Of a stretch of DNA of 64,000 nucleotides, positions 1 through 64,000 are shown piece after piece (positions within the stretch are counted from its first letter, which is position 1; each line of letters opens with the position of its first letter). Source of the stretch: Patescibacteria group bacterium (GTDB lineage: Bacteria > Patescibacteriota > Patescibacteriia > 2-01-FULL-39-33). The stretch is taken from positions 209,685 to 273,684 of the forward strand of contig JBAZKF010000001.1 of NCBI GenBank assembly GCA_041650895.1, in the 5' to 3' direction. The notes below the pieces were generated by a model. The model saw only the letters and a program-made list of their open reading frames with translations, was not told the DNA's origin and ran no database searches. The translations under genes were made by a program, and so were the position numbers.

Positions 1-161
1 TCTTGCTCTGAGCGTTTTTGACTAGAGTAAGTGATGACCTTGACGCCAAAACCTTCGGCGCGCAAGGACGAGGCCAGCGCCTTAAGCATTGTGGCCGGAC
101 CGCCAATATCCGGCGGGTAAATGCCGGTGGCGATTAAAATTTTTGTGTTATTCCTGTCCAT
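1..161 (-). CDS. Partial CDS, N-terminal 53 aa of a GT4-type glycosyltransferase; the start codon is the reverse of 159-161 and the gene continues past the window edge
   Basis: The reverse-strand translation MDRNNTKILIATGIYPPDIGGPATMLKALASSLRAEGFGVKVITYSS is a typical GT-B N-terminal glycine-rich motif. The ORF runs off the window, so it is not in the supplied track. Confidence 0.5.
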   Translation of the reverse strand, partial: MDRNNTKILIATGIYPPDIGGPATMLKALASSLRAEGFGVKVITYSSQKRSEQ

Positions 162-1290
162 TTGCCAATTTATTGAAAATATTTTTCATCTCGCCGACGA
201 TCTTATTCCAATTATATTTTTCGGTTACTAATTTTTGGGCATTTTCAACCACTCTTTCAACTTCGACTTTATTTTTTTCAGATAAAATGTAATTGATTTT
301 TTCGGCGATACTCTTGGGATTTTTCACTTCGCAGAACCAACCGGTCTCGCCGTCTTTTAAAAAATCAGGAATCCCACCAACCAGTGTGCCCACGATAGGT
401 ACATAAACTCCCATGGCTTCTAAAAAAGAATTGCCGAGTCCTTCCGACAATGACGGCCGACAAAAAACATTGGATCTCATAAGATAGTTATAAACCTTCA
501 AATTGTCTATTAATCCTATAAACTCTATCTTATTTTTTAAATTTAATTCTTCTGTTATTTTCTCCAACTCCTCTCTTATACTTCCATCCCCAATGATTAA
601 CAGCTTTCCGTCAATATTTTCCATCGCTCTAATTAAATACTCCACTCCATTTTTTTTCTCTAATCGAGAAGCGGTGATTATTATTTTAGAATTCCTTAAT
701 TGTTTTAATTGGTCATAATCACATCTACTAAGCCATTCGTTCCTTACTCCGTTCGGCACCACTTTAATCGGGCACTTCGCTCCCAATTTTTTTGCTCGTC
801 CAACTAAAAAATTAGATATCGCCTGAATCTGGTCAGCGCGACGGTAAATCGCTTTGTAGATCGGCCGGATAAACCAAGTTTTCAGCCAAATATCCCACTC
901 GCTATCCCCTTCTTGCAAAGTCAATAAATAAGGAATCTGCGGAAAACGGCGTTTGAACTTCATAGCCGCCCAGCCCGCCTGGTTAGCCATCATCGCCCAA
1001 ATCAAATCATAGCCGTTCTGCTGTTGTAGTTCGGTTGCTTTTTTGTATGCCAGCCAGGGAAATAGATACTTGTCCAATCTGCCCCGGCCAAGACGATAAA
1101 CCCTATTAATACCGTTAAAATCCTGTTCTTCCGCCGGCTGACGTCCGTCCAAATTGACAGTAAGCATATCAAATTCAAAATCTCCACCCAACCGCTTGGT
1201 GATTTCTTTAACGGCCACTTCGGCTCCGCCCACAAACGGGTGGTAAGCCAAGGAGAAAATCAAGATTCTTTTTTTACTTTCCGCAGGCAT
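148..1290 (-). CDS. Glycosyltransferase family 1/4 (GT-B fold)
   Basis: 380-aa ORF. The N-terminus YHPFVGGAEV is followed by a C-terminal EGLGNSFLEAMGVYVPIVGT...GGIPDF. It overlaps the next GT gene by 14 bp. Confidence 0.8.
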   Translation of the reverse strand: MPAESKKRILIFSLAYHPFVGGAEVAVKEITKRLGGDFEFDMLTVNLDGRQPAEEQDFNGINRVYRLGRGRLDKYLFPWLAYKKATELQQQNGYDLIWAMMANQAGWAAMKFKRRFPQIPYLLTLQEGDSEWDIWLKTWFIRPIYKAIYRRADQIQAISNFLVGRAKKLGAKCPIKVVPNGVRNEWLSRCDYDQLKQLRNSKIIITASRLEKKNGVEYLIRAMENIDGKLLIIGDGSIREELEKITEELNLKNKIEFIGLIDNLKVYNYLMRSNVFCRPSLSEGLGNSFLEAMGVYVPIVGTLVGGIPDFLKDGETGWFCEVKNPKSIAEKINYILSEKNKVEVERVVENAQKLVTEKYNWNKIVGEMKNIFNKLANGQE

Positions 1291-1318
1291 GCAATTAAGA
1301 TAAGATAAGTAATAAATT

Positions 1319-1352
1319 GCTACGTAGCTTGCTACGTAGCATGTTACGTAGC
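1319..1352. promoter_or_regulatory. Three tandem copies (12-bp period) of the perfect palindrome GCTACGTAGC, the third degenerate (GTTACGTAGC); candidate operator array in the 5' region of the GT gene
   Basis: Read directly: gctacgtagc tt gctacgtagc at gttacgtagc, in the 65-bp gap between two minus-strand genes. Confidence 0.45.
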
Positions 1353-1355
1353 AGA

Positions 1356-2207
1356 TTATTCTTTAGCTATTTCCTCGCCGTAGACGCCCCTAAGCAAGTC
1401 CAAATCTTTCCGGCTTTTTAGTAATAACTCAAGATTCTTTTTTTCCAAGGCGGAAAAGATTGCGTCCGCCGATTCGTCATTCAAGTTCTGCTTGTAAAAA
1501 CGCTTGAGCGCAGCCAAATCTTTAATGAAACATTCTCCGCCGGCGCCACGACCGCTCTTGTGCACCGGATCAATATGCATATTGCCGATCCACGGGTCGT
1601 TGGCCATGATTTCCCTCAAAACTTCCCAGCGACAACCCAACTTCTTGGACAAGTCATAAAGCATGTTCATGTAAATGACTTTGGTATAGAAAAAACAATT
1701 CCGCAGATATTTGAACAGCTCCGCTTCTTTGGCGGAGGTAATAAGAGAAAAATCAGCCTGGGGCAATACCGACATCACTTCCCGAGCCTTGCTTTTGTAT
1801 TCTTCATTATCTGTCGGCATGCCGACGATATTCCTTTGCGGATGGCGGGAATCGTCATAAGCAGTGGAAACCGACAAAAACTCCGGCGAATGGAACAAAT
1901 AAATACCCGGGGTTTCTGCCTGAATTGACTCGGTCGTGCCAGGCAAAACAGTTGATTTGATGACCGCGATTTTGCCTGCGCCGACCAGCTTTACGGCGCT
2001 TCTAACGATGGAATCATCAAAACCCGCCCGGGTAGTCGGCGTCGGTACGGCAACAAACACAATATCGCACTCGCTGATTTTTTCCTTATTGGCGAGGTAT
2101 GGTTCCTCCAGGGAATAACGAATCACTTGATAACCCCTGGACTCAAAATCATCGGCATAATTTTTGCCGATCCAGCCCTGGCCGATAAAACCGATTAATT
2201 TGTTCAT
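1356..2207 (-). CDS. UDP-glucose/GDP-mannose dehydrogenase family protein; short form (283 aa) without the C-terminal UDP-binding domain
   Basis: Motifs GFIGQGWIGK (Rossmann), VFVAVPTP, KSTVLPGTT, SPEFLSVSTAYDD, AELFKYLRNCF and GRGAGGECFIKD match the UDPGDH family N-terminal and central domains. Confidence 0.6.
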   Translation of the reverse strand: MNKLIGFIGQGWIGKNYADDFESRGYQVIRYSLEEPYLANKEKISECDIVFVAVPTPTTRAGFDDSIVRSAVKLVGAGKIAVIKSTVLPGTTESIQAETPGIYLFHSPEFLSVSTAYDDSRHPQRNIVGMPTDNEEYKSKAREVMSVLPQADFSLITSAKEAELFKYLRNCFFYTKVIYMNMLYDLSKKLGCRWEVLREIMANDPWIGNMHIDPVHKSGRGAGGECFIKDLAALKRFYKQNLNDESADAIFSALEKKNLELLLKSRKDLDLLRGVYGEEIAKE

Positions 2208-2282
2208 GGCGGTCTTGTAAATTATCGATTAATACCTTAATATTATATCAGAAATAAGCTAAAAAAATCAAGGCAACAACTT

Positions 2283-3431
2283 ATGAAAGTGCTATTTGTC
2301 ATAACTCAATCATCTTGGGGCGGAGCGCAAAAATATGTTTATACTTTTGCTCTAAATTTAGCCAAAAAAAATGATACTGAGGTCATAATAGCCGGTGGCG
2401 AGGAGTCAATCGGAGAATTAACGGCGAAATTGCAGGAAAAAGGCCTAAAATTTGTACCTCTTAAAAAACTAATGAGAAAAGTTAGTCTGCTTAATGATTT
2501 GTTAGCAGTCAAAGAGATAAAAACGCTGATTGAACAAGAACGACCGGACATTATCCACTTAAACAGCAGTAAGGCCGGAGCGGTAGGATCCTTGGCCGCC
2601 AGATTATCCCGTCATCGCGCCAAGGTGGTTTATACGGTGCACGGTTGGGTTTTCAATGAAAGCCTCAATCCCCTGGTCAAACTGTTTTATTTTTTGATAG
2701 AAAAATCATTTGCCGGCTTCAAGGACTGTTTTATCTGCCTATCCGATTTTGATCGGCAAGCCGGCCTTACAGCAAAAATCGCTCCCGCCGAAAAGTTAAT
2801 CACCATCCATAACGGCCTGGATTTGCCGGCTGATTATTTTTTGGATCAAGAGACGGCTCTAAATGAACTATTGGATACTAAACCCGCCGACGAAAATCGG
2901 CCGCTGATTATCGGGACTATTGCTAATTTTTATCCGGCTAAAGGATTAAATTATTTAATTGATACTGTCAGTCTCCTGCCGGCTGACGATTATAAACTGA
3001 TAATCATAGGCGAGGGAGGATTAAGAAACGAATTGGAGAGACAAATCAAGAAATTAAAATTAGAAAATAATTTAGAAAATAATATTATCCTGGCCGGTAA
3101 CAAACAAGAAGCCGCCAGATATCTGAAAGCCTTTGATCTGGCCGTAATGTCATCAGTCAAGGAGGGTCTGCCCTACTTCATACTAGAGGCTATGTCCGCC
3201 GGCTTGCCCGTCATAGCCACCAAAGTCGGGGGCATCCCCGAAACGATTGATGACGGAGTTACCGGTTATCTGGTTGACCCGCGATCACCCGGCCTGCTGG
3301 CGGAAAAAATAAAACTGCTGGCGGATAAAGAATTAAGAAAACGATTCGGCGAAGCGGGATTATCCAAGGTTAAAAAAGAATTCGGCCTAAGCCAAATGAT
3401 AGAAAAAACCTTGAAAGCCTACTCAAAATAA
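2283..3431 (+). CDS. Glycosyltransferase family 4
   Basis: 382 aa. N-terminal WGGAQKYV; C-terminal EGLPYFILEAMSAGLPVIATKVGGIPE. Confidence 0.8.
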   Translation: MKVLFVITQSSWGGAQKYVYTFALNLAKKNDTEVIIAGGEESIGELTAKLQEKGLKFVPLKKLMRKVSLLNDLLAVKEIKTLIEQERPDIIHLNSSKAGAVGSLAARLSRHRAKVVYTVHGWVFNESLNPLVKLFYFLIEKSFAGFKDCFICLSDFDRQAGLTAKIAPAEKLITIHNGLDLPADYFLDQETALNELLDTKPADENRPLIIGTIANFYPAKGLNYLIDTVSLLPADDYKLIIIGEGGLRNELERQIKKLKLENNLENNIILAGNKQEAARYLKAFDLAVMSSVKEGLPYFILEAMSAGLPVIATKVGGIPETIDDGVTGYLVDPRSPGLLAEKIKLLADKELRKRFGEAGLSKVKKEFGLSQMIEKTLKAYSK

Positions 3432-3453
3432 GGAAATCCATTTAAAATTACAT

Positions 3454-3486
3454 AAAAAATCCCCGGACTAATCCGGGGATTTTTTG
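3454..3486. terminator. Bidirectional intrinsic terminator (A-run, TCCCCGGA-ctaa-TCCGGGGA hairpin, T-run) between convergent genes
   Basis: Hairpin and flanking A/T runs read directly from the sequence. Confidence 0.7.
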
Positions 3487-5814
3487 TTATTTGATTGTTG
3501 CCAAATATTGTTTTAATTCGGGAGTGCCCGCTTCTGAAGCAATCAACCAGACTGCCATAGTTTTTAGTTTTTCCTTCCTTTGCGCCATGATTCCTTCCTC
3601 ATCATCGGGCGCATCAGACCATTGAGTCAACTGTTTGACTAACTCAGTTGGCGATAGACCGTCTATCGGTCCCGTAGCCAATGATTGAGCGAAGGTATCG
3701 GCAATCTGGGCGTTGTTTTTAACGGATAAAACAAAATCGCTAAATTGATCAAAACCGTCGCCGGCCTGATTGTTGATTTTAGCGCCCTGCCAAAATCTGG
3801 TCAAAGCTTGTTGATATTGTTTTTTGGCTTCCTCGGGATTATTTTTTTCAGCCAACAAGAAACAGCCCAAATAATAATTGGATGATCCCGCTTCGTAGTA
3901 TATCTGAGGCCTGCCCGGACTTAAAGCAACCATTTGATCGGCGATATCAATGGCCTTCTGCAAACGATTAACATTGAAGATATAGGAAATATTATAAAAT
4001 CTTTCAAGTAACAGCCAGTTAGTGACACTATGAGAATTTTCTTTTATCTGGTTGAGAAATTGATTTTCCATTAAATTGGACCAATCAGCCATTTGCTTGT
4101 CTTTGCCCGAGGTGCGGTTGGAAGTTTTAGACAAATAGCTCATCAATTCATTGCCGTAAAAATCAAAATAATGCTTGCGATATTCCTGATTGCCGAGAGT
4201 ACCGCGGCCGATTACCTCCTCAAAAGATTCAATTTTATCTTGCAAAGTCGGCCAAGGACTGGTTAGGGACTTGATAAAATCAGCGTTGGCATAAAGCGGT
4301 TTCAAATTGAAAAACCAAATCGCCGGCAGTAACAAAATACCAACAATAACCGCCAAAACAGCTTTAAAATTATAATTATTCAAAAAATTAAGATTCCAAC
4401 TCCGGCTGTATTGGCCGACAAAACTCAAGACGATTATAAGCGGGATATAAGTCGCTAAAGCTTCAAAAATAAAAAAATTCTGAATCAAATAAGCGATGAT
4501 CAGGATACTGAAAATAACCGGCGTCAAATATTTTTTATAATCCCTGCCCGTAGTTTCTTGCTCTTTATTATTGCCCTTATTGCCGTATTCCTTAAAATAA
4601 TACTTCCATAAAAAGAAGAAAGGCAGTAATAGAACGGCTAAATAAGACAGCAGACCAATAACCCCGCCGGTAACGGCGCGATCGCAAAACATGTTATGGC
4701 AACGGTCAAACCACTGCTCCGAACTCTTGGTTGTATAGTATTTATCAAAAACTTGATAAAAATTTTCTTGGCCATAACCCAAGATAGGTCTGGCGATAAT
4801 GCCTTTGAGGCCGATAATCCAAGCCACAATGCGGTTATTGCTGGTAACGTCGGTCAAAGAAATAGAGTTGATTCTTTTTAAAATCGGATTGGCATAATCG
4901 AAATTATTGCAGACCGCGGTTTTATGGAATCCCCTCTCTAAAGAAAAACCGAATCCCGGAGTTAAAATCTTGCCGCTGCCACAACCGAATATGGCGGCAA
5001 AGAATAACAAAGCGATGGCAATTACAGCGGTAGCGGTGATTTTTAGCCAGAGCTTATTATAATAAAAGTAACCTAAATAGATCAGAGTGATAAGGCCACC
5101 CAGACCTAAAGCCAGATAGGCGCCACGGGTGAAAGTTTGAACGGCGATAAATAACTCCAAAACAATCGCTAAAACGTAAAGAGTCTTGGCCCACCACTGC
5201 GATCGCTTCAAAGCCATAAACAGGGCGGTAAAAATACCGAACACCATGTAGCCACCGACATAGCCGGAATTACCAATTGTTCCGGCCAAACGTGCGCCGT
5301 TGGAGGAAGGCAAAAAATGATCCTTCCAGGAACCGACAAAAGTCAAAGCCAAATACTGATCCAAAGCCACCAGAGCCACGGCAAAAGAAGCTAATAAAAA
5401 TAAATCAAAAAGATATAGCCACTCTTTGACGGAGCGAAAGAATCCTGACAACACGGCGGAGAATAAAAATAAATGAGTCAACAGCAGAATGCCGTCACTA
5501 CGTTCGTTATTTGACCAGAAAGAATGATAGAAGTCATTGCCGGAAAAAGCCGAGGCGACGGTCAGAATCACCAGATAAAGCAACAATAGAAGCACAGTAA
5601 CATTAAGCCGAATGCGATATTTGTCATCAACCAGGCAAAGCACCAGGAAAGCCACAAACATCACTTCTACGGCAATCTGAAAAGCAAAAGTCTTAGTGGT
5701 AATGAAAGGAAAAAATAAATGAGAACTGACATATAAGGCGGAAAACAGGATAACGCTCAGACAAACCCAGATTATGCCTTTTAACACTACTGTCAAAAAT
5801 TGTTTTTGATTCAT
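3487..5814 (-). CDS. O-antigen ligase-like (Wzy_C-type) polytopic membrane protein with a C-terminal TPR region; paralog of 18005-20188
   Basis: Many TM helices, then a soluble C-terminus with TPR-like repeats. The track ORF extends to 5910, but its first 32 aa are low-complexity; the ATG at 5814 (MNQKQFLTVVL...) is the more plausible start. Confidence 0.65.
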   Translation of the reverse strand: MNQKQFLTVVLKGIIWVCLSVILFSALYVSSHLFFPFITTKTFAFQIAVEVMFVAFLVLCLVDDKYRIRLNVTVLLLLLYLVILTVASAFSGNDFYHSFWSNNERSDGILLLTHLFLFSAVLSGFFRSVKEWLYLFDLFLLASFAVALVALDQYLALTFVGSWKDHFLPSSNGARLAGTIGNSGYVGGYMVFGIFTALFMALKRSQWWAKTLYVLAIVLELFIAVQTFTRGAYLALGLGGLITLIYLGYFYYNKLWLKITATAVIAIALLFFAAIFGCGSGKILTPGFGFSLERGFHKTAVCNNFDYANPILKRINSISLTDVTSNNRIVAWIIGLKGIIARPILGYGQENFYQVFDKYYTTKSSEQWFDRCHNMFCDRAVTGGVIGLLSYLAVLLLPFFFLWKYYFKEYGNKGNNKEQETTGRDYKKYLTPVIFSILIIAYLIQNFFIFEALATYIPLIIVLSFVGQYSRSWNLNFLNNYNFKAVLAVIVGILLLPAIWFFNLKPLYANADFIKSLTSPWPTLQDKIESFEEVIGRGTLGNQEYRKHYFDFYGNELMSYLSKTSNRTSGKDKQMADWSNLMENQFLNQIKENSHSVTNWLLLERFYNISYIFNVNRLQKAIDIADQMVALSPGRPQIYYEAGSSNYYLGCFLLAEKNNPEEAKKQYQQALTRFWQGAKINNQAGDGFDQFSDFVLSVKNNAQIADTFAQSLATGPIDGLSPTELVKQLTQWSDAPDDEEGIMAQRKEKLKTMAVWLIASEAGTPELKQYLATIK

Positions 5815-5977
5815 AGGATTGGTTAAGGATGGTTGGATTAATTGAGTTAATTTTACAATAAAATTAAGGCGAAAACAAGTGAGGGACAAAAGCGATTGGC
5901 CCGGCGACAATCATTCGCCGGCTTGATTATTTCAAATGTTTATGATATAATAATTTCGTAATTCACAAATAATATTT

Positions 5978-6050
5978 GCCGCCATCGTCTAATGGTTAGG
6001 ACGCGGCCTTCTCAAGGCTGTAATCGGGGTTCGATTCCCCGTGGCGGTAC
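5978..6050 (+). tRNA. tRNA-Glu (anticodon CUC)
   Basis: Manual cloverleaf: acceptor GCCGCCA/TGGCGGT, D-stem GTCT/GGAC, anticodon stem CGGCC/GGCTG with loop TTCTCAA, T-arm CGGGG-TTCGATT-CCCCG, discriminator A. Confidence 0.8.
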
Positions 6051-6063
6051 ATAAAATAAAAAA

Positions 6064-6090
6064 ACCAGGTATGATCCTGGTCTTTTTATT
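6064..6090 (+). terminator. Intrinsic terminator after tRNA-Glu (ACCAGG-tatgat-CCTGGT followed by TTTTT)
   Basis: Hairpin and T-run read directly. Confidence 0.65.
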
Positions 6091-6134
6091 TTTATTTCTA
6101 GTCGAGGAATCGAACAGAACGGGGCGGTACCAAA

Positions 6135-6162
6135 TAAAAAAAGACCCCATTTTAAGGGGTCT
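6135..6162 (-). terminator. Intrinsic terminator for the minus-strand gene 6171-6563 (AGACCCC-ttaaaat-GGGGTCT followed by a U-run on the minus strand)
   Basis: Hairpin with the A7 run on the plus strand, immediately downstream of the gene. Confidence 0.6.
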
Positions 6163-6170
6163 CACAAATT

Positions 6171-6563
6171 TCAAAAAGCATATGCTCCTTGGTCGGTAAC
6201 CAATGTAATACTTCTCGTCTCTGAAGAAAAAAGGGGGGATTTTAAATTAAAAGCAAGTTTGTATCTTCCTTCTCCTCCATCACTCAACGTAACTGACGCC
6301 GTAAAAGTATCCTGCTTTTTCCCAAATAAAGCATTTTTCTTAACTTGCAAAAAAGAAATTGTAACTTTACTGCCTGTAGCCAAAACTTCGCCTCTAACAA
6401 TCTTAATTTCCCAATCTACCGGCAAAGCAATTGACCTTCCTTTACCCTGTCTTGAGGAATGGAGACAAAACAGTACCTGTTCTATTTTAAAATGTCGCAT
6501 ACATCTCAAATTAACCAAAGCACCCGTGTCTTCTTTACCATATTGACGAACAAAGCTCGACAT
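6171..6563 (-). CDS. Hypothetical small protein (130 aa)
   Basis: ORF with its own terminator. Weak PilZ-like hints (RQGKGR...TLSDGGEG) are not convincing. Confidence 0.45.
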   Translation of the reverse strand: MSSFVRQYGKEDTGALVNLRCMRHFKIEQVLFCLHSSRQGKGRSIALPVDWEIKIVRGEVLATGSKVTISFLQVKKNALFGKKQDTFTASVTLSDGGEGRYKLAFNLKSPLFSSETRSITLVTDQGAYAF

Positions 6564-6761
6564 AATCAGTCTCCTTATTTTTTACCCTTCTTTGTTAATG
6601 TCCAATTTAGTAATCTACCGCTTTAATAAATTAATACTAATTTGTCAACCTCAACCAATAAATAACCCCATACCAATTTTAATATCCAACACTAGTTGAT
6701 AATATTAGCAAATAAATATAGTAATGTCAACAACAGTTAATAAAAAAAATAAACATTTTAT

Positions 6762-6822
6762 CATTCTTCCTAATTTTAGAAAAATATTGCCTTAATAATA
6801 CAATTATTAACAAAAAAAATGT
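6762..6822. promoter_or_regulatory. Conserved ~57-bp intergenic element, copy 1, containing the perfect palindrome TTAATAAT-aca-ATTATTAA (6792-6810); about 85% identical to the copy at 7563-7624
   Basis: Aligned by eye. Both copies lie about 45 bp downstream of one small minus-strand gene and upstream of the next. Confidence 0.5.
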
Positions 6823-6869
6823 CAACCAGCAGTAGTTAGTTGCTGATTGACAGTAATGTTCTGTATTTT

Positions 6870-7451
6870 TTATACCTTCGGATGTAGGATCTGCAATCTA
6901 TTCAGAGCTGCTTCTTTAAGGCATTTGTTACGAAATGCCTCACTTGCCGCTCGGCTTGGCCGAACATATTTGTATTGATTTGTATCATTGAGTCTGGAGA
7001 ACTTCTTAAGAATAGAAAGATTGCGAGTCGCGCCGACGGCCGCCGTTTGAATGAATCCGTCTACCGCATTTTGGGCGAGATTGTCAATAAACTCTGGGTC
7101 ACTATCATATAATTCTTTGTCCCTTTCTAAGATAAACCTGCTTTCTGGACTTTCTGCGCCGTTATCATCCAGAGCCTTTTTGGCAATTAATTTTTTGATA
7201 TATGGCAAATCATTAATCCTGACAAGAATCTCGGTCCGAATATGCCAACTCCAATTCCCACCCCATCCAGTGTACAATCTGTACAGCTTTTTCAAAAACC
7301 GCTGGTCTCTTTGAACTAAGTTCAGTAATCCCAGAACACGATTTCTTGGTGAGCTAGTAGGATGATCTTTCTCATAATGAACATCATACCCGAATTGCTC
7401 GGCTATTTTCTCAACCTGAAGCAAATATTTCTGCGCCTCTTTCTTTAGCAT
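6870..7451 (-). CDS. Hypothetical protein (193 aa)
   Basis: ORF only; no recognisable family. Confidence 0.45.
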   Translation of the reverse strand: MLKKEAQKYLLQVEKIAEQFGYDVHYEKDHPTSSPRNRVLGLLNLVQRDQRFLKKLYRLYTGWGGNWSWHIRTEILVRINDLPYIKKLIAKKALDDNGAESPESRFILERDKELYDSDPEFIDNLAQNAVDGFIQTAAVGATRNLSILKKFSRLNDTNQYKYVRPSRAASEAFRNKCLKEAALNRLQILHPKV

Positions 7452-7509
7452 TGATTCATCCTTTCTTATTTAGTATTTTGTTAATGTCCGTTCCAAAAAA
7501 TATCATCAT

Positions 7510-7530
7510 ATAATGATAGCATATCATTAT
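7510..7530. promoter_or_regulatory. Perfect 9-bp inverted repeat ATAATGATA-gca-TATCATTAT, about 60 bp upstream of the start of gene 6870-7451; operator-like
   Basis: Read directly. Confidence 0.4.
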
Positions 7531-7562
7531 TTTTTGTCAAGCAGCTTAAATTAAATATCCCA

Positions 7563-7624
7563 TTATTCTTTCTAATTTTAAACAAATATTACCTTAATAT
7601 TATGATTATTAACAAAAAAATACC
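7563..7624. promoter_or_regulatory. Conserved ~57-bp intergenic element, copy 2, with the palindrome TTAATATT-atg-ATTATTAA (7594-7612)
   Basis: See copy 1. Confidence 0.5.
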
Positions 7625-7667
7625 CCCGCAAAGAGGATATTTTTTAGCGGCCAAAATTATTTAATAA

Positions 7668-8132
7668 TTATTTAACTGGATTAACGGGCGCACCTAAATC
7701 AGGATTAGCCGTAGCTGGACGGATCTGAATAGATTGGGCGATAACACTGCCATCACTGTTGGTTTTGCCGGTTACCACGACATTCTGCCCGACAGCCAAA
7801 TCACTAACAGCACCGGTGGCAAACTTGCCAACTTCCGTTGAGGTGGCGAAAAAGACCATTTTAGAACTGCCGTCGCGACCCTTGACTGTGAGACTTTTTT
7901 CATCCAAAGACAAAACATCGCCATTTACCATCCCCCCGCCGACATTAATTCTCCGGCCGGCCGTGGTGGCATTGCCTTGCTGTTGGCCTTGGCTAAAATT
8001 ACCGCCGCCGAATGAATTAAATCTCTTGGCTGAAGAATACTTGGTGCCGGCATAAAAAGAAGCGGCGCCGACAAGCACGATTACGACCACGGCAACCAAA
8101 ATCATTAAAGGAAGAGGTAACTTTTGTTTCAT
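7668..8132 (-). CDS. Small membrane-anchored secreted protein (154 aa); paralog of 11921-12424
   Basis: N-terminal TM/signal anchor, then a beta-rich domain. Shared pattern with 11921-12424: G.h..hD...ohohKG.D ... SDL.hG..VVV.G ... DGS..A..I.I.P. Confidence 0.55.
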   Translation of the reverse strand: MKQKLPLPLMILVAVVVIVLVGAASFYAGTKYSSAKRFNSFGGGNFSQGQQQGNATTAGRRINVGGGMVNGDVLSLDEKSLTVKGRDGSSKMVFFATSTEVGKFATGAVSDLAVGQNVVVTGKTNSDGSVIAQSIQIRPATANPDLGAPVNPVK

Positions 8133-8177
8133 AGATTTTAAAATTATTATTTATTTATTAATTAATTTATTATTGTT

Positions 8178-9401
8178 TTATTGATATCGTAATGCATCAA
8201 TCGGATTGAGCTTGGCCGCGCGCCGCGCCGGATAATAACCGAACACTATGCCGATCAAAGCCGAAATGCCGAAAGCTAATAATACTGAAGTCCAGGTAAC
8301 GCTCGTAGCCATACTGGCCAAAGCGCTGATAATGTAAGACGCCAGCCAGCCGATAATAATGCCGAAGAAACCGCCGACAAAGGTCAGAGCCACGGACTCG
8401 GCCAGAAACTGACTGCTAATATCGGAATTGGTGGCGCCTAACGATTTTCTTAAGCCGATTTCCCTAGTACGCTCGGTTACGGTTGTTAACATCATATTCA
8501 TAATGCCGATACCGCCGACTACCAAGGAAATGCCGGCAATAGCGCCCAAAAGCCAAGTCAAGGTGGAGGAAACCGAAGACATAGTGCTCAACATGTCTGC
8601 CTGATTCATAATACTGAAGTCAAGATTATTAACATCGCTAACGCCATGGCGAGTCATGAGTAAATCGGAAATTCGCTGTTGGACTGAGTCCATTAAATCA
8701 GCCGATGATACTTGAACGCTGATATTGCTAACAGCCTTGTTGCCGGTAAAATATTGCTGAGCCACGCCAATGGGGATATAGATCAAATCATCGGAACTGC
8801 CCATCGTGGTGCCACCCTTGGATTGAGTAATGCCGATAACAGTAAACTCCTGACCGCTGATGCGAATTTTCTGTCCGATTGAATCGGCGCCTTCACCGAA
8901 TAAACTGTCTCTGGTAGTAGGACCGATAACAGCCACGCGAGCACCGGAATTAACTTGCTGAGCGCCGAATAACGACCCCAAGTCAGTGGTCACACTTTTA
9001 ATGGTAAAATAATTTTCGTCAATGCCGTAGATACTGGTGTTAGTGTTAGTGCCTTTGGCCGTAACTTGTTTTCGGGAAGTAACTGCCGGGGCTACCGCAG
9101 TAATACCATCAATGGAGGCGTAAATCGCCTCAGCATCCTCTAGGGTTAAAGTCGTAGCCTCTCCCATGCCGCCGCGCACCAGTTCTCCGGCACGACGTTG
9201 CGAAGCCGGCGAGATTACCAATAAGTTAGTGCCTAACGACTCAATCCTGCTGGTAATACTGGAAGTTGCCCCCTGACCCACGGAAACCATGGCAATCACC
9301 GAAGCAATGCCGATGACAATACCTAAAATCGTCAAAATAGATCGAGACTTGTTTGAAAGCAAAGAAAAGTATGTTTCTTGTGATAAATCGTAAAACAGCA
9401 T
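8178..9401 (-). CDS. ABC transporter permease, MacB/FtsX family
   Basis: 407 aa with an N-terminal TM, a large periplasmic domain and C-terminal FtsX-like TM helices. Confidence 0.85.
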   Translation of the reverse strand: MLFYDLSQETYFSLLSNKSRSILTILGIVIGIASVIAMVSVGQGATSSITSRIESLGTNLLVISPASQRRAGELVRGGMGEATTLTLEDAEAIYASIDGITAVAPAVTSRKQVTAKGTNTNTSIYGIDENYFTIKSVTTDLGSLFGAQQVNSGARVAVIGPTTRDSLFGEGADSIGQKIRISGQEFTVIGITQSKGGTTMGSSDDLIYIPIGVAQQYFTGNKAVSNISVQVSSADLMDSVQQRISDLLMTRHGVSDVNNLDFSIMNQADMLSTMSSVSSTLTWLLGAIAGISLVVGGIGIMNMMLTTVTERTREIGLRKSLGATNSDISSQFLAESVALTFVGGFFGIIIGWLASYIISALASMATSVTWTSVLLAFGISALIGIVFGYYPARRAAKLNPIDALRYQ

Positions 9402-9404
9402 AAA

Positions 9405-10091
9405 TTATCTTATTTTTTTGTCGCTAGTAATCCGGCCGTCCTTAATCTCAATTACCCGGTCAGCATGGCCGGCGACATCATGATCATGAGTAATAAGGAT
9501 TATCGTATGACCGAATTCCCGATTTAGACGTTTAAAAGTCTCCAAAGTAATCTCCCCCGTTTTGGAGTCAAGATTGCCCGTCGGTTCGTCGGCCAAAATA
9601 ATATCCGGATTATTAATCAGTGCCCGGGCGATGGCCACACGTTGCATCTGCCCGCCGGATAATTGGTTGGACAAATGATGCCAGCGACTTTCTTCCAAAC
9701 CTACGGCCTTCAATGCCTGCTCCGCCAAAGCCAAGCGTTGCTCTTTCGGTACTTTGGCATAAATCAAAGGCACCATAACATTGCGCAACACCGTGGAACG
9801 CGATAATAAATTGAAGGATTGAAAGACAAAACCGATCTTCTTGCAACGGATTAACGCTATTTCTTCGTCAGACAAACTGAATACATCCTGATCATCAAGA
9901 TAATACTTGCCGATACTGGGATGGTCCAAGGCGCCCAAAATATTCATCAAAGTGGTTTTGCCGGAACCGGAAGGACCGATAACGGCAACGAACTCTCCCC
10001 TGTCTATTTTAAAATTTATATCAGACAGGACCGCTAATTCGTTATCTTCGCCCATCTGATAAATCTTATTGATATTTTCGCATCTCAGCAT
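9405..10091 (-). CDS. ABC transporter ATP-binding protein (MacB/LolD-type)
   Basis: Walker A GPSGSGKTT, signature LSGGQMQRVAIARAL, Walker [12 protein letters not shown]. Confidence 0.9.
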   Translation of the reverse strand: MLRCENINKIYQMGEDNELAVLSDINFKIDRGEFVAVIGPSGSGKTTLMNILGALDHPSIGKYYLDDQDVFSLSDEEIALIRCKKIGFVFQSFNLLSRSTVLRNVMVPLIYAKVPKEQRLALAEQALKAVGLEESRWHHLSNQLSGGQMQRVAIARALINNPDIILADEPTGNLDSKTGEITLETFKRLNREFGHTIILITHDHDVAGHADRVIEIKDGRITSDKKIR

Positions 10092-10103
10092 AAATAATAT
10101 TGG

Positions 10104-11873
10104 TTAGAACCCCATCATCATCCCGCCTTGAGGACGGTTGCTAGAACTGCTACCGCTAGTTGTTTTAGCGCTGGATTTACCTGCAGTAACAGTCTGCGTC
10201 ACCACTTCGTCGCCTTCATTTATGCCGTTTAAAATCTCAGTCATGGTATCACTAGCTAATCCAATAGTAACTTCTTTCTGTTGCGGTTGGCCATTGACCA
10301 AAACCTGAACGTAGGTAACGCCGTTCTGTGTCTTGATGGCGGAACTGGGGACTTGCAAAGCCTCAACTTTAGAATCAATTATAATACTGACATTGGCGGT
10401 CATACCTGATTTAATCTGGTCGTTTTGCGAATCAAAAACTATCTTGACTTCATAGCTGGCCACACCCTGAGTGACCGTGCCGATCATATCCACATCAGCC
10501 ACTGAGCCGGTAACAGTCAAATCGCTAATGGCGTCAAAAGTAACACTGACCTTCTGGCCGGTTTTGACTTTGGACACATCAACTTCATTAAGCGAAATAT
10601 TAGCGATTTTCTGGTCGGTAATCAAAGTAACGGCGCTGGCGCCGGAAGAAACAGTATCACCCTTGGTGACAGCCACATTAGCCACAACACCATCAAAAGG
10701 AGCGACTACCGAATAATTGGCATATTGCTCCAAAGCATCAGCCAAGGAATTCTGCCGTTGCTGGACGCTCATTTGTTGTGCCCTAAGATCCAATTCATCG
10801 GCCCCGGCTTCTAAATTGGCCAAACTGGCAGTTTTCTCGGCGATTGTTCTATTGGCATTAGCAATCGCATCCTTATCTGTTTTTAAGGTTTGTTGAATAG
10901 CCAACAGGGTAGTCACATGATTGTTGACTTTACCGATGTCGGCGCTTAAATCATTCTGATAGCCATCAACCGTATTGAAAATAGACCAGTTGTTTTGCGA
11001 TCTATCTTCCACCCAAACGTCAAGCATGTTATTTTCGCTCTTGGCCGCCTGAGCAACAGCTTTGACGTTCTCTATAGTTTCGGCCAGTAATGTCTCTATT
11101 GTTTGATTGTCGGCATAGCGATTAGTGGCTTTAAAACTACTAAAATTGGCCTGATATTTGGTATAAGCGACTTTATAATCGTTTTCCGCTGTTAACTCAT
11201 ACAATTGAAAAGAGCTCTGATCCTCAGACGCCAAAGAATAAAGCAAGGCGGGTATATTATTTTGATTACTGCCAACAGTCTTTTCTGCTGTGCCTATTTC
11301 ATCACTATACAAAATATCATTCAACTTAGTCATAATGGTCGGCAAATCCAAGAAAGCGTTGGAGATATCGTTAAAAGCGTCTTCGTAAGCCTTAGCCAAG
11401 GCATACTCGGAATTTTCTTTGTTCTGCTGGGATTGGATCAGGGAATTTTGCGCTTGGATCAAAGACAGCTCATCGGTCGGCTGTTGCAATTTTTCCAGTG
11501 ACAGTTCAGCCGAATCCAAATTGGCTTGAGCATCACGCACCGACTTAGCCGCATCCTTGGCGTTAAGCTGAACCAGAACGTTACCGGCCTTAACCGCATC
11601 GCCCTTCTTAACTTTAACTGCCGTCACGTCGCTGGAAGCTTTGGTTTTCAACTCCACTTCACTGGACGCCGCCACAGTGCCGCTACCCGAAACAGTTGAA
11701 ATGATTATGTCTTTAACGGCTTTAGCAGTAACATAACTCACTTGCTGTTTTCCGCCAAACAATGATTGCCAACCAAAATAACCGCCGATAATTACGGCAA
11801 CCAAAACAATAACAGAAATAGCCTTGTGGCCCAAAACGAATTTTTTAAACAATCCTTTGATCTTATTAAGCAT
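10104..11873 (-). CDS. HlyD/MacA-family periplasmic adaptor (membrane fusion) protein with a long coiled-coil
   Basis: N-terminal TM; biotinyl/lipoyl-like motifs VKVKKGDAVKAGNVLVQL and VAPFDGVVANVAVTKGDTV flank ~250 aa of coiled-coil; C-terminal beta-barrel. Confidence 0.8.
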   Translation of the reverse strand: MLNKIKGLFKKFVLGHKAISVIVLVAVIIGGYFGWQSLFGGKQQVSYVTAKAVKDIIISTVSGSGTVAASSEVELKTKASSDVTAVKVKKGDAVKAGNVLVQLNAKDAAKSVRDAQANLDSAELSLEKLQQPTDELSLIQAQNSLIQSQQNKENSEYALAKAYEDAFNDISNAFLDLPTIMTKLNDILYSDEIGTAEKTVGSNQNNIPALLYSLASEDQSSFQLYELTAENDYKVAYTKYQANFSSFKATNRYADNQTIETLLAETIENVKAVAQAAKSENNMLDVWVEDRSQNNWSIFNTVDGYQNDLSADIGKVNNHVTTLLAIQQTLKTDKDAIANANRTIAEKTASLANLEAGADELDLRAQQMSVQQRQNSLADALEQYANYSVVAPFDGVVANVAVTKGDTVSSGASAVTLITDQKIANISLNEVDVSKVKTGQKVSVTFDAISDLTVTGSVADVDMIGTVTQGVASYEVKIVFDSQNDQIKSGMTANVSIIIDSKVEALQVPSSAIKTQNGVTYVQVLVNGQPQQKEVTIGLASDTMTEILNGINEGDEVVTQTVTAGKSSAKTTSGSSSSNRPQGGMMMGF

Positions 11874-11920
11874 AAATTATAAAGTATTAAAGCAATAAAA
11901 CAAATAACTAAATCCGATAA

Positions 11921-12424
11921 TTATTTAATTCCCGGAGCAATAGGAGAATTGGAAACAGGCGCTCCGGCAGGCGGAGTCGGCATCACCCTGATAAGTTTAG
12001 CGATAATTTGGCCGCTAGTAGTCGCCGGATCGCCAATAATGACAACTAAATCATTCAACTTAAGATCATTAGTCTTGATTGAGTCGCGCAAGCTTCTGAC
12101 AACAGTATCTTCTTTGGTCAAGACAGCTCTCTCCACATTATCATTGCCTTTGATAATGATCGTTGAACCGTCAATTTTTATAATTTGTCCGGCAATGCCG
12201 TGAGCATTAATCAAATCCTTGCCTTGGAAGGGTTCGGCAAAACCGCGTTGCGGTCCGGCAAAGTTGCGCTGATAATTTTCACTCCAATGATAGGAAAACT
12301 CAGCCTTCTTAAAGCCAATAAACGACCCAGCCTGAAAAACCAACAATAAGACAATAAAAATCACCATGCCAAGAACAACACCTAAAAATAATTTTGATTG
12401 GAAAAACTTGTTAAAATCAATCAT
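11921..12424 (-). CDS. Small membrane-anchored secreted protein (167 aa); paralog of 7668-8132
   Basis: See 7668-8132. Confidence 0.55.
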   Translation of the reverse strand: MIDFNKFFQSKLFLGVVLGMVIFIVLLLVFQAGSFIGFKKAEFSYHWSENYQRNFAGPQRGFAEPFQGKDLINAHGIAGQIIKIDGSTIIIKGNDNVERAVLTKEDTVVRSLRDSIKTNDLKLNDLVVIIGDPATTSGQIIAKLIRVMPTPPAGAPVSNSPIAPGIK

Positions 12425-12465
12425 ATGTTTATAAGTTAAAAATGTTTATAAATTAAATGATAGCA

Positions 12466-12939
12466 TTAAACCAAACGCGGATAGGCGCTTTTGAAATTTT
12501 TTACCAACAATTTCAACGACTCCATAAAGACCGCCAAAGTAGTTAAAAATAAAGCTAAGCTCAAAACCGGCAAAACCTCCAGAAGCGCCAAGACAAAATT
12601 CTGCCAATAAGCCAATGCCATATCGGGATCGGAAAAGAACAAAGAAATGAAGTCGGTAAAGCCGGATTGACTGATGTCCTGCCAGATCAAACGTAATGCC
12701 GGAACGACAGCGACTAAGGAAGCGACCAGGGTCAATGAAAAAATCGCCAAACGCCGTTTAGCTCGCTTGGCTTGCTCCCGGTTTAGCCCAAAAACTATCT
12801 CATTCAATAGTTCTTCGGATGGCTCGGGAGAATGGTAGGAAGAAAAGATTTTTCCTAATTCTTGTGGCATATGGTTATTAATACGATTTAAAGACGCATT
12901 AGGTTGCGTCTTTAATATTTTTATTCTAAATTTAGGCAA
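12466..12939 (-). CDS. Putative anti-sigma factor (membrane protein) encoded immediately after the ECF sigma factor, with an 8-bp overlap
   Basis: 157 aa with a central TM helix; positional inference. Confidence 0.45.
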   Translation of the reverse strand: MPKFRIKILKTQPNASLNRINNHMPQELGKIFSSYHSPEPSEELLNEIVFGLNREQAKRAKRRLAIFSLTLVASLVAVVPALRLIWQDISQSGFTDFISLFFSDPDMALAYWQNFVLALLEVLPVLSLALFLTTLAVFMESLKLLVKNFKSAYPRLV

Positions 12940-13501
12940 ATTTTTCGACTAAATCATCCCTCAATAACAGTAAGGCTCGCCGATGCTGACTTTTTACCGT
13001 ATTAAGCGGCTGGCCGGTTATTTCCGCTATTTCCAACAAAGAGAATCCATCAATATGATAGAGCCTAATGATCGGCTGATATCTGGACGGTAAACTGTTT
13101 ATGGCCTCGCCTAATAATCTACTCAAATCATTGCGTTCAAAAATCTCATCAGGCAACGGCCCGGGATCGGCCAATGTTTCTGCCAACACATTATCGCCCT
13201 CATCGTTTTCAAAAGCGGAAAAATTGAGCGGTTTTTTCTTTTTCAAATAATCCAGCGCGGTGTTTTTGGCAATAGTAAACAACCAAACCTTAAAACTTTT
13301 CTGATGGTTGAACCGCCTTATCCCCCGCCAGACCTTGATAAAAGTTACCTGGGTCAAATCTTCGGCTTCGTCCTGATTCTTAACATAACCGAAAATAAAG
13401 CCGTAAACGGCTTTAAAATATTTGGCGACTAACTCCTCCAAAGCTTTTTCATCGCCGGACAAATAATCAGCAACTGATTTTTCATCAATCCGTTGGAACA
13501 T
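12932..13501 (-). CDS. RNA polymerase sigma-70 factor, ECF subfamily
   Basis: Region 2 (DEAEDLTQVTFIKVWRGIRRF) and region 4 (GFSLLEIAEITGQPLNTVKSQHRRAL). Confidence 0.85.
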   Translation of the reverse strand: MFQRIDEKSVADYLSGDEKALEELVAKYFKAVYGFIFGYVKNQDEAEDLTQVTFIKVWRGIRRFNHQKSFKVWLFTIAKNTALDYLKKKKPLNFSAFENDEGDNVLAETLADPGPLPDEIFERNDLSRLLGEAINSLPSRYQPIIRLYHIDGFSLLEIAEITGQPLNTVKSQHRRALLLLRDDLVEKFA

Positions 13502-13531
13502 TTTTAAAAAATATTAGTAACAAAAATTATT

Positions 13532-14254
13532 TTATTTTAATTTCAGCAACTTCGCCACATATTCTTTCGCTTTCAATTGTTCGGCTACGGTGTTTTCCAA
13601 TTCCAAAGCGATAAACTGCGGCAAGTATTCCTGATACCGAACACAATAGTCAAATTCGCTTAGATTTTTAAAACTATGCCTGTCATAGCCATAGTCATCA
13701 TCCTCAATCTTAACTATCGACTCCGGTTTGATGGCATTCAAATGCCAGCAACCGACCGGATATTTTTTTAATAGTTCCACAATCTCTCGATAAAGAGGCA
13801 GTCCCAATAACCGTTTGTTCTCGTGATGCGACACATCCAAACATAAACCCGCCCACTCGCTGATTTCATCGGCTATGGGGCTATTGGTGTTCTCCAGATA
13901 GATCATAGACCTAAAACGAGACAGATCATACTTTAAGGGAAACTGTTTCTGGCTATGGATGTTAAACATCTTAGTGCCATAATTATCAATCAAATAATCT
14001 ACTTCCTCCGGCGGCATATCAGAACGCAAGTGCACGAAAGGTATACTCTTAACGCTTGACTGCTTAAGCGCTTCAAAGACTTTTTCATGCTCTTTGGCGG
14101 GCAAGGCGCTTAAAAACAAAGCCACTTCCTGGACACCCAAGGAAGTGCAATCACTAATCATCTGTCGCCAATCAGCATGGCTTGTTGTGGTAATGGAAGG
14201 TAAAATTAATGTCATACTACTTTGGATAGTAGCAGAAACAGCTTTATTTTTCAA
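13532..14254 (-). CDS. Hypothetical protein, possibly a xylose-isomerase-like TIM-barrel / sugar-phosphate isomerase-epimerase family member
   Basis: Weak resemblance only (..MFNIHS.., CLDVSHH); the true start may be further downstream. Confidence 0.3.
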   Translation of the reverse strand: MKNKAVSATIQSSMTLILPSITTTSHADWRQMISDCTSLGVQEVALFLSALPAKEHEKVFEALKQSSVKSIPFVHLRSDMPPEEVDYLIDNYGTKMFNIHSQKQFPLKYDLSRFRSMIYLENTNSPIADEISEWAGLCLDVSHHENKRLLGLPLYREIVELLKKYPVGCWHLNAIKPESIVKIEDDDYGYDRHSFKNLSEFDYCVRYQEYLPQFIALELENTVAEQLKAKEYVAKLLKLK

Positions 14255-14366
14255 TTTTAATGGCTACCAAAGACTGACAAACTTGACATATCCCCTGAAA
14301 TTGCTACAATAAACAATCAATAGAACCTTTATAAATACGAATCAAAAACCGCAGGAGGAACCAGCC

Positions 14367-15071
14367 ATGACCAATACCGGTACCGGCGTAGGAAGCAAAA
14401 AACATCAAGAAAATTGGTTGCCTCACCAAGAATTCCTTAAACTGTTGGAATTCAAAATGTCGCCTGGGGATATTGAATTAGTTGATTTCGCCTATGAACT
14501 GGGCAAAGCCGGCCATCACGAACAGAAACGCGATGATGGTACGCCGTATATTGAACACTGCAAGAACACGGCACGGATTATCATGCAAGAATTGGGCATC
14601 TGGGATAAGGATCTGATCATCGCCGCCCTACTCCACGATTTCCGTGAGGATGCTCCAGAACTATTATTACGCCTGGCCACTCCCAGTAAATTAACCGCCA
14701 TTTTCGGCCGACGCGCCTCCAGTTTGATCGTCAATATGACCAAGCCGTCCAAAAACGATCCGCGATTCAAATCGGACTCCGAGAGGCATCAGTTCTATTT
14801 CCAACAGCTTAATAAAGCCAACCCCTGGATTAAACTGCTTAAATTGTGCGATCGTTTGCACAATATGCGCACCATTCACCATTGCGCTCCGGAAAAACGG
14901 ACTCGCAAAATCAAAGAGACCATTGATATCTACCTGCCCATGATTGCAGCCATTGAGCAAATCAATGTTAATTTCTGCCGTTATCTGAACCATGAACTGC
15001 GGGAAGCGATTGAAATAGCCAGGACTCTGCCGGCCGAACAATCGGGACCGCCGCGAGCCAGTAACACCTGA
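14367..15071 (+). CDS. HD-domain (p)ppGpp hydrolase-like protein (SpoT/RelA HD domain; small alarmone hydrolase-like)
   Basis: AYELGKAGHHEQKRDDGTPYIEHCKNTARII...AALLHDFRED matches the RelA/SpoT HD hydrolase motif. A GGAGGA Shine-Dalgarno precedes the ATG. Confidence 0.7.
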   Translation: MTNTGTGVGSKKHQENWLPHQEFLKLLEFKMSPGDIELVDFAYELGKAGHHEQKRDDGTPYIEHCKNTARIIMQELGIWDKDLIIAALLHDFREDAPELLLRLATPSKLTAIFGRRASSLIVNMTKPSKNDPRFKSDSERHQFYFQQLNKANPWIKLLKLCDRLHNMRTIHHCAPEKRTRKIKETIDIYLPMIAAIEQINVNFCRYLNHELREAIEIARTLPAEQSGPPRASNT

Positions 15072-15118
15072 ACTTTTATCCAACCACCTCCGTCGCCAAA
15101 ACGGAGGTTTATTTTTTA

Positions 15119-15681
15119 AAACAAAAACTCCCACCCAGAATAAGGCGGGAGTTTTATAGAATTACTTTAAATAAAAATTAATCAGGTTTCTGCGAACTGG
15201 CGGTCAAGGTGCCAACAGCATTGCCGTGGTCATAATAACCCTCTCTGAAGCCAGCTTGGATAATCGCGGGAACGGCTGAGCCGTAAAGCGCGGTCTGAGC
15301 GGCTGAATCAGCCAATTGGTAAAGATTGCCTCTCGTAGCAACGGCATAAATTATCGGACTGTTATCAAACTTAATCAAACTGCCCGGTTTGGCGATTAGA
15401 TTTCCACCAGTAGGAATAGCATCAAATTCCGCTTGAGAAACTAGGATAAGGGTAGCAAAGTTATTGGCGCTATCACCGGCGTCGGAGCTCCAAGTCGTAT
15501 AGGTGGCACGATTAACGAATAAATATTTCTTGCCATCAACAACATAATAAACAGCCGGACGGTCACTGGCATTGACTTTTATGATTGAACCAGGGGTATT
15601 ACTGACGACGACTGACGCCGGAGCGGCGGGAGCGGCGGGAGTAGCCGGGGTTTCAACTTCGGGCGTGGCCGGAGTGGCGGG
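15119..15681. repeat. 563-bp direct repeat, copy 1 (identical by my reading to 16585-17147); covers the 3' end of the gene, the stop, the 3' UTR and the terminator
   Basis: Offset 1466 bp verified at both repeat ends and at the stop codons. Confidence 0.8.
15121..15156. terminator. Bidirectional intrinsic terminator (AACTCCCACC-cagaataa-GGCGGGAGTT); an identical copy lies at 16587-16622
   Basis: Hairpin with T-run on the plus strand and tttttgt on the minus strand. Confidence 0.65.
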
Positions 15682-16455
15682 CTCAATAGGAATTTCTGAT
15701 ACTGAGGATGCCTTAGTAATAGTATTAGAATCCAAAGTTACTGCGGTCTGAGCTAAGGCTCGGCCGTTTAATGTTGCGCCGTTTTTCAAAACAATCGCCG
15801 TTTGATCCAAAATATTTCCGTTAAAAACAGCATTCGTTTCAATAGTCGTTTGTCCTCCAACTACCCAAAACACGTTGTTTGCTTGCGCTCCACCAGTTAA
15901 GATAATTTTTACACCAGAATCAATAGTAAGATTTCTCGTAATCAAAAAAATCCAAACATCTTCCGCACCGCCGGATAAAGTAAGATCCGCCGGTATTCTC
16001 ACGTCAGTAGTCCATTTATAAATATTAGGTGCAAATATCTGCCCACCAATATTTCCGGTTAATAGATCAATAAAATTAGACAATCGTCCTATATTACCGG
16101 TAAACGCGTTTTGCATGTCATCTATCGCCGTGGTCAAATTAGCGGGGGTTGGCTCTGCATAATCCGACGCGTAGACTTTTCCCGTTACTAAAGCTGAAGT
16201 GGAAAATGCCCCCGCCGCAGGCAAAGTTAAGGCAAACCCAGTTATAGCACTTGCGGCGATTGGACTTACCCCAATATCACCGACAACCGCAGTTGACCCG
16301 GTAGTTGAGATACCGGTTTTTGCCAAAATTGCATAATCACCAGCTGAACCGAGATCCACGATTTCCGGACCGGCTGCGAATACGGTAATGGGCCCCGCCA
16401 GACTAACCGTAACGGCCATAAGCATAGCCGTTGAGAGTATTTTTAATGTTTTCAT
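15178..16455 (-). CDS. Secreted ice-binding-like (DUF3494) domain protein with a Pro/Thr/Ala linker and a shared ~150-aa C-terminal domain
   Basis: Signal peptide, then AGDYAILAKTGISTTGSTAVVGDIGVSPIAASAITGF..., typical of the DUF3494/IBP family. The C-terminal 172 aa are identical to those of 16644-17885. Confidence 0.7.
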   Translation of the reverse strand: MKTLKILSTAMLMAVTVSLAGPITVFAAGPEIVDLGSAGDYAILAKTGISTTGSTAVVGDIGVSPIAASAITGFALTLPAAGAFSTSALVTGKVYASDYAEPTPANLTTAIDDMQNAFTGNIGRLSNFIDLLTGNIGGQIFAPNIYKWTTDVRIPADLTLSGGAEDVWIFLITRNLTIDSGVKIILTGGAQANNVFWVVGGQTTIETNAVFNGNILDQTAIVLKNGATLNGRALAQTAVTLDSNTITKASSVSEIPIEPATPATPEVETPATPAAPAAPASVVVSNTPGSIIKVNASDRPAVYYVVDGKKYLFVNRATYTTWSSDAGDSANNFATLILVSQAEFDAIPTGGNLIAKPGSLIKFDNSPIIYAVATRGNLYQLADSAAQTALYGSAVPAIIQAGFREGYYDHGNAVGTLTASSQKPD

Positions 16456-16584
16456 AGTAATTATATTAATTGTTTATAGCTATTCAAAAAATCCTTTTTA
16501 AACTTAGAGTTTGATTCTCCCCTATTATTGATTACTTTAAGTATACCACTAATACTAAAAGTAAACTACCTCGTCAATCCCTGT

Positions 16585-17147
16585 AAACAAAAACTCCCAC
16601 CCAGAATAAGGCGGGAGTTTTATAGAATTACTTTAAATAAAAATTAATCAGGTTTCTGCGAACTGGCGGTCAAGGTGCCAACAGCATTGCCGTGGTCATA
16701 ATAACCCTCTCTGAAGCCAGCTTGGATAATCGCGGGAACGGCTGAGCCGTAAAGCGCGGTCTGAGCGGCTGAATCAGCCAATTGGTAAAGATTGCCTCTC
16801 GTAGCAACGGCATAAATTATCGGACTGTTATCAAACTTAATCAAACTGCCCGGTTTGGCGATTAGATTTCCACCAGTAGGAATAGCATCAAATTCCGCTT
16901 GAGAAACTAGGATAAGGGTAGCAAAGTTATTGGCGCTATCACCGGCGTCGGAGCTCCAAGTCGTATAGGTGGCACGATTAACGAATAAATATTTCTTGCC
17001 ATCAACAACATAATAAACAGCCGGACGGTCACTGGCATTGACTTTTATGATTGAACCAGGGGTATTACTGACGACGACTGACGCCGGAGCGGCGGGAGCG
17101 GCGGGAGTAGCCGGGGTTTCAACTTCGGGCGTGGCCGGAGTGGCGGG
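16585..17147. repeat. 563-bp direct repeat, copy 2
   Basis: See copy 1. Confidence 0.8.
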
Positions 17148-17885
17148 GGTGGCTGGTACGGCGGGAGTAGCTGGCGTAGAATTTTCAGTACCACTACCAC
17201 AAGTAACCGTAGCAATCCCGGTGTCAGACCAGTCGGTAACCTCCCCTTCCGCATTTTTACCCTTAACTCTAAAACTATAAGACGTATTACATGATAAACC
17301 GGTGGAAGACCATACTAATCCGGCAGTCCAACCGGAATTGGTTCCTGCGGTAATATTCTCCGCATAATAACTGGTTGCGCCCACATCGGACCACGATACT
17401 GCAATTATGGATGGGCCGGTGACATTAGCGGTGGGGGCGGTTGTAGGAGCCGTAGCCAATGTATAACCATTAACAGAAACATAAGTTGAGGTCGCTACAC
17501 CATCTCCGGCAGCCACCCTAAACCAATATTGGGTATTGGCAGTTAAGCCGGACCAAGTGGAACTGGCATTATTGCCAAGACCGCTTCCCGCCGGAGTAGA
17601 TGTTGCCTGAGTGGATGTAACAAATGTTACACCATCGGTTGAAGTGGCAAGAATATAAACCGTGGAGCTATCAGCTGTTCCTCCCGACCAACTGAAAGTC
17701 AAATAATTGGTTGAGGTGACAGAAATGTATAGACCGGTCGGAACCGGAGGCGCCGTCGCCGACGCATCATTGGCCATAAAACCAATGGCGAAAACAACCG
17801 CGATTAGCACGGCTGATGTTCTAGCCAGCATTAAAAACCGGCTGATTTTTATACCTTCCATATTTTTATCTTTTACTTTCGCCAA
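16644..17885 (-). CDS. Secreted protein with two fibronectin type III-like domains, a PT/PA linker and the shared ~150-aa C-terminal domain
   Basis: FN3-like signature (LTFSWSGG...YWFRVAAGDG and SYSFRVKGKNAEGEVTDWS), then the identical C-terminal domain. Confidence 0.7.
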   Translation of the reverse strand: MAKVKDKNMEGIKISRFLMLARTSAVLIAVVFAIGFMANDASATAPPVPTGLYISVTSTNYLTFSWSGGTADSSTVYILATSTDGVTFVTSTQATSTPAGSGLGNNASSTWSGLTANTQYWFRVAAGDGVATSTYVSVNGYTLATAPTTAPTANVTGPSIIAVSWSDVGATSYYAENITAGTNSGWTAGLVWSSTGLSCNTSYSFRVKGKNAEGEVTDWSDTGIATVTCGSGTENSTPATPAVPATPATPATPEVETPATPAAPAAPASVVVSNTPGSIIKVNASDRPAVYYVVDGKKYLFVNRATYTTWSSDAGDSANNFATLILVSQAEFDAIPTGGNLIAKPGSLIKFDNSPIIYAVATRGNLYQLADSAAQTALYGSAVPAIIQAGFREGYYDHGNAVGTLTASSQKPD

Positions 17886-18004
17886 ATAGCGAAAGTTTAT
17901 AAATGTAAATTGCAGATCTATATAAAGAATAGCACTTTTAAACTAAGAATAAAAGACCACTGTGGATAACTTTAGATAAACAAAATTATTAATTTACCCT
18001 AAAT

Positions 18005-27683: not shown

Positions 27684-27705
27684 GCTCCCCCGAATGGGGG
27701 TTTTA
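27684..27705 (+). terminator. Intrinsic terminator (CTCCCCC-gaat-GGGGG followed by TTTT)
   Basis: Read directly. Confidence 0.6.
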
Positions 27706-27718
27706 AATTACAAAAATT

Positions 27719-27919
27719 ATGTCTTTCACCGAAAATACAGCTAAATATTTGAAAGATTCCTATGCCGAGATGAAAAATGTCACTTGGCCGACCAAAAAAG
27801 AAATAAAACAGCACACTATTCTGGTGATTGGGATTTCTCTGGCCGTAGCCCTGTTTTTGGGCCTGGTGGATTTTCTTCTGACAGTAGGACTGGAAAATCT
27901 GATTAATTTTGTTAAATAA
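27719..27919 (+). CDS. secE: Preprotein translocase subunit SecE
   Basis: 66 aa; the motif NVTWPTKKE and a C-terminal TM helix; lies immediately upstream of nusG. Confidence 0.8.
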   Translation: MSFTENTAKYLKDSYAEMKNVTWPTKKEIKQHTILVIGISLAVALFLGLVDFLLTVGLENLINFVK

Positions 27920-28044
27920 TTCACTAAATAGCACATTAAGTCAGTAAAGTCCGAGTCTGTAAAGCCCTATGAGGTTATTGAGATTACTACGAATCAATAC
28001 CACTAACTTTGGGCTTTCTGCTTATAACTTTACAAATTAAATTT

Positions 28045-28590
28045 ATGGCCAAACAAACATTGCAACTTGGCAGACGCTGGTATGTCATCCACACCTACTC
28101 CGGTCTGGAGGAAGCCGTGGAGCACAACCTCAAACAGCGTATTGAATCCATGGACATGGAAGACAAAATCTTCAATGTCATAATCCCCAAAGAGAAAAAA
28201 ATCCGCATCAAAAACGGCAAAAGAAAAATCGTGGAAGAAAAAATCTACCCCGGCTACGTGCTGGTGGAGATGATTGTTACCGATGATTCCTGGTATGTGG
28301 TGCGCAACACGCCGCACGTTACCGGCTTTGTCGGCTCCGGCAACACCCCGACTCCCGTCTCCGAAGAGGAAGTCAAGTCCCTGCAGAAACGCATGGGTGT
28401 TAACGAACCGGAATTCCAAATTGATATCGCCGCCGGCGACCCGGTCAGAATTGTGGACGGACCATTCAAGAATATGGAAGGAAAAGTTGAGGAAATAGAC
28501 GAGACCAGAGGCAAGATCAAAGTCATGATCAATATGTTCGGACGCGAAACGCCGGTAGAATTGGACTTTTTGCAAATTAAGAAAATTTAA
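28045..28590 (+). CDS. nusG: Transcription termination/antitermination factor NusG
   Basis: NGN domain (RWYVIHTYSGLE...) and C-terminal KOW (GDPVRIVDGPFKNMEGKVEEID). The track ORF begins 36 bp earlier; the ATG at 28045 (MAKQT) is preferred. Confidence 0.9.
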   Translation: MAKQTLQLGRRWYVIHTYSGLEEAVEHNLKQRIESMDMEDKIFNVIIPKEKKIRIKNGKRKIVEEKIYPGYVLVEMIVTDDSWYVVRNTPHVTGFVGSGNTPTPVSEEEVKSLQKRMGVNEPEFQIDIAAGDPVRIVDGPFKNMEGKVEEIDETRGKIKVMINMFGRETPVELDFLQIKKI

Positions 28591-28704
28591 TAATTAATAT
28601 AAATAAACGATACTCTTGCAAGAGGCGACTCTCGTCCGACTCGGGTTGGACAAGCAAAGGGGTCTAGTTCGCGACTTAATCGCGAGCTTTACGAACTTAA
28701 ATTT
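28591..28704 (+). promoter_or_regulatory. Structured leader upstream of rplK-rplA with three hairpins (CTCTTG/CAAGAG, GTCC...GGAC, TCGCGA-cttaa-TCGCGA); candidate L1/L11 autoregulatory leader
   Basis: Hairpins read directly; the function is inferred from its position in the L11 operon. Confidence 0.35.
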
Positions 28705-29130
28705 ATGGCTAAAAAGATCAAGACAATCATCAAACTGCAAATCCCCGGCGGGGCAGCCAATCCAGCGCCTCCGGTCGGCCCGGCTTTGGGCCAGCACGGC
28801 CTTAATATCGCCGAATTCTGCCAAAGATTCAACGCGGCCAGCCAAGATCGCCAAGGTGAAATCACTCCGGTAGAAATCACGGTTTATGAAGACCGCTCCT
28901 ATGATTTCATCCTGAAAATCGCTCCAGCTTCCGCTTTAATCAAAAAAGCCATCGGCCTGGAAAAAGGTTCCGGCAAATCCCTTAAGGAGAAAGTCGGCAA
29001 AATCACCAAAAAACAAATCCGCGAAGTGGCCGAAAAGAAACTGCCTGATTTAAATACTACCAGTGTTGAAGCTGCCATGAAAACCATTGAAGGCACCTGC
29101 AAACAAATGGGCGTGGAAGTCGTAGATTAA
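28705..29130 (+). CDS. rplK: 50S ribosomal protein L11
   Basis: [35 protein letters not shown]... is canonical L11. Confidence 0.95.
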
Positions 29131-29210
29131 AACCGATAATTTCCAGTCAAAAATAATAACTAAATAAGTGGGAGAGCAATGTTTGCTCGTTAGAACCACA
29201 AAATAAAATT

Positions 29211-29909
29211 ATGAAAAAAGTAGATCACAAGCCATCCAAAAGATTTTTGGCGGCTAAGGAACTGGTAGACACCAAAAAGTCCTACCCCATCAGCGAAGCC
29301 GTTGAGTTGGCCAAAAAAACCTCAACCGTCAAATTTGACGCGTCAGTGGAAGTCCATGTCAACCTGGGAATCAACCCCAAAAAAACCGAACAGCAGGTCA
29401 GAAGTTCAGCCGCTCTGCCTAACGGCACCGGCAAATCAATTAAAGTGGCTGTTATTTCCACTAACGGCGATCAAATCAAAGCTGCCAAAACTTCCGGAGC
29501 CGACCTGTCCGGCGATCAAGATCTGGTTAACGAAATCAAAACCGGAAAAATCAACTTTGATGTTCTGGTGGCTACACCTGAAGCCATGAAACTTTTGGCA
29601 CCGATCGCTAAAATTCTTGGACCCAAGGGCCTGATGCCTAATCCTAAGGATGGCACCGTTACCAATAATGTGGCCGAAGCTGTAATCAACTTGAAAAAGG
29701 GCAAGGTTACTTTCAAAAACGACGACAGCGGCAACATTCATGTGGCTATCGGCCGTTCCTCGTTTGAAACCGCTCAGCTGGCAGAAAACTATCAGGCCTT
29801 CATAGACGCCCTTAGTAAAGCCAAACCCGCCGCCGCCAAAGGCACTTTTATCAAAAGCGTGACTCTTTCCACAGCTATGGGCCCCGGCATCAAGGTTAAT
29901 TTACAATAA
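29211..29909 (+). CDS. rplA: 50S ribosomal protein L1
   Basis: 232 aa with the conserved L1 core (VHVNLGINPKK...GKSIKVAV...). Confidence 0.95.
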   Translation: MKKVDHKPSKRFLAAKELVDTKKSYPISEAVELAKKTSTVKFDASVEVHVNLGINPKKTEQQVRSSAALPNGTGKSIKVAVISTNGDQIKAAKTSGADLSGDQDLVNEIKTGKINFDVLVATPEAMKLLAPIAKILGPKGLMPNPKDGTVTNNVAEAVINLKKGKVTFKNDDSGNIHVAIGRSSFETAQLAENYQAFIDALSKAKPAAAKGTFIKSVTLSTAMGPGIKVNLQ

Positions 29910-29943
29910 ACAAATTGCGCGACCAAAAACCGATATATAATAT

Positions 29944-29970
29944 AAAAACCGCTTTTTAAAGCGGTTTTTA
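29944..29970 (+). terminator. Intrinsic terminator after rplA (AAACCGCTTT-ttaa-AAGCGGTTT followed by Ts)
   Basis: Read directly. rplJ-rplL do not follow here. Confidence 0.7.
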
Positions 29971-30076
29971 TATTCAACGGCCAAACTATTGACAAATTAT
30001 AATTAATTTGCTAATATATTAAGTTAGTTAATAGAACGTTAACAATTCAACCAACAACAGACGAAAGGGTAAAAAG

Positions 30077-30877
30077 TTGAATAGACATTGGCAATCCATA
30101 CTGGCGGTTATTTCCGGATCTTTCCTGGGCGCGCTTTTGGCGCTGGAAATCAATTCCCGGCTGGCTATCGGCTTTGCGCTTTGGCCACTGGGCATTATTG
30201 TCGGCGGACTGCTGTCTTACCTGATCTCCGACTTGCCGGCCTTGGCTGAGGGCTTGCGGTTGGCGCGGAGAAATACCGGAGCTTATTTTTCGACACGCAA
30301 AAAACGGACTAAAATCATTTTTCAAATATTGCTTTACATGCTAAGCCTGTCATTCAGCCTGGCTACAATCGCCTTTGTCTTTTTTAATCTTCTCAACTTA
30401 TGTATTATTCTGCCATTTTCCTATTTCTCAAAAACGATGCCGATACCAGAATCTGAAATATTTTTGTTGTCTATCGTTATAACGGCATTCGTAAATTTAA
30501 TGTTTTTTTCAGGGCTGAATTTTTTCTTCAGCAAAGAACCTTCGCCTGAAAATGTGCTATTAGGCATTAAAGGCTTTCATAAGAAGGCCAATCTATTGCA
30601 TCTGGTTAGAAACTTGCCGCGCCTGATCCCCAACATACTGCGCGAGATAGCCTATTCGCTGGTTGTTCTGGCGACTCTGGCGAAAAAAATCATCGTTTTG
30701 TCGTTTCTTTACATCCACACCAGAAACCGGGTCCTGTGTCTGGTAGACTCCGCCATTGGCGCCACCGCCGGCTTTGTCCTGGGCAGTCCCGCTATCGGCG
30801 CCATGGCCGGCTTGGCGATTTATGAGTTCAATCGCCAGATTGTCGCTCACCGCTGGCTCAGATTGGAAATCCGGTAA
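30077..30877 (+). CDS. Hypothetical polytopic membrane protein (TTG start)
   Basis: 266-aa hydrophobic ORF with an AAGGG motif 8 nt upstream. Confidence 0.4.
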   Translation: MNRHWQSILAVISGSFLGALLALEINSRLAIGFALWPLGIIVGGLLSYLISDLPALAEGLRLARRNTGAYFSTRKKRTKIIFQILLYMLSLSFSLATIAFVFFNLLNLCIILPFSYFSKTMPIPESEIFLLSIVITAFVNLMFFSGLNFFFSKEPSPENVLLGIKGFHKKANLLHLVRNLPRLIPNILREIAYSLVVLATLAKKIIVLSFLYIHTRNRVLCLVDSAIGATAGFVLGSPAIGAMAGLAIYEFNRQIVAHRWLRLEIR

Positions 30878-31021
30878 CGCCTTGCTCTTTTTCTCCTCCT
30901 CGAAATGTTCGGGGAGTTTTTTGTTCAAAAAGTAACCCTCTTGACAAACTCAATAACTGGCGCTATAATAAGCCAACAAGTTAACTGGAAATTTAAAACC
31001 GAAACGACAAGGAGAGAAACA

Positions 31022-31360
31022 ATGGCGGACGAGGCAAATGAAGAAAAAGAACCTTATGTTCCGTCGTGGAATCATTTCGGCTTCCGATTCTGCGTCAACC
31101 CAAATTTTATGCCCAGAGACTACCGAGTGTATTGCGAAAGAATCGCCAGAATCTTGACCGCCGACGGCCAACTATTTGAGAACTTAACGGAAGGAAAATT
31201 CCAAATCGGGACCGGCAACGATTATTGGATTAGACGGGGCAAACTGTATAACGAGCTGGTCGTCAGTTGCCGCTATCCCGATCAGAAAAAAATGGAAATC
31301 CTTCTGAAGGCGATTCTTCTTTTGTTGAATCTTGAGCCATACAACCAGATTGAAATCTGA
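31022..31360 (+). CDS. Hypothetical protein (112 aa)
   Basis: An AAGGAGAG Shine-Dalgarno lies 6 nt before the ATG at 31022 (MADEANEEKEPY...). The track ORF started further upstream at 30905. Confidence 0.5.
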   Translation: MADEANEEKEPYVPSWNHFGFRFCVNPNFMPRDYRVYCERIARILTADGQLFENLTEGKFQIGTGNDYWIRRGKLYNELVVSCRYPDQKKMEILLKAILLLLNLEPYNQIEI

Positions 31361-31382
31361 CAAAGGATACCACCGGCACACT

Positions 31383-31412
31383 CCCCGATTTTTAATCGGG
31401 GGTTTTATTTTT
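31383..31412 (+). terminator. Intrinsic terminator (CCCCGATT-ttt-AATCGGGG followed by a T-run)
   Basis: Read directly. Confidence 0.7.
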
Positions 31413-31534
31413 CAAAAAAATCAGGGAGTTGCGGGAAAAGCGATCTTTCTGCTAAAATAACAAATATATCATGGCCATGGCTGACTTGACTATCAATTAA
31501 TGAATAATAAAACGAATCCGCATAACAATTAACT

Positions 31535-32104
31535 ATGCCAAAACAAAAAACCGCTAAAATCGTGCTGGGACTGATTGGAGAAATCGCCGCCGGCAAAGAC
31601 ACCGTAGCCGACTACTTGAAAAAAAATTACCATTCCCAAACAGTCAGCTTTTCCCAGCCATTGCGCGATATTCTGAATCGGCTATACCTGCCGATAAATC
31701 GAAAAAACATGGACGACTTGGGCATAAGCTTACGACAAGCCTTCGGCCAGGATCTGCTTTCGCGCGTTATTTACGCTGAGGTCAAACAAACTAAATCAAA
31801 ATTGGTGGTTCTGCCCAATATCCGCCTGGAATCAGATATGGTTTATCTCAAAACCCTGCCGGAATTCTATTTGGTCAGCGTTGACTGCGATACCAAAACC
31901 CGCTTCGCCCGTTTAAAAAAACGCCGGCAGAACGCCGACGACAGAACCAAAACCTGGCGGCAATTCCTTAGCGACTCGCGGGTTCCGCTTCAACAGCAAA
32001 TCAGGCGAATCGCCAAACGGGCAAAATTCCAGCTTGACAACAACGGCACCAAGCAAGAACTATTCCGACAGATTGAACAGCTGATGAAAGACATCAAAAA
32101 ATAA
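31535..32104 (+). CDS. P-loop NTPase, putative nucleoside/nucleotide kinase (CoaE/dNK-like)
   Basis: Walker A LGLIGEIAAGKDTVADYL. It lies upstream of tmk-thyX. Confidence 0.45.
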   Translation: MPKQKTAKIVLGLIGEIAAGKDTVADYLKKNYHSQTVSFSQPLRDILNRLYLPINRKNMDDLGISLRQAFGQDLLSRVIYAEVKQTKSKLVVLPNIRLESDMVYLKTLPEFYLVSVDCDTKTRFARLKKRRQNADDRTKTWRQFLSDSRVPLQQQIRRIAKRAKFQLDNNGTKQELFRQIEQLMKDIKK

Positions 32105-32258
32105 GGAGCATCATCGCCATCACTGATGATTTTGACTTAACCTTATTTATGTGCTAAATTTATCCAACAATTTAGCACTTTAACAACGCGACTTTAACCG
32201 CAAAACTAAGGCAAAATCGTCCTGATTAATAACTTGGACGAAACCGGAAAGGAAAAAT

Positions 32259-32984
32259 ATGATTATTTCTTTTGAGGGCATTGAGTGCGCCGGCAAGGGC
32301 GTACAAATTAAAAAAACCGCCGCTTATTTGCGTGACCTTGGTTTGAATTTGGCAATTATGCGCGAACCGGGTGGCACACTTTACGGCGAGGCTATTCGGA
32401 AACTATTGAAGAATCCAAAAGAAACCATCCATGCCATTAACCAGGAATTTGCCGACCATGCCGATTACACTGCAGACACCGCCCCGGCGAAAAACCAAGA
32501 TTTTTCCCGCACCATGGCTTGCGAACTGTTTTTATTTTTGGCCAGTCGGGCCGAATTTATGGCAAAAGCCGTCAAACCGGCTCTAGTAGAAGGCAAAATA
32601 GTCTTATGCGATCGCTTAGGCGATTCCTCTGTCGCCTATCAAGGCGGCGGGCATGCCAATGGCGATCCAGCGACAGTCAAATTCATTTCCGACGCCAACC
32701 GCTTTGCCCTGCAAGGCGCTAATCCCGACCTGACATTATTCATTGATATTCCAATTGAAACGATGGAAGAACGACTGGCTAAAGAGCATCCCGACAAACT
32801 GGCCTTTTTTGAACGGAAATACGGAAAGGATTTTTTTGAACGAGTCAGGAATATGTACGGACAAATCGCCCGGCAAGAACCCGAACGGATCAAAGTAATT
32901 GACGGCACCGGCACCAAAGAAGAAGTGTTTGAACGGATAAAACAACAATTGGCTGCCTTAATCGGCAAAAACCAAGGAGCATAA
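32259..32984 (+). CDS. tmk: Thymidylate kinase
   Basis: ISFEGIECAGKGVQ, REPGGT, and LCDRLGDSSVAYQGGG (DRY-like/lid region). Confidence 0.9.
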   Translation: MIISFEGIECAGKGVQIKKTAAYLRDLGLNLAIMREPGGTLYGEAIRKLLKNPKETIHAINQEFADHADYTADTAPAKNQDFSRTMACELFLFLASRAEFMAKAVKPALVEGKIVLCDRLGDSSVAYQGGGHANGDPATVKFISDANRFALQGANPDLTLFIDIPIETMEERLAKEHPDKLAFFERKYGKDFFERVRNMYGQIARQEPERIKVIDGTGTKEEVFERIKQQLAALIGKNQGA

Positions 32985-32986
32985 AA

Positions 32987-34030
32987 ATGAAAAACACGGT
33001 TGAACTCTTAGCCGTAAAAACCGCCGGACCGGAAATACTGGATGCGACCGGACAACCGATTGACCAACTGAAGTTGGTAGAACTGGCCGGCCGAACCTGC
33101 TACAAATCGCAAGCTAAGATTACCGCCGACTCTGCCCAACGCTTTGTGGGCGCCTTGATCAAAAGCGGCCATGAGGCCATGATAGAATTCTCTTGGCTGA
33201 CTTTCAAATTCCACCAAAAGAACTTACCCAATCTCCAACGATGGCTGATTGATGTCCTCAAGTCAAATGCTCATGTTATTGTGACGGGAGCAGAAGAATC
33301 ATTTTTAATCAGCGGTAATTTCCGATCATTCCGTGACATCTTCCGATCCATTCCTTTGAGTTTGGATTATAATGAGAACTCAATTATTTATTTGTTTCTG
33401 GCTAAGCACTATCCGAAAATTATTGAGGGCTGGATAGCGGCTGAAGCCAAGGAGCTTTACCCCAGCCAACAGGAACATGATTATTGGTATGAGAGTTGTG
33501 CCGAAGACGGCTTCTATAATCTTTCCGGAGTTGCTCTGACTGATGAGGAAAAAATCAAACATTACTGGGCGGCCGCCCGCTTTGTCGGCTCCCGCGCCTT
33601 TACCCATCAGCTTGTCCGCCATCGTCGCTCGTCCTTCGCGCAAGAATCGCAACGTTATTGCGATGAGAGAGGCTTTATTGAAAACGAATATTTCATCGTA
33701 CCGCCATCCATCGAAGAAGCTAAGTTGGCTGAGCTGTATCTGTCGCAATTAAAAGAAAGCAATTCCATGTACCAAAAACTGCTTAATCTAATGGAACAAA
33801 CCGGATTAACGGGCAAAAAACTCAAAGAAGACGCCCGCTTTATGTTGCCCAACGCCGTAGCTTCGGAAATCTGCATGGCTGGAAATTTGGAGCAATGGTT
33901 TCGGGTGTTCAAATTGCGTTTGGACTCCCATGCCCAATGGGAAATCCGTGGCGTGATAGGAGAATTCCAGAAACAATTATTTGCGGCCATACCCGAAGCC
34001 CAAAACCTATATGAAAAATTCTTAGGATAA
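32987..34030 (+). CDS. thyX: Flavin-dependent thymidylate synthase ThyX (long form, 347 aa)
   Basis: The ThyX signature RHRRSSFAQESQRY. An AAGGAG Shine-Dalgarno precedes it, and the stop of tmk is 2 bp upstream. Confidence 0.9.
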   Translation: MKNTVELLAVKTAGPEILDATGQPIDQLKLVELAGRTCYKSQAKITADSAQRFVGALIKSGHEAMIEFSWLTFKFHQKNLPNLQRWLIDVLKSNAHVIVTGAEESFLISGNFRSFRDIFRSIPLSLDYNENSIIYLFLAKHYPKIIEGWIAAEAKELYPSQQEHDYWYESCAEDGFYNLSGVALTDEEKIKHYWAAARFVGSRAFTHQLVRHRRSSFAQESQRYCDERGFIENEYFIVPPSIEEAKLAELYLSQLKESNSMYQKLLNLMEQTGLTGKKLKEDARFMLPNAVASEICMAGNLEQWFRVFKLRLDSHAQWEIRGVIGEFQKQLFAAIPEAQNLYEKFLG

Positions 34031-34046
34031 TCAGCACTTTAACCAA

Positions 34047-34072
34047 CCGTCGATCGCCATCGACGGTTTTTT
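34047..34072 (+). terminator. Intrinsic terminator after thyX (CCGTCGA-tcgcca-TCGACGG followed by TTTTTT)
   Basis: Read directly. Confidence 0.75.
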
Positions 34073-34236
34073 AGACACAAAAAAACCCAGCTATTGGGCC
34101 TGTTAAAGAATCCTCTTGGGGTTTTTTTAGACGCTATCTTCAACTGTCTTCGATTAATTTCAGGACTTTAGGACCGACAATAACTTTTCTTTTAATCATA
34201 ATCAATGATTAGTTAAATTTTAAAAAAAATCCGGTT

Positions 34237-34399
34237 TTATGCCTTTTTAGATAAACTGACAATAATAAATCCTATTCCAGACAAAATAGAAGCAATATCA
34301 TAAGCTAAAACTGTCCCATCATCAATAATATTTAGCAGTCCATTTAATAACAACAGGATGCCGATAATTATTAATGTAATTTTTATTGTCTTGCTCATA
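34237..34399 (-). CDS. Possible small hydrophobic protein (53 aa) missed by the 60-aa ORF cut-off
   Basis: Translated by hand as MSKTIKITLIIIGILLLLNGLLNIIDDGTVLAYDIASILSGIGFIIVSLSKKA. Confidence 0.2.
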
Positions 34400-34440
34400 A
34401 TAATATGTTAAATTATTTTTTAAAGTTAAAGACCGAATTT

Positions 34441-34547
34441 CGCTGAATGTATCGGCATCATCCGAAGTTGCTTAGTAATTTGGGTGTAACGAAGCGGAAC
34501 CGGATATGCCGTGTTAGGCGACCCGCAGGGCTTGCGTATTTTTGAAA
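34441..34547. repeat. Degenerate third copy of the tail region of the structured repeat family (contains the GTTAGGC core-like motif at 34513-34519), downstream of gene 34661-35323
   Basis: cgctgaa-tgtatcgg...ccgtgttaggcgacccgcagggcttgcgt aligns with the tail of copy A (35612-35655). Confidence 0.45.
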
Positions 34548-34660
34548 GATTTATCCTTATTATTAGTTTTTTGGTGGGCTTTTTATTATTGTATTTGATT
34601 TTTTTGTTTTGAAAAATGGAAGAGGGGCTGGGAGTGAATTACATCTTTCAAAACTCCTTA

Positions 34661-35323
34661 TCATTCTGGCCATACTAAACCATCTGCCGGTTCATCAGGA
34701 TAATAATCTTCCTTATCATATGATTCATTCATTTTTATGCTGTCGTATTCACTGAGTAAATCTCTAAAATTTTTCCAAAATTCTTGTAAAACATCAAAAG
34801 CTCTTTCGTTTTCCAATAAGGAAACCCGGCATGAAAAAGTACGCACATCTTTAGGTTCAGTATTTTCATCGCCATAAATTGTACCCTCTCGTGAATGTAC
34901 TTTTTCAAATAAAACTACTTCCTTTTTAAAAAATCCGTTTGTTTTATTGACTGATTTCAACAACACATCTTCTAAGAATTGTACAATTTCATTATTTTCT
35001 ACTTCGGAAACTTTCTCCCGTGGCGCAGAAAATGTTAGAGATGGATTTTTTGGGCGCTTATTTTCCTTAAATTCCGGGAGAACGGCTTTGTATGCAATTG
35101 AACCATCTTGCTTTACGTGTCCAGAACAGGAGTCTATGGTTATTATATCCGTATTTGGAAACTTTGTTTGCATTATTCTGTTAAGTCTCTTGAGTATATT
35201 CTGGATGGGCTTATCCGCACCTTGAATTTCTTCCCATATCCCTCTCTCTTCAGGAGTAATTGGCTGAAGAATTTCCTCTGGCGCTTCTTCATTTTTATAA
35301 GCAAATTTGTATTCCATGTTCAT
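34661..35323 (-). CDS. Hypothetical protein (220 aa); cassette-like gene 1
   Basis: ORF only. Confidence 0.5.
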   Translation of the reverse strand: MNMEYKFAYKNEEAPEEILQPITPEERGIWEEIQGADKPIQNILKRLNRIMQTKFPNTDIITIDSCSGHVKQDGSIAYKAVLPEFKENKRPKNPSLTFSAPREKVSEVENNEIVQFLEDVLLKSVNKTNGFFKKEVVLFEKVHSREGTIYGDENTEPKDVRTFSCRVSLLENERAFDVLQEFWKNFRDLLSEYDSIKMNESYDKEDYYPDEPADGLVWPE

Positions 35324-35471
35324 ATAATTTATATTAGTTTTTCTGCTCCCTAAAAATAGAAAAACCCATTATTACCCTCTCTAATTAATTAAAAAAATAA
35401 AATTTTCTGTCCCTGTTTATCTCACAAAACTCTAAATTTTCACCAAGATAAAAAATTTATTTCGTTGGATG

Positions 35472-35740
35472 AATGAGCCGCGCTTATACAATGTGCCCGA
35501 GCCGCGCGAGCGAGCGAAGGGCATTTTGTATAAGCGTTGTTCGGCGATGTCGCAAAGCGACGAGACAACAACGCTGTAAGCGCGGCTCATTCAGCGACGA
35601 GCGAAGCGATGTCGCTGAAAACATATCGGTTTAGGCGCAGTTGCGTCAACTCATTTTGTAGAACAAGACAGAAGCCGAACAAATCATACGAGCCTAGAAG
35701 CAATTGCGCTTAAACCGTGTTAGGTGACGTAATAATAATT
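35472..35740. repeat. Structured repeat element, copy A: a ~150-bp core with nested perfect inverted repeats plus a ~120-bp tail ending in GTTAGGT (35719-35725) beside the stop codon of gene 35743-35970
   Basis: Core IRs: AATGAGCCGCGC/GCGCGGCTCATT, GCGTTGTT/AACAACGC, GTCGC-aaa-GCGAC, CAGCGAC...GTCGCTG. Near-identical to copy B apart from a 24-bp internal partial duplication. Confidence 0.7.
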
Positions 35741-35742
35741 TG

Positions 35743-35970
35743 TTATTCAATTATACCTGCCGCTTTTAATCCTTCTAAAAGTTGTTGGTAGTCTTCTGGG
35801 GGCCATTCCCCTTCTTTTTCTCCCTTAGCGCATGCTTCGATGGTGTCTATTATTTTTTGAAAAGTTTCAGCATCTACTATGTGTTTACTTTTTAATTTTC
35901 TAAAATGGTCGACTGATTTTCTAATTTTATCATCTAATGGTCTTGTTTCAAGCCCACTTTTGTTTTCCAT
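35743..35970 (-). CDS. Hypothetical protein (75 aa); cassette-like gene 2, flanked on both sides by the structured repeat
   Basis: ORF only. Confidence 0.5.
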   Translation of the reverse strand: MENKSGLETRPLDDKIRKSVDHFRKLKSKHIVDAETFQKIIDTIEACAKGEKEGEWPPEDYQQLLEGLKAAGIIE

Positions 35971-36006
35971 AGGTATAAAATTACTAATTAATTAGTTATA
36001 TCACCT

Positions 36007-36335
36007 AATGAGCCGCGCGAGCGAGCGAAGGGCATTTTGTATAAGCGTTGTTCGGCGATGTCGCAAAGCGACGAGACGACAACGCTGTAAGCGCGGCTCA
36101 TTCAGCGACGAGCGAAGCGATGTCGCTGAACGCTTGCGTGTATCTGAAGTTTTTATCCCGACTTTAACGGAATAATTTTGATTATCAGGTATACGCTTTT
36201 AATACCAACTCCACCCAAACCCTCATCTTGATAAGGGATAAAAATTTGGGCGGAGGAAAATTGGCATTCCTTAAGGATTTAATTAACGCCAATTTTCCGT
36301 AACCAGATACACACTGTTATGTGACGTAGCCAGAA
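36007..36335. repeat. Structured repeat element, copy B (core 36007-36130, about 97% identical to the copy A core; divergent tail ending with GTTATGT at 36316-36322)
   Basis: Aligned by eye. Confidence 0.7.
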
Positions 36336-36368
36336 AGTTCTTCTTCCTTAATGTATTTTTTTGGCAAT

Positions 36369-36650
36369 TTATTTCTTAGAGTCGTGACTGCTAATCTGAC
36401 CCCAGGTAGCGTCTTCTGGTAAGCCACGCTCAGAAGCTTGTCTCTTGCGAGCAGCTTCTGAATCTACATCTCTAATCTGATCCCAGGTAGCGTCTTCTGG
36501 TAAGCCATGCTCAGAAGCTTGTCTCTTGCGAGCAGCTTCTGAATCTACATCTCTAATCTGATCCCAGGTAGCGTCTTCTGGTAAGCCATGCTCAGAAGCT
36601 TGTCTCTTGCGAGCAGCTTCTGAATCTAAACTTGGTCCTTTTTCAATCAT
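36369..36650 (-). CDS. Small tandem-repeat protein: three copies of a 28-aa unit (DSEAARKRQASEHGLPEDATWDQIRDV), encoded by 84-bp DNA tandem repeats; cassette-like gene 3
   Basis: Repeats read directly from the ORF translation and the DNA. Confidence 0.55.
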   Translation of the reverse strand: MIEKGPSLDSEAARKRQASEHGLPEDATWDQIRDVDSEAARKRQASEHGLPEDATWDQIRDVDSEAARKRQASERGLPEDATWGQISSHDSKK

Positions 36651-36846
36651 AGTAATGTTGGTTAAATATTTAACTGTTTATATTATACATAAGTTATGCC
36701 GACCGCCGAAATAAATTACCAAAAAAACTTAAAAAATAATAAAGAAATTTCTGGCTATTTCACATAACAGGTTATAAACCAACTTTTTGATTATTTACTT
36801 AAAAAAAGCTAAAATAAATTAATAAACTTTAATCCATAAGAGGGGT

Positions 36847-37683
36847 ATGGAAACAAATCAACACTATCCTAGTCAGGATCCGCTTGTAAAGTTGCGTCAA
36901 GAAATGAAATTGCGTAATTTTAGCCATAAAACGATAAAAAGTTATCTCTATTATATCACTGACTTCTTAAATAAGTCAAAAAAACAAATCAGGCAGATAA
37001 ACAGCTCAGATATAAGGGAATATTTGGAAAACATGTCTGATTCCGGAATTTCAGCCTCAACCATGAATTGTGCTTATAGCGCCTTAAAAATGTATTTTGA
37101 AAAAATCATGTTTCGGAAATTTTTTGTTGCCATTCCTCGTGCCAAAAAAGAAAAACATTTGCCAGAGGTTTTAAGCAGGACTGAGATCCTTAAAATGTTA
37201 AATTCCCTAAGCAACCCCAAACATCACTGCATCGTCGCCCTACTATACGGTTCCGGCCTAAGGGTGGGAGAAGTAGTCAGAATTAGAATAAAAGATATTG
37301 ATTTAGAGAGAATGAGCCTGCGGATATACCAAGGCAAGGGCAAGAAGGATCGTTATACGGTTTTACCGGAATCATTAAAAAGCATTTTATCTGCGCAATG
37401 CAAAATAAAACTTTCTACTGACTTTTTATTCACTAATGGCCGAGGCAGTCATCTGACTGAAGCCAGCATACAAAAAATAGTAGATCAATCGGCTAAAAAG
37501 GCGGGAATAAACAGGAAAATATCGCCACACACTCTAAGGCATTCGTTCGCTACCCATTTACTAGAAAATGGCACCGATATAAGATATATCCAAGAGTTGC
37601 TCGGTCATTCCAACATAAAAACCACGCAGATTTATACTCATGTTGCCAGATCAATGATAAGCAACATTAAAAGTCCCCTCTGA
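36847..37683 (+). CDS. Tyrosine site-specific recombinase, XerC/XerD-like, divergent from the small-gene array
   Basis: C-terminal HTLRHSFATHLLENGTDIRYIQELLGHSNIKTTQIYTHV (R-H-R-H-Y catalytic set); the box I R (GLRVGE) to the box II H spacing of ~96 aa matches XerD and is shorter than IntI. Confidence 0.85.
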   Translation: METNQHYPSQDPLVKLRQEMKLRNFSHKTIKSYLYYITDFLNKSKKQIRQINSSDIREYLENMSDSGISASTMNCAYSALKMYFEKIMFRKFFVAIPRAKKEKHLPEVLSRTEILKMLNSLSNPKHHCIVALLYGSGLRVGEVVRIRIKDIDLERMSLRIYQGKGKKDRYTVLPESLKSILSAQCKIKLSTDFLFTNGRGSHLTEASIQKIVDQSAKKAGINRKISPHTLRHSFATHLLENGTDIRYIQELLGHSNIKTTQIYTHVARSMISNIKSPL

Positions 37684-37769
37684 GCATGATCAGACTTGAT
37701 CAGACTTGATTTTTTCGGCTAAAAACCGTATGATACAAGAAATAAAACCATTAACTTCCGTCTTTAATT

Positions 37770-39296
37770 ATGACTAAATACGTACCGGTCATCGGCATGG
37801 AAATCCACGCCGAACTCAACACCAAAACCAAGATGTTCTGCACCTGCGCCAATGGCTATAAGTTGCAGGATAGACCCAACGAAAACATTTGCCCCATTTG
37901 CCTGGGACATCCGGGTATGTTGCCGGTAGCCAACCATCAAGCCATTGATTGGACGATTTTGGTCGGCCTGGCTTTGAATTGCAAAATCAATAATTTCACC
38001 AAGTTTGACCGCAAAAACTATTTTTATCCGGACCTGCCTAAGGGCTACCAAATCTCCCAATACGATCTGCCCCTGACTTATGATGGCCACTTGCAGGTCG
38101 GCAATAAAGAAGTTTCTATTGTGCGCATCCACTTAGAGGAAGACACGGGCAAACTCTCCCACACCTCTTCCGGCACCTTGGTTGATTTGTCGCGCGCCGG
38201 CACTCCCCTGATTGAACTGGTCACCGGACCGGTCATTGATAGTGCCAAGGAGGCCAAGGAATTCTGCCAACTCTACCAGCAAATCTTGCGTTACTTGGAA
38301 ATCTCCGAGGCGGAGATGGAAAAAGGCCAAATGCGCTGTGAAGCCAACGTATCACTGCAGGAAGACGGCAAATTTGAAATCATCAATAATGAAGTCAAAC
38401 CACTGCTGGATTACCAACTGAATCCCAAAGTGGAACTCAAAAATATCAACTCCTTCCGCTCACTGGAACGGGCGATTGAATTTGAAATCCGCCGCCAGAC
38501 CAAAGCGATTGACGCCGGCGAAAAACTGGTGCAAGAGACCCGCGGTTGGGACGAGGCCAAACAAGAGACTTTCAGCCAGCGAGTCAAGGAAACCGCGGCC
38601 GACTACCGCTATTTCCCCGAACCGGATCTGCCGCCGCTACAAATCAGCGAAGACAAAATTTCCCTGTTGCGCGCCACCTTGCCGGAATTGCCTCAAGCCA
38701 AACTCAAGCGTTTCGTGGCCGAATACCAATTTGATCCGGAAGTTGCCGGCATTATTATCGCCGACAAAACCTTGGCCGCCTACACCGAAAAAGTCATTTC
38801 GGAAATGATTGAATGGCTGGATAGCGTGCCAGAAGTTGAGGGCACAGCTGAAGAAATCAGGGAACGCGAAGGCAAAAAAATCTCCAAGTTAGTGGGCAAT
38901 TGGCTGGTTACTCACTTGTTCAAACATCTTAATGAACACAAAACCGCCATCAAGGACTGCAAAATTACGCCGGAAAACTTCGCCGAATTCCTGTCCCTGA
39001 TTTATATTTCTAAAGTCAATAATCTGGCCGCCCAACAAATATTGGAAGAAATGTTCGCTACAGGCAAAGATCCGTCGGATATTATGGAAGAAAAAAACTT
39101 AGGCCAAATGGAAGACGCCGGGGAAATTGAAACGATCGTAGAAAAAATTATCGCCGGCAATCCCAAGGCGGTAGAAGATTTTAAAGCGGGCAAAGAAGCC
39201 TCTTTCAAATTCTTAGTCGGCCAAGTGATGCGCGAAGCCAAAGGCAAGGCCAACCCGGCGATAATTAACAAATTATTGCTGAATAAGCTGTCCTAA
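37770..39296 (+). CDS. gatB: Aspartyl/glutamyl-tRNA(Asn/Gln) amidotransferase subunit B
   Basis: Canonical GatB N-terminus (VIGMEIHAELNTKTKMFCTCA...) and a C-terminal GatB/YqeY domain. Confidence 0.95.
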   Translation: MTKYVPVIGMEIHAELNTKTKMFCTCANGYKLQDRPNENICPICLGHPGMLPVANHQAIDWTILVGLALNCKINNFTKFDRKNYFYPDLPKGYQISQYDLPLTYDGHLQVGNKEVSIVRIHLEEDTGKLSHTSSGTLVDLSRAGTPLIELVTGPVIDSAKEAKEFCQLYQQILRYLEISEAEMEKGQMRCEANVSLQEDGKFEIINNEVKPLLDYQLNPKVELKNINSFRSLERAIEFEIRRQTKAIDAGEKLVQETRGWDEAKQETFSQRVKETAADYRYFPEPDLPPLQISEDKISLLRATLPELPQAKLKRFVAEYQFDPEVAGIIIADKTLAAYTEKVISEMIEWLDSVPEVEGTAEEIREREGKKISKLVGNWLVTHLFKHLNEHKTAIKDCKITPENFAEFLSLIYISKVNNLAAQQILEEMFATGKDPSDIMEEKNLGQMEDAGEIETIVEKIIAGNPKAVEDFKAGKEASFKFLVGQVMREAKGKANPAIINKLLLNKLS

Positions 39297-39396
39297 AACC
39301 TAAAATCCAGAGGAATCTGAATATAGATTAATTTGAATTAATAATTCGTTCCGCCAGCTGACGGATCTTAACTCGTAATTTAAATCATTTAAATCT

Positions 39397-39966
39397 GTGC
39401 CTTTTCTCCAACAATCCCAAGCGCAAAAATACACACCCAAGGAAATAAAATTTTCCAAGCTTTACCAAACCAACATCAAAAGCCGGCGGGCGGTTGGCGA
39501 GTCCGTCTTATGGAAAACCAAGGAAGCCTTAAGGAACACGGGTTACGACGATCCAACCATCGGCAAGATAATCACCCAAGACAAGCCGGTCTCCGTCTCG
39601 CAAATGAAAGAAATCGCTGCGGTTCTTAACCGAGCCGGCGTCTACGGCTTTGAGAAAAATCCCTCCTTTGCCGTTAAAGAATATCTCAACAAAGAACGGG
39701 TTAAAGCCCAAAGCATCGCCCGCGTCAGGCGAGAACATATTCTGGAGATGTCGGAAGAAGAACTAAGCAAAACCGGTCTAACATCATTGAATCAAAAAGC
39801 CATCGGCCCGCACGCCGGAGAAAAGCCTTCGTTATTGCAACGCCAACAAGAAAGAGCCACCAGCCTGACCGGCTCCCGTCGCGTCACATCCTCCCTGTCC
39901 GGCAAGGCCGGCGGTGGCGGGTTTGTTTCCTCCGGCAAACCCAATTCGCTTAAACCAAAATTTTAA
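39397..39966 (+). CDS. Hypothetical protein (GTG start)
   Basis: ORF only; Gly-rich C-terminus. Confidence 0.35.
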   Translation: MPFLQQSQAQKYTPKEIKFSKLYQTNIKSRRAVGESVLWKTKEALRNTGYDDPTIGKIITQDKPVSVSQMKEIAAVLNRAGVYGFEKNPSFAVKEYLNKERVKAQSIARVRREHILEMSEEELSKTGLTSLNQKAIGPHAGEKPSLLQRQQERATSLTGSRRVTSSLSGKAGGGGFVSSGKPNSLKPKF

Positions 39967-39978
39967 CCTCATAATAAT

Positions 39979-40233
39979 ATGCCGGAAACAATGAAAAGAG
40001 ATTCGGGGCCATATTCTCCCGAGATAGTTGATCATAAAAGCTTGGATCAAGCCGACCAAATCCGCGAATCCCGCCAAGGCGGCGATTTGAGCGATCGCGG
40101 AGCGGAACTTGCCGACATTGCCGGCGATATTGAACCGACCGTCAAGGAGCAAGCGGAACGGAAAAAACTGGATAAAGAAGCTCCCTTAAGAGAATGGATC
40201 AATAAAACCTTCGGTCACGGCGGCCTGAAATAA
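39979..40233 (+). CDS. Hypothetical small acidic protein (84 aa)
   Basis: ORF only. Confidence 0.35.
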   Translation: MPETMKRDSGPYSPEIVDHKSLDQADQIRESRQGGDLSDRGAELADIAGDIEPTVKEQAERKKLDKEAPLREWINKTFGHGGLK

Positions 40234-40285
40234 AATCCGCCACATGATTAATGCGACGGATTATTATGGATTATTATGATGATGA

Positions 40286-41326
40286 TTATTTTTTAAGGAA
40301 ACCGGCGATGGCTCGTTCGGCCTCCCGAGGTTTAGTCACCCAAACAATATCCTTATTCCTTTTAAACCAAGTCAATTGCCGTTTGGCAAAATGATGGATT
40401 TCATTCTTAAGTTGTCCTAACATTTCCTCATAGCTGATCAGGCCCCGCAAATAACGCGACACATAGCGGTATTCCAATCCGAATTCTTCCAACCGTTTCC
40501 AACTCACGCCTTGCCGGCGGAGTTTTTTTATTTCTTTGATCATCCCCTCCTTGATTCGTGTTTCCAGCCGGCTGTCAATACGACGATAAATTTCTTCCAG
40601 CGAGAATTTCAAGCCGATAATCAATAAATCATAATCTGAACCGGATTTTTTATCGGTTTCTGACTTGCGCCGGCCGGTCGCCTCATAAATCTCCAACGCG
40701 CGCTGAACTCGTCGACGATTCTTTTGGTCAATCTTTTGGTAAGTGATAGGATCAACTTTTTTAAGCCGAGCTAATAATCGAGTTAAACTTAATTTATCTA
40801 ATTTATTCCTGACCTGTTTTTGTTTTTCGGCGGATATTTCCTGGTTGAACTGATAACCTTTGATTATGGCGTCAATATAAAGCCCGGTACCGCCTACCAA
40901 AAAGGGCTGGTAACCCTGACTAACTGCCTCGCCAATAGCCTTTTTAGCTAATTTTTGATACTTGGCAACGTTAAAAGCAGTCATTGGCTCAATTATATCA
41001 ATTAAGGCATAAGGCACCTTGGATGAATCTTGGTGGCCTCTGATGGCCGTTCCAGAAGCCTTATCTGAGGCCGCTTGAGCCGGTTTTAGGCCTGATTTAA
41101 CAGAAGCTGGCCGTTTAGAGCTTTTGAGCTTTTGAGCCAGTTCCGAGCTAATATAATAATCAGCCAAATCCTTGCCCGTGCCAATATCCATGCCGCAAAA
41201 AACCTGACGGCTGTCGGCGGAGATGATTTTGCCGCCATATTTGAAAGCCAAAGCCGCCGCCAGCTTGGTTTTGCCAGTGGCGGTCGGTCCGAGAATAACG
41301 ATTAACTTGGGAGCGGGCGCGGTCAT
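40286..41326 (-). CDS. miaA: tRNA dimethylallyltransferase MiaA, with a ~55-aa insertion
   Basis: P-loop ILGPTATGKT, then SADSRQV...DIGTGK; a low-complexity insert follows the first motif block. Confidence 0.85.
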   Translation of the reverse strand: MTAPAPKLIVILGPTATGKTKLAAALAFKYGGKIISADSRQVFCGMDIGTGKDLADYYISSELAQKLKSSKRPASVKSGLKPAQAASDKASGTAIRGHQDSSKVPYALIDIIEPMTAFNVAKYQKLAKKAIGEAVSQGYQPFLVGGTGLYIDAIIKGYQFNQEISAEKQKQVRNKLDKLSLTRLLARLKKVDPITYQKIDQKNRRRVQRALEIYEATGRRKSETDKKSGSDYDLLIIGLKFSLEEIYRRIDSRLETRIKEGMIKEIKKLRRQGVSWKRLEEFGLEYRYVSRYLRGLISYEEMLGQLKNEIHHFAKRQLTWFKRNKDIVWVTKPREAERAIAGFLKK

Positions 41327-41344
41327 TTGAAATTATTTAATAAA

Positions 41345-43519
41345 CTAATTATTTTTTATTTCCAAGACAATCGGGTGAGGCAAAGCTCGATAACCGCCGG
41401 AATTATACAAGACAAAATCAGGCAAACTGATCTTGCAGCCATTTTCCGTCATCTCCGACACTATGCCTTTTTGCGGCACATCCCATAGGGTGGTGTTTTT
41501 GGGAACAGTGGCGGTCTGACCGGACAATTCATTATGCACAGTCCAACCGGGAGTTTCAAATTTGCCTTCTTTGGTTGTAATCGAAATGATACCGTCTTGC
41601 AAAACAGAATCAGCACTCAAATCAAATTCCAAATAGTGATTATAAGCAAAATCCATTCCACTGGCAGTAATCGCCACCACTCTTTGAGGCGGAAATTGCT
41701 CCAAATAATCCACCTTAACCTGCCACTTTCCCAAGTAGGGATACTTGGCCGAAGCCGGGACTGAATCCTTAATCAAACTGCCCTCAGCTTGATATTTTAA
41801 CGTACCGGTATAACCGGGCGTTACGGCGAAGATCGGATTAACGGTCATGGTTTCACCTTGATCAATTTCATAGCAAGACTCCTGGGTTTTGACTTTAATC
41901 TCGCTTGATCCGATTTGATTTTTTAATTCCGCGTTGCTGAGGATTAGAACAATCTTATCAAAATTTTCATCGGCCTTATCAAAACAGAAACTGCGGCTTT
42001 CTTTTTCGGTCCAGTCTTCAACATAGGGCTGGCCATTGCTTTTGGGATAAATTATGGCCTTAATCGCTCCCCTGTCGCTTTTACCGGTAAAATTTTTCAG
42101 GTTTTTGAAAACCGCTTTGCGTACGCCTTGCGATTCGCTGAAAAAAGTTTCAATTACTTGAGATGTAAGGGGTTTTAATTCTTTGATGGCAATGGTATTT
42201 TCACCGGGCGCCAAAAAAGCCATGTCTGAGTTCTTGCCGTTTTGCGAAGAGTCGCCGGGAAAAACCTTGCTCTGATCGGCATTTTTGTAATATTCAATCG
42301 GTTTTTTATTATAATTCCATAAGGTGAACTCCTTCCAATTCTTCTTAAAACCGCCGTCAATGGCTTGCTCTGCGCTGGCCAAAGGATTGCCAGAGCCGGC
42401 GCAGCCCTCAAAAATCTTAGTGACAATCATTCGATCGTAAGTTTTGGATAAATAAAACGGAAAAGTATAAGCGCCATATTCAAAATTATCACCGTTTTTG
42501 AATAAGCTTAATTCCGGCTTAGGAATAAAATCGTCAACATAGCCCTGTTCGGAATTTTCCTTGGGATAAATGAAATCTTCCGACCAAGTAGCCGTGCCTT
42601 CAATCCACCACCAGTTGGCCTTGACCAGCCAACAATCAAAAGCGCGCTGAAAAGCATGGAATAATTCATGGACGGTAGTGGTTTTCAAATCTTTATCACT
42701 CAGATTCTCGCGGATGATGATAAAACTGCTGCGGCCGTTGCCGTTATCGGGCGCATTAACCCCCAAAGAAGAAGAGTTGTCGCTGTTTAACAGTAACGAA
42801 TAATTGGCCGGACCGACATAAATATCAACTTTATCATCACCACCCAAAGAACCGTCAGAGGGCGGGATTTTTCCCAACAAGCCGACATATTGGGCGTAAG
42901 CTCCGTCGGTATTTAAATTAGACACAATTTTTTGAGCCGTATCGTAATAAATTTTTGTGGTCTTCTCTTGCCCATTGATTGTTTCTTTCTTTTCCAAATA
43001 CCAAACTCGGATCTTGCCGTCGGCGGTCACTAAGCCGTCATCTGACTTATAAGACAAGGGCCGGTCAAAAGCCTGAGCCGTCTTGATTAATCCAAAACCC
43101 AAATCTTGATTCTGCGCTTCACTGTTGATCTTTTGGCTGATATAACTGTCCGGATCGTCGGGACGCTTAAAGTAAGGCGCCAACGCTTCTTTGGCGGCCG
43201 GAGACAATTTTTCCCAATTCTCGCTAACTTCTGCAAAAACTCCGCCCTCTTCAAACGGGAATTCCTTGGTGGAATACTCCTGAGGCAAAGTCGGATCGCG
43301 GAAAACAAATTTTACTTTATAAATCAAGGCGGTCTCCTGATCAATTTTTTCTTCGGCCAAAGCCTGATCAATTAAATTTAGGCCGGTCGGGCCATTGTAA
43401 TAACGCTGATCAACTTCCGGCTGACTCTTGGGTTGTAGGAACCAAACTGTTAAGAGCACTGCCAGGACCGCCACAATAACGATCGCAGACAAAATCATTT
43501 TCTTTTGGGTTGGTTTCAT
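41345..43519 (-). CDS. Membrane-anchored putative zinc metallopeptidase (HEXXH)
   Basis: N-terminal TM; TTVHELFHAFQ (HExxH) mid-protein; 724 aa, otherwise unrecognised. Confidence 0.45.
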   Translation of the reverse strand: MKPTQKKMILSAIVIVAVLAVLLTVWFLQPKSQPEVDQRYYNGPTGLNLIDQALAEEKIDQETALIYKVKFVFRDPTLPQEYSTKEFPFEEGGVFAEVSENWEKLSPAAKEALAPYFKRPDDPDSYISQKINSEAQNQDLGFGLIKTAQAFDRPLSYKSDDGLVTADGKIRVWYLEKKETINGQEKTTKIYYDTAQKIVSNLNTDGAYAQYVGLLGKIPPSDGSLGGDDKVDIYVGPANYSLLLNSDNSSSLGVNAPDNGNGRSSFIIIRENLSDKDLKTTTVHELFHAFQRAFDCWLVKANWWWIEGTATWSEDFIYPKENSEQGYVDDFIPKPELSLFKNGDNFEYGAYTFPFYLSKTYDRMIVTKIFEGCAGSGNPLASAEQAIDGGFKKNWKEFTLWNYNKKPIEYYKNADQSKVFPGDSSQNGKNSDMAFLAPGENTIAIKELKPLTSQVIETFFSESQGVRKAVFKNLKNFTGKSDRGAIKAIIYPKSNGQPYVEDWTEKESRSFCFDKADENFDKIVLILSNAELKNQIGSSEIKVKTQESCYEIDQGETMTVNPIFAVTPGYTGTLKYQAEGSLIKDSVPASAKYPYLGKWQVKVDYLEQFPPQRVVAITASGMDFAYNHYLEFDLSADSVLQDGIISITTKEGKFETPGWTVHNELSGQTATVPKNTTLWDVPQKGIVSEMTENGCKISLPDFVLYNSGGYRALPHPIVLEIKNN

Positions 43520-43665
43520 AAGTTTATCTTATTTTATCTGGACCTGCCGGCTCAAGGCTGGTGATTTTTAGCTAATTTGCTATAATTATTGTATCATAAC
43601 AGATAACGGAATAAAATCAAAATTGGATCAATTCTTTCACCCTCACTACTTAATCTTACTACCCT

Positions 43666-44043
43666 ATGCTACCCGCGCCGCTTAAGAATGCCATCATTTA
43701 TGAAGATAAAAAGCTTTATGCTTGCTTGGCCAACCACCCGATCGTTGAGGGCCATACGGTTGTCGTCTGGAAAAACAAGGTCGCTGACCTGCACTTGTTA
43801 GCTAAAAAAGATTATGAGTACTTGATGTCCAAGGTGAACGAAATTAGGAATGCGATGATAAAAACGCTAAAGACTAAAAAAATTTATCTGGTCTATATGG
43901 ATGAAGTGAAACAAGTCCATTGGCATCTGATTCCTCGGTATAATAAAAAGGGCTTTGGCAATTTTATGTCAAAGCCGAAAAAAATAAAAGATTTTACGTT
44001 AGACGATAAGATAAGAAAAAATTTAATTGCAAAAAAACGTTAA
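43666..44043 (+). CDS. HIT-family (histidine triad) protein
   Basis: The HIT motif VHWHLIPR near the C-terminus. Confidence 0.75.
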   Translation: MLPAPLKNAIIYEDKKLYACLANHPIVEGHTVVVWKNKVADLHLLAKKDYEYLMSKVNEIRNAMIKTLKTKKIYLVYMDEVKQVHWHLIPRYNKKGFGNFMSKPKKIKDFTLDDKIRKNLIAKKR

Positions 44044-44048
44044 ATTTA

Positions 44049-44075
44049 AAACGGACCACGATGGTCCGTTTTTTG
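44049..44075 (+). terminator. Intrinsic terminator (AACGGACCA-cga-TGGTCCGTT followed by TTTTTT)
   Basis: Read directly. Confidence 0.75.
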
Positions 44076-44089
44076 TGCTTACTCTTTTT

Positions 44090-44383
44090 TTATTCTTTCG
44101 ATTCTTCCGGCTTTTGTTCCGCCCGTTCCAGATAAAAGCTGTCCGGGCCTCTCATGCCGCTCAAGTATCTCTGCGACAATTTGTTCGCTTCCGGACTGTT
44201 CGTCCGTTTCATATCCACAGGCGAAGACTGCTGATCAACTGTCGCTGTCAGCGACTGTTGCTTTGCCCGCTGATTCTCCGCCTGGACATTTAGGATTGCC
44301 AGAATCAACATCAGGGGCGCCATAAGCGCCAAACTGATAACCAACGCTAACTTTTTCCGTTGCTGAGCTCTTCGTTTAAGCAT
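44090..44383 (-). CDS. Small membrane protein (~97 aa) in the GC-rich island; its start overlaps the stop of the upstream gene (ATGCTTAA)
   Basis: An AGGAG Shine-Dalgarno lies 6 nt before the ATG; sequence MLKRRAQQRKKLALVISLALMAPLMLILAIL... The longer track ORF (44090-44680) has a junk-like N-terminus. Confidence 0.45.
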   Translation of the reverse strand: MLKRRAQQRKKLALVISLALMAPLMLILAILNVQAENQRAKQQSLTATVDQQSSPVDMKRTNSPEANKLSQRYLSGMRGPDSFYLERAEQKPEESKE

Positions 44384-45212
44384 TTTCATCTCCTGTTTGT
44401 TGGGTTTGTTGAAGTACAGAATCTTGACTGACCTTCTCCACCCCCAGGAGGAAGAAGCCGACACAACCATTGCCATCCTCGCGCCAGCAGTCGCAGCCGA
44501 CCCCGCCAGTCGAGCTGAAGACGCCAGCGACGAGACGGCCGCCGACGAACAGGGTACCCGACGCCGCGTAGAGCAAGTCCAGCGGCACCCTTTCGCCAGA
44601 ACGCTTGAAATGCGCCAGAATGATGGCGAACAGGATTTGGATCGAACCGAAATAAGTGGCATGATCGCCAGGAAGCTCATAGCGCTTTTTGAGTTCGGCG
44701 CGGTGGGCTTCCATCGTCTTGATGTCTTTGCCAGTGCTTTTCGGAGCCAGGCGAGGCACCCAGAAGATGATCACGTCATCGGTCGGCGCGTCGTTGAAAT
44801 TCCAGCCCTGCAAATAGTTGAGATTGTTGTTGCAAGGGCCGACGATAGAAGCATGCTTCTTCAGTGTGAAACCCTGCTTGACAAGCCAGCTCACGGGCCC
44901 GCTGTAGTTCATCTCGGCCGCCAGCTTACGCCAAGGGGCGAGACGATCGGCGAACTGCGGGAACTGCTTCTGAAGCTCATTGTCCGATAGGGGCACGCAG
45001 AAAGTATTCGCGATCTCTTCGGCCACGAGTGCGCCACAGAACTTCTTCAATTTTCCGGAATTATCAGCCAACGCCAGCATCTCCTCATCACTGAGGCCAT
45101 TCAAAGCAGCCAAGAGGGCTGCCGCACTTGCCTTACGCTCTGCCATAACTTGCCTTTCCGCCTCTGTGAGGCAGTATTCCCAACCACTATGGCCAGGAAA
45201 GAAGCTGGGCAT
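44376..45212 (-). CDS. Hypothetical protein (278 aa) in the GC-rich island
   Basis: Coding region with clearly elevated GC; no recognised family. The opposite-strand ORF 44397-44990 is probably an antisense artefact. Confidence 0.5.
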   Translation of the reverse strand: MPSFFPGHSGWEYCLTEAERQVMAERKASAAALLAALNGLSDEEMLALADNSGKLKKFCGALVAEEIANTFCVPLSDNELQKQFPQFADRLAPWRKLAAEMNYSGPVSWLVKQGFTLKKHASIVGPCNNNLNYLQGWNFNDAPTDDVIIFWVPRLAPKSTGKDIKTMEAHRAELKKRYELPGDHATYFGSIQILFAIILAHFKRSGERVPLDLLYAASGTLFVGGRLVAGVFSSTGGVGCDCWREDGNGCVGFFLLGVEKVSQDSVLQQTQQTGDENA

Positions 45213-45387
45213 TCATATAGTCCCAACTTTCTTTCTATCTAATTTAGCTTAAATTAAACAAAAAGAAAGCCAGGACACCAAACCTATCAACATGTTAATG
45301 AACTAATGATATATTATACAGCATATGACAAAATTCGTCAAGACAAAAGATGATAGCTTAACTGCTATGGTATTGGTCAAAAACCAA

Positions 45388-45419
45388 TACAAAAACCCCG
45401 CCAAAAACGAGGTTTAAGA
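45388..45419. repeat. ~30-bp direct repeat ATACAAAAACCCCGC(C)AAAAA(G)CGAGGTTTAAGA, copy 1 (copy 2 at 46390-46422); the pair flanks the DinD-like gene
   Basis: Read directly; 2 mismatches. Confidence 0.6.
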
Positions 45420-45493
45420 AGTGTGGTGCGGAATTCCGTTATTCCGAACTTATTGCTATTTATAAGACCATCAAGACGACAACCCCGCAAAAT

Positions 45494-46345
45494 TTAATTT
45501 TTATTTTTTAACTTTTTTCTACCTTTAGATGATTGCAAAAAATTAATTCCATTAATCACTTTCTTACCAGTTTTTTGCTCTAATTCCAATCGCGCATTCT
45601 TAGCGATTCGTCCGCCCTTTTTGGCTGGAATTTTGTTTTCTTCCAAACCTTTTGTCGACATGGTTTCCGCAATCTGACGAGTGGATAATTCCGCCAAAGC
45701 CGTAAAAACAAGCTCCGCATCACTCATATGATCACGTAAGTTCTGTGTTTTTAATCCTTTTAATTTTTTATGATCTTTAACCGACAAATCACTCCACTCC
45801 TCGTGAATAATATTAGTCAAAATAGCGTATTCGTCTTGTTTCTTGACTTCATTATCTTTCCAATAGTCAGTCAGCTTATTCCTGATTTCCTGCCCCATCA
45901 TCCTTTGTTGGATCCATTGCTTGCTTCGGCCCATCCTCTGCCAATAATCACGACTGCGGTTGAGCGCTTTTTCGGGATCGGAGATTTCCTCTATTCTCTC
46001 ATAACCGACTTTAGCCAGCCAGAGCTTAATCGGTTCAGCTTTAGGCGACGGCACAGACTGAACTAGACGGAAAATAGTTTCTACATCAGCTGCATCAGTC
46101 AGATAAAACTTACCGTCAGAGGCCTCGAATTTCAGTTGGTGACAATTTGTCACCGACTCATTCCCCTCTTTTTTAAGCCTTTCTTTAAGCTTATTCCAAT
46201 ATTTTCTAGCTGTTTGATAATCATTCTGCTGAATTAACGCTTGAATAATATCAATTACAGAGAAATACCATTTTTCTTTTTTTTCATCGTAATGACGACG
46301 AATTTTTTGACCTTCAAAAATAGTAATCTGTTTATTATTTTCCAT
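45494..46345 (-). CDS. DNA-damage-inducible protein D (DinD)-like / Bro-N domain protein (mobile-element associated)
   Basis: Bro-N-like N-terminus ITIFEGQKIRRHYDEKKEKWYFSVIDIIQAL, then the DinD-like core KAEPIKLWLAKVGYERIEEISDPEKALNRSRDYWQRMGRSKQWIQQRMMGQEIRNKLTDYWKD. Confidence 0.65.
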   Translation of the reverse strand: MENNKQITIFEGQKIRRHYDEKKEKWYFSVIDIIQALIQQNDYQTARKYWNKLKERLKKEGNESVTNCHQLKFEASDGKFYLTDAADVETIFRLVQSVPSPKAEPIKLWLAKVGYERIEEISDPEKALNRSRDYWQRMGRSKQWIQQRMMGQEIRNKLTDYWKDNEVKKQDEYAILTNIIHEEWSDLSVKDHKKLKGLKTQNLRDHMSDAELVFTALAELSTRQIAETMSTKGLEENKIPAKKGGRIAKNARLELEQKTGKKVINGINFLQSSKGRKKLKNKN

Positions 46346-46389
46346 AAGATTATTTATATGGATTTATTATAACATACATAATTATACTG

Positions 46390-46422
46390 ATACAAAAACC
46401 CCGCAAAAAGCGAGGTTTAAGA
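46390..46422. repeat. ~30-bp direct repeat, copy 2 (see 45388-45419)
   Basis: Read directly. Confidence 0.6.
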
Positions 46423-46426
46423 TTTT

Positions 46427-46443
46427 TGGGCCGGGAGGGATTT
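46427..46443. repeat. 17-bp duplicate of the tRNA-Tyr 3' end (TGGGCCGGGAGGGATT), 200 bp from the tRNA gene; att-site-like scar
   Basis: Identical to 46644-46660 (acceptor 3' strand plus the start of the T-stem of tRNA-Tyr). Confidence 0.55.
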
Positions 46444-46492
46444 ACGCTCTCAATCGCCGCCAAATGAGGCGATTTCGTTTGTCCGGAGCCAG

Positions 46493-46519
46493 CGCTGACC
46501 TGCCACAGGCAGGTCAGCG
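46493..46519. other. Perfect 12-bp-stem hairpin CGCTGACCTGCC-aca-GGCAGGTCAGCG
   Basis: Read directly; a T-run lies 12 nt downstream on the plus strand. Confidence 0.4.
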
Positions 46520-46643
46520 ACGTTCAACTGCGATTTTTTGCTTCCACAAAAAATCTTGTTTCACTTCTGGCTTGTTCGAATCCCCCCCTGCAACTCCAGT
46601 CAAAAAGAAAAGACGGATTTAACCCCGTCTTTTCTTTTTGATA

Positions 46644-46725
46644 TGGGCCGGGAGGGATTCGAACCCCCGAAGGCAGAGCCAAGAGATTTACAGTCTCCCC
46701 CAGTTGACCACTTTGGTACCGACCC
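46644..46725 (-). tRNA. tRNA-Tyr (anticodon GUA), type II with a long variable arm
   Basis: Manual fold of the minus strand: acceptor GGGTCGG/CCGGCCC, anticodon stem GGAGA/TCTCT with loop CTGTAAA, variable arm TGGCTCTGCCTTC, T-arm GGGGG-TTCGAAT-CCCTC. Confidence 0.8.
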
Positions 46726-46805
46726 AAAATTCTATGGAAACATTAACATAATATAAGAAAAAAAGCAAGCCTATTAGGCATAACTGCAATAAAAGGCCCC
46801 AAAAG

Positions 46806-48005
46806 TTACTTGTACCTTAAAGCGTCTAACGGGTTAAGCTTGGAGGCACGGGATGACGGGTAGACGCCGGTCACAAAACCAACGACGGCGGAAAAAATCA
46901 CTACCACGAAAGTGAACTCCCAAGGCGTATAAAAAAGAGTTACTGTTTTGCCACCCAAGTTTTGAGCCAACAGATTAAATCCAAGATTAACCACGAAACC
47001 GGCAAAGTAACCGATTCCGATGCCGCCGATACCGCCCAAAAATCCCATGATAGCCGATTCCATCAAAAAAACTTTCTTAATATCGCGGCCGGAAATTCCG
47101 ATGGAGCGCATAATGCCGACCTCGTTAGTTTTTTCCAATAAAGATATAGTCATGGTATTAAACATGCCAATCGCCGAAACCAATAAGGCCACCGCGCCGA
47201 AAGACAACAAAATGATCTGAATAATGCCGAAAATCTTGTTGGCCTGATCAATAATATCCGATAAAGAAGAAACAATAAAGCCTCGGCTGACTATTTTCTC
47301 TCGAGCAATGTCCATGACTGCCTGACTTGTGACCTTAGCCTTCAATTGATCAAAATTAGCGACTTTCACTTCATTCAACGATCCCAGCTCTATAAAAATA
47401 AAAGGAGTATTTTCATCTTCCACGACGCCGACTATTTTGTATTTCTGCGGTTGTTTAACGATTTTTACTTCTTCCAAACCAGCGCCGTCAATGATCGGGA
47501 CATATAAAACCAATTCCACCTCTTTGCCGATAACGTCCTGGCCATTAATATTGAAAAGCTTGGCTCCGGCCGTAGAAATAACCGCCTGAGTCAAGTTGCC
47601 GGCCGGAAATACATCGCCCACAACCGGGACTGTGCCGTTAAGCCTGAAAAACGATTGATCAATGGCATAAACCATGCCATTAGCCGTACTGTTATCAATG
47701 GCCATTTGAGCGGAAACGGCAGTCATCCTGCTTACTTCTGAAATCTCGCTCATTTTACTGATTTCGTCAATATTACCTTGCGACAATTCTATTAAATTAG
47801 ACACTCCGGGACTGACGTCTAAACTCAATAAAGAATCAGCGCCGGTGATTCTATTCAGAATAACGCGCTGTAAACCATAACCGAAAGAAACTAAAAACAA
47901 AACCGTGCCAATGCCGACACTGACACCCAAGATGGTCAGAAAGGTGCGAAGAGGACGATTTTTAAAAATCCTCAGGGATAAATCCAAGGCGTCTTTAGTT
48001 TTCAT
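46806..48005 (-). CDS. ABC transporter permease, MacB/FtsX family
   Basis: 399 aa; N-terminal TM, periplasmic domain, C-terminal FtsX TM bundle; 4-bp overlap with the ATPase gene. Confidence 0.85.
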   Translation of the reverse strand: MKTKDALDLSLRIFKNRPLRTFLTILGVSVGIGTVLFLVSFGYGLQRVILNRITGADSLLSLDVSPGVSNLIELSQGNIDEISKMSEISEVSRMTAVSAQMAIDNSTANGMVYAIDQSFFRLNGTVPVVGDVFPAGNLTQAVISTAGAKLFNINGQDVIGKEVELVLYVPIIDGAGLEEVKIVKQPQKYKIVGVVEDENTPFIFIELGSLNEVKVANFDQLKAKVTSQAVMDIAREKIVSRGFIVSSLSDIIDQANKIFGIIQIILLSFGAVALLVSAIGMFNTMTISLLEKTNEVGIMRSIGISGRDIKKVFLMESAIMGFLGGIGGIGIGYFAGFVVNLGFNLLAQNLGGKTVTLFYTPWEFTFVVVIFSAVVGFVTGVYPSSRASKLNPLDALRYK

Positions 48006-49345
48006 ATTTTTTTATTGCTCAAAATTATGAATTCCAGATGTTTGGCAACTTTATCGGCTAAGCGTTTATCCAAACCCAAACCGCCCTTTGAAAAAGACAG
48101 GTCCATCTGCTTTCTTAATTGATCAAAATTAATTTCCCCCTTGATTCTTTCGGCGAGCAACTCCCTAAGGATAGCTGGCTGTTCCGGCTTGCGCAACTTA
48201 AAAGAAAAGTATGACAATAAATAATCCTTGACTTCTTCAACTATCTCCGGTCCGACATTCTGCGGGTCGTTCTTAGCCAAAATCTCGTTGAAATGCTTTA
48301 CTTCAACCGCCAAATTCTTCATTTTTTCCGCCAAACGCCTGGCCGTCCGAGAATTGAGCCCCAGCCCGCCTTCATAGATATCCTTATCCAAATAGTTGAA
48401 TAATTTGTCGCCGAACTTGCTTTTCGATTCCTTAACGGCAGAATCAATGATCCTTTCCAAACCAAAAAACTCATCCAAGGAATAACCGGTCAAAGACTCG
48501 CAAACAATATTCTTGGCTTGCCAATCGCTTAGGGTAGCGGCGGCTTTCAATTCTTCCGGAGCGGTTGAGGCTTGTTTTGATTTATCAGTCCCCAAATCAG
48601 CGGCCAAGACATTGTCTGGCAGATTTTCTTTTTTAGCCGATTCACCCAATTTACGATTGACTTTTTCATCAATAATCTTGCCGTCTTTCATATAGAAAAC
48701 ACGATGCGCATATTCCAAACTGCCGGGGCTGTGAGTGACTAAAATAACAGTCTTACCCTGTTTTTCGTTCAATTCTAACAAGGTGTTCATTACGTCAAAC
48801 GCCGATTTGGAATCAAGATTGCCGGTCGGCTCGTCAGCTAAGATCATTTGCGGATCGTTGATCAGCGCCCGGCAAATCGCCACACGTTGCTGTTGTCCGC
48901 CCGAAAGCTCATTAGGATACTTTTCCATTTGCTTGGTAATGCCAAAAAATTCCATCAATTCCTTGGCTTTCTTTTCCCGATCTTTGGTTTTGATATCCAG
49001 AGAAAATTGCGGAAGAACGATATTCTTGATTACCGGCAAAGAATTAACCAGATAAAAAGCCTGAAAAATCATCCCGATCATCTTCTGCCGATGAAAATCC
49101 AAGTCCTTGTTGTTAAATAGGGCCAAATTCTTATCATTGATTAAAATACTGCCTTCAATATTCCTTTCCAAACCGGCGATGGAATAAAGCAAGGTGGATT
49201 TGCCACAGCCGGAAGGCCCGAAAAAAATAATAAACTCGCCGGGATAAATTTCCAAGTTAGCGTTAAGCAGGGCATCAACCTGGTTGGGTTTGCCCTTAAA
49301 GTAGATAACATTTAAATCTTTAGTTTTGACTATGGGTTTTGGCAT
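48002..49345 (-). CDS. ABC transporter ATP-binding protein with a ~220-aa C-terminal extension carrying repeated GGLGL-x-R-x-A motifs
   Basis: Walker [10 protein letters not shown], signature [15 protein letters not shown], Walker [12 protein letters not shown]. The extension contains [19 protein letters not shown] and [19 protein letters not shown]. Confidence 0.85.
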
Positions 49346-49368
49346 ACTGCTTGCTTATTATCTGCTTT

Positions 49369-52300
49369 CTACCTCCCGATGCCGGTCCAGCCGAAAACGT
49401 CCTCAAAATTCTTCATAATAACCTGGAAGACAGATTCCTTTTCTTTGGGAGTAAGAATGGTGTAAACCTTGGAAACGGAGGAATTGCCGTTGGAATCAGC
49501 GCTGATGATCTTGAATTGGTAAATGGCGCCCGGTTCAAAATCGGTAATGACAATAATATGCTTGCGAGAGAAACTGGTATCCAAAGGAGTCTTGTTCCAC
49601 CTGTCTTCCGCTATAACGTCAGCGCCTTTCTGATAGTAAACCTGACCGGTAGCCGGTTCATTGCTTACCCAAGAGACAATGGTCTGGATGCTGGTTTTAC
49701 GGCCGGGAGAAATGGCTGACTCGGTCTGGACTTGCTCAATAACCGGCGGATAATTATCTCGACCAGTCTGGAAGTCCGGAATCTCTTTAGTGATGATATT
49801 ACCCTTGGCATCAGTGCTGGAGAGTTCTATTTTGTAGGTAACGCCGGATTCAAACTCATTAATCTGCATTTCATGAATGGTGGTATAGTTTTTATCGCCC
49901 GAAACTTTAATCTCATCCAATATCAAAATATTATTACGGTAAGGCGTGTACTTTACTTGAGAATTGGTTTCACCGGTAGTAAGCCATCTAAAAATAGCGG
50001 TGCGATCGTCTACGTTCTGTATATTATAACTGGAAATCTCTAATTCCTGAGGCCTGGTCTTGAAAGTAAAATCCTTGGATTTGGATAAAGCGCCGCCCAA
50101 AGCCATGGAACGGACTTGGTAATGATAGGTGGTCTCCGGCTGTAAATCATACAAGGACACGACGTGAAGATTGGTTTGTTCTTCGCTATTGCCGATAACT
50201 TGCAGATAGGCGTCATCTCCCTGTTTGGAATCATATTTGTCATCGGGAGCCAGAGCAACGAGAGAGTTAGATTCCTTATCGGTTGACCAGGAGACGGTGG
50301 CGGAATTGGCGGTAACAATGACTCGCGGTTCACCACCTAACAAGGGCGGAGGGACCATTTCGGAAAGCTGGCGGATAAGGTTGTATTGGGAAGCTATGGC
50401 AGCCTCCAGAGAGTTAATGGAAACACGCCCGGACATGGCTGAGATGAAAGAAGCGGCGCGAGACATGGCAGCGGAAAACATTGAGTCATTATCAGTGACA
50501 GAAGCGCTGGAATCGGTTAGACTGGCATCGGCCGGCAAGCCCAGAGCGTCAGTGGTGACAAAAGTAGCATCTTCAGAAGTGCCAAGGTTGCCGTTTTCGT
50601 CGATAGAATTGACCCGATAATGATAAAGGGTGGAGGGCTGGAGATTGACTAAGGTATTGCTGTGGCTGGTAACCAAATTAGCTCCATAAGAAGCGTTTTT
50701 ATAAGCAGTATCCAAACCGAATTGCACTATGCTGTTAGCGGTTTTACTCGTCACCCAGCTTACCACGGCGCTATCGCCGGAAATACTGGAAACACCAACC
50801 TTAGAAACAATCGGCTTACTGCGATCAATAGATGATCCCCCGCCTCCACCGCCGCAAACTACGCCAGCCGCCCCGGCAGCTTCGCCGGTCGCTTGGGCCT
50901 GGAGCTCTCGCAACAGAATAGCTGATTCCTGTGAGAGGGTTTCCAAAGTAGTAAAAGAATATTCCAAGGTGGAGGAAGCCTCATTGCCTGAATTATCAGT
51001 AGAAATAACTTTGTAATAATAGGTGGTGGAGGAAGATAAACTGGAGAGGACAATATTGTGGTTAGTGTTAAGATTGGTATCTTCGGAACTGAGCGTGTAA
51101 TTGTCCGACTCTGTACCGTAGACCACTTGGGAATCGGACATTTCATTGGTGGTCCAATTAATCAAAGCTTGGGTGTCAATGACGATGGTGGAAGTAACAT
51201 TATCAATAACCGGAGCGACATCATCGTAAGGAGTAGTGAAAGAGTAATAATCGCCGGCATTATTGTCAGTGGCCACACCGGAAGCGACATAGTAATAATA
51301 AATAGTGCCGCGACTAAGTCCGGTCAACGCGATTTCATGACTAGTAACCTCTTCTGTGCCGCCCAAGTGCTCAAAGGAGGCAAAATCGTCGGAAGAAGTG
51401 TAGTAAACATCGGAATCGGCAACAATATCAGTATTCCAAACAATGGTGGCGTTATTATTAGCCACATTGCTGGCGGTAACGTTGCTAATAACCGGCCCGG
51501 AAACAGTAGTGAAGGAATAACCATCGCCCTCATTGGTATTAACACCGGAAACAGATAAAGCATTCTGCGACTCCACAGTAAAATTATAAGTTCGTCCAGG
51601 CAACAAATCAGTCAAAATTACACGATGACGTCCGATGTTACTAACATCCTGAACCATAGTAAGAGAGCCAACGGCAGTATCAAAATCCTTACTAGGATCT
51701 AATGAATAATGGATATAGGAGTTGGCCAGTTCATTGGTATCCCATTCAATAGTGGCGGTCTGGGTGGTGGTCGCAACAACCTCCACATTAGTCAGGATGG
51801 GCGGATTGGGATTGGATCCGCCAACTCCATCAGCAGAATCATTGACAACATTAGTATAAAAAGAAGTATTACCACTAGTGTCCTCCGCATAAACGCGATA
51901 GTAATGGGTAGAATCCAAAACGAGATCCTGGTGGAAATAAAAATTAATGGCATTATCATCAATTAGATCAATTTCTTCATAATCTACGCCGTCTGTCGAA
52001 TGCTCTACATGGTAATACTTGAAAGTAGTAGAAGCCAAAGCCTTCCAGACGATAAATTCTTGATAGGCCGGTACAAGGGTATCGGAAACATCCTTAATTA
52101 TAATATTGTTAAGCGTATCTGGCGTAATAGCACTAGCAGTTGAAGTATTATTGTAGGCATCCTTGAACATAACATAAACCCGTTGGGGGTTAGTGGTCAG
52201 CATAATACTGCTGGTAGTATTGTAATCAATATAACTGCAACCGCTGTAAGAGCTACTTAAAGTTACGCACATCTGCAAACTATCCGAGTCATCAGTGGCG

Positions 52301-55300
52301 CTAAGCGCGAGGGAAGCCGGATAATTAGAATCATTAATTGTGGCGCCATGGGCGTTAACCAAGATCGGATAAGCGCCAGGAGTCGGATTAGCCACATCCA
52401 GAACAAACGAGGCGGTAGTAGTTACTGCGGTATTATTGCCACCCTCCAAATCATCCAAAGTTATCCTGATTTGCGTCTCGGCCGCATATTGACCATTAAG
52501 ACCATCATTTTTGGCATCCCAAAGAACGGTGTAAGTAGAGGTAACGGTAGCACTGACCGTGGTTGTGCCAAAACCGGCTAAAAGTCCAGTTGTACCAGAG
52601 GCATTAGAAAGACGATCGGTCGAGATAGCCGTCCATGATTCTCCCCCATTAATAGATCGTTCAAATGAGGCAATAACGCAATTAGGACAATTAACCCCGG
52701 AAGAAGCCGTATCAGGATCAACAATAGAATAAGTTAGTAATACCTTACCATCACTGGAACGTTGACTGGCGGTAACCGAGTCGCCGGTGAATTCAGGCGG
52801 GGCATTAACTACATAAGTAACAGTTACATCAGAAACACTAGGAGTAGAGGTCCCGCCGGAAGCCAGTATTATCCGATATTGGAAGTATTGATCATCCCCT
52901 CCCGACATTAATGGATGATTAGTATCAGTAATGGTAATGTTATTTTGATTATACTCAAAATAGTTATCACCGGTACAGCCCGCCTCAGTATCGCCGTAAC
53001 CGCACCAAGGAGCGCTCTCTATTGTTGAGGTAGAAGCGGAACTGCGAATTTGTAACTTAACATTATTCTGTGTAGAGGTGCCTGTAGCCGTCCAAGCGAT
53101 TTTGGGAATAATATTGCCTGAGGAACCAGAGTCGTAGATGGAGGAAATAAGAGTGTTAGAAATAGTACCGAGAGAAAACTTAGCAACATTGAGCGACCAG
53201 TTGCCTTGATTGGCCGTAATATTTAAACGATAATATCGATAGCTAGCCATTGAGCTTAAATTATACGTTCTAGTTTCTGAAGCCGACCAACTAGGCACAT
53301 TAGTTTGCGTATCCAAGATTGAAAAAGTAGAAAAATCATCATTTGAACCCTGCAATGTCCATGTTTTTGGAGCAAAATTATTCTCGCTAGATTGAGCTGT
53401 AACTCTATAAGAAACAACAGGAATAACTTGAGACATATCTATCTGAAGCCAGCCATATGTATTTGTTGGCGCCCACCTTGTTGCCACAGAGCCATCAAAA
53501 GCTTTATAAGCGGCGCGAGAAGCGTCATACTCACTATCAGCTGAAACGACGTAAGGTGAATGTGACGTATTTGAGGATAAATCACTTGGCGACACCGTGG
53601 TATAAACTATATGATTCCTATCATAGCTACTCCAATTAATCGTTACATCATTTAAGGTCGCAACAGAACTAACATCGTTAGAAGTGAAGGTGGCGCGGTA
53701 TTGAAAATAGCGTTTACCACTAAGCGAAGCATCAGGAGTGGAACCACTGCTAATAGCCGTCCAAGCCGACCAATTAACATCATCATCACCAGTCGGTGAA
53801 GCAGTAGTACCGGTACGAACTTGCATAGTAACTGCTGTAACCCCACCAGTAGTGGAAGCGTTCCAACTGAAAGTTCCAAGATTAACACTAGCGCCAAAAT
53901 CTTTGACTGCGGAAGTAAATGCTCCCGAATTGGTTCCAAGCTGATCGGCTGGAGTAGTGGTAGAATTCTTAAGGCAACGGACGGGCATACCATTCATTTT
54001 AAAATAACCACCATTAGTATAAACATATCGACCGCTACCAGTACCAATAAGACGATTCCATGCAACATTACTACTGTACTGAGTAGCTGACCAAATATAA
54101 GTAGAGGCATTACGTCCGTAATACACACCATTACTCCACCGACTGCCGGCAGCAGGAATTAAAAAACCGAGCGTTGTACTTGTCCTTAAAGCAGTGCCTT
54201 CAGTAGTACCCAAACCAACATTTACAGTAGTTATATCATAAGGAAAAGTTGAAAGGCAGGTCGCACTATCCTTACCTAATAAACCGCAAACCGATAACTC
54301 TAAAGTATTAACTTCATAATGAGTCGGCACATGCCAGCCAGTTGGACATATACCTTGCGGACCAGGAGCTTCGGTTACTGAAGAGGAGGTGGCATTAAGG
54401 CCACTTTTCATTATAGTAATCCATTGATACAGATAACCTAACTTGTTGGCGTCAGTGGCCGCGGCACAATCCTCGGCAGTGTTGGCAGTATTTCCAGGGC
54501 AAGAATAATAAGCAGTGCTCAAACTGGCCCAAGCGGCAGATGTTGAGGCACTATCACCTTTTACGATAGCGTCTCCATTGGGATAATAAATGGTTTGTAA
54601 ATTCTGACCCATCCAACATTGGCTAGCGATATTAGTAATGGGGTAAGTAATTGATTCCACGCCTCTAACATCGGTCATCGTAGTACCAGAACCGCAAGGC
54701 TGACAGGTCGTACTGCAACTTCCGCTGTTACAATCATTATTCTGAGTACAAGATGCGCCATTTGCTAAACTGCAATACCCGCCAACACAGGAGTTAAGGG
54801 CGCATTCAGTGCTTGTTGAGCAAGATGCTTTAGCGGCTTTTAACGCTATGACTGAGCCGCTACTGCTAACATAAACATTAGTAGAAGAACCGGCTGAAAA
54901 ATCAGCCGTCAAAGTATCTATAGTGGTAGAAGAATAAATTGCCAAAGCTACAGATGAAGAAGCTTCAATGCCATCGTCTTTGCTATAATATTTATTCCAA
55001 TTGGTCTTATCACCAGGATGGGTGGCGATGGTGGAAGTGGACGCTCCCCCGCTCCAATCGGTCTGCACCCAGGCAAAGGTAGCGGCCATAACCCGAGAGA
55101 CAAAAAAGAAGCTCAAACAGAGGATTAACACGGTCAAAGCGATTGAACTGACCATCGTGGCCGTAGTCGCCCGTTTTTTCTTAACATGATGAACCCACAA
55201 GGCTTCTTTAAGATACTCCTCACGAACAATATTTGCCTTTTGCCTATTATCAAAATTAATACCTAGCGGTTTGGCGCTACTAAAAAGTAAATTAAAGCCA

Positions 55301-55701
55301 GAATCAATGTCGTGAATCAACAAAATAAAATAATAAAGTAATTTAAAGCGGAAATAAGGGGAATTAAGTTTACTGAAATCCTGCACATTTTTTTGAATAT
55401 AATGATCGGAAAGTTGGGAAATGCCGGGAATAGAAACGCCATAGCGGTAAGAGAGGTAAATGAATATATTAGCTGATAACAAAACGAGCAGGAATATACT
55501 GCTCCATCTTAAAACTATAAGGGAAGCGACCATTAAACCGATGATAATAGTTAACAAAAAAATGTCCCACAATTTTGATTTGGAACTTAAGAAACTTAAG
55601 AAATTTTTGTTTGAAAATCGGTTCTTTACTCGGTTCTTTGCCATTAAAATAATATTATCCCTCAATAATACTTCTTCGATACTAAAATACTTCTTCAACA
55701 C
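49369..55701 (-). CDS. Giant surface protein (about 2110 aa): N-terminal TM segments, a Fib_succ_major-like domain, a discoidin/F5-8 type C-like domain and multiple FN3 domains
   Basis: Fib_succ_major-like QCWMGQNLQ...GYLYQW...CPTGWHVPTHYEVNTLEL; discoidin-like RWAPTNTYGWLQIDMS...; FN3-like NPPILTNVEVVATTTQTATIEWDTNE and repeats. The N-terminal ~200 aa (55100-55701) are AT-rich and low-complexity; a start at MVSSIALTVL... is possible. Confidence 0.7.
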   Translation of the reverse strand: MLKKYFSIEEVLLRDNIILMAKNRVKNRFSNKNFLSFLSSKSKLWDIFLLTIIIGLMVASLIVLRWSSIFLLVLLSANIFIYLSYRYGVSIPGISQLSDHYIQKNVQDFSKLNSPYFRFKLLYYFILLIHDIDSGFNLLFSSAKPLGINFDNRQKANIVREEYLKEALWVHHVKKKRATTATMVSSIALTVLILCLSFFFVSRVMAATFAWVQTDWSGGASTSTIATHPGDKTNWNKYYSKDDGIEASSSVALAIYSSTTIDTLTADFSAGSSTNVYVSSSGSVIALKAAKASCSTSTECALNSCVGGYCSLANGASCTQNNDCNSGSCSTTCQPCGSGTTMTDVRGVESITYPITNIASQCWMGQNLQTIYYPNGDAIVKGDSASTSAAWASLSTAYYSCPGNTANTAEDCAAATDANKLGYLYQWITIMKSGLNATSSSVTEAPGPQGICPTGWHVPTHYEVNTLELSVCGLLGKDSATCLSTFPYDITTVNVGLGTTEGTALRTSTTLGFLIPAAGSRWSNGVYYGRNASTYIWSATQYSSNVAWNRLIGTGSGRYVYTNGGYFKMNGMPVRCLKNSTTTPADQLGTNSGAFTSAVKDFGASVNLGTFSWNASTTGGVTAVTMQVRTGTTASPTGDDDVNWSAWTAISSGSTPDASLSGKRYFQYRATFTSNDVSSVATLNDVTINWSSYDRNHIVYTTVSPSDLSSNTSHSPYVVSADSEYDASRAAYKAFDGSVATRWAPTNTYGWLQIDMSQVIPVVSYRVTAQSSENNFAPKTWTLQGSNDDFSTFSILDTQTNVPSWSASETRTYNLSSMASYRYYRLNITANQGNWSLNVAKFSLGTISNTLISSIYDSGSSGNIIPKIAWTATGTSTQNNVKLQIRSSASTSTIESAPWCGYGDTEAGCTGDNYFEYNQNNITITDTNHPLMSGGDDQYFQYRIILASGGTSTPSVSDVTVTYVVNAPPEFTGDSVTASQRSSDGKVLLTYSIVDPDTASSGVNCPNCVIASFERSINGGESWTAISTDRLSNASGTTGLLAGFGTTTVSATVTSTYTVLWDAKNDGLNGQYAAETQIRITLDDLEGGNNTAVTTTASFVLDVANPTPGAYPILVNAHGATINDSNYPASLALSATDDSDSLQMCVTLSSSYSGCSYIDYNTTSSIMLTTNPQRVYVMFKDAYNNTSTASAITPDTLNNIIIKDVSDTLVPAYQEFIVWKALASTTFKYYHVEHSTDGVDYEEIDLIDDNAINFYFHQDLVLDSTHYYRVYAEDTSGNTSFYTNVVNDSADGVGGSNPNPPILTNVEVVATTTQTATIEWDTNELANSYIHYSLDPSKDFDTAVGSLTMVQDVSNIGRHRVILTDLLPGRTYNFTVESQNALSVSGVNTNEGDGYSFTTVSGPVISNVTASNVANNNATIVWNTDIVADSDVYYTSSDDFASFEHLGGTEEVTSHEIALTGLSRGTIYYYYVASGVATDNNAGDYYSFTTPYDDVAPVIDNVTSTIVIDTQALINWTTNEMSDSQVVYGTESDNYTLSSEDTNLNTNHNIVLSSLSSSTTYYYKVISTDNSGNEASSTLEYSFTTLETLSQESAILLRELQAQATGEAAGAAGVVCGGGGGGSSIDRSKPIVSKVGVSSISGDSAVVSWVTSKTANSIVQFGLDTAYKNASYGANLVTSHSNTLVNLQPSTLYHYRVNSIDENGNLGTSEDATFVTTDALGLPADASLTDSSASVTDNDSMFSAAMSRAASFISAMSGRVSINSLEAAIASQYNLIRQLSEMVPPPLLGGEPRVIVTANSATVSWSTDKESNSLVALAPDDKYDSKQGDDAYLQVIGNSEEQTNLHVVSLYDLQPETTYHYQVRSMALGGALSKSKDFTFKTRPQELEISSYNIQNVDDRTAIFRWLTTGETNSQVKYTPYRNNILILDEIKVSGDKNYTTIHEMQINEFESGVTYKIELSSTDAKGNIITKEIPDFQTGRDNYPPVIEQVQTESAISPGRKTSIQTIVSWVSNEPATGQVYYQKGADVIAEDRWNKTPLDTSFSRKHIIVITDFEPGAIYQFKIISADSNGNSSVSKVYTILTPKEKESVFQVIMKNFEDVFGWTGIGR

Positions 55702-55841
55702 TAAATATTTTTTGATTTATTTGTTCATTGTTATTAGTATATTATACCATAAACAATGATGACGAGCAAAATAACAAACTGGGGATAAGTAAGTTTGCAG
55801 ACAATTCCCTGGCATCGGTTAATCTGATAAAAAATGATCAT

Positions 55842-55878
55842 AAAAAAATACTGTTTTCGACATTTCGAAAACAGTATT
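55842..55878 (-). terminator. Strong minus-strand intrinsic terminator (14-bp perfect stem AATACTGTTTTCGA-catt-TCGAAAACAGTATT followed by a U5 run), immediately 3' of the tRNA-like element
   Basis: Read directly. Confidence 0.7.
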
Positions 55879-55886
55879 ACTGGCTG

Positions 55887-56054
55887 AGCCGTTGTCCGGG
55901 CTTGAACCGGAGACCTCATCCTTACCATTAAATAGCCCTACCCCTAAACCCCGTATTTGCCGTATTATATTGGCAAAAATGAGAGTTTTGTTTATAAAAT
56001 GCGTACTGTCGTGTGGACCCATTTACCAGCCGGATTACCGGTTGGAAAAACGGC
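55887..56054 (-). ncRNA. Candidate structured RNA (~168 nt) with a tRNA-like 3' end (T-arm TCCGG-TTCAAGC-CCGGA, then CAACGGC-T) closed by a ~10-bp terminal stem with GCCGTTTTTCC at its 5' end; could instead be a tRNA 3'-half att fragment
   Basis: T-arm consensus read on the minus strand; no complete cloverleaf could be built. It lies 9 nt upstream of a strong terminator and 75 bp after the integrase stop. Confidence 0.3.
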
Positions 56055-56129
56055 TCAATTTGGCAACACTGCAATAAAGCTATTTAATTGTTAAGGTGGC
56101 TCATTGGGATCAGTGTTATTATAAACTAT

Positions 56130-57086
56130 TTAACGAAATTTAGCAAGTTTTAGCGCATCCATTTGCTTGATAATATGATCATCTGATAGCGAACGCAAAT
56201 AGCTTAATGTCATCTTGAAACTCCTATGTCCGAGCAATCCGTAAAGTCCAACCAAATCATTAGTCTGCATGTAATAATTAACCGCGAACGTGTGCCTGAA
56301 CCTGTGTACGTGGCAATTAATACCTGTTACCTCATTAAGATGATTAATCGTATGTTTAAGGCCATGCGCAGTATAACGGCAATCTTTGGTACTGGATACC
56401 CAAAACGCTTCGGTCGAATAATCTCTGCGGCAGTCCAAATATTCCTCAAGGAAAGGTAATAGTTCAAGCTTCAATGGTATATTACGTGTTCGCTTTGATT
56501 TTGATGTCTCGCCGCGCACAGTAACTACCTTCTCTCTCAAATTAACGTCTGACAAATTGAGGCCTAAGAACTCTCCTTTTCTGACTCCTGTTAGATTGAA
56601 AAACATAATCATGGCCAGATTTCTTTTTTTAAGCAGTTTATTCTCCCAGACGATATCTCTGCTGATGGCGACGTATATTTTGTCAAATTCTTCTTTAGTG
56701 AACGCCCGCTTGTCTGTATAACTGACGTCTGGCCAAGCAATGCCCTTAAACGGGTTTTTAGCCAGATACTTATTTTCAACCAACCACATAAAAAATGAGC
56801 TTAATTTACCTCTGATAGTGGCTATGCTTGAATTCTTCAGCGGCCGCACAACCAATTTGTTACCAACCATCCTTTCCCGGGTCTGCGCGAAATCAAAAAA
56901 ATCTACCATAAGGTCAGAATTCAAATCACTTAGTCTGACATCGGGTTTGAATTTTAGAAGCAACTCGAAACTATCGTGATAATTTCGGATCGTCGCTGTT
57001 GCTTTTCCCTCGGAACTTCTGCGTTGTTTAACAAAGGTTTCGAATAGTTCGACCAGACTGGCTTTATTCTTTTCTTTTTGAGTCAT
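56130..57086 (-). CDS. Phage-type tyrosine integrase
   Basis: HVHRFRHTFA...LLGHRSFKMTLSYLR (catalytic H-R-H-Y region) and an N-terminal SAM-like domain. The ATG at 57086 is preferred over the track's TTG at 57110. A TATAAT box and an 8-bp inverted repeat (CTATGATT/AATCATAG) sit at the 5' end. Confidence 0.85.
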   Translation of the reverse strand: MTQKEKNKASLVELFETFVKQRRSSEGKATATIRNYHDSFELLLKFKPDVRLSDLNSDLMVDFFDFAQTRERMVGNKLVVRPLKNSSIATIRGKLSSFFMWLVENKYLAKNPFKGIAWPDVSYTDKRAFTKEEFDKIYVAISRDIVWENKLLKKRNLAMIMFFNLTGVRKGEFLGLNLSDVNLREKVVTVRGETSKSKRTRNIPLKLELLPFLEEYLDCRRDYSTEAFWVSSTKDCRYTAHGLKHTINHLNEVTGINCHVHRFRHTFAVNYYMQTNDLVGLYGLLGHRSFKMTLSYLRSLSDDHIIKQMDALKLAKFR

Positions 57087-57180
57087 ATAAAAACTATGAT
57101 TATACTCCAATCATAGTTCTTATATAAAAAAGGGGTGACTCCTCTTAAATTCGGGCTTAAAGGGAGAATAAATAAACCAA

Positions 57181-57891
57181 TTAGCCCGGCCCTATTTTGC
57201 GAATATAGCCGTCGTCTACGTATCCATACCCCAGTTTATCCATAATTTTAGAAATCAACAATTCTTTACTTTGAGAGGTTGTGCCATATTCTTTCTCCAA
57301 TTCTTTTTTTGTTTTTTTGTACAATTCCTTGATTAAACGGTTGCGCTCTTTGTGAACTGTTTTTCTTACTCTCTTTTGCGGCTTCCAACCCTGCTGCGTT
57401 AATATCTTCTCAACTTGATTCCAATTCTGATTAAGATATCCCAAAACCTCGCTTTTTGTACTATCGCCGAATACTAATATTTTTACATACGGTTCTTTAT
57501 GATCTTTATAAAACTCCTCTAAATCAACGTCATCCGGTTCGAGCGTATGTTTGGGGGGCAATATCTTAGCCGAGGAATAATAATATCCGGGTAGCTGGAA
57601 TTTTTTATCGCCAGTTGATTTTCCAAAAAATATAAAATCATCTAAATGAAAAACATAATCTAATGGCACCTTATATTTCTCCTGAAGATAAAATAACGCA
57701 TCAAGAACAAATATGTCTTTAGTAGTATCGGCAAAACACTTCTGACGATCATCCTGATCTTTAACTCCTTCGGATGGTATGCCGAGTATTCTCCTTAATT
57801 CTAACACATCCGCCTGAAACTTATCGTTTAATGACAGTTTATATAAATATTCTTCACTTCTGTTTGCTTGTTCACCTTTTGCCATATGCAT
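57181..57891 (-). CDS. Hypothetical protein (236 aa); island cargo
   Basis: ORF only. Confidence 0.45.
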   Translation of the reverse strand: MHMAKGEQANRSEEYLYKLSLNDKFQADVLELRRILGIPSEGVKDQDDRQKCFADTTKDIFVLDALFYLQEKYKVPLDYVFHLDDFIFFGKSTGDKKFQLPGYYYSSAKILPPKHTLEPDDVDLEEFYKDHKEPYVKILVFGDSTKSEVLGYLNQNWNQVEKILTQQGWKPQKRVRKTVHKERNRLIKELYKKTKKELEKEYGTTSQSKELLISKIMDKLGYGYVDDGYIRKIGPG

Positions 57892-58597
57892 TAATTTCCG
57901 AACTGAATGCCTCGAAGCCGTCGTAATAGTCAGGACTCTCTTTTCTAATACTGGCTAAATAATCGTTTACCTCTTTATTCTGGCTTGCCATTTCAAAATA
58001 TTCGGCGAACCATTCATACGCTGACGACATATCAATTAATTTTCGATCGTAGGCGCTTTCAATAGAGGTGAGATCGTTTAGGTACTGATCCAAGTCGTCA
58101 GTACTAAACTTTCCCCCGTTATCTTTTAATATTGGCTTATTGTGCTCAGTTGCAGAATAGATGGACTGATTAGTGCTATTTAATAATCGATCTTCAAGTC
58201 GAAATAGCGTACTAAATTTCCTGTCCTCTTGAACGTTATTCCACTCTTTAATTTGAGATACTGCCTGAAACGTCGCCGCTCCCACTCCAACAATCGTAGC
58301 CAATACTAAAATTATGTTTAACCAAAATATTTTTTTAGACAATTTGTCTGAACTTTCACCCAATACTTTTGTGGTTTGTCTAAATTGTTCTATGGAAAAT
58401 GTAATACTCTGTGCACATTGACCAAGAGACAAAGAAATATTTTGGGCTGACTGGTGAAAAGACGACGCGGCAGCATTGGTACATTTCACCATTAATGTTG
58501 TAAGATATTGTTCTCCTTCGAGTGTATTATGGTCGGTTTTTTTTGCAAATTCTTCCATTAACTCCTCTTTACTTTTTTGCTGGACGTCGCTGATCAT
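57872..58597 (-). CDS. Hypothetical membrane protein (241 aa); island cargo
   Basis: ORF with one TM helix (IFWLNIILVLATIVGVGAATF). Confidence 0.45.
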   Translation of the reverse strand: MISDVQQKSKEELMEEFAKKTDHNTLEGEQYLTTLMVKCTNAAASSFHQSAQNISLSLGQCAQSITFSIEQFRQTTKVLGESSDKLSKKIFWLNIILVLATIVGVGAATFQAVSQIKEWNNVQEDRKFSTLFRLEDRLLNSTNQSIYSATEHNKPILKDNGGKFSTDDLDQYLNDLTSIESAYDRKLIDMSSAYEWFAEYFEMASQNKEVNDYLASIRKESPDYYDGFEAFSSEINAYGKR

Positions 58598-58607
58598 ATA
58601 ATATTCA

Positions 58608-59150
58608 TTAATTTACTTCATACCCCCAGCCCGGCTGCCACGACTTTGTTTTTCTCCAATCTTCGGCAAAGGCCTGTTCCCACGTTTTACCTCGTAGTAG
58701 GATGTCTAAGGCCAACTGTGGCGCCTTATGAGCCACAATTGCGACATTCTGGCCATCGTAGTTTTGTTTCAGAAATTCGATAAAATCGGCGATTCTGGTT
58801 TTCACGTCCTCATAACTCTCGCCTCCGGGGAATCGTTCTGTGATACGGTCTTCCTGCATTGGTTCCACAATTGCTGACGCCTTGGCATTATATTCTCCGT
58901 AATTGCATTCCCGCAATCTTTGATCCTGAACTATCGGCACGGTTTCTCCAAAAGTCAGTTTAGCCGAATCAATCGCTCTCTGCAAATCAGAGCAAAATAC
59001 TACGTCAAATTCTTTATCTTTGATTTGATCCTTTAGGTCTATTGACTGTTTTACTCCCAATTCAGATAACCCAACATCAAGCCAACCGGACGAGATATCT
59101 TTCTCGTTATCGGTTGTTGTTCCATGGACAAAATAGGTTATTTTTATCAT
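58608..59150 (-). CDS. Histidine phosphatase superfamily (phosphoglycerate-mutase-like) protein
   Basis: N-terminal YFVHGTT (RHG-type motif variant), CSDLQRAIDSA and AIVAHKAPQLAL. Confidence 0.7.
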   Translation of the reverse strand: MIKITYFVHGTTTDNEKDISSGWLDVGLSELGVKQSIDLKDQIKDKEFDVVFCSDLQRAIDSAKLTFGETVPIVQDQRLRECNYGEYNAKASAIVEPMQEDRITERFPGGESYEDVKTRIADFIEFLKQNYDGQNVAIVAHKAPQLALDILLRGKTWEQAFAEDWRKTKSWQPGWGYEVN

Positions 59151-59180
59151 ATTTTTTCATTACGCATGATTACAACGCTA

Positions 59181-59882
59181 TTAATTCAAAACTCTGTACT
59201 TAAGGTGAAGATATGAATTCTCAAGTTGATTAACTGATTCAAGCTCAAGAGCTCGTAACTTAAATAGTTCGTCTTTCGAATGAAGCGACTCCCCATCCAT
59301 CAGAGTTGGAGTATTTTCTCCACCAATCATGACTGGCGCCATTACAAGAGAAATATAGTCAACCAGACCCCTTCTTATAAACTCAGCATTCAGCATTCCT
59401 CCCGATTGTATCGTAACTCTTTCAGCCCCAAAATCGGCTTTCAATCTTAAAAACATGTCTTCAAAATCAATCTTGTCTTCATATTTTACAATTTTAATAT
59501 TATCCAATTTATCTTTGAGTTTATAAGCGGGATGATTTTCGTTTGTAGTAACTAAAACAACCATTTTGCATTTTTTGGAAACATATTCTATACCTCTTTC
59601 ATTTAGATGTGGCTTATTATCAATAATAATAAAAGTAACTGGAATTTTAATAGGCTGATCGGTTTTATCATTAAAACCAATTTTAGAGAAGACGCGGCCC
59701 GAATTTAATGAAAAAAAATCAGTTTGCTTTTCCAGCTCATAATATTGTTGCAGCCCTTCCTTAACTCCATTAATCTTAGTAAAATCCGAGTCTACATCCA
59801 TTGTGTCCGTATCTCCGGTTGATATTTTTCCATCCACAGAGATAAGTAAAAATAATGTTGTTATTGGTCTATCCATATACAT
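59181..59882 (-). CDS. Dihydrofolate-reductase-like (RibD C-terminal domain) family protein
   Basis: TLFLLISVDGKIS...RVTIQSGGMLNAEFIRRGLVDYISLVMAPVMIGG is typical of the RibD_C/YwjB-type family. Confidence 0.65.
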   Translation of the reverse strand: MYMDRPITTLFLLISVDGKISTGDTDTMDVDSDFTKINGVKEGLQQYYELEKQTDFFSLNSGRVFSKIGFNDKTDQPIKIPVTFIIIDNKPHLNERGIEYVSKKCKMVVLVTTNENHPAYKLKDKLDNIKIVKYEDKIDFEDMFLRLKADFGAERVTIQSGGMLNAEFIRRGLVDYISLVMAPVMIGGENTPTLMDGESLHSKDELFKLRALELESVNQLENSYLHLKYRVLN

Positions 59883-59892
59883 TTTGTGGCAA

Positions 59893-60444
59893 TTAAATAA
59901 TTAGTCGTAATAAAAAAGGAAATTCTTTATAAGGCTGATTGAAGTAACTCGATCCCATATGACCTTCATGTAATATTATCTGGCTACCGCCTAAGTGATT
60001 AAACATAATCCGGCCCTGTGTGTCATCGCAAGTCCATGGATCATTATCGGAATTAATAAAAATAAATTCTTCGGCCTTGCCTTTTATCTTCTCCCAATCG
60101 TAATCATCGACATTTTTCTCGCTGTCGGCAGTTTTTCTCAGTGCCTTGGCATAACCGGAAACTAAAATAGCTTGTTTGATTGGTGACTCAAATTTTTCTA
60201 AAACGCTTAAAATTATCTGTGCACCAGCTGAATGGCCAATAATCACGGTTTCGCTATTAAACTTTCCATTTTCTAAAATAAACGGCACCCATTCCTGCCG
60301 ATTGGGAAATTTAGGATTTGGCAGGGCGGGCAGCCAAACTTCATATCCCTTCTTTTCTAAGTTGTCTTTGAGCCAAGGAAACCAGAATAAATCTGGTGAA
60401 TCACCCGTGCCGTGCAGTATAATTGCGTTTTTCATATTATTCAA
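59893..60444 (-). CDS. Small alpha/beta-fold serine hydrolase (YdeN/RBBP9-like)
   Basis: AIILHGTGDSP...IIGHSAGAQIIL (GxSxG) and ~180 aa length fit the RBBP9/YdeN esterase family. Confidence 0.65.
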   Translation of the reverse strand: MNNMKNAIILHGTGDSPDLFWFPWLKDNLEKKGYEVWLPALPNPKFPNRQEWVPFILENGKFNSETVIIGHSAGAQIILSVLEKFESPIKQAILVSGYAKALRKTADSEKNVDDYDWEKIKGKAEEFIFINSDNDPWTCDDTQGRIMFNHLGGSQIILHEGHMGSSYFNQPYKEFPFLLRLII

Positions 60445-61009
60445 TTACTTTTAGTAATTCTGGAAACTCATCGGTTTTTATATCATCAAGCGTGTAATGT
60501 CCACGACCCGGAAGTTCAATCACTTCCCCGCTTAAAGCGGCGTGAAACATAGCCAAACCTTTCTTGCCATCCTCCTCCTCGTCATCGGCAGTAAACATAA
60601 CGATTTTACCAACTCGATCCTTTATTGTCTCGTCAATCAGAAAATCATAAAAATCATGCCGAGCGACATCATCGCCTTCAGCGATTTTCCAAGGAGCTAC
60701 CAAAATAAGTTGGCTGATTTTTCTTTTGGTATCACTAAGCCAACGTACCAGAAAAGAACAACCGCAACTATGACCGATTAAAACAGTATTCTCATCGACA
60801 TGATACTTTTCAAATTCTGCCTTAAACTTATCATAATCTGGACTCCATGGTTCGGGCATTAACGGCGCTTCCGTCATAATGCCACGCTCAATCAGTTTTT
60901 GCTTAACCCAAGACTGCCAGTGCTTGTCGTAAGTTCTGGTTTCCGGGTTCATGGCTTTTTCCGCATCCGACGGACAACCATGGATAATAATGCAATTTCT
61001 TTTTTCCAT
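60437..61009 (-). CDS. Second YdeN/RBBP9-like alpha/beta hydrolase (paralog); start preferred at MEKRNCIIIHGC
   Basis: CIIIHGCPSDA...LIGHSCGCSFLV (GxSxG); the track ORF extends to 61123 with an implausible N-terminus. Confidence 0.6.
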   Translation of the reverse strand: MEKRNCIIIHGCPSDAEKAMNPETRTYDKHWQSWVKQKLIERGIMTEAPLMPEPWSPDYDKFKAEFEKYHVDENTVLIGHSCGCSFLVRWLSDTKRKISQLILVAPWKIAEGDDVARHDFYDFLIDETIKDRVGKIVMFTADDEEEDGKKGLAMFHAALSGEVIELPGRGHYTLDDIKTDEFPELLKVIE

Positions 61010-61064
61010 AATTAATTGAACTAATTTAACATCTATTATAAATTCAACCAACTTAAGATATTGC

Positions 61065-62000
61065 TTATTGTCTTCCAATCTCATCCAGAAGGTCTTCTGT
61101 AATTGTAAATGGCGGCAAATCATTTTCCGGATAAGCTACCCGGCAGGTGAACTGTTGTCCATTAGTCACGTAAATGGGCAGATGCAATTTCTTGCCGACT
61201 AATATCAAAATATCTCTTATCGTGACGTCTTCGCCCAGCACGTTATTTAGCATCAAAACTAAATTTTGGAATTGCGTTAATTCATCCTCACTGCGAAATA
61301 GTAATTGACCGTCTTTTTGTAATTTAACATCTTTTGATAAAGCCAGATCAATTTTACTTAAAACTAAATCAGCTAACTTATCACGAACGGAAATGCCTCT
61401 AAGTAAATCAGGTTCCAACTGTGTTTTTGCCATATACTCGCCTTTCCACACGCCTCTAAGCGGACCAAATGATGTTTTATAACGCCGATCATCAGGATCA
61501 AAATACTCAATGTCGGTTAATTTATCTTCTATGTCCGAAAACGAATACACTAATGCTAATTGATCTTGATGGAATAATCCAGTTAATTCTACGGCAGCTT
61601 CGCCGGGTTTAGCTCGATTGGCCGTCAAACTAATTAGATCGTCATTTCTGAATTTTGATACAGCCATATCACCCCAACTTTCAACAAGGGGTATTCTTAA
61701 CTCGCTCATTCTTTTTCTACTTAAAAGACCATATTTCAAAATATTATAAAATGCAGAAACTCGTGTGCTATGAATACAAACATCTGGATCGCGAAAAATA
61801 TCAGTTATTCGATCTTTGGCTTCAATTAAACTTTCTGGAGTTTCTTCATGCTCTAATAGCTTAAGGATTTCGGTTCTCATTTCATCCAAAACCAAGGCCT
61901 CCCTATGCGCCTCGTCAATTAGCTGATCCTTATCTGTATCAGGCAATTGGTCAAATCTTTGCTGGTCATCTGATTTTCTAAAATCAAATTTTTCTGGCAT
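61065..62000 (-). CDS. Hypothetical protein (311 aa)
   Basis: ORF only. Confidence 0.45.
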   Translation of the reverse strand: MPEKFDFRKSDDQQRFDQLPDTDKDQLIDEAHREALVLDEMRTEILKLLEHEETPESLIEAKDRITDIFRDPDVCIHSTRVSAFYNILKYGLLSRKRMSELRIPLVESWGDMAVSKFRNDDLISLTANRAKPGEAAVELTGLFHQDQLALVYSFSDIEDKLTDIEYFDPDDRRYKTSFGPLRGVWKGEYMAKTQLEPDLLRGISVRDKLADLVLSKIDLALSKDVKLQKDGQLLFRSEDELTQFQNLVLMLNNVLGEDVTIRDILILVGKKLHLPIYVTNGQQFTCRVAYPENDLPPFTITEDLLDEIGRQ

Positions 62001-62112
62001 ATTTTAGTTACTTTTAATCTAATTTTATCACTTTTTTTAACGAAAGACAATTACTCCCACTGTTATAAAAACTATCTAAAATAGGCCAAATATAATTAAA
62101 TGCGCACTGGAC

Positions 62113-62141
62113 TTGACATTTATCAAGATAAATGATATACT
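62113..62141 (+). promoter_or_regulatory. Near-consensus sigma-70 promoter: TTGACA, 17 bp, extended -10 TGaTATACT
   Basis: Hexamers and spacing counted directly; about 95 bp upstream of the ATG at 62234. Confidence 0.65.
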
Positions 62142-62233
62142 AACATGTTATTCCATTGTTGGAATTTCGTCCCTGTCCGGGATGGCTGTCGCCGAAAGGA
62201 CAAAGCACCCTGACAACAGGAAAGGAACACGTC

Positions 62234-62572
62234 ATGAATGAAGACGATGCAGTTATGATTGTCGGATATCTGACTCGCTCCAAGGCAATCTGGAAAGATC
62301 CAGTATTGCTCGCCCTCGTTGAATCGGCGCCAAGCCCCACGAAAGCGTTTGCTTTGGTTTTGCAAAAAACCGGAAGCCAGAAAAAGGCGAAAGCCGGTCG
62401 CTGGTACGCCTGCGCAATTAGGGATTTTGGCAAAGATTCACTTGGTGCACTCACCAAAGTTCTCCAGAGTCCGCAAGGTGCGGAAAAGCTGGAGGAGCTG
62501 ATTCTGACCACGTTCCCCGATTTATCGGAGGAGCAGGAAAGGAGAATGCCATGTACAGCGATCAGGCAGTAG
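62234..62572 (+). CDS. Hypothetical protein (112 aa), GC-rich
   Basis: A GGAAAGGA Shine-Dalgarno precedes the ATG at 62234 (MNEDDAVMIVGYL...). The track ORF started at 62156. Confidence 0.5.
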   Translation: MNEDDAVMIVGYLTRSKAIWKDPVLLALVESAPSPTKAFALVLQKTGSQKKAKAGRWYACAIRDFGKDSLGALTKVLQSPQGAEKLEELILTTFPDLSEEQERRMPCTAIRQ

Positions 62573-64000
62573 AAATAATCAAGAAGAATGGCAAGAAGAT
62601 GACGGCCGATCAATTAATGACGATTGGCCGGCAAGTCAACAACACCGGACGAGTGAAATATTTTGCCCGGGAAAAAGATTATCATAGCATGGATGGAAGG
62701 AAGTTTGATTACATCCCATATGACGCCTCTAATGGCGAATGCGAGGCATGGCTACCAATTGTTAAAACCGGCAAACTGTCCGCTGACCAACTAATGGAAG
62801 CTGGCAAAACAGCCCACGATTCGGATGTTTGGCGGGAAATTGTTAGCCAAGGAAAACTTTTGGCCGAGCAACTTTTGCAAGCAGGGATATCGGCCCATGA
62901 TTTCGATGTTTGGAGACAAGTCATTGCCTCGGGTAAATTATCAATCGAACAGCTGTTGAATGTTGGTCTTTATGACTCTCTCAAAAATCCGTTTTTTGTT
63001 CGCTGTAGCGACAGGCCAAATCCGTGGCGGCTCTGGTATGAGATTATCCAAACTGGCATGCTGTCAGCCGAACAACTGATGGACGTCGGCCGTCAGCTCA
63101 AGGACAACTGGGGATGGCGAATCATCGTCAAAACTGGCAAATTGTCTGCCGATCAGCTAATGGCGGCCGGACAGGAAGTCATCAAAACCGGCGACGATGA
63201 ACGCGAGATGTATGATAATCCCAAAACAAGAGGCCAGAAGCTTCAGAGTTGGCAGGTATGGATGGCTATCATCAAAACCTCTGAATTGTCGGCCGATCAA
63301 TTGATGATAGCTGGCAAGGAGGCGGCTCACAAGGACGTTTGGATTGAAATTGTCCGCACTGGCCGGCTTTCGCACCAACAACTCAAACAAGTGAGCGAAC
63401 TGGCCGAAGCGTTCGGAATCTACACGACCAACATCCAGTGGGCAGTTGAAAACCAAATTGACTGGAAGGCCATAACCACAAACGATCAACTCATTGAGGT
63501 CGGGTTGGCGGTCGAATGCTGGACGATTTGGTCGCGAGTCGCGGACAAACTTGACTGGTCCGGTCTTTCGGAAGAACAAATTCTGGAGATCGGCTTTAAG
63601 GCAGACAACAGCCGCGTCTGGGGCAAAGTCAATGCCAAGATTAATTGGGAGAAAAAATCTGTTAATAAACTCTTGGAACTTGGGCGTCGCGCCAACTATG
63701 ACTGGACTTGGTTCAGAATTATTGAAACCGGCAAGCTTACTGCCGAACAGTTGATGACTGCTGGCAGCGATGCCAATAGCTGTGAGGTTTGGCGTCATAT
63801 TGCCGAGACCGAAAAGCTCTCGCGGAAACAATTAGAACAAGCCGCCAAGCAGCTTAAGGATCGCTGGTTTTGGGATTGGCTTATAGTCAACAAGAGGGTG
63901 ACGTTGACTGGCTTGTCAGTGGATGAATTGTTGGAGCTCGGCTCGCTACTTAACAGCGAGCGTTACTGGCAGATGATTAACGAAGCGATCGGAAAAAAGT
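62551..64000 (+). CDS. Novel tandem-repeat protein (at least 483 aa, partial; runs off the window end) with ~27-28-aa repeats of the form I(V/I)xTGKLSA(D/E)QLMxAG...D..VW..I
   Basis: Hand translation from the ATG at 62551 (AAGGAG Shine-Dalgarno) finds no stop to 64000. It is absent from the track because it is incomplete. GC is well above the window average. Confidence 0.6.
   Translation, partial: MYSDQAVEIIKKNGKKMTADQLMTIGRQVNNTGRVKYFAREKDYHSMDGRKFDYIPYDASNGECEAWLPIVKTGKLSADQLMEAGKTAHDSDVWREIVSQGKLLAEQLLQAGISAHDFDVWRQVIASGKLSIEQLLNVGLYDSLKNPFFVRCSDRPNPWRLWYEIIQTGMLSAEQLMDVGRQLKDNWGWRIIVKTGKLSADQLMAAGQEVIKTGDDEREMYDNPKTRGQKLQSWQVWMAIIKTSELSADQLMIAGKEAAHKDVWIEIVRTGRLSHQQLKQVSELAEAFGIYTTNIQWAVENQIDWKAITTNDQLIEVGLAVECWTIWSRVADKLDWSGLSEEQILEIGFKADNSRVWGKVNAKINWEKKSVNKLLELGRRANYDWTWFRIIETGKLTAEQLMTAGSDANSCEVWRHIAETEKLSRKQLEQAAKQLKDRWFWDWLIVNKRVTLTGLSVDELLELGSLLNSERYWQMINEAIGKK

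Follow-up and report, generated by a model that had tools for sequence, protein, structure and literature searches.

A probable recombinase-linked gene-cassette array with integron-like layout and Xer/dif-like sites in a Patescibacteria genome

The stretch of a Patescibacteria genome analysed here (64,000 nucleotides, hereafter the window) contains a locus that we regard as probably a recombinase-linked, site-specific gene-cassette array with an integron-like layout and behaviour. Its enzyme and the arms of its sites are Xer/dif-like. With an enzyme that lacks the insertion specific to integron integrases (IntI) and sites whose 11-bp arms are dif-like, the locus is neither a canonical nor a "degenerate" integron. 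The latter was among the options of an initial annotation of this DNA; the integron topology with a Xer-like enzyme that it had also described, and its option of a Xer-dependent module array, are supported by the folding of the sites, the enzyme, and the variation among relatives. We found no published description of such a cassette platform.

The array occupies a low-GC block (34.08–36.78 kb; GC 0.32–0.40 versus 0.44–0.50 in the flanks) bounded by thyX and the tyrosine recombinase gene (Table 1). It includes four small minus-strand ORFs, whose spacers consist of imperfect palindromes with AAC...GTT ends and two copies of a structured element, D2. The three of these ORFs that had been described previously (220, 75, and 93 aa) and the divergent recombinase ORF are confirmed, with gene calls also in an independent same-species assembly (L308), and the 53-aa ORF is the fourth of the block. 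The 53- and 75-aa ORFs are called in both L308 and another assembly, L309. Family searches gave no family assignment for the cassette ORFs of the window, and the 220-aa protein has only 8 homologues, patchily distributed, among 5.8 billion proteins. The 27-aa repeats of the 93-aa protein are encoded by an 81-nt tandem repeat (36391–36633); the allele in L308 has one repeat fewer (66 aa). The distal end of the array lies directly beyond the thyX terminator (34048–34072), and the drop in GC begins there; a terminator-like match on the minus strand (34101–34083) overlaps a degenerate box, which is tentatively an array-end site.

Table 1. Features of the locus, by position in the window.
Feature	Position	Strand	Details
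Distal array end	34083–34122	.	degenerate box CCTGTTAAAGAATCC and overlapping minus-strand terminator-like hairpin
Cassette 4 ORF, 53 aa	34237–34398	-	predicted small membrane protein; weak DUF3784 match, below cut-off
Palindrome X	34437–34525	.	outer arms ATTTCGCTGAA (34437–34447) and, reverse complement, GTCGCCTAAC (34513–34522); inner stem GGCATCATCCG/CGGATATGCC
M3 stem-loop	34607–34661	.	directly 3' of the stop codon of the 220-aa gene; conserved loop AGAGGGGCTGGGAGTGAAT (34621–34639)
Cassette 3 ORF, 220 aa	34661–35323	-	no family assignment
D2, full copy	35467–35622	+	closing stem P1 TGAGCCGCGCTTA/TAAGCGCGGCTCA; hairpins P2, P3, P4
Palindrome Y	35609–35731	.	outer boxes GTCGCTGAA(AAC), GTTAGGTGAC; 17-bp inner stem GGTTTAGGCGCAGTTGC/GCAATTGCGCTTAAACC
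Cassette 2 ORF, 75 aa	35743–35970	-	no family assignment
D2, second copy	36003–36133	+	lacks 24 nt of P2; core 36034–36061, P4 36101–36130
Palindrome Z	36120–36328	.	outer boxes GTCGCTGAAC, GTTATGTGAC; inner stem GTGTATCTG/CAGATACAC
Cassette 1 left terminal inverted repeat	36314–36362	.	CTGTTATGTGACGTAGCCAGAAAGTTC...
Cassette 1 ORF, 93 aa	36369–36650	-	three 27-aa repeats
Cassette 1 right terminal inverted repeat	36722–36770	.	terminates in the left arm of the attachment site
Attachment site (attI-like/dif-like)	36757–36784	+	ATTTCACATAA-CAGGTT-ATAAACCAACT; 63–90 nt upstream of recombinase start
Recombinase-gene promoter-like site	36787–36815	+	TTGATT-17-TAAAAT, then RBS AAGAGGGG; A1 columns invariant
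Tyrosine recombinase, 278 aa, Xer/XerA-type	36847–37683	+	catalytic motifs GSGLRVGE, HTLRHSFAT, LGHSNIKTTQIYTH
Outward promoter-like site in recombinase gene	36950–36979	-	TTGACT-18-TATAAT (11/12); points into array

The evidence for site-specific exchange centres on the attachment site beside the recombinase, where variable and constant DNA meet at 36768|36769 (AAC|). Relatives with 68–77% protein identity keep about 95 nt upstream of the recombinase, up to a sharp limit of conservation at CATAAC (alignment A1). The site occurs at the same place in about 29 relatives, and the motif ATTTYGnnnnAAC-N4-TATAAACCAAC / TATGCGAAC is found between -60 and -130 even in lineages with only about 40% identity, with Woesearchaeota contigs among its carriers. 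Assemblies tend to break here: contigs end 75–650 nt upstream of the recombinase in about 22 of about 40 relatives, within D2 or at AAC, and their downstream flanks run 5–10 kb; five contigs (L003, L011, L088, L025, and L315) begin at (T)AAC.

In three other Patescibacteria populations, the recombinases are 100% identical and the upstream genes differ, the divergence falling exactly at AAC|. One of them (P0114) has variants with a GNAT and a hydrolase gene, the hydrolase only, or a MutH-like and a methyltransferase gene, and the others (P0045 and P0064) have two upstream variants each; GNAT, the hydrolase, and a restriction-modification pair are among the swapped genes. To the right of the junction, variants of P0114 and P0045 were compared and have the same or almost the same DNA (L286 and L287 show 0 mismatches in 6,921 bp, L301 and L297 show 0 in 1,741 bp), and the sequences on the variable side are unrelated between variants. 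All of the evidence is comparative: gene content varies at an exact junction within isogenic backgrounds of relatives, probably through the action of this recombinase. The variation that the initial annotation had proposed to look for is found in these relatives and not in the species itself, in which we saw no cassette turnover among three assemblies (window, L308, and L309); these differ only in the repeat number of the 93-aa gene. The GNAT presence or absence in P0114 is bounded by near-identical 190-nt D2 repeats and could result from homologous recombination; only the junctions of D2-type versus terminal-inverted-repeat type demand a site-specific event.

D2 is strongly structured and measures from about 150 nt (in the window) to about 200 nt. 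The two window copies share a direct repeat of 121 nt (35499–35619 and 36010–36130; 99% identical). In the full copy, P2 and P3 flank a near-palindromic 11-6-11 core, ATTTTGTATAA-GCGTTG-TTCGGCGATGT (35523–35550), and the 3' strand of P4 (35590–35619) is the arm GTCGCTGAA, at the end of the unit. This copy folds at -52.7 kcal/mol, with z -8.7 on the plus strand versus -6.8 on the minus strand, and the second copy at -37.4 versus -31.5. All eight copies tested fold better on the plus strand (2–7 G.T pairs versus 0–2), and compensatory changes occur in 15 of 40 pairs, some of them in non-arm stems such as P1. Every D2 homologue found lies on the plus strand and upstream of a recombinase; copies are near-identical inside one genome, and L286 has at least six in 6 kb.

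The palindromes carry the box TGTTAKGYGAC (at 34505, 35711, and 36308), and the sequence GTCRCNTAAC occurs three times in the 64 kb, always within the block (0.48 expected). Palindrome X folds weakly (-14.4 kcal/mol on the plus strand versus -12.4 on the minus strand; z only -1.5 to -1.9), the inner stem of Y has G.T pairs on the plus strand (z -2.9 versus -2.3 on the minus strand), and Z has a long interior with a 20-bp hairpin (36255–36298; z -3.6). The plus-strand fold is the better one in six of the seven palindromes tested, Z alone preferring the minus strand. Hence, the attC-like folding whose lack was to count against the initial annotation is present in palindromes and D2, which tend to favour the strand that does not encode the ORFs. 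That annotation had also placed a member of one repeat family, with a GTT box just after the stop, behind each gene. Of these, the third element (palindrome X) has the palindromic layout and terminal boxes only, with no D2 body, and its GTTAGGC (34513) lies 142 nt beyond the stop. Two of the three boxes do fit the integron core-site consensus as stated (R'' matches RYYYAAC in two of three sites), GTTATGT does not fit GTTRRRY, and R' matches GTTRRRY exactly in none. In another stem-loop, M3, the sequence after the loop is CTCCTTAT, which is ATAAGGAG in reverse complement; M3 recurs with a covarying stem upstream of the recombinases of L022, L037, L105, L287/L290, and L301.

Such structures could instead act at the transcript level, as leaders, terminators, or antisense RNAs, within a variable accessory island that has no dedicated mobility. 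Chance or generic hot-spot effects would have placed this island beside the recombinase, and it would change by homologous recombination and ordinary gene transfer. D2 is indeed structured like an RNA gene and shows covariation, M3 directly follows stop codons, and the GNAT gain or loss is bounded by D2 repeats that are identical or nearly so. Yet D2 has neither a conserved promoter nor a T-tract terminator, and neither D2, the palindromes, nor M3 matched an Rfam family. The 11-bp arm motif is common to D2, palindromes, and attachment site, lineages that differ in the other neighbours of the recombinase gene still keep the D2 element and the site beside it, and three populations diverge at one exact base adjoining a conserved recombinase-type site. 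We therefore give this explanation very little credence.

A 49-nt inverted repeat that had previously been missed brackets the 93-aa gene, its halves being 76% complementary; L004 and L287 have the same architecture with a different sequence. If the recombinase flipped the segment 36314–36770, it would connect the enclosed gene to, or disconnect it from, the outward promoter, which would make the locus a phase-variation switch and not a capture system. In the window, L004, and L287, the first unit lies between inverted arms with long inverted repeats (which in L287 enclose a restriction-modification pair), most loci have an inverted copy of the arm core upstream, and a tyrosine recombinase with an outward promoter-like site is adjacent. 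However, both orientations were never seen (the window agrees with L308 and L309, and L287 with L288 and L290), the variants differ in replaced content and not in orientation, and the D2-type units are direct repeats, which inversion leaves unexplained. Such a switch is thus highly improbable. Under the cassette-array reading, there are two classes of unit: class I, made of D2, a minus-strand ORF, and an imperfect palindrome with AAC...GTT ends; and class II, with one or more ORFs inside 30–50-nt terminal inverted repeats ending in recombinase-arm sequences, to which cassette 1 of the window belongs.

The recombinase scores 251.8 bits against the XerA-type model NF040815 (cut-off 220) and 247.3 bits, in two stretches, against TIGR02249 (below the cut-off of 265). 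Its matches in the PDB are 2a3v (176.6 bits), 5hxy (157.8), and 1a0p (107.6); the best solved structure is that of the integron integrase VchIntIA, followed by archaeal XerA, and the protein does not cluster with housekeeping XerC/XerD. As already noticed in the initial annotation, it lacks the IntI-specific insertion of about 43 aa (a stretch of 55 residues in VchIntIA corresponds to 12 here). Judged by its sequence, the protein is kin to both IntI and XerA and is the nearest insertion-less relative of IntI. The domain with which IntI reads extrahelical bases is missing from this enzyme. Homologues number in the thousands in CPR, with wide conservation and apparently vertical inheritance, and the main role of the enzyme may be chromosome maintenance. 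Contrary to the proposal that the whole block looks inserted, the recombinase is a conserved gene of the lineage that is outside any insertion.

The sites share an 11-6-11 layout with conserved inner CATAA/TTAT. Each genome's own arm core, which varies in sequence among genomes, has inverted copies upstream of the recombinase, and no exact copy was found downstream of it in the genomes compared. The layout and the conserved inner bases also suit an ordinary Xer/dif system, in which the adjoining site would serve dimer resolution and the block would consist of IMEX- or pdif-type modules recombining as duplex 28-bp sites. The enzyme scores above the XerA equivalog cut-off and is present throughout the lineage, the near-palindromic D2 core fits a homomeric enzyme, successive arms of the array alternate in orientation, like those of Acinetobacter dif modules (PMC6449649), and XerS is also encoded beside its dif site (PMC2958812). 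We nevertheless consider this account unlikely, if the most serious competitor. GC skew is negative on both sides, flanking genes are co-directional, and the 64 kb hold no sign of a terminus; arm copies are many where a single site is expected. Partner sites differ in their spacers (e.g., CAGGTT versus CAGTGT), which disfavours two-strand exchange between duplex sites, and the strand-biased fold and the compensatory changes in non-arm stems (P1) are left unexplained.

In a cassette array, the DNA to the left of ...TAAC| would be exchangeable, and the recombinase would bind the 11-bp arms (consensus AYWTCGCAYAA) and exchange strands at the arm/spacer boundary. On the single-stranded plus strand, opposite the ORFs, palindromes and D2 would provide the arms as intrastrand duplexes, as happens in the attC sites of integrons and in the attP(+) hairpin of CTX phage. 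Transcription of the cassettes would start at the outward promoter in the recombinase gene, at promoters of their own, or at both. This outward site is a sequence match, and its hexamers occupy the same codons in L002, L004, L005, L006, L007, and L296, a position that looks comparable to that of integron Pc; the site could also merely reflect the codons used for a conserved YYI...KSK stretch.

The locus resembles integrons in its recombinase gene divergent from small accessory ORFs that mostly share one orientation, the insertion point immediately upstream of that gene, the outward promoter-like site within it, the imperfect palindromes between units (invariant AAC...GTT ends, asymmetric internal loop), a preference for folding of the strand that lies opposite the ORFs, cassette content that varies between otherwise identical strains, and an enzyme whose best solved-structure match is VchIntIA. 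It differs in that the enzyme has no IntI-specific insertion, falls below the TIGR02249 cut-off, and resembles the universal Xer of its patescibacterial host lineage; the dif-like arms fit RYYYAAC/GTTRRRY loosely; most cassettes are accompanied by an extra multi-hairpin D2 of 150–200 nt; and some have 30–50-nt terminal inverted repeats. For IMEX such as CTX phage (attP(+)), it is established that a pair of inverted dif-like sites separated by tens of bases can form a single folded substrate for the recombinase, that integration takes place at a Xer site, and that arrays accumulate there; the locus would resemble them in these points. Unlike IMEX, the locus carries single ORFs of 0.3–1.2 kb without phage replication or morphogenesis genes, at a site with no sign of a terminus position. 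In single-recombinase Xer systems, each chromosome has a single site, located at its terminus, and we know of no cassette array described for them, whereas the locus has numerous arm copies, structured repeats, and content that varies between strains. It shares with them a protein that passes the XerA model, a near-palindromic core (in D2) like that of archaeal dif sites with their nearly identical arms, and a recombinase gene beside its site, as the XerS gene adjoins its dif site in XerS/difSL (PMC2958812). Acinetobacter dif modules are genes flanked by inverted XerC/D sites and, like the units described here, the plasmid-borne pdif modules are small, are bounded by Xer-type sites of alternating orientation (PMC6449649), and carry accessory or resistance-like cargo, the latter seen here in relatives (GNAT, rRNA methyltransferase-like, and metallo-beta-lactamase-fold genes). 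In contrast to these plasmid modules, whose XerC/XerD pair is encoded elsewhere, the array is chromosomal and fixed beside a single adjoining recombinase gene, its paired sites are close and form covarying, strand-biased hairpins, and it includes D2.

The block between thyX and gatB has a GC content of 0.32-0.40, against 0.44-0.50 in its flanks, and carries four small minus-strand ORFs and several repeats; the tyrosine recombinase gene is on the plus strand (Table). The motif GTCRCNTAAC occurs three times in the 64 kb, where 0.48 occurrences are expected, and all three are inside this block. The ORFs of the initial annotation were borne out, as were its repeats by a repeat scan, and some details needed small corrections: what had been counted as a third repeat copy is only a palindrome that shares the end boxes, one GTTAGGC placed at a stop codon lies 142 nt away from it, and an inverted repeat around the first (93-aa) gene had been overlooked. 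The best-supported interpretation of the locus is that of a recombinase-linked, site-specific cassette array.

Table. Coordinates of the array, its flanks and its structured elements, and of related elements and cargo genes on contigs from relatives (L numbers).
Feature	Coordinates	Strand	Remarks
thyX	32987-34030	+	flank of the array
Small ORF	34237-34398	-	53 aa
Small ORF	34661-35323	-	220 aa
Small ORF	35743-35970	-	75 aa
Small ORF	36369-36650	-	93 aa, three 81-nt tandem repeats
Tyrosine recombinase	36847-37683	+	278 aa
gatB	37770-39296	+	flank beyond the recombinase gene
Direct repeat	35499-35619, 36010-36130		repeat scan; 121 nt, 99% identical, part of D2
Short box, three copies	34505, 35711, 36308		repeat scan
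Inverted repeat	36314-36362, 36722-36770		repeat scan; 49 nt, around the 93-aa gene
D2 copies	35467-35622, 36003-36133		structured element
Attachment site	36757-36784		ATTTCACATAA-CAGGTT-ATAAACCAACT; 11-6-11 layout as in the dif site
Plus-oriented arms	34437, 35609, 36120, 36757		same way as the site
Inverted arms	34513, 35719, 36316
Palindrome X	34437-34525		89 nt
Palindrome Y	35609-35731		123 nt
Palindrome Z	36120-36328		209 nt
Promoter-like match	36979-36950	-	TTGACT-18-TATAAT, near-consensus, facing the array, inside the recombinase gene
M3, window	34607-34661
M3, relatives	L287 ~108-165; L022 ~100-160; L037 ~170-230; L105 ~1-75; L301 ~245-300
Metallo-beta-lactamase-fold / anti-Pycsar Apyc1-like protein	L286 1187-1927		cargo
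rRNA adenine methyltransferase-like protein	L004 262-1140		cargo
GNAT acetyltransferase	L002 7224-7691		cargo
MutH-like nuclease and N6/N4 DNA methyltransferase	L287 589-2047		cargo

As in integrons, an attI-like site lies by the recombinase gene and the array is divergent from it. In aligned upstream regions of orthologues with 68-77% identity, the approximately 95 nt preceding the gene are almost invariant. They comprise a TTGATT-17-TAAAAT promoter and a ribosome-binding site, preceded by CATAAC-N4-TATAAACCAAC, and conservation ends abruptly at CATAAC. About 29 relatives, with identities down to approximately 40%, have the site motif 60-130 nt before the start codon; two of them are Woesearchaeota contigs. 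The left arm of the window's site resembles the XerC arms of pdif sites, and the right arm found in some lineages, TTATGTAAACT, resembles the XerD arm of Bacillus dif. In the gene-proximal site itself, the two arms are only weakly palindromic to each other. Woesearchaeota (DPANN archaea) contigs, L013 (9894, 1809) and L014 (~60-110), encode recombinases of 43-45% identity with the same kind of site upstream, and in L013 the arm core recurs exactly, in inverted orientation, at a distance of 8 kb. The system may thus extend across domains.

In relatives, genes are replaced at exactly this site in otherwise identical backgrounds. The population P0114, whose recombinase is 57% identical to the window's, is represented by 24 contigs from many samples with an identical protein and the same downstream genes. 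Three different contents lie upstream: a hydrolase and a GNAT, the hydrolase alone, or a MutH-like nuclease and a DNA methyltransferase. The junctions of the D2-type and restriction-modification variants (...GATGTTGCCGAAC|TCCTGTTATACC vs ...TTTATTTCACATAAC|TCCTGTTATACC) show unrelated sequence to the left of AAC| and not one mismatch over 6,921 bp to its right. Two other populations, P0045 and P0064, have the same pattern at AAC|TACC... and AAC|TACTG..., so that all three combine the fixed platform and strain-variable cassettes of an integron. Homologous recombination between copies of D2 could also account for the gain or loss of the GNAT, but could not be the source of the D2-type versus inverted-repeat-type junctions. 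An inversion switch fits the locus less well than a cassette array. Five unrelated contigs start exactly at (T)AAC and, in about 22 of the best 40 or so relatives, the contig ends 75-650 nt upstream of the recombinase gene, with downstream flanks of 5-10 kb. These breaks fall at the junction or inside repeated D2, and a cassette array would account for the tendency of assemblies from these organisms to end shortly before the recombinase gene. The window's own species showed no cassette turnover among three assemblies, the sole difference being one 27-aa repeat fewer in the 93-aa product (66 aa in L308, 3749-3949), whose gene contains three repeats that are 94-100% identical (36391-36633).

The repeats of the array are made up of the arm motif of the site. 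When the arm core of each genome, which differs in sequence between genomes, was used as a probe, most loci had an exact or near-exact inverted copy upstream of the recombinase and none had an exact copy downstream. The window contains at least nine arm copies, and each adjacent pair of plus-oriented and inverted arms encloses an imperfect palindrome. Once folded, these palindromes begin with a short AAC/GTT stem, whose ends are invariant, followed by an asymmetric bulge of 3 nt and an inner stem, and only the top varies. An attC site is laid out in this way, and so, equally, are two inverted Xer sites that can fold into one. Sites of the attC type are imperfect palindromes of 57-141 nt with R'' RYYYAAC, R' GTTRRRY, and L boxes, in which the central spacer is unpaired and some bases are extrahelical. 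The palindromes of the window fit this consensus only loosely: R'' is matched at two of the three sites (GCCTAAC and ACCTAAC, not ACATAAC), and R' exactly at none (ATTCAGC, GTTTTCA, GTTCAGC). Units come in two classes. Class I consists of D2, an ORF, and a palindrome, in this order. Class II consists of one or more ORFs between terminal inverted repeats of 30-50 nt ending in arms, as in cassette 1 of the window (the one nearest the recombinase), the rRNA-methyltransferase-like gene of L004, and the restriction-modification pair of L287. If a class II cassette were circularised, its terminal repeats would form the long outer stem of a palindrome.

D2 has a GC-rich closing stem, two hairpins around a near-palindromic 11-6-11 core (ATTTTGTATAA-GCGTTG-TTCGGCGATGT), and, last, a hairpin in which the 3' strand is the unit's terminal arm. 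Its fold is of very high stability (z -8.7). All the homologues found are on the plus strand and upstream of a recombinase (L002, L007, L009, L010, L016, and the P0114 population, in one MAG of which there are six or more copies within 6 kb). The evidence for the fold comes from single-sequence folds, which independently give the same architecture for different sequences, and from a trimmed alignment, in which 15 of the 40 pairs show compensatory changes; MAFFT and RNAalifold on whole elements, whose loop lengths differ, did not recover it. The plus strand folds at lower free energy and with more G.T pairs in all eight copies of D2 tested and in six of the seven palindromes. It is the strand opposite the cassette ORFs, so the bottom-strand fold of integrons is seen here as a folding bias.

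These folds bear on the main rival interpretation, in which duplex Xer/dif modules recombine at a true dif site. That interpretation has most of the evidence in common with a cassette array and differs from it mainly on whether single strands are involved. The strand bias, the covariation in stems other than those of the arms, and the unequal spacers all oppose it. In the cassette-array interpretation, folded single strands would be the substrates of recombination. The GC skew is negative on both sides of 36.7 kb, with no change of sign, and flanking core genes are co-directional, so that neither marks a replication terminus within these 64 kb of a 957,791-bp contig. By comparison, XerS is encoded beside its site at the terminus; in archaea, dif is present once, at the terminus, and has no linkage to xerA (PMC2958812).

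Several origins of D2 were discarded. Spread in the manner of a MITE was rejected since the copies occur only in arrays (two in the 64-kb window, both in this one), and the insertion of a group II intron or IS into attC-like sites was set aside, given the small size of D2 and its lack of any coding sequence. There was no sign that it is phage-borne: a scan of viral contigs for GCGATGTCGC-N3-4-GCGAC returned 120 loci, which we regard as chance matches in GC-rich phages because none matched D2 by nhmmer. Rfam searches of 33000-38500 and six related loci at a permissive threshold gave only tRNAs and a sub-threshold chance match (MIR158), with no match to D2, M3, or the palindromes. Two variant forms suggest rearrangement within D2 itself: in L007 (470-530 vs 1-122) the copy nearer the recombinase has lost its interior, so that the two closing-stem strands are joined, and L298 (1-170) has a smaller, tandemly duplicated D2-like element.

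A second element, M3, is a stem-loop that immediately follows the stop codon of a cassette gene on the minus strand. Its stem of 14-15 bp covaries, its 19-nt loop (AGAGGGGnnnGGGGTGAAT) is conserved, and next to it stands CTCCTTAT, which is the SD-like ATAAGGAG in reverse complement. All the occurrences found lie upstream of recombinases; they come from six lineages, with a Saccharibacteria contig among them, and M3 has no match in Rfam. In the window, the minus strand immediately after the TGA of the 220-aa gene has an SD-like sequence and a start-stop mini-ORF (T-AAGGAG-N9-ATG-TAA, 34636-34663) overlapping the M3 stem. A purely RNA-level explanation fits the locus less well than a cassette array.

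The recombinase is both a conserved gene of the lineage, with thousands of homologues in Patescibacteria MAGs at 55-77% identity, and a close relative of IntI without its insertion. It passes the NCBIfam archaeal XerA equivalog (NF040815, 251.8 bits, cut-off 220), matches the integron-integrase model TIGR02249 in two stretches and below cut-off (247.3 vs 265), and scores 147.7 against PRK15417 (cut-off 435). Its best match among solved structures is the Vibrio integron integrase VchIntIA (2a3v, 176.6 bits), ahead of two archaeal XerA proteins (157.8 and 148.1 bits) and far ahead of Escherichia coli XerD (107.6 bits). The alignment with VchIntIA is split (query 13-184 and 196-278 against IntI 6-180 and 235-317), approximately 43 residues being missing. 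Because 12 residues stand where VchIntIA has 55, the IntI-specific insertion, the additional domain around patch III, is absent. The alignments show the catalytic R, K, HxxR, H, and Y motifs. Proteins of this kind were assigned to a 'Cand' subgroup of Xer-related enzymes in a published classification, which did not study them further (PMC8138268). The window has another tyrosine recombinase ORF, which is more divergent (56130-57110, minus strand, 326 aa; 105 bits with the XerA model, below cut-off). It is located in a separate stretch of low GC content (54-62 kb, 0.376-0.416) and could be the integrase of a separate element or the genome's other Xer.

The promoter-like sequence inside the recombinase gene, a consensus match, would parallel the Pc of class 1 integrons; six relatives (57-77% identity) have its hexamers at the corresponding codons. 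It may drive the cassettes, or could reflect codon usage.

No credible function or family was found for the four cassette proteins in Pfam, NCBIfam, PADLOC, or PHROGs. The 220-aa product (218 aa in the public gene call) has a 54% homologue in L306 without a neighbouring recombinase, so its gene does not occur exclusively in arrays. In relatives, the genes beside the recombinase are typical accessory or defence cargo. The GNATs beside it in L291 and L002 were rejected as a shared cassette, the two being unrelated, and an all-against-all tblastx of 44 upstream regions revealed no cassette common to different lineages, except for M3.

With somewhat more doubt than confidence, we propose that this is a native, undescribed gene-capture platform of Patescibacteria, and possibly of DPANN, in which an insertion-less IntI/XerA-like enzyme swaps single-gene cassettes beside its own gene by way of folded single-stranded palindromes and D2 elements made up of dif-type arms. 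The recombinase encoded at the locus would itself carry out the exchange. Integrons are currently defined by the IntI-specific domain. They are considered absent from large parts of the tree, and we know of no documentation of their origin from Xer-like enzymes, which has been inferred. The locus joins an insertion-less relative of IntI and XerA with a strain-variable array whose sites mix dif-type arms and attC-type folding. If our proposal is right, the system would be a living form intermediate to Xer/dif and integrons, offering a plausible picture of the origin of the latter and a concrete, testable model for the transition. Cassette-based gene capture would then include the candidate phyla radiation, whose genomes are tiny and whose mechanisms of accessory-gene turnover are poorly known, and the locus adds two unclassified structured elements, D2 and M3.

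Among known systems, the locus behaves like an integron, but its recombinase lacks the domain on which membership depends; the archaeal integrons described so far have a canonical IntI with the additional domain (PMC9668308). We found no description of integrons or Xer cassette arrays in CPR/Patescibacteria in the literature searched. It shares with Xer/dif systems an Xer-family tyrosine recombinase with its catalytic residues and the 11-6-11 layout of inverted arms, but those have a single 28-bp site per chromosome, whereas here arms are many. It resembles the dif modules of Acinetobacter (PMC6449649) and the folded attP of CTX-type elements, and differs from both in being chromosomal, tied to a recombinase gene, and endowed with D2. 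In pdif modules, inverted 28-bp XerC/XerD sites are moved by the XerC and XerD of the host. The alternating orientation of the arms is also found here, but a single adjacent recombinase takes the place of the XerC/XerD pair, and covarying hairpins enclose the sites.

Follow-up and report, generated by a model that had tools for sequence, protein, structure and literature searches.

An attC-like element without an open reading frame in a Patescibacteria cassette array: a candidate mini-cassette

Introduction

In a 64-kb stretch of DNA from a Patescibacteria bacterium (hereafter the window), a small gene is flanked by two near-identical copies of a short, densely structured element, here termed element E. 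A first-pass annotation made from the letters alone offered three kinds of explanation: a MITE, an attC-like site that folds as single-stranded DNA, or a structured RNA. The question is which of these accounts for both the fold of E and its place in the genome. It bears on the origin of gene cassettes, as integron integrases are thought to derive from Xer-like recombinases by gain of the I2 helix, which enabled recombination of folded single strands (PMC4792948, PMC7790495). In 2026, approximately 97% of contigs with integron-type recombinases were found to be without recognisable attC sites (PMC13323075). A search of the accessible literature yielded no description of arrays such as the one reported here, and nothing relevant on integrons or attC sites in Patescibacteria (CPR).

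Structure and boundaries of element E

The complete copy of E (copy A) occupies 35472-35619 and folds better as the + strand; taken as a cassette on the minus strand, it runs from 35621 to 35474. It comprises a closing stem (35472-35483/35580-35591), hairpin 1 (35484-35498/35519-35533), hairpin 2 (35534-35541/35567-35574, with an inner stem at 35549-35553/35557-35561) and hairpin 3 (35590-35598/35611-35619). Copy B (36007-36130, +) corresponds to copy A minus 24 nt, namely the 5' arm of hairpin 1 and one GAGCCGCGC, and has its hairpin 3 at 36101-36109/36122-36130. As first noticed, the copies are nearly the same, with 99% identity across 121 nt (35499-35619 vs 36010-36130); an A to G change at 36078 in copy B replaces a + strand T-A pair by T.G. 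The inverted repeats initially described are all borne out, including the 12-nt outer pair AATGAGCCGCGC/GCGCGGCTCATT, which extends to 17 perfect nt in copy A, the inner pair GCGTTGTT/AACAACGC around GTCGC-AAA-GCGAC, and the recurring motif GAGCGAAG. The 3' hairpin CAGCGAC...GTCGCTG is likewise present, but its length is 9 bp rather than 7 once the TT/AA pairs are counted; for this 26-nt hairpin the chance expectation is 0 matches.

Copy A does carry 24 extra nucleotides (35484-35507) and a repeated 9-nt GAGCCGCGC, but this is not the simple partial duplication that had been proposed, as only GAGCCGCGC is repeated and the other 15 nt (TTATACAATGTGCCC) form a hairpin 5' arm, the 3' partner of which (GGGCATTTTGTATAA) is present in both copies. 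Because the TTATACAATGTGCCC arm pairs with GGGCATTTTGTATAA, and because homologs at two other loci (L225 and L235) carry the hairpin 1 5' arm that copy B is without, copy B is most likely a deletion derivative that lost 24 nt between two 9-nt direct repeats, not the ancestor of a duplication. Both copies lie where they had been placed, whereas the remainder of the feature drawn to 36335 (36131-36335) is a different one, an attC-like palindrome.

The limits of E are sharply defined. Identity between the copies starts at TTCAGCGAC, immediately after G in copy B and two T later in copy A, in which the 5' junction has two additional T (GTTTTCAGC vs GTTCAGC), and it stops exactly at ...GGCTCA|TT; outside E the copies share nothing. 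The element is thus delimited by G|TT and A|TT, contains no ORF and has a cargo of 12 nt. Its 5' 9 nt are a perfect complement of an R''-like box 12 nt downstream. The ends read AATGAGCC... and ...GTCGCTGAA, with gttggatg/aacatatc flanking copy A and atcacct/cgcttgcg flanking copy B, and neither terminal inverted repeats nor target-site duplications were found at the ends or flanks of either copy. No further copies occur in the remaining ~61 kb of the window, both being confined to a gene array. A coding role was considered for two + strand ORFs of 53 and 55 aa (ATG in AATGAGCC) and rejected, since neither L225 nor L235 keeps the ORF and the palindromes dictate the sequence.

A cassette array separated by palindromic sites

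The array spans 34440-36783 and is divergent from a tyrosine recombinase gene at 36847-37683. Between its cassettes lie imperfect palindromes with the layout AAC-1 nt-stem...stem-4 nt-GTT. Sites of this form number nine in 22 kb of arrays, all in a single orientation on the strand opposite xer; none occurs in 112 kb outside the arrays, and unrelated DNA (1.84 Mb) has 4.9 per Mb per strand. Canonical sites have spacers of 1 nt (R''-L'') and 4 nt (L'-R'), extra bases on the R'-L' arm and mismatches that are G.T on one strand only, and their R and L boxes are conserved in sequence across species (TACATCnnATAAC/CGnATATCTGG).

The cassette nearest to the recombinase gene runs from 36767 to 36131 and encodes a 93-aa protein of three 27-aa repeats (ORF93; 36369-36650, minus strand). 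It ends in a palindrome at 36121-36328 (minus strand; CGTCACATAAC-a-GTGTGTATCTGG ... TCAGATACACGC-aagc-G|TT; AAC at 36318-36316, GTT at 36131-36129), the R' box of which (TTCAGCGAC) is formed by the first 9 nt of copy B. Copy B is followed by the ORF75 cassette (36008 to 35622; gene at 35743-35970, minus strand), and this cassette is closed by a palindrome at 35612-35731 (minus strand; CGTCACCTAAC-a-CGGTTTAAGCGC ... GCGCCTAAACCG-atat-G|TT; AAC at 35721-35719, GTT at 35622-35620), with copy A next. Beyond copy A lies the ORF220 cassette (gene at 34661-35323, minus strand), of which homologs are present in other cassette-like contexts (L236, L238). The distal palindrome (34436-34524, minus strand; TCGCCTAAC-a-CGGCATATCCGG ... 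CCGGATGATGCCG-atac-A|TTCAGCGAAAT) has ATT in place of GTT, giving a G.T pair on the + strand. The outer arm of this palindrome (AATTTCGCTGAAT, 34436-34448) is similar to the left arm of a site adjoining the recombinase gene (site M, below) and probably marks the far end of the array. A 53-aa membrane ORF just past it (34237-34398, minus strand) may be chromosomal flank and not a cassette.

The cassettes around E are discrete units with complementary ends. The 5' end of a cassette matches its own R'' box at 10.6 of 15 positions, against 7.05 of 15 for non-self pairs (permutation, 0 of 20,000). The first 8 nt of the ORF75 cassette, TTAGGTGA, directly after copy B, complement its own R'' box TCACCTAA, with 11/15 over 15 nt; the 5' end of the ORF220 cassette, after copy A, fails to complement the distal R'' box (6/15). 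Co-oriented ORFs upstream of and divergent from xer are found in the window and in four other arrays (L227, L230, L233 and L241). Conserved non-coding 'leaders' directly follow G|TT in other arrays, and L233 additionally has half-sites without a palindromic partner. The cargo is of the accessory-gene type, including GNAT, methyltransferase, Fic and HIT proteins.

Recombinase and adjacent site

The recombinase (278 aa, + strand) falls between XerA and IntI. Among solved structures, its best relative is the integron integrase VchIntIA (2a3v), with residues 13-184 aligning to 6-180 and 196-278 to 235-317, such that an IntI-specific insertion of ~43 residues (the I2 helix region) is absent. The protein scores 251.8 against NF040815 (recomb_XerA_Arch), over the cut-off of 220, and is hence a member of the Xer family; against the integron-integrase model TIGR02249 it scores 247.3, under the cut-off of 265, with the match in two stretches. 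Within its clade it is a conserved gene of a single length, ~279 aa, members ranging from 268 to 304 aa. A 'Cand' Xer-related subgroup has been described (PMC8138268). Site M, which is attI-like or dif-like, lies at 36757-36783 on the minus strand (sequence on the + strand: ATTTCACATAAC-AGGT-TATAAACCAAC) and has the layout arm-4 nt-arm. Its right part is conserved among relatives, divergence sets in left of AAC (36766-36768), and contigs from many assemblies end at this site.

These properties raise the alternative that the array is a pile-up of insertions made at a chromosomal dif site by a housekeeping Xer enzyme, as in IMEX, using double-stranded sites and not an integron-like mechanism. 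The passed XerA and failed integron-integrase cut-offs, the lack of the IntI insertion and the conserved, single-length gene would all fit such an enzyme. The layout of M beside the gene (R arm-4 nt-L arm) would fit too, difSL adjoining xerS in much the same way, as would the unpartnered half-sites of L233. We nevertheless regard this as decidedly unlikely, given that the sites are long imperfect palindromes of constant strand asymmetry with one-strand G.T mismatches, pointing to folded single strands, and that the units are single-gene, have complementary ends and keep one orientation throughout. The GC skew also has no turning point at M (~36.8 kb), although this is weak evidence.

Folding and conservation of element E

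The dense structure noted at the outset is supported by folding. As RNA, copy A reaches -83.7 kcal/mol (z -8.0 vs shuffled sequence) and copy B a z of -4.5; as DNA, copy A has a z of -7.9. The + strand is the better folder in 4/4 E copies, by 5-9 kcal/mol with DNA and 10-13 kcal/mol with RNA parameters, and the G.T pairs of E are confined to this strand, which is the bottom strand of the array. It is antisense to the cassette ORFs and has the direction of the recombinase gene.

Known independent instances of E number no more than three. In L235, which belongs to another Patescibacteria lineage with a recombinase 74% identical to that of the window, only a 32-nt core is shared in sequence with the window element. 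With copy A as its sole input, a covariance model nonetheless detects L235 (57.8 bits, E 4e-12), and by counts from an alignment fitted to that model, 45/49 modelled pairs are kept, 12 of them changed on both sides. Comparison of the sequences shows that E has been conserved in another lineage, with compensatory changes. The L225 element, detected by sequence alone, has a rearranged 3' half, and L225 appears rearranged relative to L235, with internal duplications. Each E has a perfect hairpin of the type TT-box/box'-AA, otherwise rare, and its sequence differs between the window, L225 and L235. Wherever its flanking sequence is known, E is located 36-148 nt upstream of a minus-strand ORF.

Wider searches delimit the distribution of E. 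In the arrays L227, L230, L233 and L241, no E-like element was detected by blastn, nhmmer or the covariance model (R1), and there is no presence/absence polymorphism between the window and L239 and L240, which derive from other assemblies of the same organism and are identical to it at E. A scan of metagenome contigs with the 23-base conserved core returned L235 only, a low count of little weight, as the collection evidently includes neither the genome of the window nor JGI contig L240. The loose pattern GAGCCGCGCN{60,90}GCGCGGCTC gave at least 120 chance palindromes in high-GC genomes among the genome contigs, none with the core, and chance matches only in viral contigs, in which two specific 20-21-mers had 0 matches.

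The 99% identity of the copies, their number (two in 64 kb) and the single further contig from the metagenome scan might suggest that they have no role in recombination and are a MITE or an intergenic segment that was passively duplicated. This explanation is largely refuted because of the covariation, L235 having kept the fold via 12 double changes, and is very improbable; the annotation had itself named two copies without covarying homologs as the outcome expected of a mere duplication. Nor does it fit that the shared sequence ends exactly at recombination triplets and that every instance of E lies inside an array. The MITE proposal in particular fails for lack of terminal inverted repeats and target-site duplications, with copies and homologs situated in arrays beside a recombinase and none elsewhere in the 64 kb.

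The fold could alternatively be that of a structured RNA, either a + strand small RNA, antisense to the cassette genes and in the recombinase gene direction, or a minus-strand 5' leader of the downstream cassette mRNA. Its stability and conservation, the compensatory changes with several G.U-compatible + strand pairs, the sequence-conserved 32-nt core and the location upstream of minus-strand ORFs are in keeping with this, as is a promoter-like TTGACG-18-TATGTT on the minus strand that ends just upstream of copy A. However, none of the Rfam 15 covariance models, to which the element had been referred for checking, overlaps E at the gathering threshold or even at E<=10. The stabler strand is antisense to the ORFs, and the + strand has neither a promoter-like site upstream of E nor a terminator-like T-run after it. 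A second candidate minus-strand promoter, in the core (TTGCGA-17-TATACA), was discarded, as its -35/-10 are not preserved in L225 or L235 and a consensus promoter scan did not report it. The RNA explanation, which leaves the coincidence of the ends of E with recombination triplets and R'-type boxes unexplained, is considered rather unlikely.

Element E as a candidate mini-cassette

Among the options first proposed, E is best read as an attC-like site folding as single-stranded DNA. Both window copies lie at a cassette junction, each after a canonical palindrome, and E is always at a crossover point of an array next to an IntI-like/XerA-like recombinase; the G|TT and A|TT bounds, the R''-like complement and the better-folding bottom strand favour the same option. 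More specifically, and at only just under an even chance, E may be an ORF-less mini-cassette of an integron-like array, in effect an attC-type site nearly devoid of cargo. Its anatomy on the minus (top) strand is G|TTCAGCGAC - 12 nt - GTCGCTGAAT - GAGCCGCGC - (hairpin 2)(hairpin 1) - GCGCGGCTC - A|TT. The first 9 nt would act as the R' remainder and their perfect complement as the element's own R'' box. In place of the L box there would be the GC-rich closing stem of 12 bp, and hairpins 1 and 2 would constitute a branched, variable terminal structure. In other respects E departs from the canonical sites of the same system, as it has no 1-versus-4 spacer asymmetry and no CGnATATCTGG-type L box, and the triplets at the base of its R box are AAT...ATT in the window copies and AAT...GTT in L235 in place of AAC and GTT. 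The 32-nt core, conserved across lineages and unneeded for a merely variable terminal structure, may moreover have another function.

An alternative makes E not a cassette but an accessory to the recombination platform, or one of its structural components. In one variant, E would have begun beside site M with an architectural or protein-binding role, and illegitimate recombination would then have brought it into the array. In the other it would serve as a 'lock', with the R' box of the adjacent palindrome tied up in its hairpin 3. The conserved core hints at a binding site, the far-end arm of the array (TTCAGCGAA, 34440-34448) is almost the same as the first 9 nt of E, and in L225 the E-like element abuts M, the M left arm being the 3' arm of hairpin 3; the conserved 'leaders' of other arrays offer a further parallel. 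Yet E is located away from M in the window and in L235, the L225 arrangement appears to be a rearranged one, and the binding protein is hypothetical. Taken together, the two variants are unlikely.

If E is a mini-cassette, it would fold when the + strand is single-stranded, and the recombinase would join it to site M or to another attC-like site by strand exchange at [A/G]|TT; that the enzyme acts on E is inferred. The element would then be insertable and excisable as a unit, with a predicted circular junction GCGCGGCTCA|TTCAGCGAC and predicted E-less junctions GCAAGCG|TTAGGTGAT and CCGATATG|TTCATCC. The two copies around ORF75 could allow its en-bloc excision or duplication. More speculatively, hairpin 3 may compete with the neighbouring palindrome for the R' box and in this way modulate excision of the upstream cassette.

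Relationship to known systems

The array has much in common with integrons, particularly with the long attC sites found in sedentary chromosomal ones, such as the Vibrio cholerae repeats, and with ORF-less integron cassettes. In both, an imperfect palindrome ends each single-gene cassette at its 3' side, with conserved AAC...GTT triplets and crossover at G|TT. The first bases of a cassette complement its own inverse core, one strand of the site is stabler than the other, and the array diverges from a tyrosine recombinase gene with an adjacent attI-like site; the accessory-gene cargo is also alike. Branched terminal structures are known in chromosomal integron attC sites, and attC sites are defined by extrahelical bases on the L'' arm and an unpaired central spacer of 5-6 nt per arm (PMC5027507). 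The window system differs in having 1 vs 4 nt spacers with the asymmetry on the R'-L' arm, R and L boxes that are sequence-conserved across species and a recombinase without the I2 region. E itself further differs from attC in its AAT/ATT triplets, fully paired GC-rich closing stem, 12-nt cargo and conserved core.

Other mobile systems resemble the array less completely. When CTX-phi integrates, its single-stranded attP folds into a hairpin, which XerCD recombine with dif1. This type of IMEX shares with the window system a Xer-family recombinase without the IntI insertion and, as proposed here, the pairing of a folded single strand with a double-stranded site at or near dif, but it integrates a whole phage genome by means of two recombinases (XerC and XerD) and forms no co-oriented cassette arrays with palindromes of their own. 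CTX-phi is the only other known single-strand/double-strand tyrosine-recombinase reaction (PMC5027507). Plasmid-borne pdif sites are 28-bp double-stranded XerC/XerD sites without a dedicated adjacent recombinase gene. As in the window, gene units of pdif modules are bounded by recombination sites, but the window sites are foldable palindromes of 60-200 nt beside a dedicated recombinase gene. On Acinetobacter plasmids, the gene modules are delimited by Xer-type sites that alternate in orientation (PMC7399989). E resembles MITEs and REP/BIME-type palindromic repeats in being short, GC-rich, strongly folding, intergenic and ORF-less; in contrast to them, it is not dispersed in the window but restricted to the recombinase-adjacent array, it lacks terminal inverted repeats and target-site duplications, and its ends are recombination triplets.

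It can be put forward tentatively, with the balance still somewhat against it, that this clade of Patescibacteria possesses a natural platform for integron-like gene capture, comprising an I2-less integrase relative that never acquired or has lost the insertion, a site grammar of its own (AAC-1-L...L-4-GTT), a folded bottom strand, and E as an attC-only mini-cassette. Foldable, strand-asymmetric cassette sites beside an I2-less IntI/XerA-like enzyme would challenge the need for I2 in cassette-type recombination. If true, the platform would show the Xer-to-integron transition in a living form, and would supply an actual instance of the 'novel attC' that has been proposed for the many integron-type recombinases without recognisable attC. 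This reading would also extend cassette-based gene capture to ultra-small, host-dependent, uncultured Patescibacteria, and would explain the assembly breaks upstream of the recombinase gene. E, as an attC-like module with near-zero cargo and a conserved core, would provide a handle on the origin of cassettes and their sites, and is perhaps a free-standing attC able to seed or shuffle cassettes. In the window, the cassette closest to site M is itself flanked by a 49-nt imperfect inverted repeat (36314-36362/36722-36770).

Architecture of element E

Element E, a GC-rich folding repeat, is present as copy A (35472-35619, 148 nt) and copy B (36007-36130, 124 nt), with 121 nt in common at 99% identity; a search of the window yielded no further copies. 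The two bracket a 75-aa ORF (35743-35970, minus strand), in keeping with the first-pass annotation of near-identical structured copies around one small gene. Folded as RNA on the + strand, copy A reaches -83.7 kcal/mol (z -8.0 versus shuffled sequence) and copy B a z of -4.5, while copy A as DNA gives z -7.9; fold stability is well above that of shuffled sequence. Copy A has four parts: a closing stem of 12-13 bp, hairpin 1 (arms TTATACAATGTGCCC / GGGCATTTTGTATAA), hairpin 2 (GCGTTGTT...AACAACGC enclosing GTCGC-AAA-GCGAC) and, immediately adjoining, hairpin 3 (TTCAGCGAC-12 nt-GTCGCTGAA). Copy B is without 24 nt, namely the hairpin 1 5' arm and one of two GAGCCGCGC direct repeats. The length difference had previously been ascribed to an internal duplication in copy A; the 24 nt stand, but as relatives keep the hairpin 1 5' arm, copy B has most likely lost them by deletion. 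The heptamer GCGAAGC, known to form an unusually stable DNA mini-hairpin, occurs in the hairpin 3 loop on the + strand only (35600-35606 and 36111-36117) and is not kept in the related contig L235.

The recombinase and its cassette array

E sits in a low-GC island from thyX (32987-34030) to gatB (37770-39296), which contains four small minus-strand ORFs and one + strand tyrosine recombinase (36847-37683, 278 aa). This protein scores 251.8 against the XerA model (cut-off 220) and, in two stretches, 247.3 against the integron-integrase model, just under the cut-off of 265. Among solved structures it scores best with the integron integrase VchIntIA (176.6 bits; XerA 157.8). The alignment skips from VchIntIA residue 180 to 235, so the protein is without the IntI-specific insertion. 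Patescibacteria, Magasanikbacteria-like MAGs among them, commonly have homologs at 55-77% identity, of which nearly all measure 268-304 aa. Elsewhere in the window, a second and only distantly similar tyrosine recombinase (56130-57110, minus strand, 326 aa; 24% identical over 188 aa) lies in lower-GC DNA beside the gene for a 2110-aa surface protein (49369-55701).

At site M, the attI-like or dif-like site beside the recombinase gene (36757-36783), relatives have TATAAACCAACT...TTGATTA and a triplet AAC in common upstream of this gene; left of the AAC, their sequences diverge. Seven contigs from other assemblies (L226, L228, L229, L234, L242, L243 and L001) stop at M or beside it, between 0 and 200 nt before the start of the recombinase gene, which agrees with population-level heterogeneity of the first cassette. 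The ORF of this cassette (36369-36650, minus strand) contains three tandem 81-nt repeats (36391-36633) encoding 27-aa protein repeats; the same organism in another assembly (L239) has two such repeats, giving a 66-aa ORF.

The stretch upstream of M holds unrelated accessory genes in the relatives, each transcribed divergently from the recombinase gene: HIT, inositol phosphatase, methyltransferase and NUDIX genes (L230), caspase-helicase, Fic and HD protein genes (L233), GNAT acetyltransferases (L225 and L241) and an RrnaAD methyltransferase (L227). Between genes lie imperfect palindromes, read on the strand opposite the recombinase gene as TACATCnnATAAC-1 nt-CGnATATCTGG ... CCAGATATnCG-4 nt-GTTAGCTGAAAT. 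Scanning for the grammar AAC-1-stem (at least 9/10)...stem-4-GTT recovered nine sites in 22 kb of arrays, in a single orientation throughout, none in 112 kb outside the arrays at the same loci, and 18 in 1.84 Mb of unrelated DNA, both strands counted. When the 15 nt that open a cassette after G|TT are compared with the reverse complement of its own 3' box, 10.6/15 positions agree, against 7.05/15 for non-self pairs (permutation, 0 of 20,000), and the match runs on to 24/28 in L241, 25/29 in L227 and 49 nt at 76% in the window. Such grammar and complementary ends are expected of units that circularize and recombine at G|TT, like integron cassettes. Stem mismatches are G.T on the bottom strand and A.C on the top strand, and the bottom (+) strand folds better in six of eight canonical sites, a bias that agrees with the one reported for attC sites (PMC5027507). 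Other features of these arrays include a conserved non-coding leader of ~45 nt that different species have behind the crossover G|TT (TTAGCTGAAATATTCCTTTTCTTTT..GGGCTATCGCCC; L233 ~7905 and ~4526, L230 ~3823) and, in L233, half-sites (L'-4-GTT, no 5' arm) near 3260, 2440 and 1575.

E within the array

In top-strand (minus) orientation, the sequence around copy B is ...CAGATACAC-GCAAGC-G|TTCAGCGAC-ATCGCTTCGCTC-GTCGCTGAAT-GAGCCGCGC...GCGCGGCTC-A|TTAGGTGAT...; E begins right behind the preceding palindrome's crossover G and ends at A|TT. The identity shared by the copies starts at TTCAGCGAC, which adjoins the crossover G in copy B and lies two T further along in copy A; it stops exactly at the A|TT point. 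As these limits fall at crossover points, E behaves as a separate unit carrying 12 nt of cargo, inserted before two different gene cassettes. The first 9 nt of E have a perfect complement 12 nt further on, which acts as its own R''-like box; the closing stem stands in for the L box, with hairpins 1 and 2 as a branched terminal structure. The 8 nt that follow A|TT, TTAGGTGA, complement the R'' box of the palindrome of the ORF75 cassette. The 5' junctions differ, GTTTTCAGC in copy A (35620-35622) versus GTTCAGC in copy B (36129-36131), and precise G|TT exchange does not account for the two extra T of copy A.

Homologs and covariation

L225, whose recombinase is 74% identical to that of the window, and its strain variant L235 have an E-like element that separates a GNAT cassette from the next recombination site. 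Sequence conservation is limited to a 32-nt core, GGCATTTTGTnTAnGCGnTGTTCnGCGATGTC (blastn E 1e-5). The L235 element nevertheless adopts the four-part fold of copy A (z -5.7) and aligns end to end with a covariance model derived from copy A only (57.8 bits, E 4e-12); 45/49 pairs persist, 12 with both sides changed and five via G.T, and the four broken pairs are mostly at the closing-stem base. Since the alignment was fitted to the model and E is known from only three independent lineages, this covariation is suggestive, not statistically strong. Hairpin 3 is perfect in all three sequence versions (TTCAGCGAC, TTATGACGCTAT and TTATGCCGAAA), its 3' arm in L225 is the left arm of M itself, and the + strand folds better in all four E copies. 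L225 has CGACCGGAGGGAGAG twice (7836-7850 and 7897-7911) and, compared with L235, the segment GGCTTCGGAAATAA on the opposite side of hairpin 3 and the opposite strand, suggesting that L225 is rearranged with a breakpoint at hairpin 3.

Nature of E and related systems

Of the options first proposed for the two copies, a MITE is contradicted by the anatomy and covariation of E, on which a plain duplication likewise fails. An attC-like site folding as single-stranded DNA is the most economical reading, given the crossover-point ends, the R''-like box and the better-folding + strand. E may accordingly be described, at slightly below an even chance, as an attC-like recombination module, in effect an ORF-less mini-cassette; we infer the part of the recombinase in every mechanistic step. 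E differs from its system's canonical sites in its AAT/ATT triplets and in having neither the 1/4 spacer asymmetry nor an ATAT-type L box. Because of these differences and the conserved core, a second function is possible, as RNA, in protein binding or in structurally locking the neighbouring R' box, although searches gave no positive support for an RNA role.

The array works like an integron, and a further parallel is Xer recombination of the CTX-phi type, which acts on a folded single strand. It is not classed as an integron because it does not show features that define one: the IntI insertion, extrahelical bases on the L'' arm and 5-6-nt central spacers. Searches of the available literature turned up no account of such arrays from Patescibacteria. 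The 'Cand' Xer-related recombinases are only assumed to be chromosome-dimer resolvases (PMC8138268); a 2026 study explicitly raised 'novel attC sites' as an explanation for integron-type recombinases without detectable attC (PMC13323075).

Two other repeat types were observed among the contigs. Palindromic 40-nt repeats, TTGTTGTAAATTTATCGCGGTCGCGATTTTTTTACAACAA, occur in L237 and in L236 (7950-7990, 8670-8720 and 9215-9260), where they flank a homolog of the 220-aa cassette gene and its neighbour with no recombinase in view. The 2-kb contig L238 has two copies (~25-140 and ~1508-1612) of a ~100-nt GC-rich multi-hairpin repeat with arms GCGTCACAGTCTCC / GGGACTGTGACGG / CCGTCGCAGTCCC / GGAGACTCTGACGC, each just upstream of an ORF, one of these ORFs being homologous to the window's 220-aa cassette gene at 59% identity; this repeat may be the counterpart of E, or an attC, in another lineage.

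Follow-up and report, generated by a model that had tools for sequence, protein, structure and literature searches.

At the 3′ end of the 64,000-nucleotide stretch of Patescibacteria DNA analysed here (the window), an open frame encoding degenerate tandem repeats runs off the last base, which raises the question of what this protein is and what it does beside the small gene that overlaps its start. The two genes (gene 1, 62234–62572, and gene 2, 62551–64005) form a self-contained operon, with a promoter beginning at 62113 and a terminator just beyond the window end. Its principal features are:

62113–62141, + strand: sigma-70-type promoter (−35 box TTGACA at 62113–62118, 17-nt spacer, extended −10 box TGaTATACT at 62133–62141)
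62150–62165, no strand assigned: perfect palindrome ATTCCA-ttgt-TGGAAT just 3′ of the −10 box, read from the sequence
62234–62572, + strand: gene 1, encoding a 112-aa all-helical protein with a conserved module of ~95 aa; Shine-Dalgarno AAAGGA at 62221–62226
62539–62544, + strand: Shine-Dalgarno AAGGAG of gene 2, within the 3′ end of gene 1, read from the sequence
62551–64000 in the window, + strand: gene 2, encoding a Trp-anchored, 27-residue repeat protein predicted to be helical; 483 of 484 codons lie within the window and the stop ends at the equivalent of 64005

The initial annotation had read gene 2 as an open frame from the ATG at 62551, preceded by AAGGAG, to the window end, and had considered it incomplete. 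The frame is indeed open for 483 codons to base 64000, and the contig extension proposed as a check yielded the whole of it. The public contig L001 is identical to the window DNA over 3057 of 3057 bases (window coordinate = L001 + 60943), and the deposited product (P0001, MFA5124461.1, labelled ‘hypothetical protein’) has 484 aa. Since L001 and P0001 both end the ORF at 64005, the window is short of the final codon and stop only; the frame does run off the window, but its length is now fixed, with the stop ending 5 nt later. The protein has a mass of 55.7 kDa and is soluble, without a signal peptide.

A single ortholog of gene 2 was found, P0002 at locus L002 (65% identity, dS ~1), and this locus is the only other operon of exactly the window type in the databases searched. 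Both genes are under purifying selection relative to L002, with dN/dS of 0.23 for gene 2 and 0.28 for gene 1. Gene 2 is therefore a real protein-coding gene, and we rejected the possibility of a pseudogene or truncated ORF, given this selection and the stop 5 nt past the window. Two further features emerged from the comparison:

63157–63831, − strand: antisense 224-aa ORF, spurious; the corresponding frame in L002 stays open over no more than 91 aa
63250–63327, + strand: segment absent from P0002 (26 codons, aa 234–259, about one repeat unit), seen in protein and DNA alignments

The antisense ORF, already suspected of being spurious, was rejected as a gene because its frame is not kept open in the ortholog; moreover, 178 of the 368 differences between gene 2 and its ortholog fall at third codon positions, fitting the + strand frame. 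As judged from the alignments, the number of repeats differs between P0001 and P0002.

Homology between the window and L002 begins exactly at the −35 box and ends at the terminator; on either side of this unit, the flanks are unrelated. The promoter matches 11 of 12 consensus positions plus the TG, and is one of only three sites with at most one mismatch in the 64 kb, where 0.49 would be expected. In L002 the two hexamers are identical and again 17 nt apart, while the sequence between them has diverged. The palindrome at 62150–62165 is also identical in L002 and may represent an operator or a 5′ hairpin. Folding of the 5′ untranslated region (5′UTR) was otherwise unremarkable (z −0.7 and −1.6), an Rfam scan of the window returned two tRNAs only, and conservation of the 5′UTR in more distant loci is limited to the ribosome-binding site; on these grounds, we rejected a structured 5′UTR or riboswitch. 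Genes 1 and 2 overlap by 22 nt (62551–62572), as they do in L002, and this overlap, together with the location of the Shine-Dalgarno sequence inside gene 1, suggests that the two genes are translationally coupled. A GC-rich hairpin followed by a T-run at the window equivalent of 64025–64054 forms an intrinsic terminator 3′ of gene 2. The conserved hexamers, the gene overlap and the single terminator bear out both the near-consensus promoter of the initial annotation and its assignment to a two-gene unit.

The locus had also been described as GC-rich and probably horizontally acquired. Its GC content is higher than average (gene 2, 0.484; gene 1, 0.512; mean of the genes in the window, 0.435, sd 0.046), but only by about one standard deviation. 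Likewise, gene 2 has a GC3 of 0.557 compared with a gene mean of 0.462 ± 0.082, ranking 7th to 8th of ~53 genes in GC and GC3 when the reference is the 64 kb of the 958-kb contig. Most of the contrast comes from an unusually AT-rich block adjoining the locus at 56–62 kb. We thus rejected strong compositional evidence for horizontal transfer, and the claim rests instead on context: tyrosine recombinase genes lie near the locus at 56133–57110 and at the window equivalent of 68200–69162, and the flanks in L002 are unrelated. Nearby mobility genes and differing flanks in a related genome, as looked for in a genomic island, are both present, making horizontal acquisition plausible, although composition does not demonstrate it.

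The gene 2 protein consists of ~15 repeat units, each initiated by Trp, with a period of 27 aa rather than the ~28 aa first described; exceptions are three units of 30 aa, one of 32 aa and three insertions. The array is organized as follows:

62749–64000, + strand: main repeat array, as given by a table of the units and their profile by column
Start at aa 67, 94, 121, 162, 189, 237, 264, 387 and 414: 27-aa units
Start at aa 297, 327 and 357: 30-aa variant units
Start at aa 441: 32-aa variant unit
Start at aa 473: C-terminal half unit
62566–62646 (aa 6–32): N-terminal cap unit without Trp

Within the unit, W1, Q14 and L15 do not vary at all, and conservation is strong at I4, T7, G8, L10, S11 and G19. 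The degenerate repeats are real: a hidden Markov model (HMM) built from the units at aa 67–215 only scored residues 237–484 at 79.5 bits, compared with −0.1 ± 1.0 bits for 500 shuffles (maximum 5.0). At the DNA level, copies at 81-nt spacing are only 61–73% identical and TRF detected no tandem array in gene 2. We accordingly rejected recent tandem duplication of the DNA; the repeats are old and have been maintained at the protein level.

AlphaFold2 (AF2) modelled gene 2 as all-alpha, with 29 helices of 6–16 residues (mostly 9–11), each 27-aa unit contributing one helix pair (pLDDT 79). Three low-confidence insertions in the model coincide with the least conserved segments. The model is based on a two-sequence alignment and has a pTM of 0.58, and the overall superhelix that it shows cannot be relied on; over-prediction of certain repeat folds is, moreover, a known tendency of AF2 (PMC11795689). 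Foldseek searches with the model returned alpha-solenoids only, among them TPR arrays, APC subunits and designed helical repeats, with probabilities of up to 1.0 and E-values of 1e-5 to 1e-2. Gene 2 is thus predicted to form an alpha-solenoid, that is, a tandem stack of helical hairpins, in agreement with what the initial annotation had ventured. TM-scores to solved structures did not exceed 0.27, so local architecture alone is common to gene 2 and known solenoids.

To place the repeat, we searched sequence and profile databases. Gene 2 had no match in Pfam, NCBIfam, PADLOC, PHROGs or PDB sequences (phmmer and profile), nor did profile searching of PDB sequences bring up any solenoid repeat family for its repeat. 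The initial annotation had advised a search for the consensus in metagenomes; a profile of window and ortholog units, run against 1.84 billion proteins, identified 83 clusters (50% identity), and for 43 of these the E-value was 1e-10 or lower. Almost all consist of repeats throughout, measure 70–430 aa and show like units; the shortest include P0065 and P0074, each with two repeats in ~70 aa. An additional k-mer-indexed homology search with the same profile added two fragments and nothing else. When 60 family members were scanned against Pfam-A at E ≤ 10, with the sensitivity that hmmscan filters allow, the commonest weak match was DUF3046, below threshold in five members. TPR models were absent from the families listed for the 60 members and from the tables for P0001 and ten others. 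No description of the gene-1 family or of the repeat family was found in the literature. The members share several units of the form W-x2-[IV]-x3-5-G-x-L-[ST]-x2-Q-[LM]-x3-G-x7-8 and, by this sequence signature, constitute a small, undescribed, Trp-anchored repeat family, which we term W-27; its size of only 83 clusters and the lack of a match in Pfam, NCBIfam or PDB mark it as uncharacterised. The repeat is therefore novel with respect to those databases, as had been claimed, but it is not an orphan, and the protein had already been deposited. Members of the family are usually encoded alone, in unrelated neighbourhoods. Three such loci (L025, L026 and L027) have no gene-1 homolog upstream, indicating that the solenoid can generally do without gene 1. 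Some members occur in a free-living-looking genome with cytochrome oxidase genes.

What is most informative about the locus escaped the initial annotation: gene 1 is strongly conserved and has unrelated partners elsewhere. Its homologs form ~50 clusters that are 54–88% identical, and dN/dS against other loci is 0.06–0.19 with dS saturated. None of the other genes common to the window and those genomes is as conserved. No species genome yielded more than a single gene-1 locus, and the IMG/VR viral contigs searched yielded none. The AF2 model of gene 1 has a pLDDT of 81 and a pTM of 0.72. Gene 1 matched nothing in Pfam, NCBIfam, PADLOC, PHROGs, PDB sequences (including profile), Foldseek PDB or Foldseek BFVD; the top structure and profile matches, GyrA/ParC fragments, were non-significant.

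All gene-1 homologs with readable downstream sequence that we examined have a tightly coupled or fused partner, at spacings of −22 to +28 nt. These partners, from other Patescibacteria genomes, fall into ~12 unrelated clusters, and their types include REC-like/‘WQWRD’ proteins, membrane proteins and small proteins, besides the solenoid of the window. In two loci, the gene-1 module is fused in frame to its partner: in L020 it is joined to a domain that shares 52% identity (E 2e-162) with the stand-alone partner in L015, and in L018 the fused protein has a match to the partner in L021 (E 3e-9) in its C-terminal part. Some cassettes adjoin mobile or defence-type genes, namely SocA_Panacea and a resolvase in L012/L013 and an integrase in L011.

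This partnering bears on whether genes 1 and 2 belong together at all. Gene 2 could be an ordinary scaffold that happens to follow a functionally unrelated gene, as its family members elsewhere stand alone in unrelated neighbourhoods. However, the pair, the 22-nt overlap, the promoter and the terminator are all kept in a second genome at dS ~1, and each examined gene-1 homolog with readable downstream sequence has a coupled or fused partner; we consider incidental adjacency highly unlikely.

The reading that we favour, and regard as reasonably probable, is that the operon encodes a complex in which gene 1 acts as a constant adaptor and the solenoid as the partner that varies by lineage, serving as a scaffold for binding. 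In each repeat, helix A (xDVWxxIVx), the loop TGKLS and helix B (AEQLMEAGKxA) would form a hairpin, with the core and turns of the solenoid most likely built from the invariant positions (Trp, Gln-Leu and Gly). The variable positions 2, 3, 6, 17 and 20–27 would then provide a long surface for binding another macromolecule. No enzymatic domain or conserved neighbourhood that would indicate a process was found for gene 2. More tentatively, gene 1 may define ‘constant adaptor, variable partner’ cassettes of Patescibacteria, polymorphic systems of conflict, effector or signalling type in which interchangeable partners are docked onto one conserved target in the cell; we see this as a possibility on the less likely side.

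A conflict cassette resembling a toxin-antitoxin (TA) system would assign other roles, with gene 1 as a promiscuous neutraliser or regulator analogous to Panacea and the downstream genes, including the solenoid, as effectors. The operon is bicistronic and overlapping, with the small gene upstream, and one conserved module is paired with ~12 unrelated partner families. This is the signature described for Panacea (PanA), a hyperpromiscuous antitoxin domain whose bicistronic operons combine it with numerous unrelated domains and frequently have a mobile setting (PMC8832971, PMC10440598). Several cassettes also lie near mobile or defence genes (L011, L012/L013 and the two recombinases at the window locus). 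Set against a type II TA system, the overlapping small upstream gene and the many unrelated partners are present, but a recognisable toxin or antitoxin domain is not: gene 1, gene 2 and the other partners scanned (8–9 per library) gave no toxin, antitoxin or defence match in Pfam, NCBIfam or PADLOC. Nothing about a pure alpha-solenoid obviously suggests toxicity, the conservation of gene 1 would be unusual for an antitoxin, and one locus per species genome with none in the viral contigs also speaks against this reading, which we judge unlikely.

The solenoid might instead be an effector exported to the host bacterium of an episymbiont, with gene 1 as chaperone, targeting module or secretion adaptor. 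Helical-repeat proteins are common host-targeting effectors and Patescibacteria are largely episymbionts; the conserved N-terminal module with variable C-terminal or downstream modules, including fused forms, would suit such a system. Against it, gene 2 has no signal peptide or known trafficking domain, secretion-system genes are absent near the locus, the terminator rather than an immunity-like gene directly follows gene 2, and the repeat family extends to the free-living-looking genome with cytochrome oxidase genes. We rate this reading as very improbable.

The locus offers two testable handles in Patescibacteria, whose genomes are small and rich in uncharacterised proteins. With the compact W-27 repeat, the alpha-solenoids gain a new sequence family, which may be of interest to structural biologists and designers of repeat proteins. 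A small conserved protein with an ever-different, sometimes fused partner is usually the sign of an adaptor in some modular system, for example one of toxin-antitoxin, effector-delivery or signalling type, and the target of this adaptor, if found, would give functional context to ~12 families of uncharacterised proteins.

Among known systems, TPR arrays and designed helical repeats resemble gene 2 in their helix-loop-helix tandems, elongated solenoid, conserved hydrophobic core and variable surface. They differ in lacking the invariant Trp anchor and TGKLS loop of the gene 2 unit, and the TPR period is 34 residues compared with 27 in gene 2 (30–32 aa in the variants). The W-27 repeat may also resemble short HEAT-like, leucine-rich-repeat-variant (LRV) or DUF4116-type repeats, which have similarly short alpha/alpha periods of 24–31 residues and a comparable layout of acidic turn, hydrophobic helix, Gly loop and Leu-x-x-x-x-Leu. 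HEAT, ARM, ankyrin, Sel1, PPR, LRV and DUF4116 were absent from the 25 most frequent Pfam families listed (95 matched) for the 60 members and from the per-protein tables of P0001 and ten other members.

Polymorphic toxin and effector systems (PMC3482391) combine constant N-terminal with diversified C-terminal modules, as do the fusions in L018 and L020 only; in the window locus, the modules are encoded by two genes, no trafficking domain or recognised toxin domain was detected, and no immunity gene follows. Gene 1 differs from Panacea in that it does not match SocA_Panacea/DUF4065, its scanned partners gave no match to a known toxin, and its conservation goes far beyond that of a typical antitoxin; what it has in common with Panacea is the pattern of partner swapping.

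The initial annotation of this locus was mostly correct: the feature is real and correctly located. Gene 2, encoding the Trp-anchored repeat protein, starts at ATG 62551 (+) behind an AAGGAG Shine-Dalgarno sequence lying inside gene 1 (62539–62544) and, as described, stays open for 483 codons without a stop up to the window's final base. It had been considered incomplete there. The public contig L001 (Logan), whose 3057 bases shared with the window are all identical (window coordinate = L001 + 60943), and the deposited protein P0001 (MFA5124461.1, 'MAG: hypothetical protein WC473_01360 [Patescibacteria group bacterium]', 484 aa, 957,791-bp contig) place its end one codon plus stop past the window, at window-equivalent 64005; the gene is therefore complete, with 484 aa, rather than an open-ended fragment. 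A terminator, comprising a 12-bp GC-rich hairpin and a T-run, lies on its 3′ side (window-equivalent 64025–64054). Among 5.8 billion clustered proteins, its sole close homolog is P0002 (458 aa, 65% identical), encoded on contig L002 behind the same upstream gene. Codon alignment of the pair yielded a dN/dS of 0.23 (dS about 1.0), with 178 of 368 differences at third positions. P0002 lacks a 26-residue segment equal to one repeat unit (window 63250–63327), and the number of units therefore varies. The antisense 224-aa ORF at 63157–63831, already suspected of being spurious, was rejected, since its frame in L002 has no open stretch longer than 91 aa.

The degenerate repeats, previously put at ~27–28 aa, are real; anchored on Trp, they resolve into 27-residue units plus 30- and 32-residue variants:

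aa 6–32: N-terminal cap unit, without the leading Trp
starting at aa 67, 94, 121, 162, 189, 237, 264, 387 and 414: nine 27-residue units
starting at aa 297, 327 and 357: three 30-residue variants
starting at aa 441: one 32-residue variant
starting at aa 473: C-terminal half unit
aa 33–66, 148–161 and 216–236: three non-repeat insertions

Across the 27-mers, W1, Q14 and L15 are invariant, I4, T7, G8, L10, S11 and G19 almost so, and positions 2, 3, 6, 17 and 20–27 variable; Trp accounts for 24 residues (5%) of the protein. A profile built from five units (aa 67–215) scored aa 237–484 at 79.5 bits, against −0.1 ± 1.0 (maximum 5.0) for 500 shuffles of that segment. Because the DNA copies, spaced by 81 nt where adjacent, are just 61–73% identical and TRF reported no array, recent duplication was ruled out and the repeat is an old, protein-level one.

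No described family matched the repeat, which the initial annotation had not recognized: P0001 yielded nothing above noise in Pfam-A, NCBIfam, PADLOC or PHROGs, and PDB sequences searched with the protein and a 31-row repeat profile returned nothing (best E 0.076 over 17 residues). Using a 54-position two-unit profile, we exhaustively searched 1.84 billion representative proteins, matching 83 at E ≤ 1e-3, 43 at ≤ 1e-10 and 5 at ≤ 1e-30. Two obvious false positives (P0080 and P0084) aside, the inspected sequences span 44–437 aa and consist almost wholly of repeat units, often alternating a 27-aa form (W..I..TGKLS..QL..IG.......V) with a 30-aa form (W..I...LDW..LS..QL..IG). When 60 members were each compared with Pfam (E ≤ 10), the families listed included no TPR, HEAT, ARM, ankyrin, Sel1, PPR, LRV or DUF4116. 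The family is represented in Candidatus Nomurabacteria (P0060) and other metagenomic genomes; contig L027 carries two adjacent paralogs of 309 and 673 aa (1935–5281), and since its genome also encodes COX1, COX3 and UbiA, the family is not confined to Patescibacteria. The repeat thus defines a sequence family that is small and undescribed, although its structural class is well known.

AlphaFold2, supplied with a two-sequence alignment, supported the earlier suggestion of an alpha-solenoid (mean pLDDT 79, pTM 0.58). The model contains 29 helices, mostly of 9–11 residues, with one helix-loop-helix per repeat: helix A (about xDVWxxIVx), a TGKLS loop and helix B (AEQLMEAGKxA). Three segments with pLDDT < 50 (33–61, 143–157 and 214–225) are the insertions, where non-synonymous divergence between the orthologs also peaks. 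Foldseek against the PDB matched alpha-solenoids exclusively, namely designed helical-repeat proteins, consensus TPR arrays and the TPR domains of APC/C and OGT, with E down to 1e-5 but TM-scores ≤ 0.27, so the modeled local architecture is solenoid-like, with no specific solved family matched. The model's global superhelix is not reliable; AlphaFold2 may be over-confident on repeat sequences (PMC11795689). Gene 2 is accordingly predicted to encode a soluble solenoid of helical hairpins, in which the core is conserved and positions on the surface vary; its sequence family is new, its structural kind known.

Upstream, the following elements complete the operon:

62113–62141: promoter TTGACA-17-TATACT, with TG at −15/−14
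62150–62165: perfect palindrome ATTCCA-ttgt-TGGAAT, directly downstream of the −10 box
62234–62572 (+): gene 1, 112 aa, the strongly conserved component of the operon

The promoter, rightly described as near-perfect and as driving a two-gene unit, matches at 11/12 positions and is one of three sites with ≤1 mismatch in the window (0.49 expected); L002 retains both hexamers and the 17-nt spacing with a different spacer sequence. Elsewhere, a perfect sigma-70 consensus (TTGACA-17-TATAAT) occurs at 30941–30969 (+). The palindrome, identical in L002, could be an operator, and more distant gene-1 loci carry other short palindromes at the equivalent place. Genes 1 and 2 overlap by 22 nt, identically in L002, and similarity between the two contigs runs from the −35 box to just past the terminator, with unrelated flanks beyond. 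The pair is an autonomous, expressed-looking bicistronic unit.

Gene 1 homologs form about 50 clusters, 54–88% identical over about 95 residues; the few other genes common to the window and these loci (putative counterparts) are just 30–38% identical. Against ten other loci, dN/dS was 0.06–0.19 with saturated dS. Both genes of the operon are under purifying selection. None of the family libraries searched assigned gene 1 a family. In its AlphaFold2 model (50-sequence alignment; pLDDT 81, pTM 0.72), seven short helices form a bundle for which neither PDB nor BFVD yielded a significant match; the best Foldseek hits there, GyrA/ParC fragments (E about 1–2, TM about 0.3), appear to be coincidental.

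In every examined gene-1 locus with readable downstream sequence, a partner gene follows at −22 to +28 nt, and the partners differ, forming about 12 unrelated clusters by all-against-all BLAST. The solenoid occurs in the window and L002 only; other contigs encode membrane proteins (L003, L021, L022) or small proteins (L010, L019). One larger cluster shares a C-terminal 'WQWRD' domain, often preceded by an N-terminal receiver-like region (Response_reg, E about 0.01, below threshold). Mere adjacency of genes 1 and 2 is one rival reading, and elsewhere genes of the repeat family lack a nearby gene-1 homolog, so the operon joins two otherwise independent families. Against it stand two in-frame fusions of gene 1, one in L020 (1543–3204), whose partner is 52% identical (E 2e-162) to the stand-alone partner in L015, and one in L018 (3479–4261), whose fused domain is related to the L021 partner (E 3e-9). 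These Rosetta-stone fusions and the tight coupling argue that the gene 1 product acts physically with whichever protein is encoded downstream. Across loci, gene 1 is the constant part, and the partners coupled to it or fused with it are interchangeable.

Compared with L002, synonymous divergence in the 5′UTR and gene 1 is 2–4 times below that in gene 2 (pS 0.10–0.38 and dS 0.25–0.28 versus pS 0.34–0.75 and dS about 1.0), and the low values reach the first 30 or so gene 2 codons (window 62140–62650, L002 290–790). This may reflect recombination or gene conversion of the constant module, which fits a cassette-swapping model, or synonymous-site constraint, which fits too. Cassette surroundings vary. 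In three 'Saccharibacteria'-labelled MAGs (L010, 3076–6058; L011; L017), gene 1 and a 130-aa partner lie between grpE and dnaK, with an integrase gene just upstream of grpE in L011. Around the window operon we located:

49372–55701 (−): ORF of 2110 aa, probably a giant surface protein, whose domains are Fn3, F5/8 type C, Fib_succ_major and purple-acid-phosphatase N-terminal
56133–57110 (−): tyrosine recombinase (Phage_integrase) gene
L001 4012–4467: small HTH/terminase-small-like gene, between the operon and the next recombinase
L001 7257–8219 (window-equivalent 68200–69162): second tyrosine recombinase (Phage_integrase) gene, about 4 kb past the window end

The two recombinase genes bracket about 13 kb containing the operon. 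Horizontal acquisition, proposed initially partly on GC content, finds support in this context and in the unrelated flanks, which are more telling than composition, itself weak evidence. Gene 2 does exceed the gene mean (GC 0.484 versus 0.435 ± 0.046; GC3 0.557 versus 0.462 ± 0.082), but ranks only 7–8 of about 53 window genes, other 1-kb windows reach 0.50–0.525, and the visual contrast is owed mostly to the unusually AT-rich 56–62 kb block (gene GC 0.34–0.40). It is likely that the cassette occupies a variable region rich in recombinases and is able to move; recent acquisition from a distant donor is unproven. The window's highest GC (0.559; GC3 0.66) belongs to an ORF at 44379–45212 (−) without a Pfam match, adjoining a Bro-N domain gene (45497–46345) and a tRNA (46644–46725, −); 44379–46725 may be another mobile-element remnant.

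The two products would act as a complex: the solenoid would offer an elongated surface for binding, and gene 1 would link it to a conserved component of the cell. Gene 2's N-terminal cap is very highly conserved (pN 0.04 over codons 1–30) and, speculatively, is a candidate docking site. This 'constant adaptor, variable partner' gene arrangement is unreported, and two known systems invite comparison. Scans of the components revealed no toxin, trafficking or defence domain in any of them. One rival is a toxin-antitoxin or conflict cassette resembling those of Panacea, the hyperpromiscuous antitoxin domain (PMC8832971, PMC10440598); in L012 (2915–3773) and L013 (220–2628), a gene-1 cassette whose partner is a receiver-like protein of 502 aa has a SocA_Panacea gene pair and a serine recombinase immediately upstream, in divergent orientation. 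The other, comparable to polymorphic toxin systems (PMC3482391), casts the pair as an exported effector and its adaptor.
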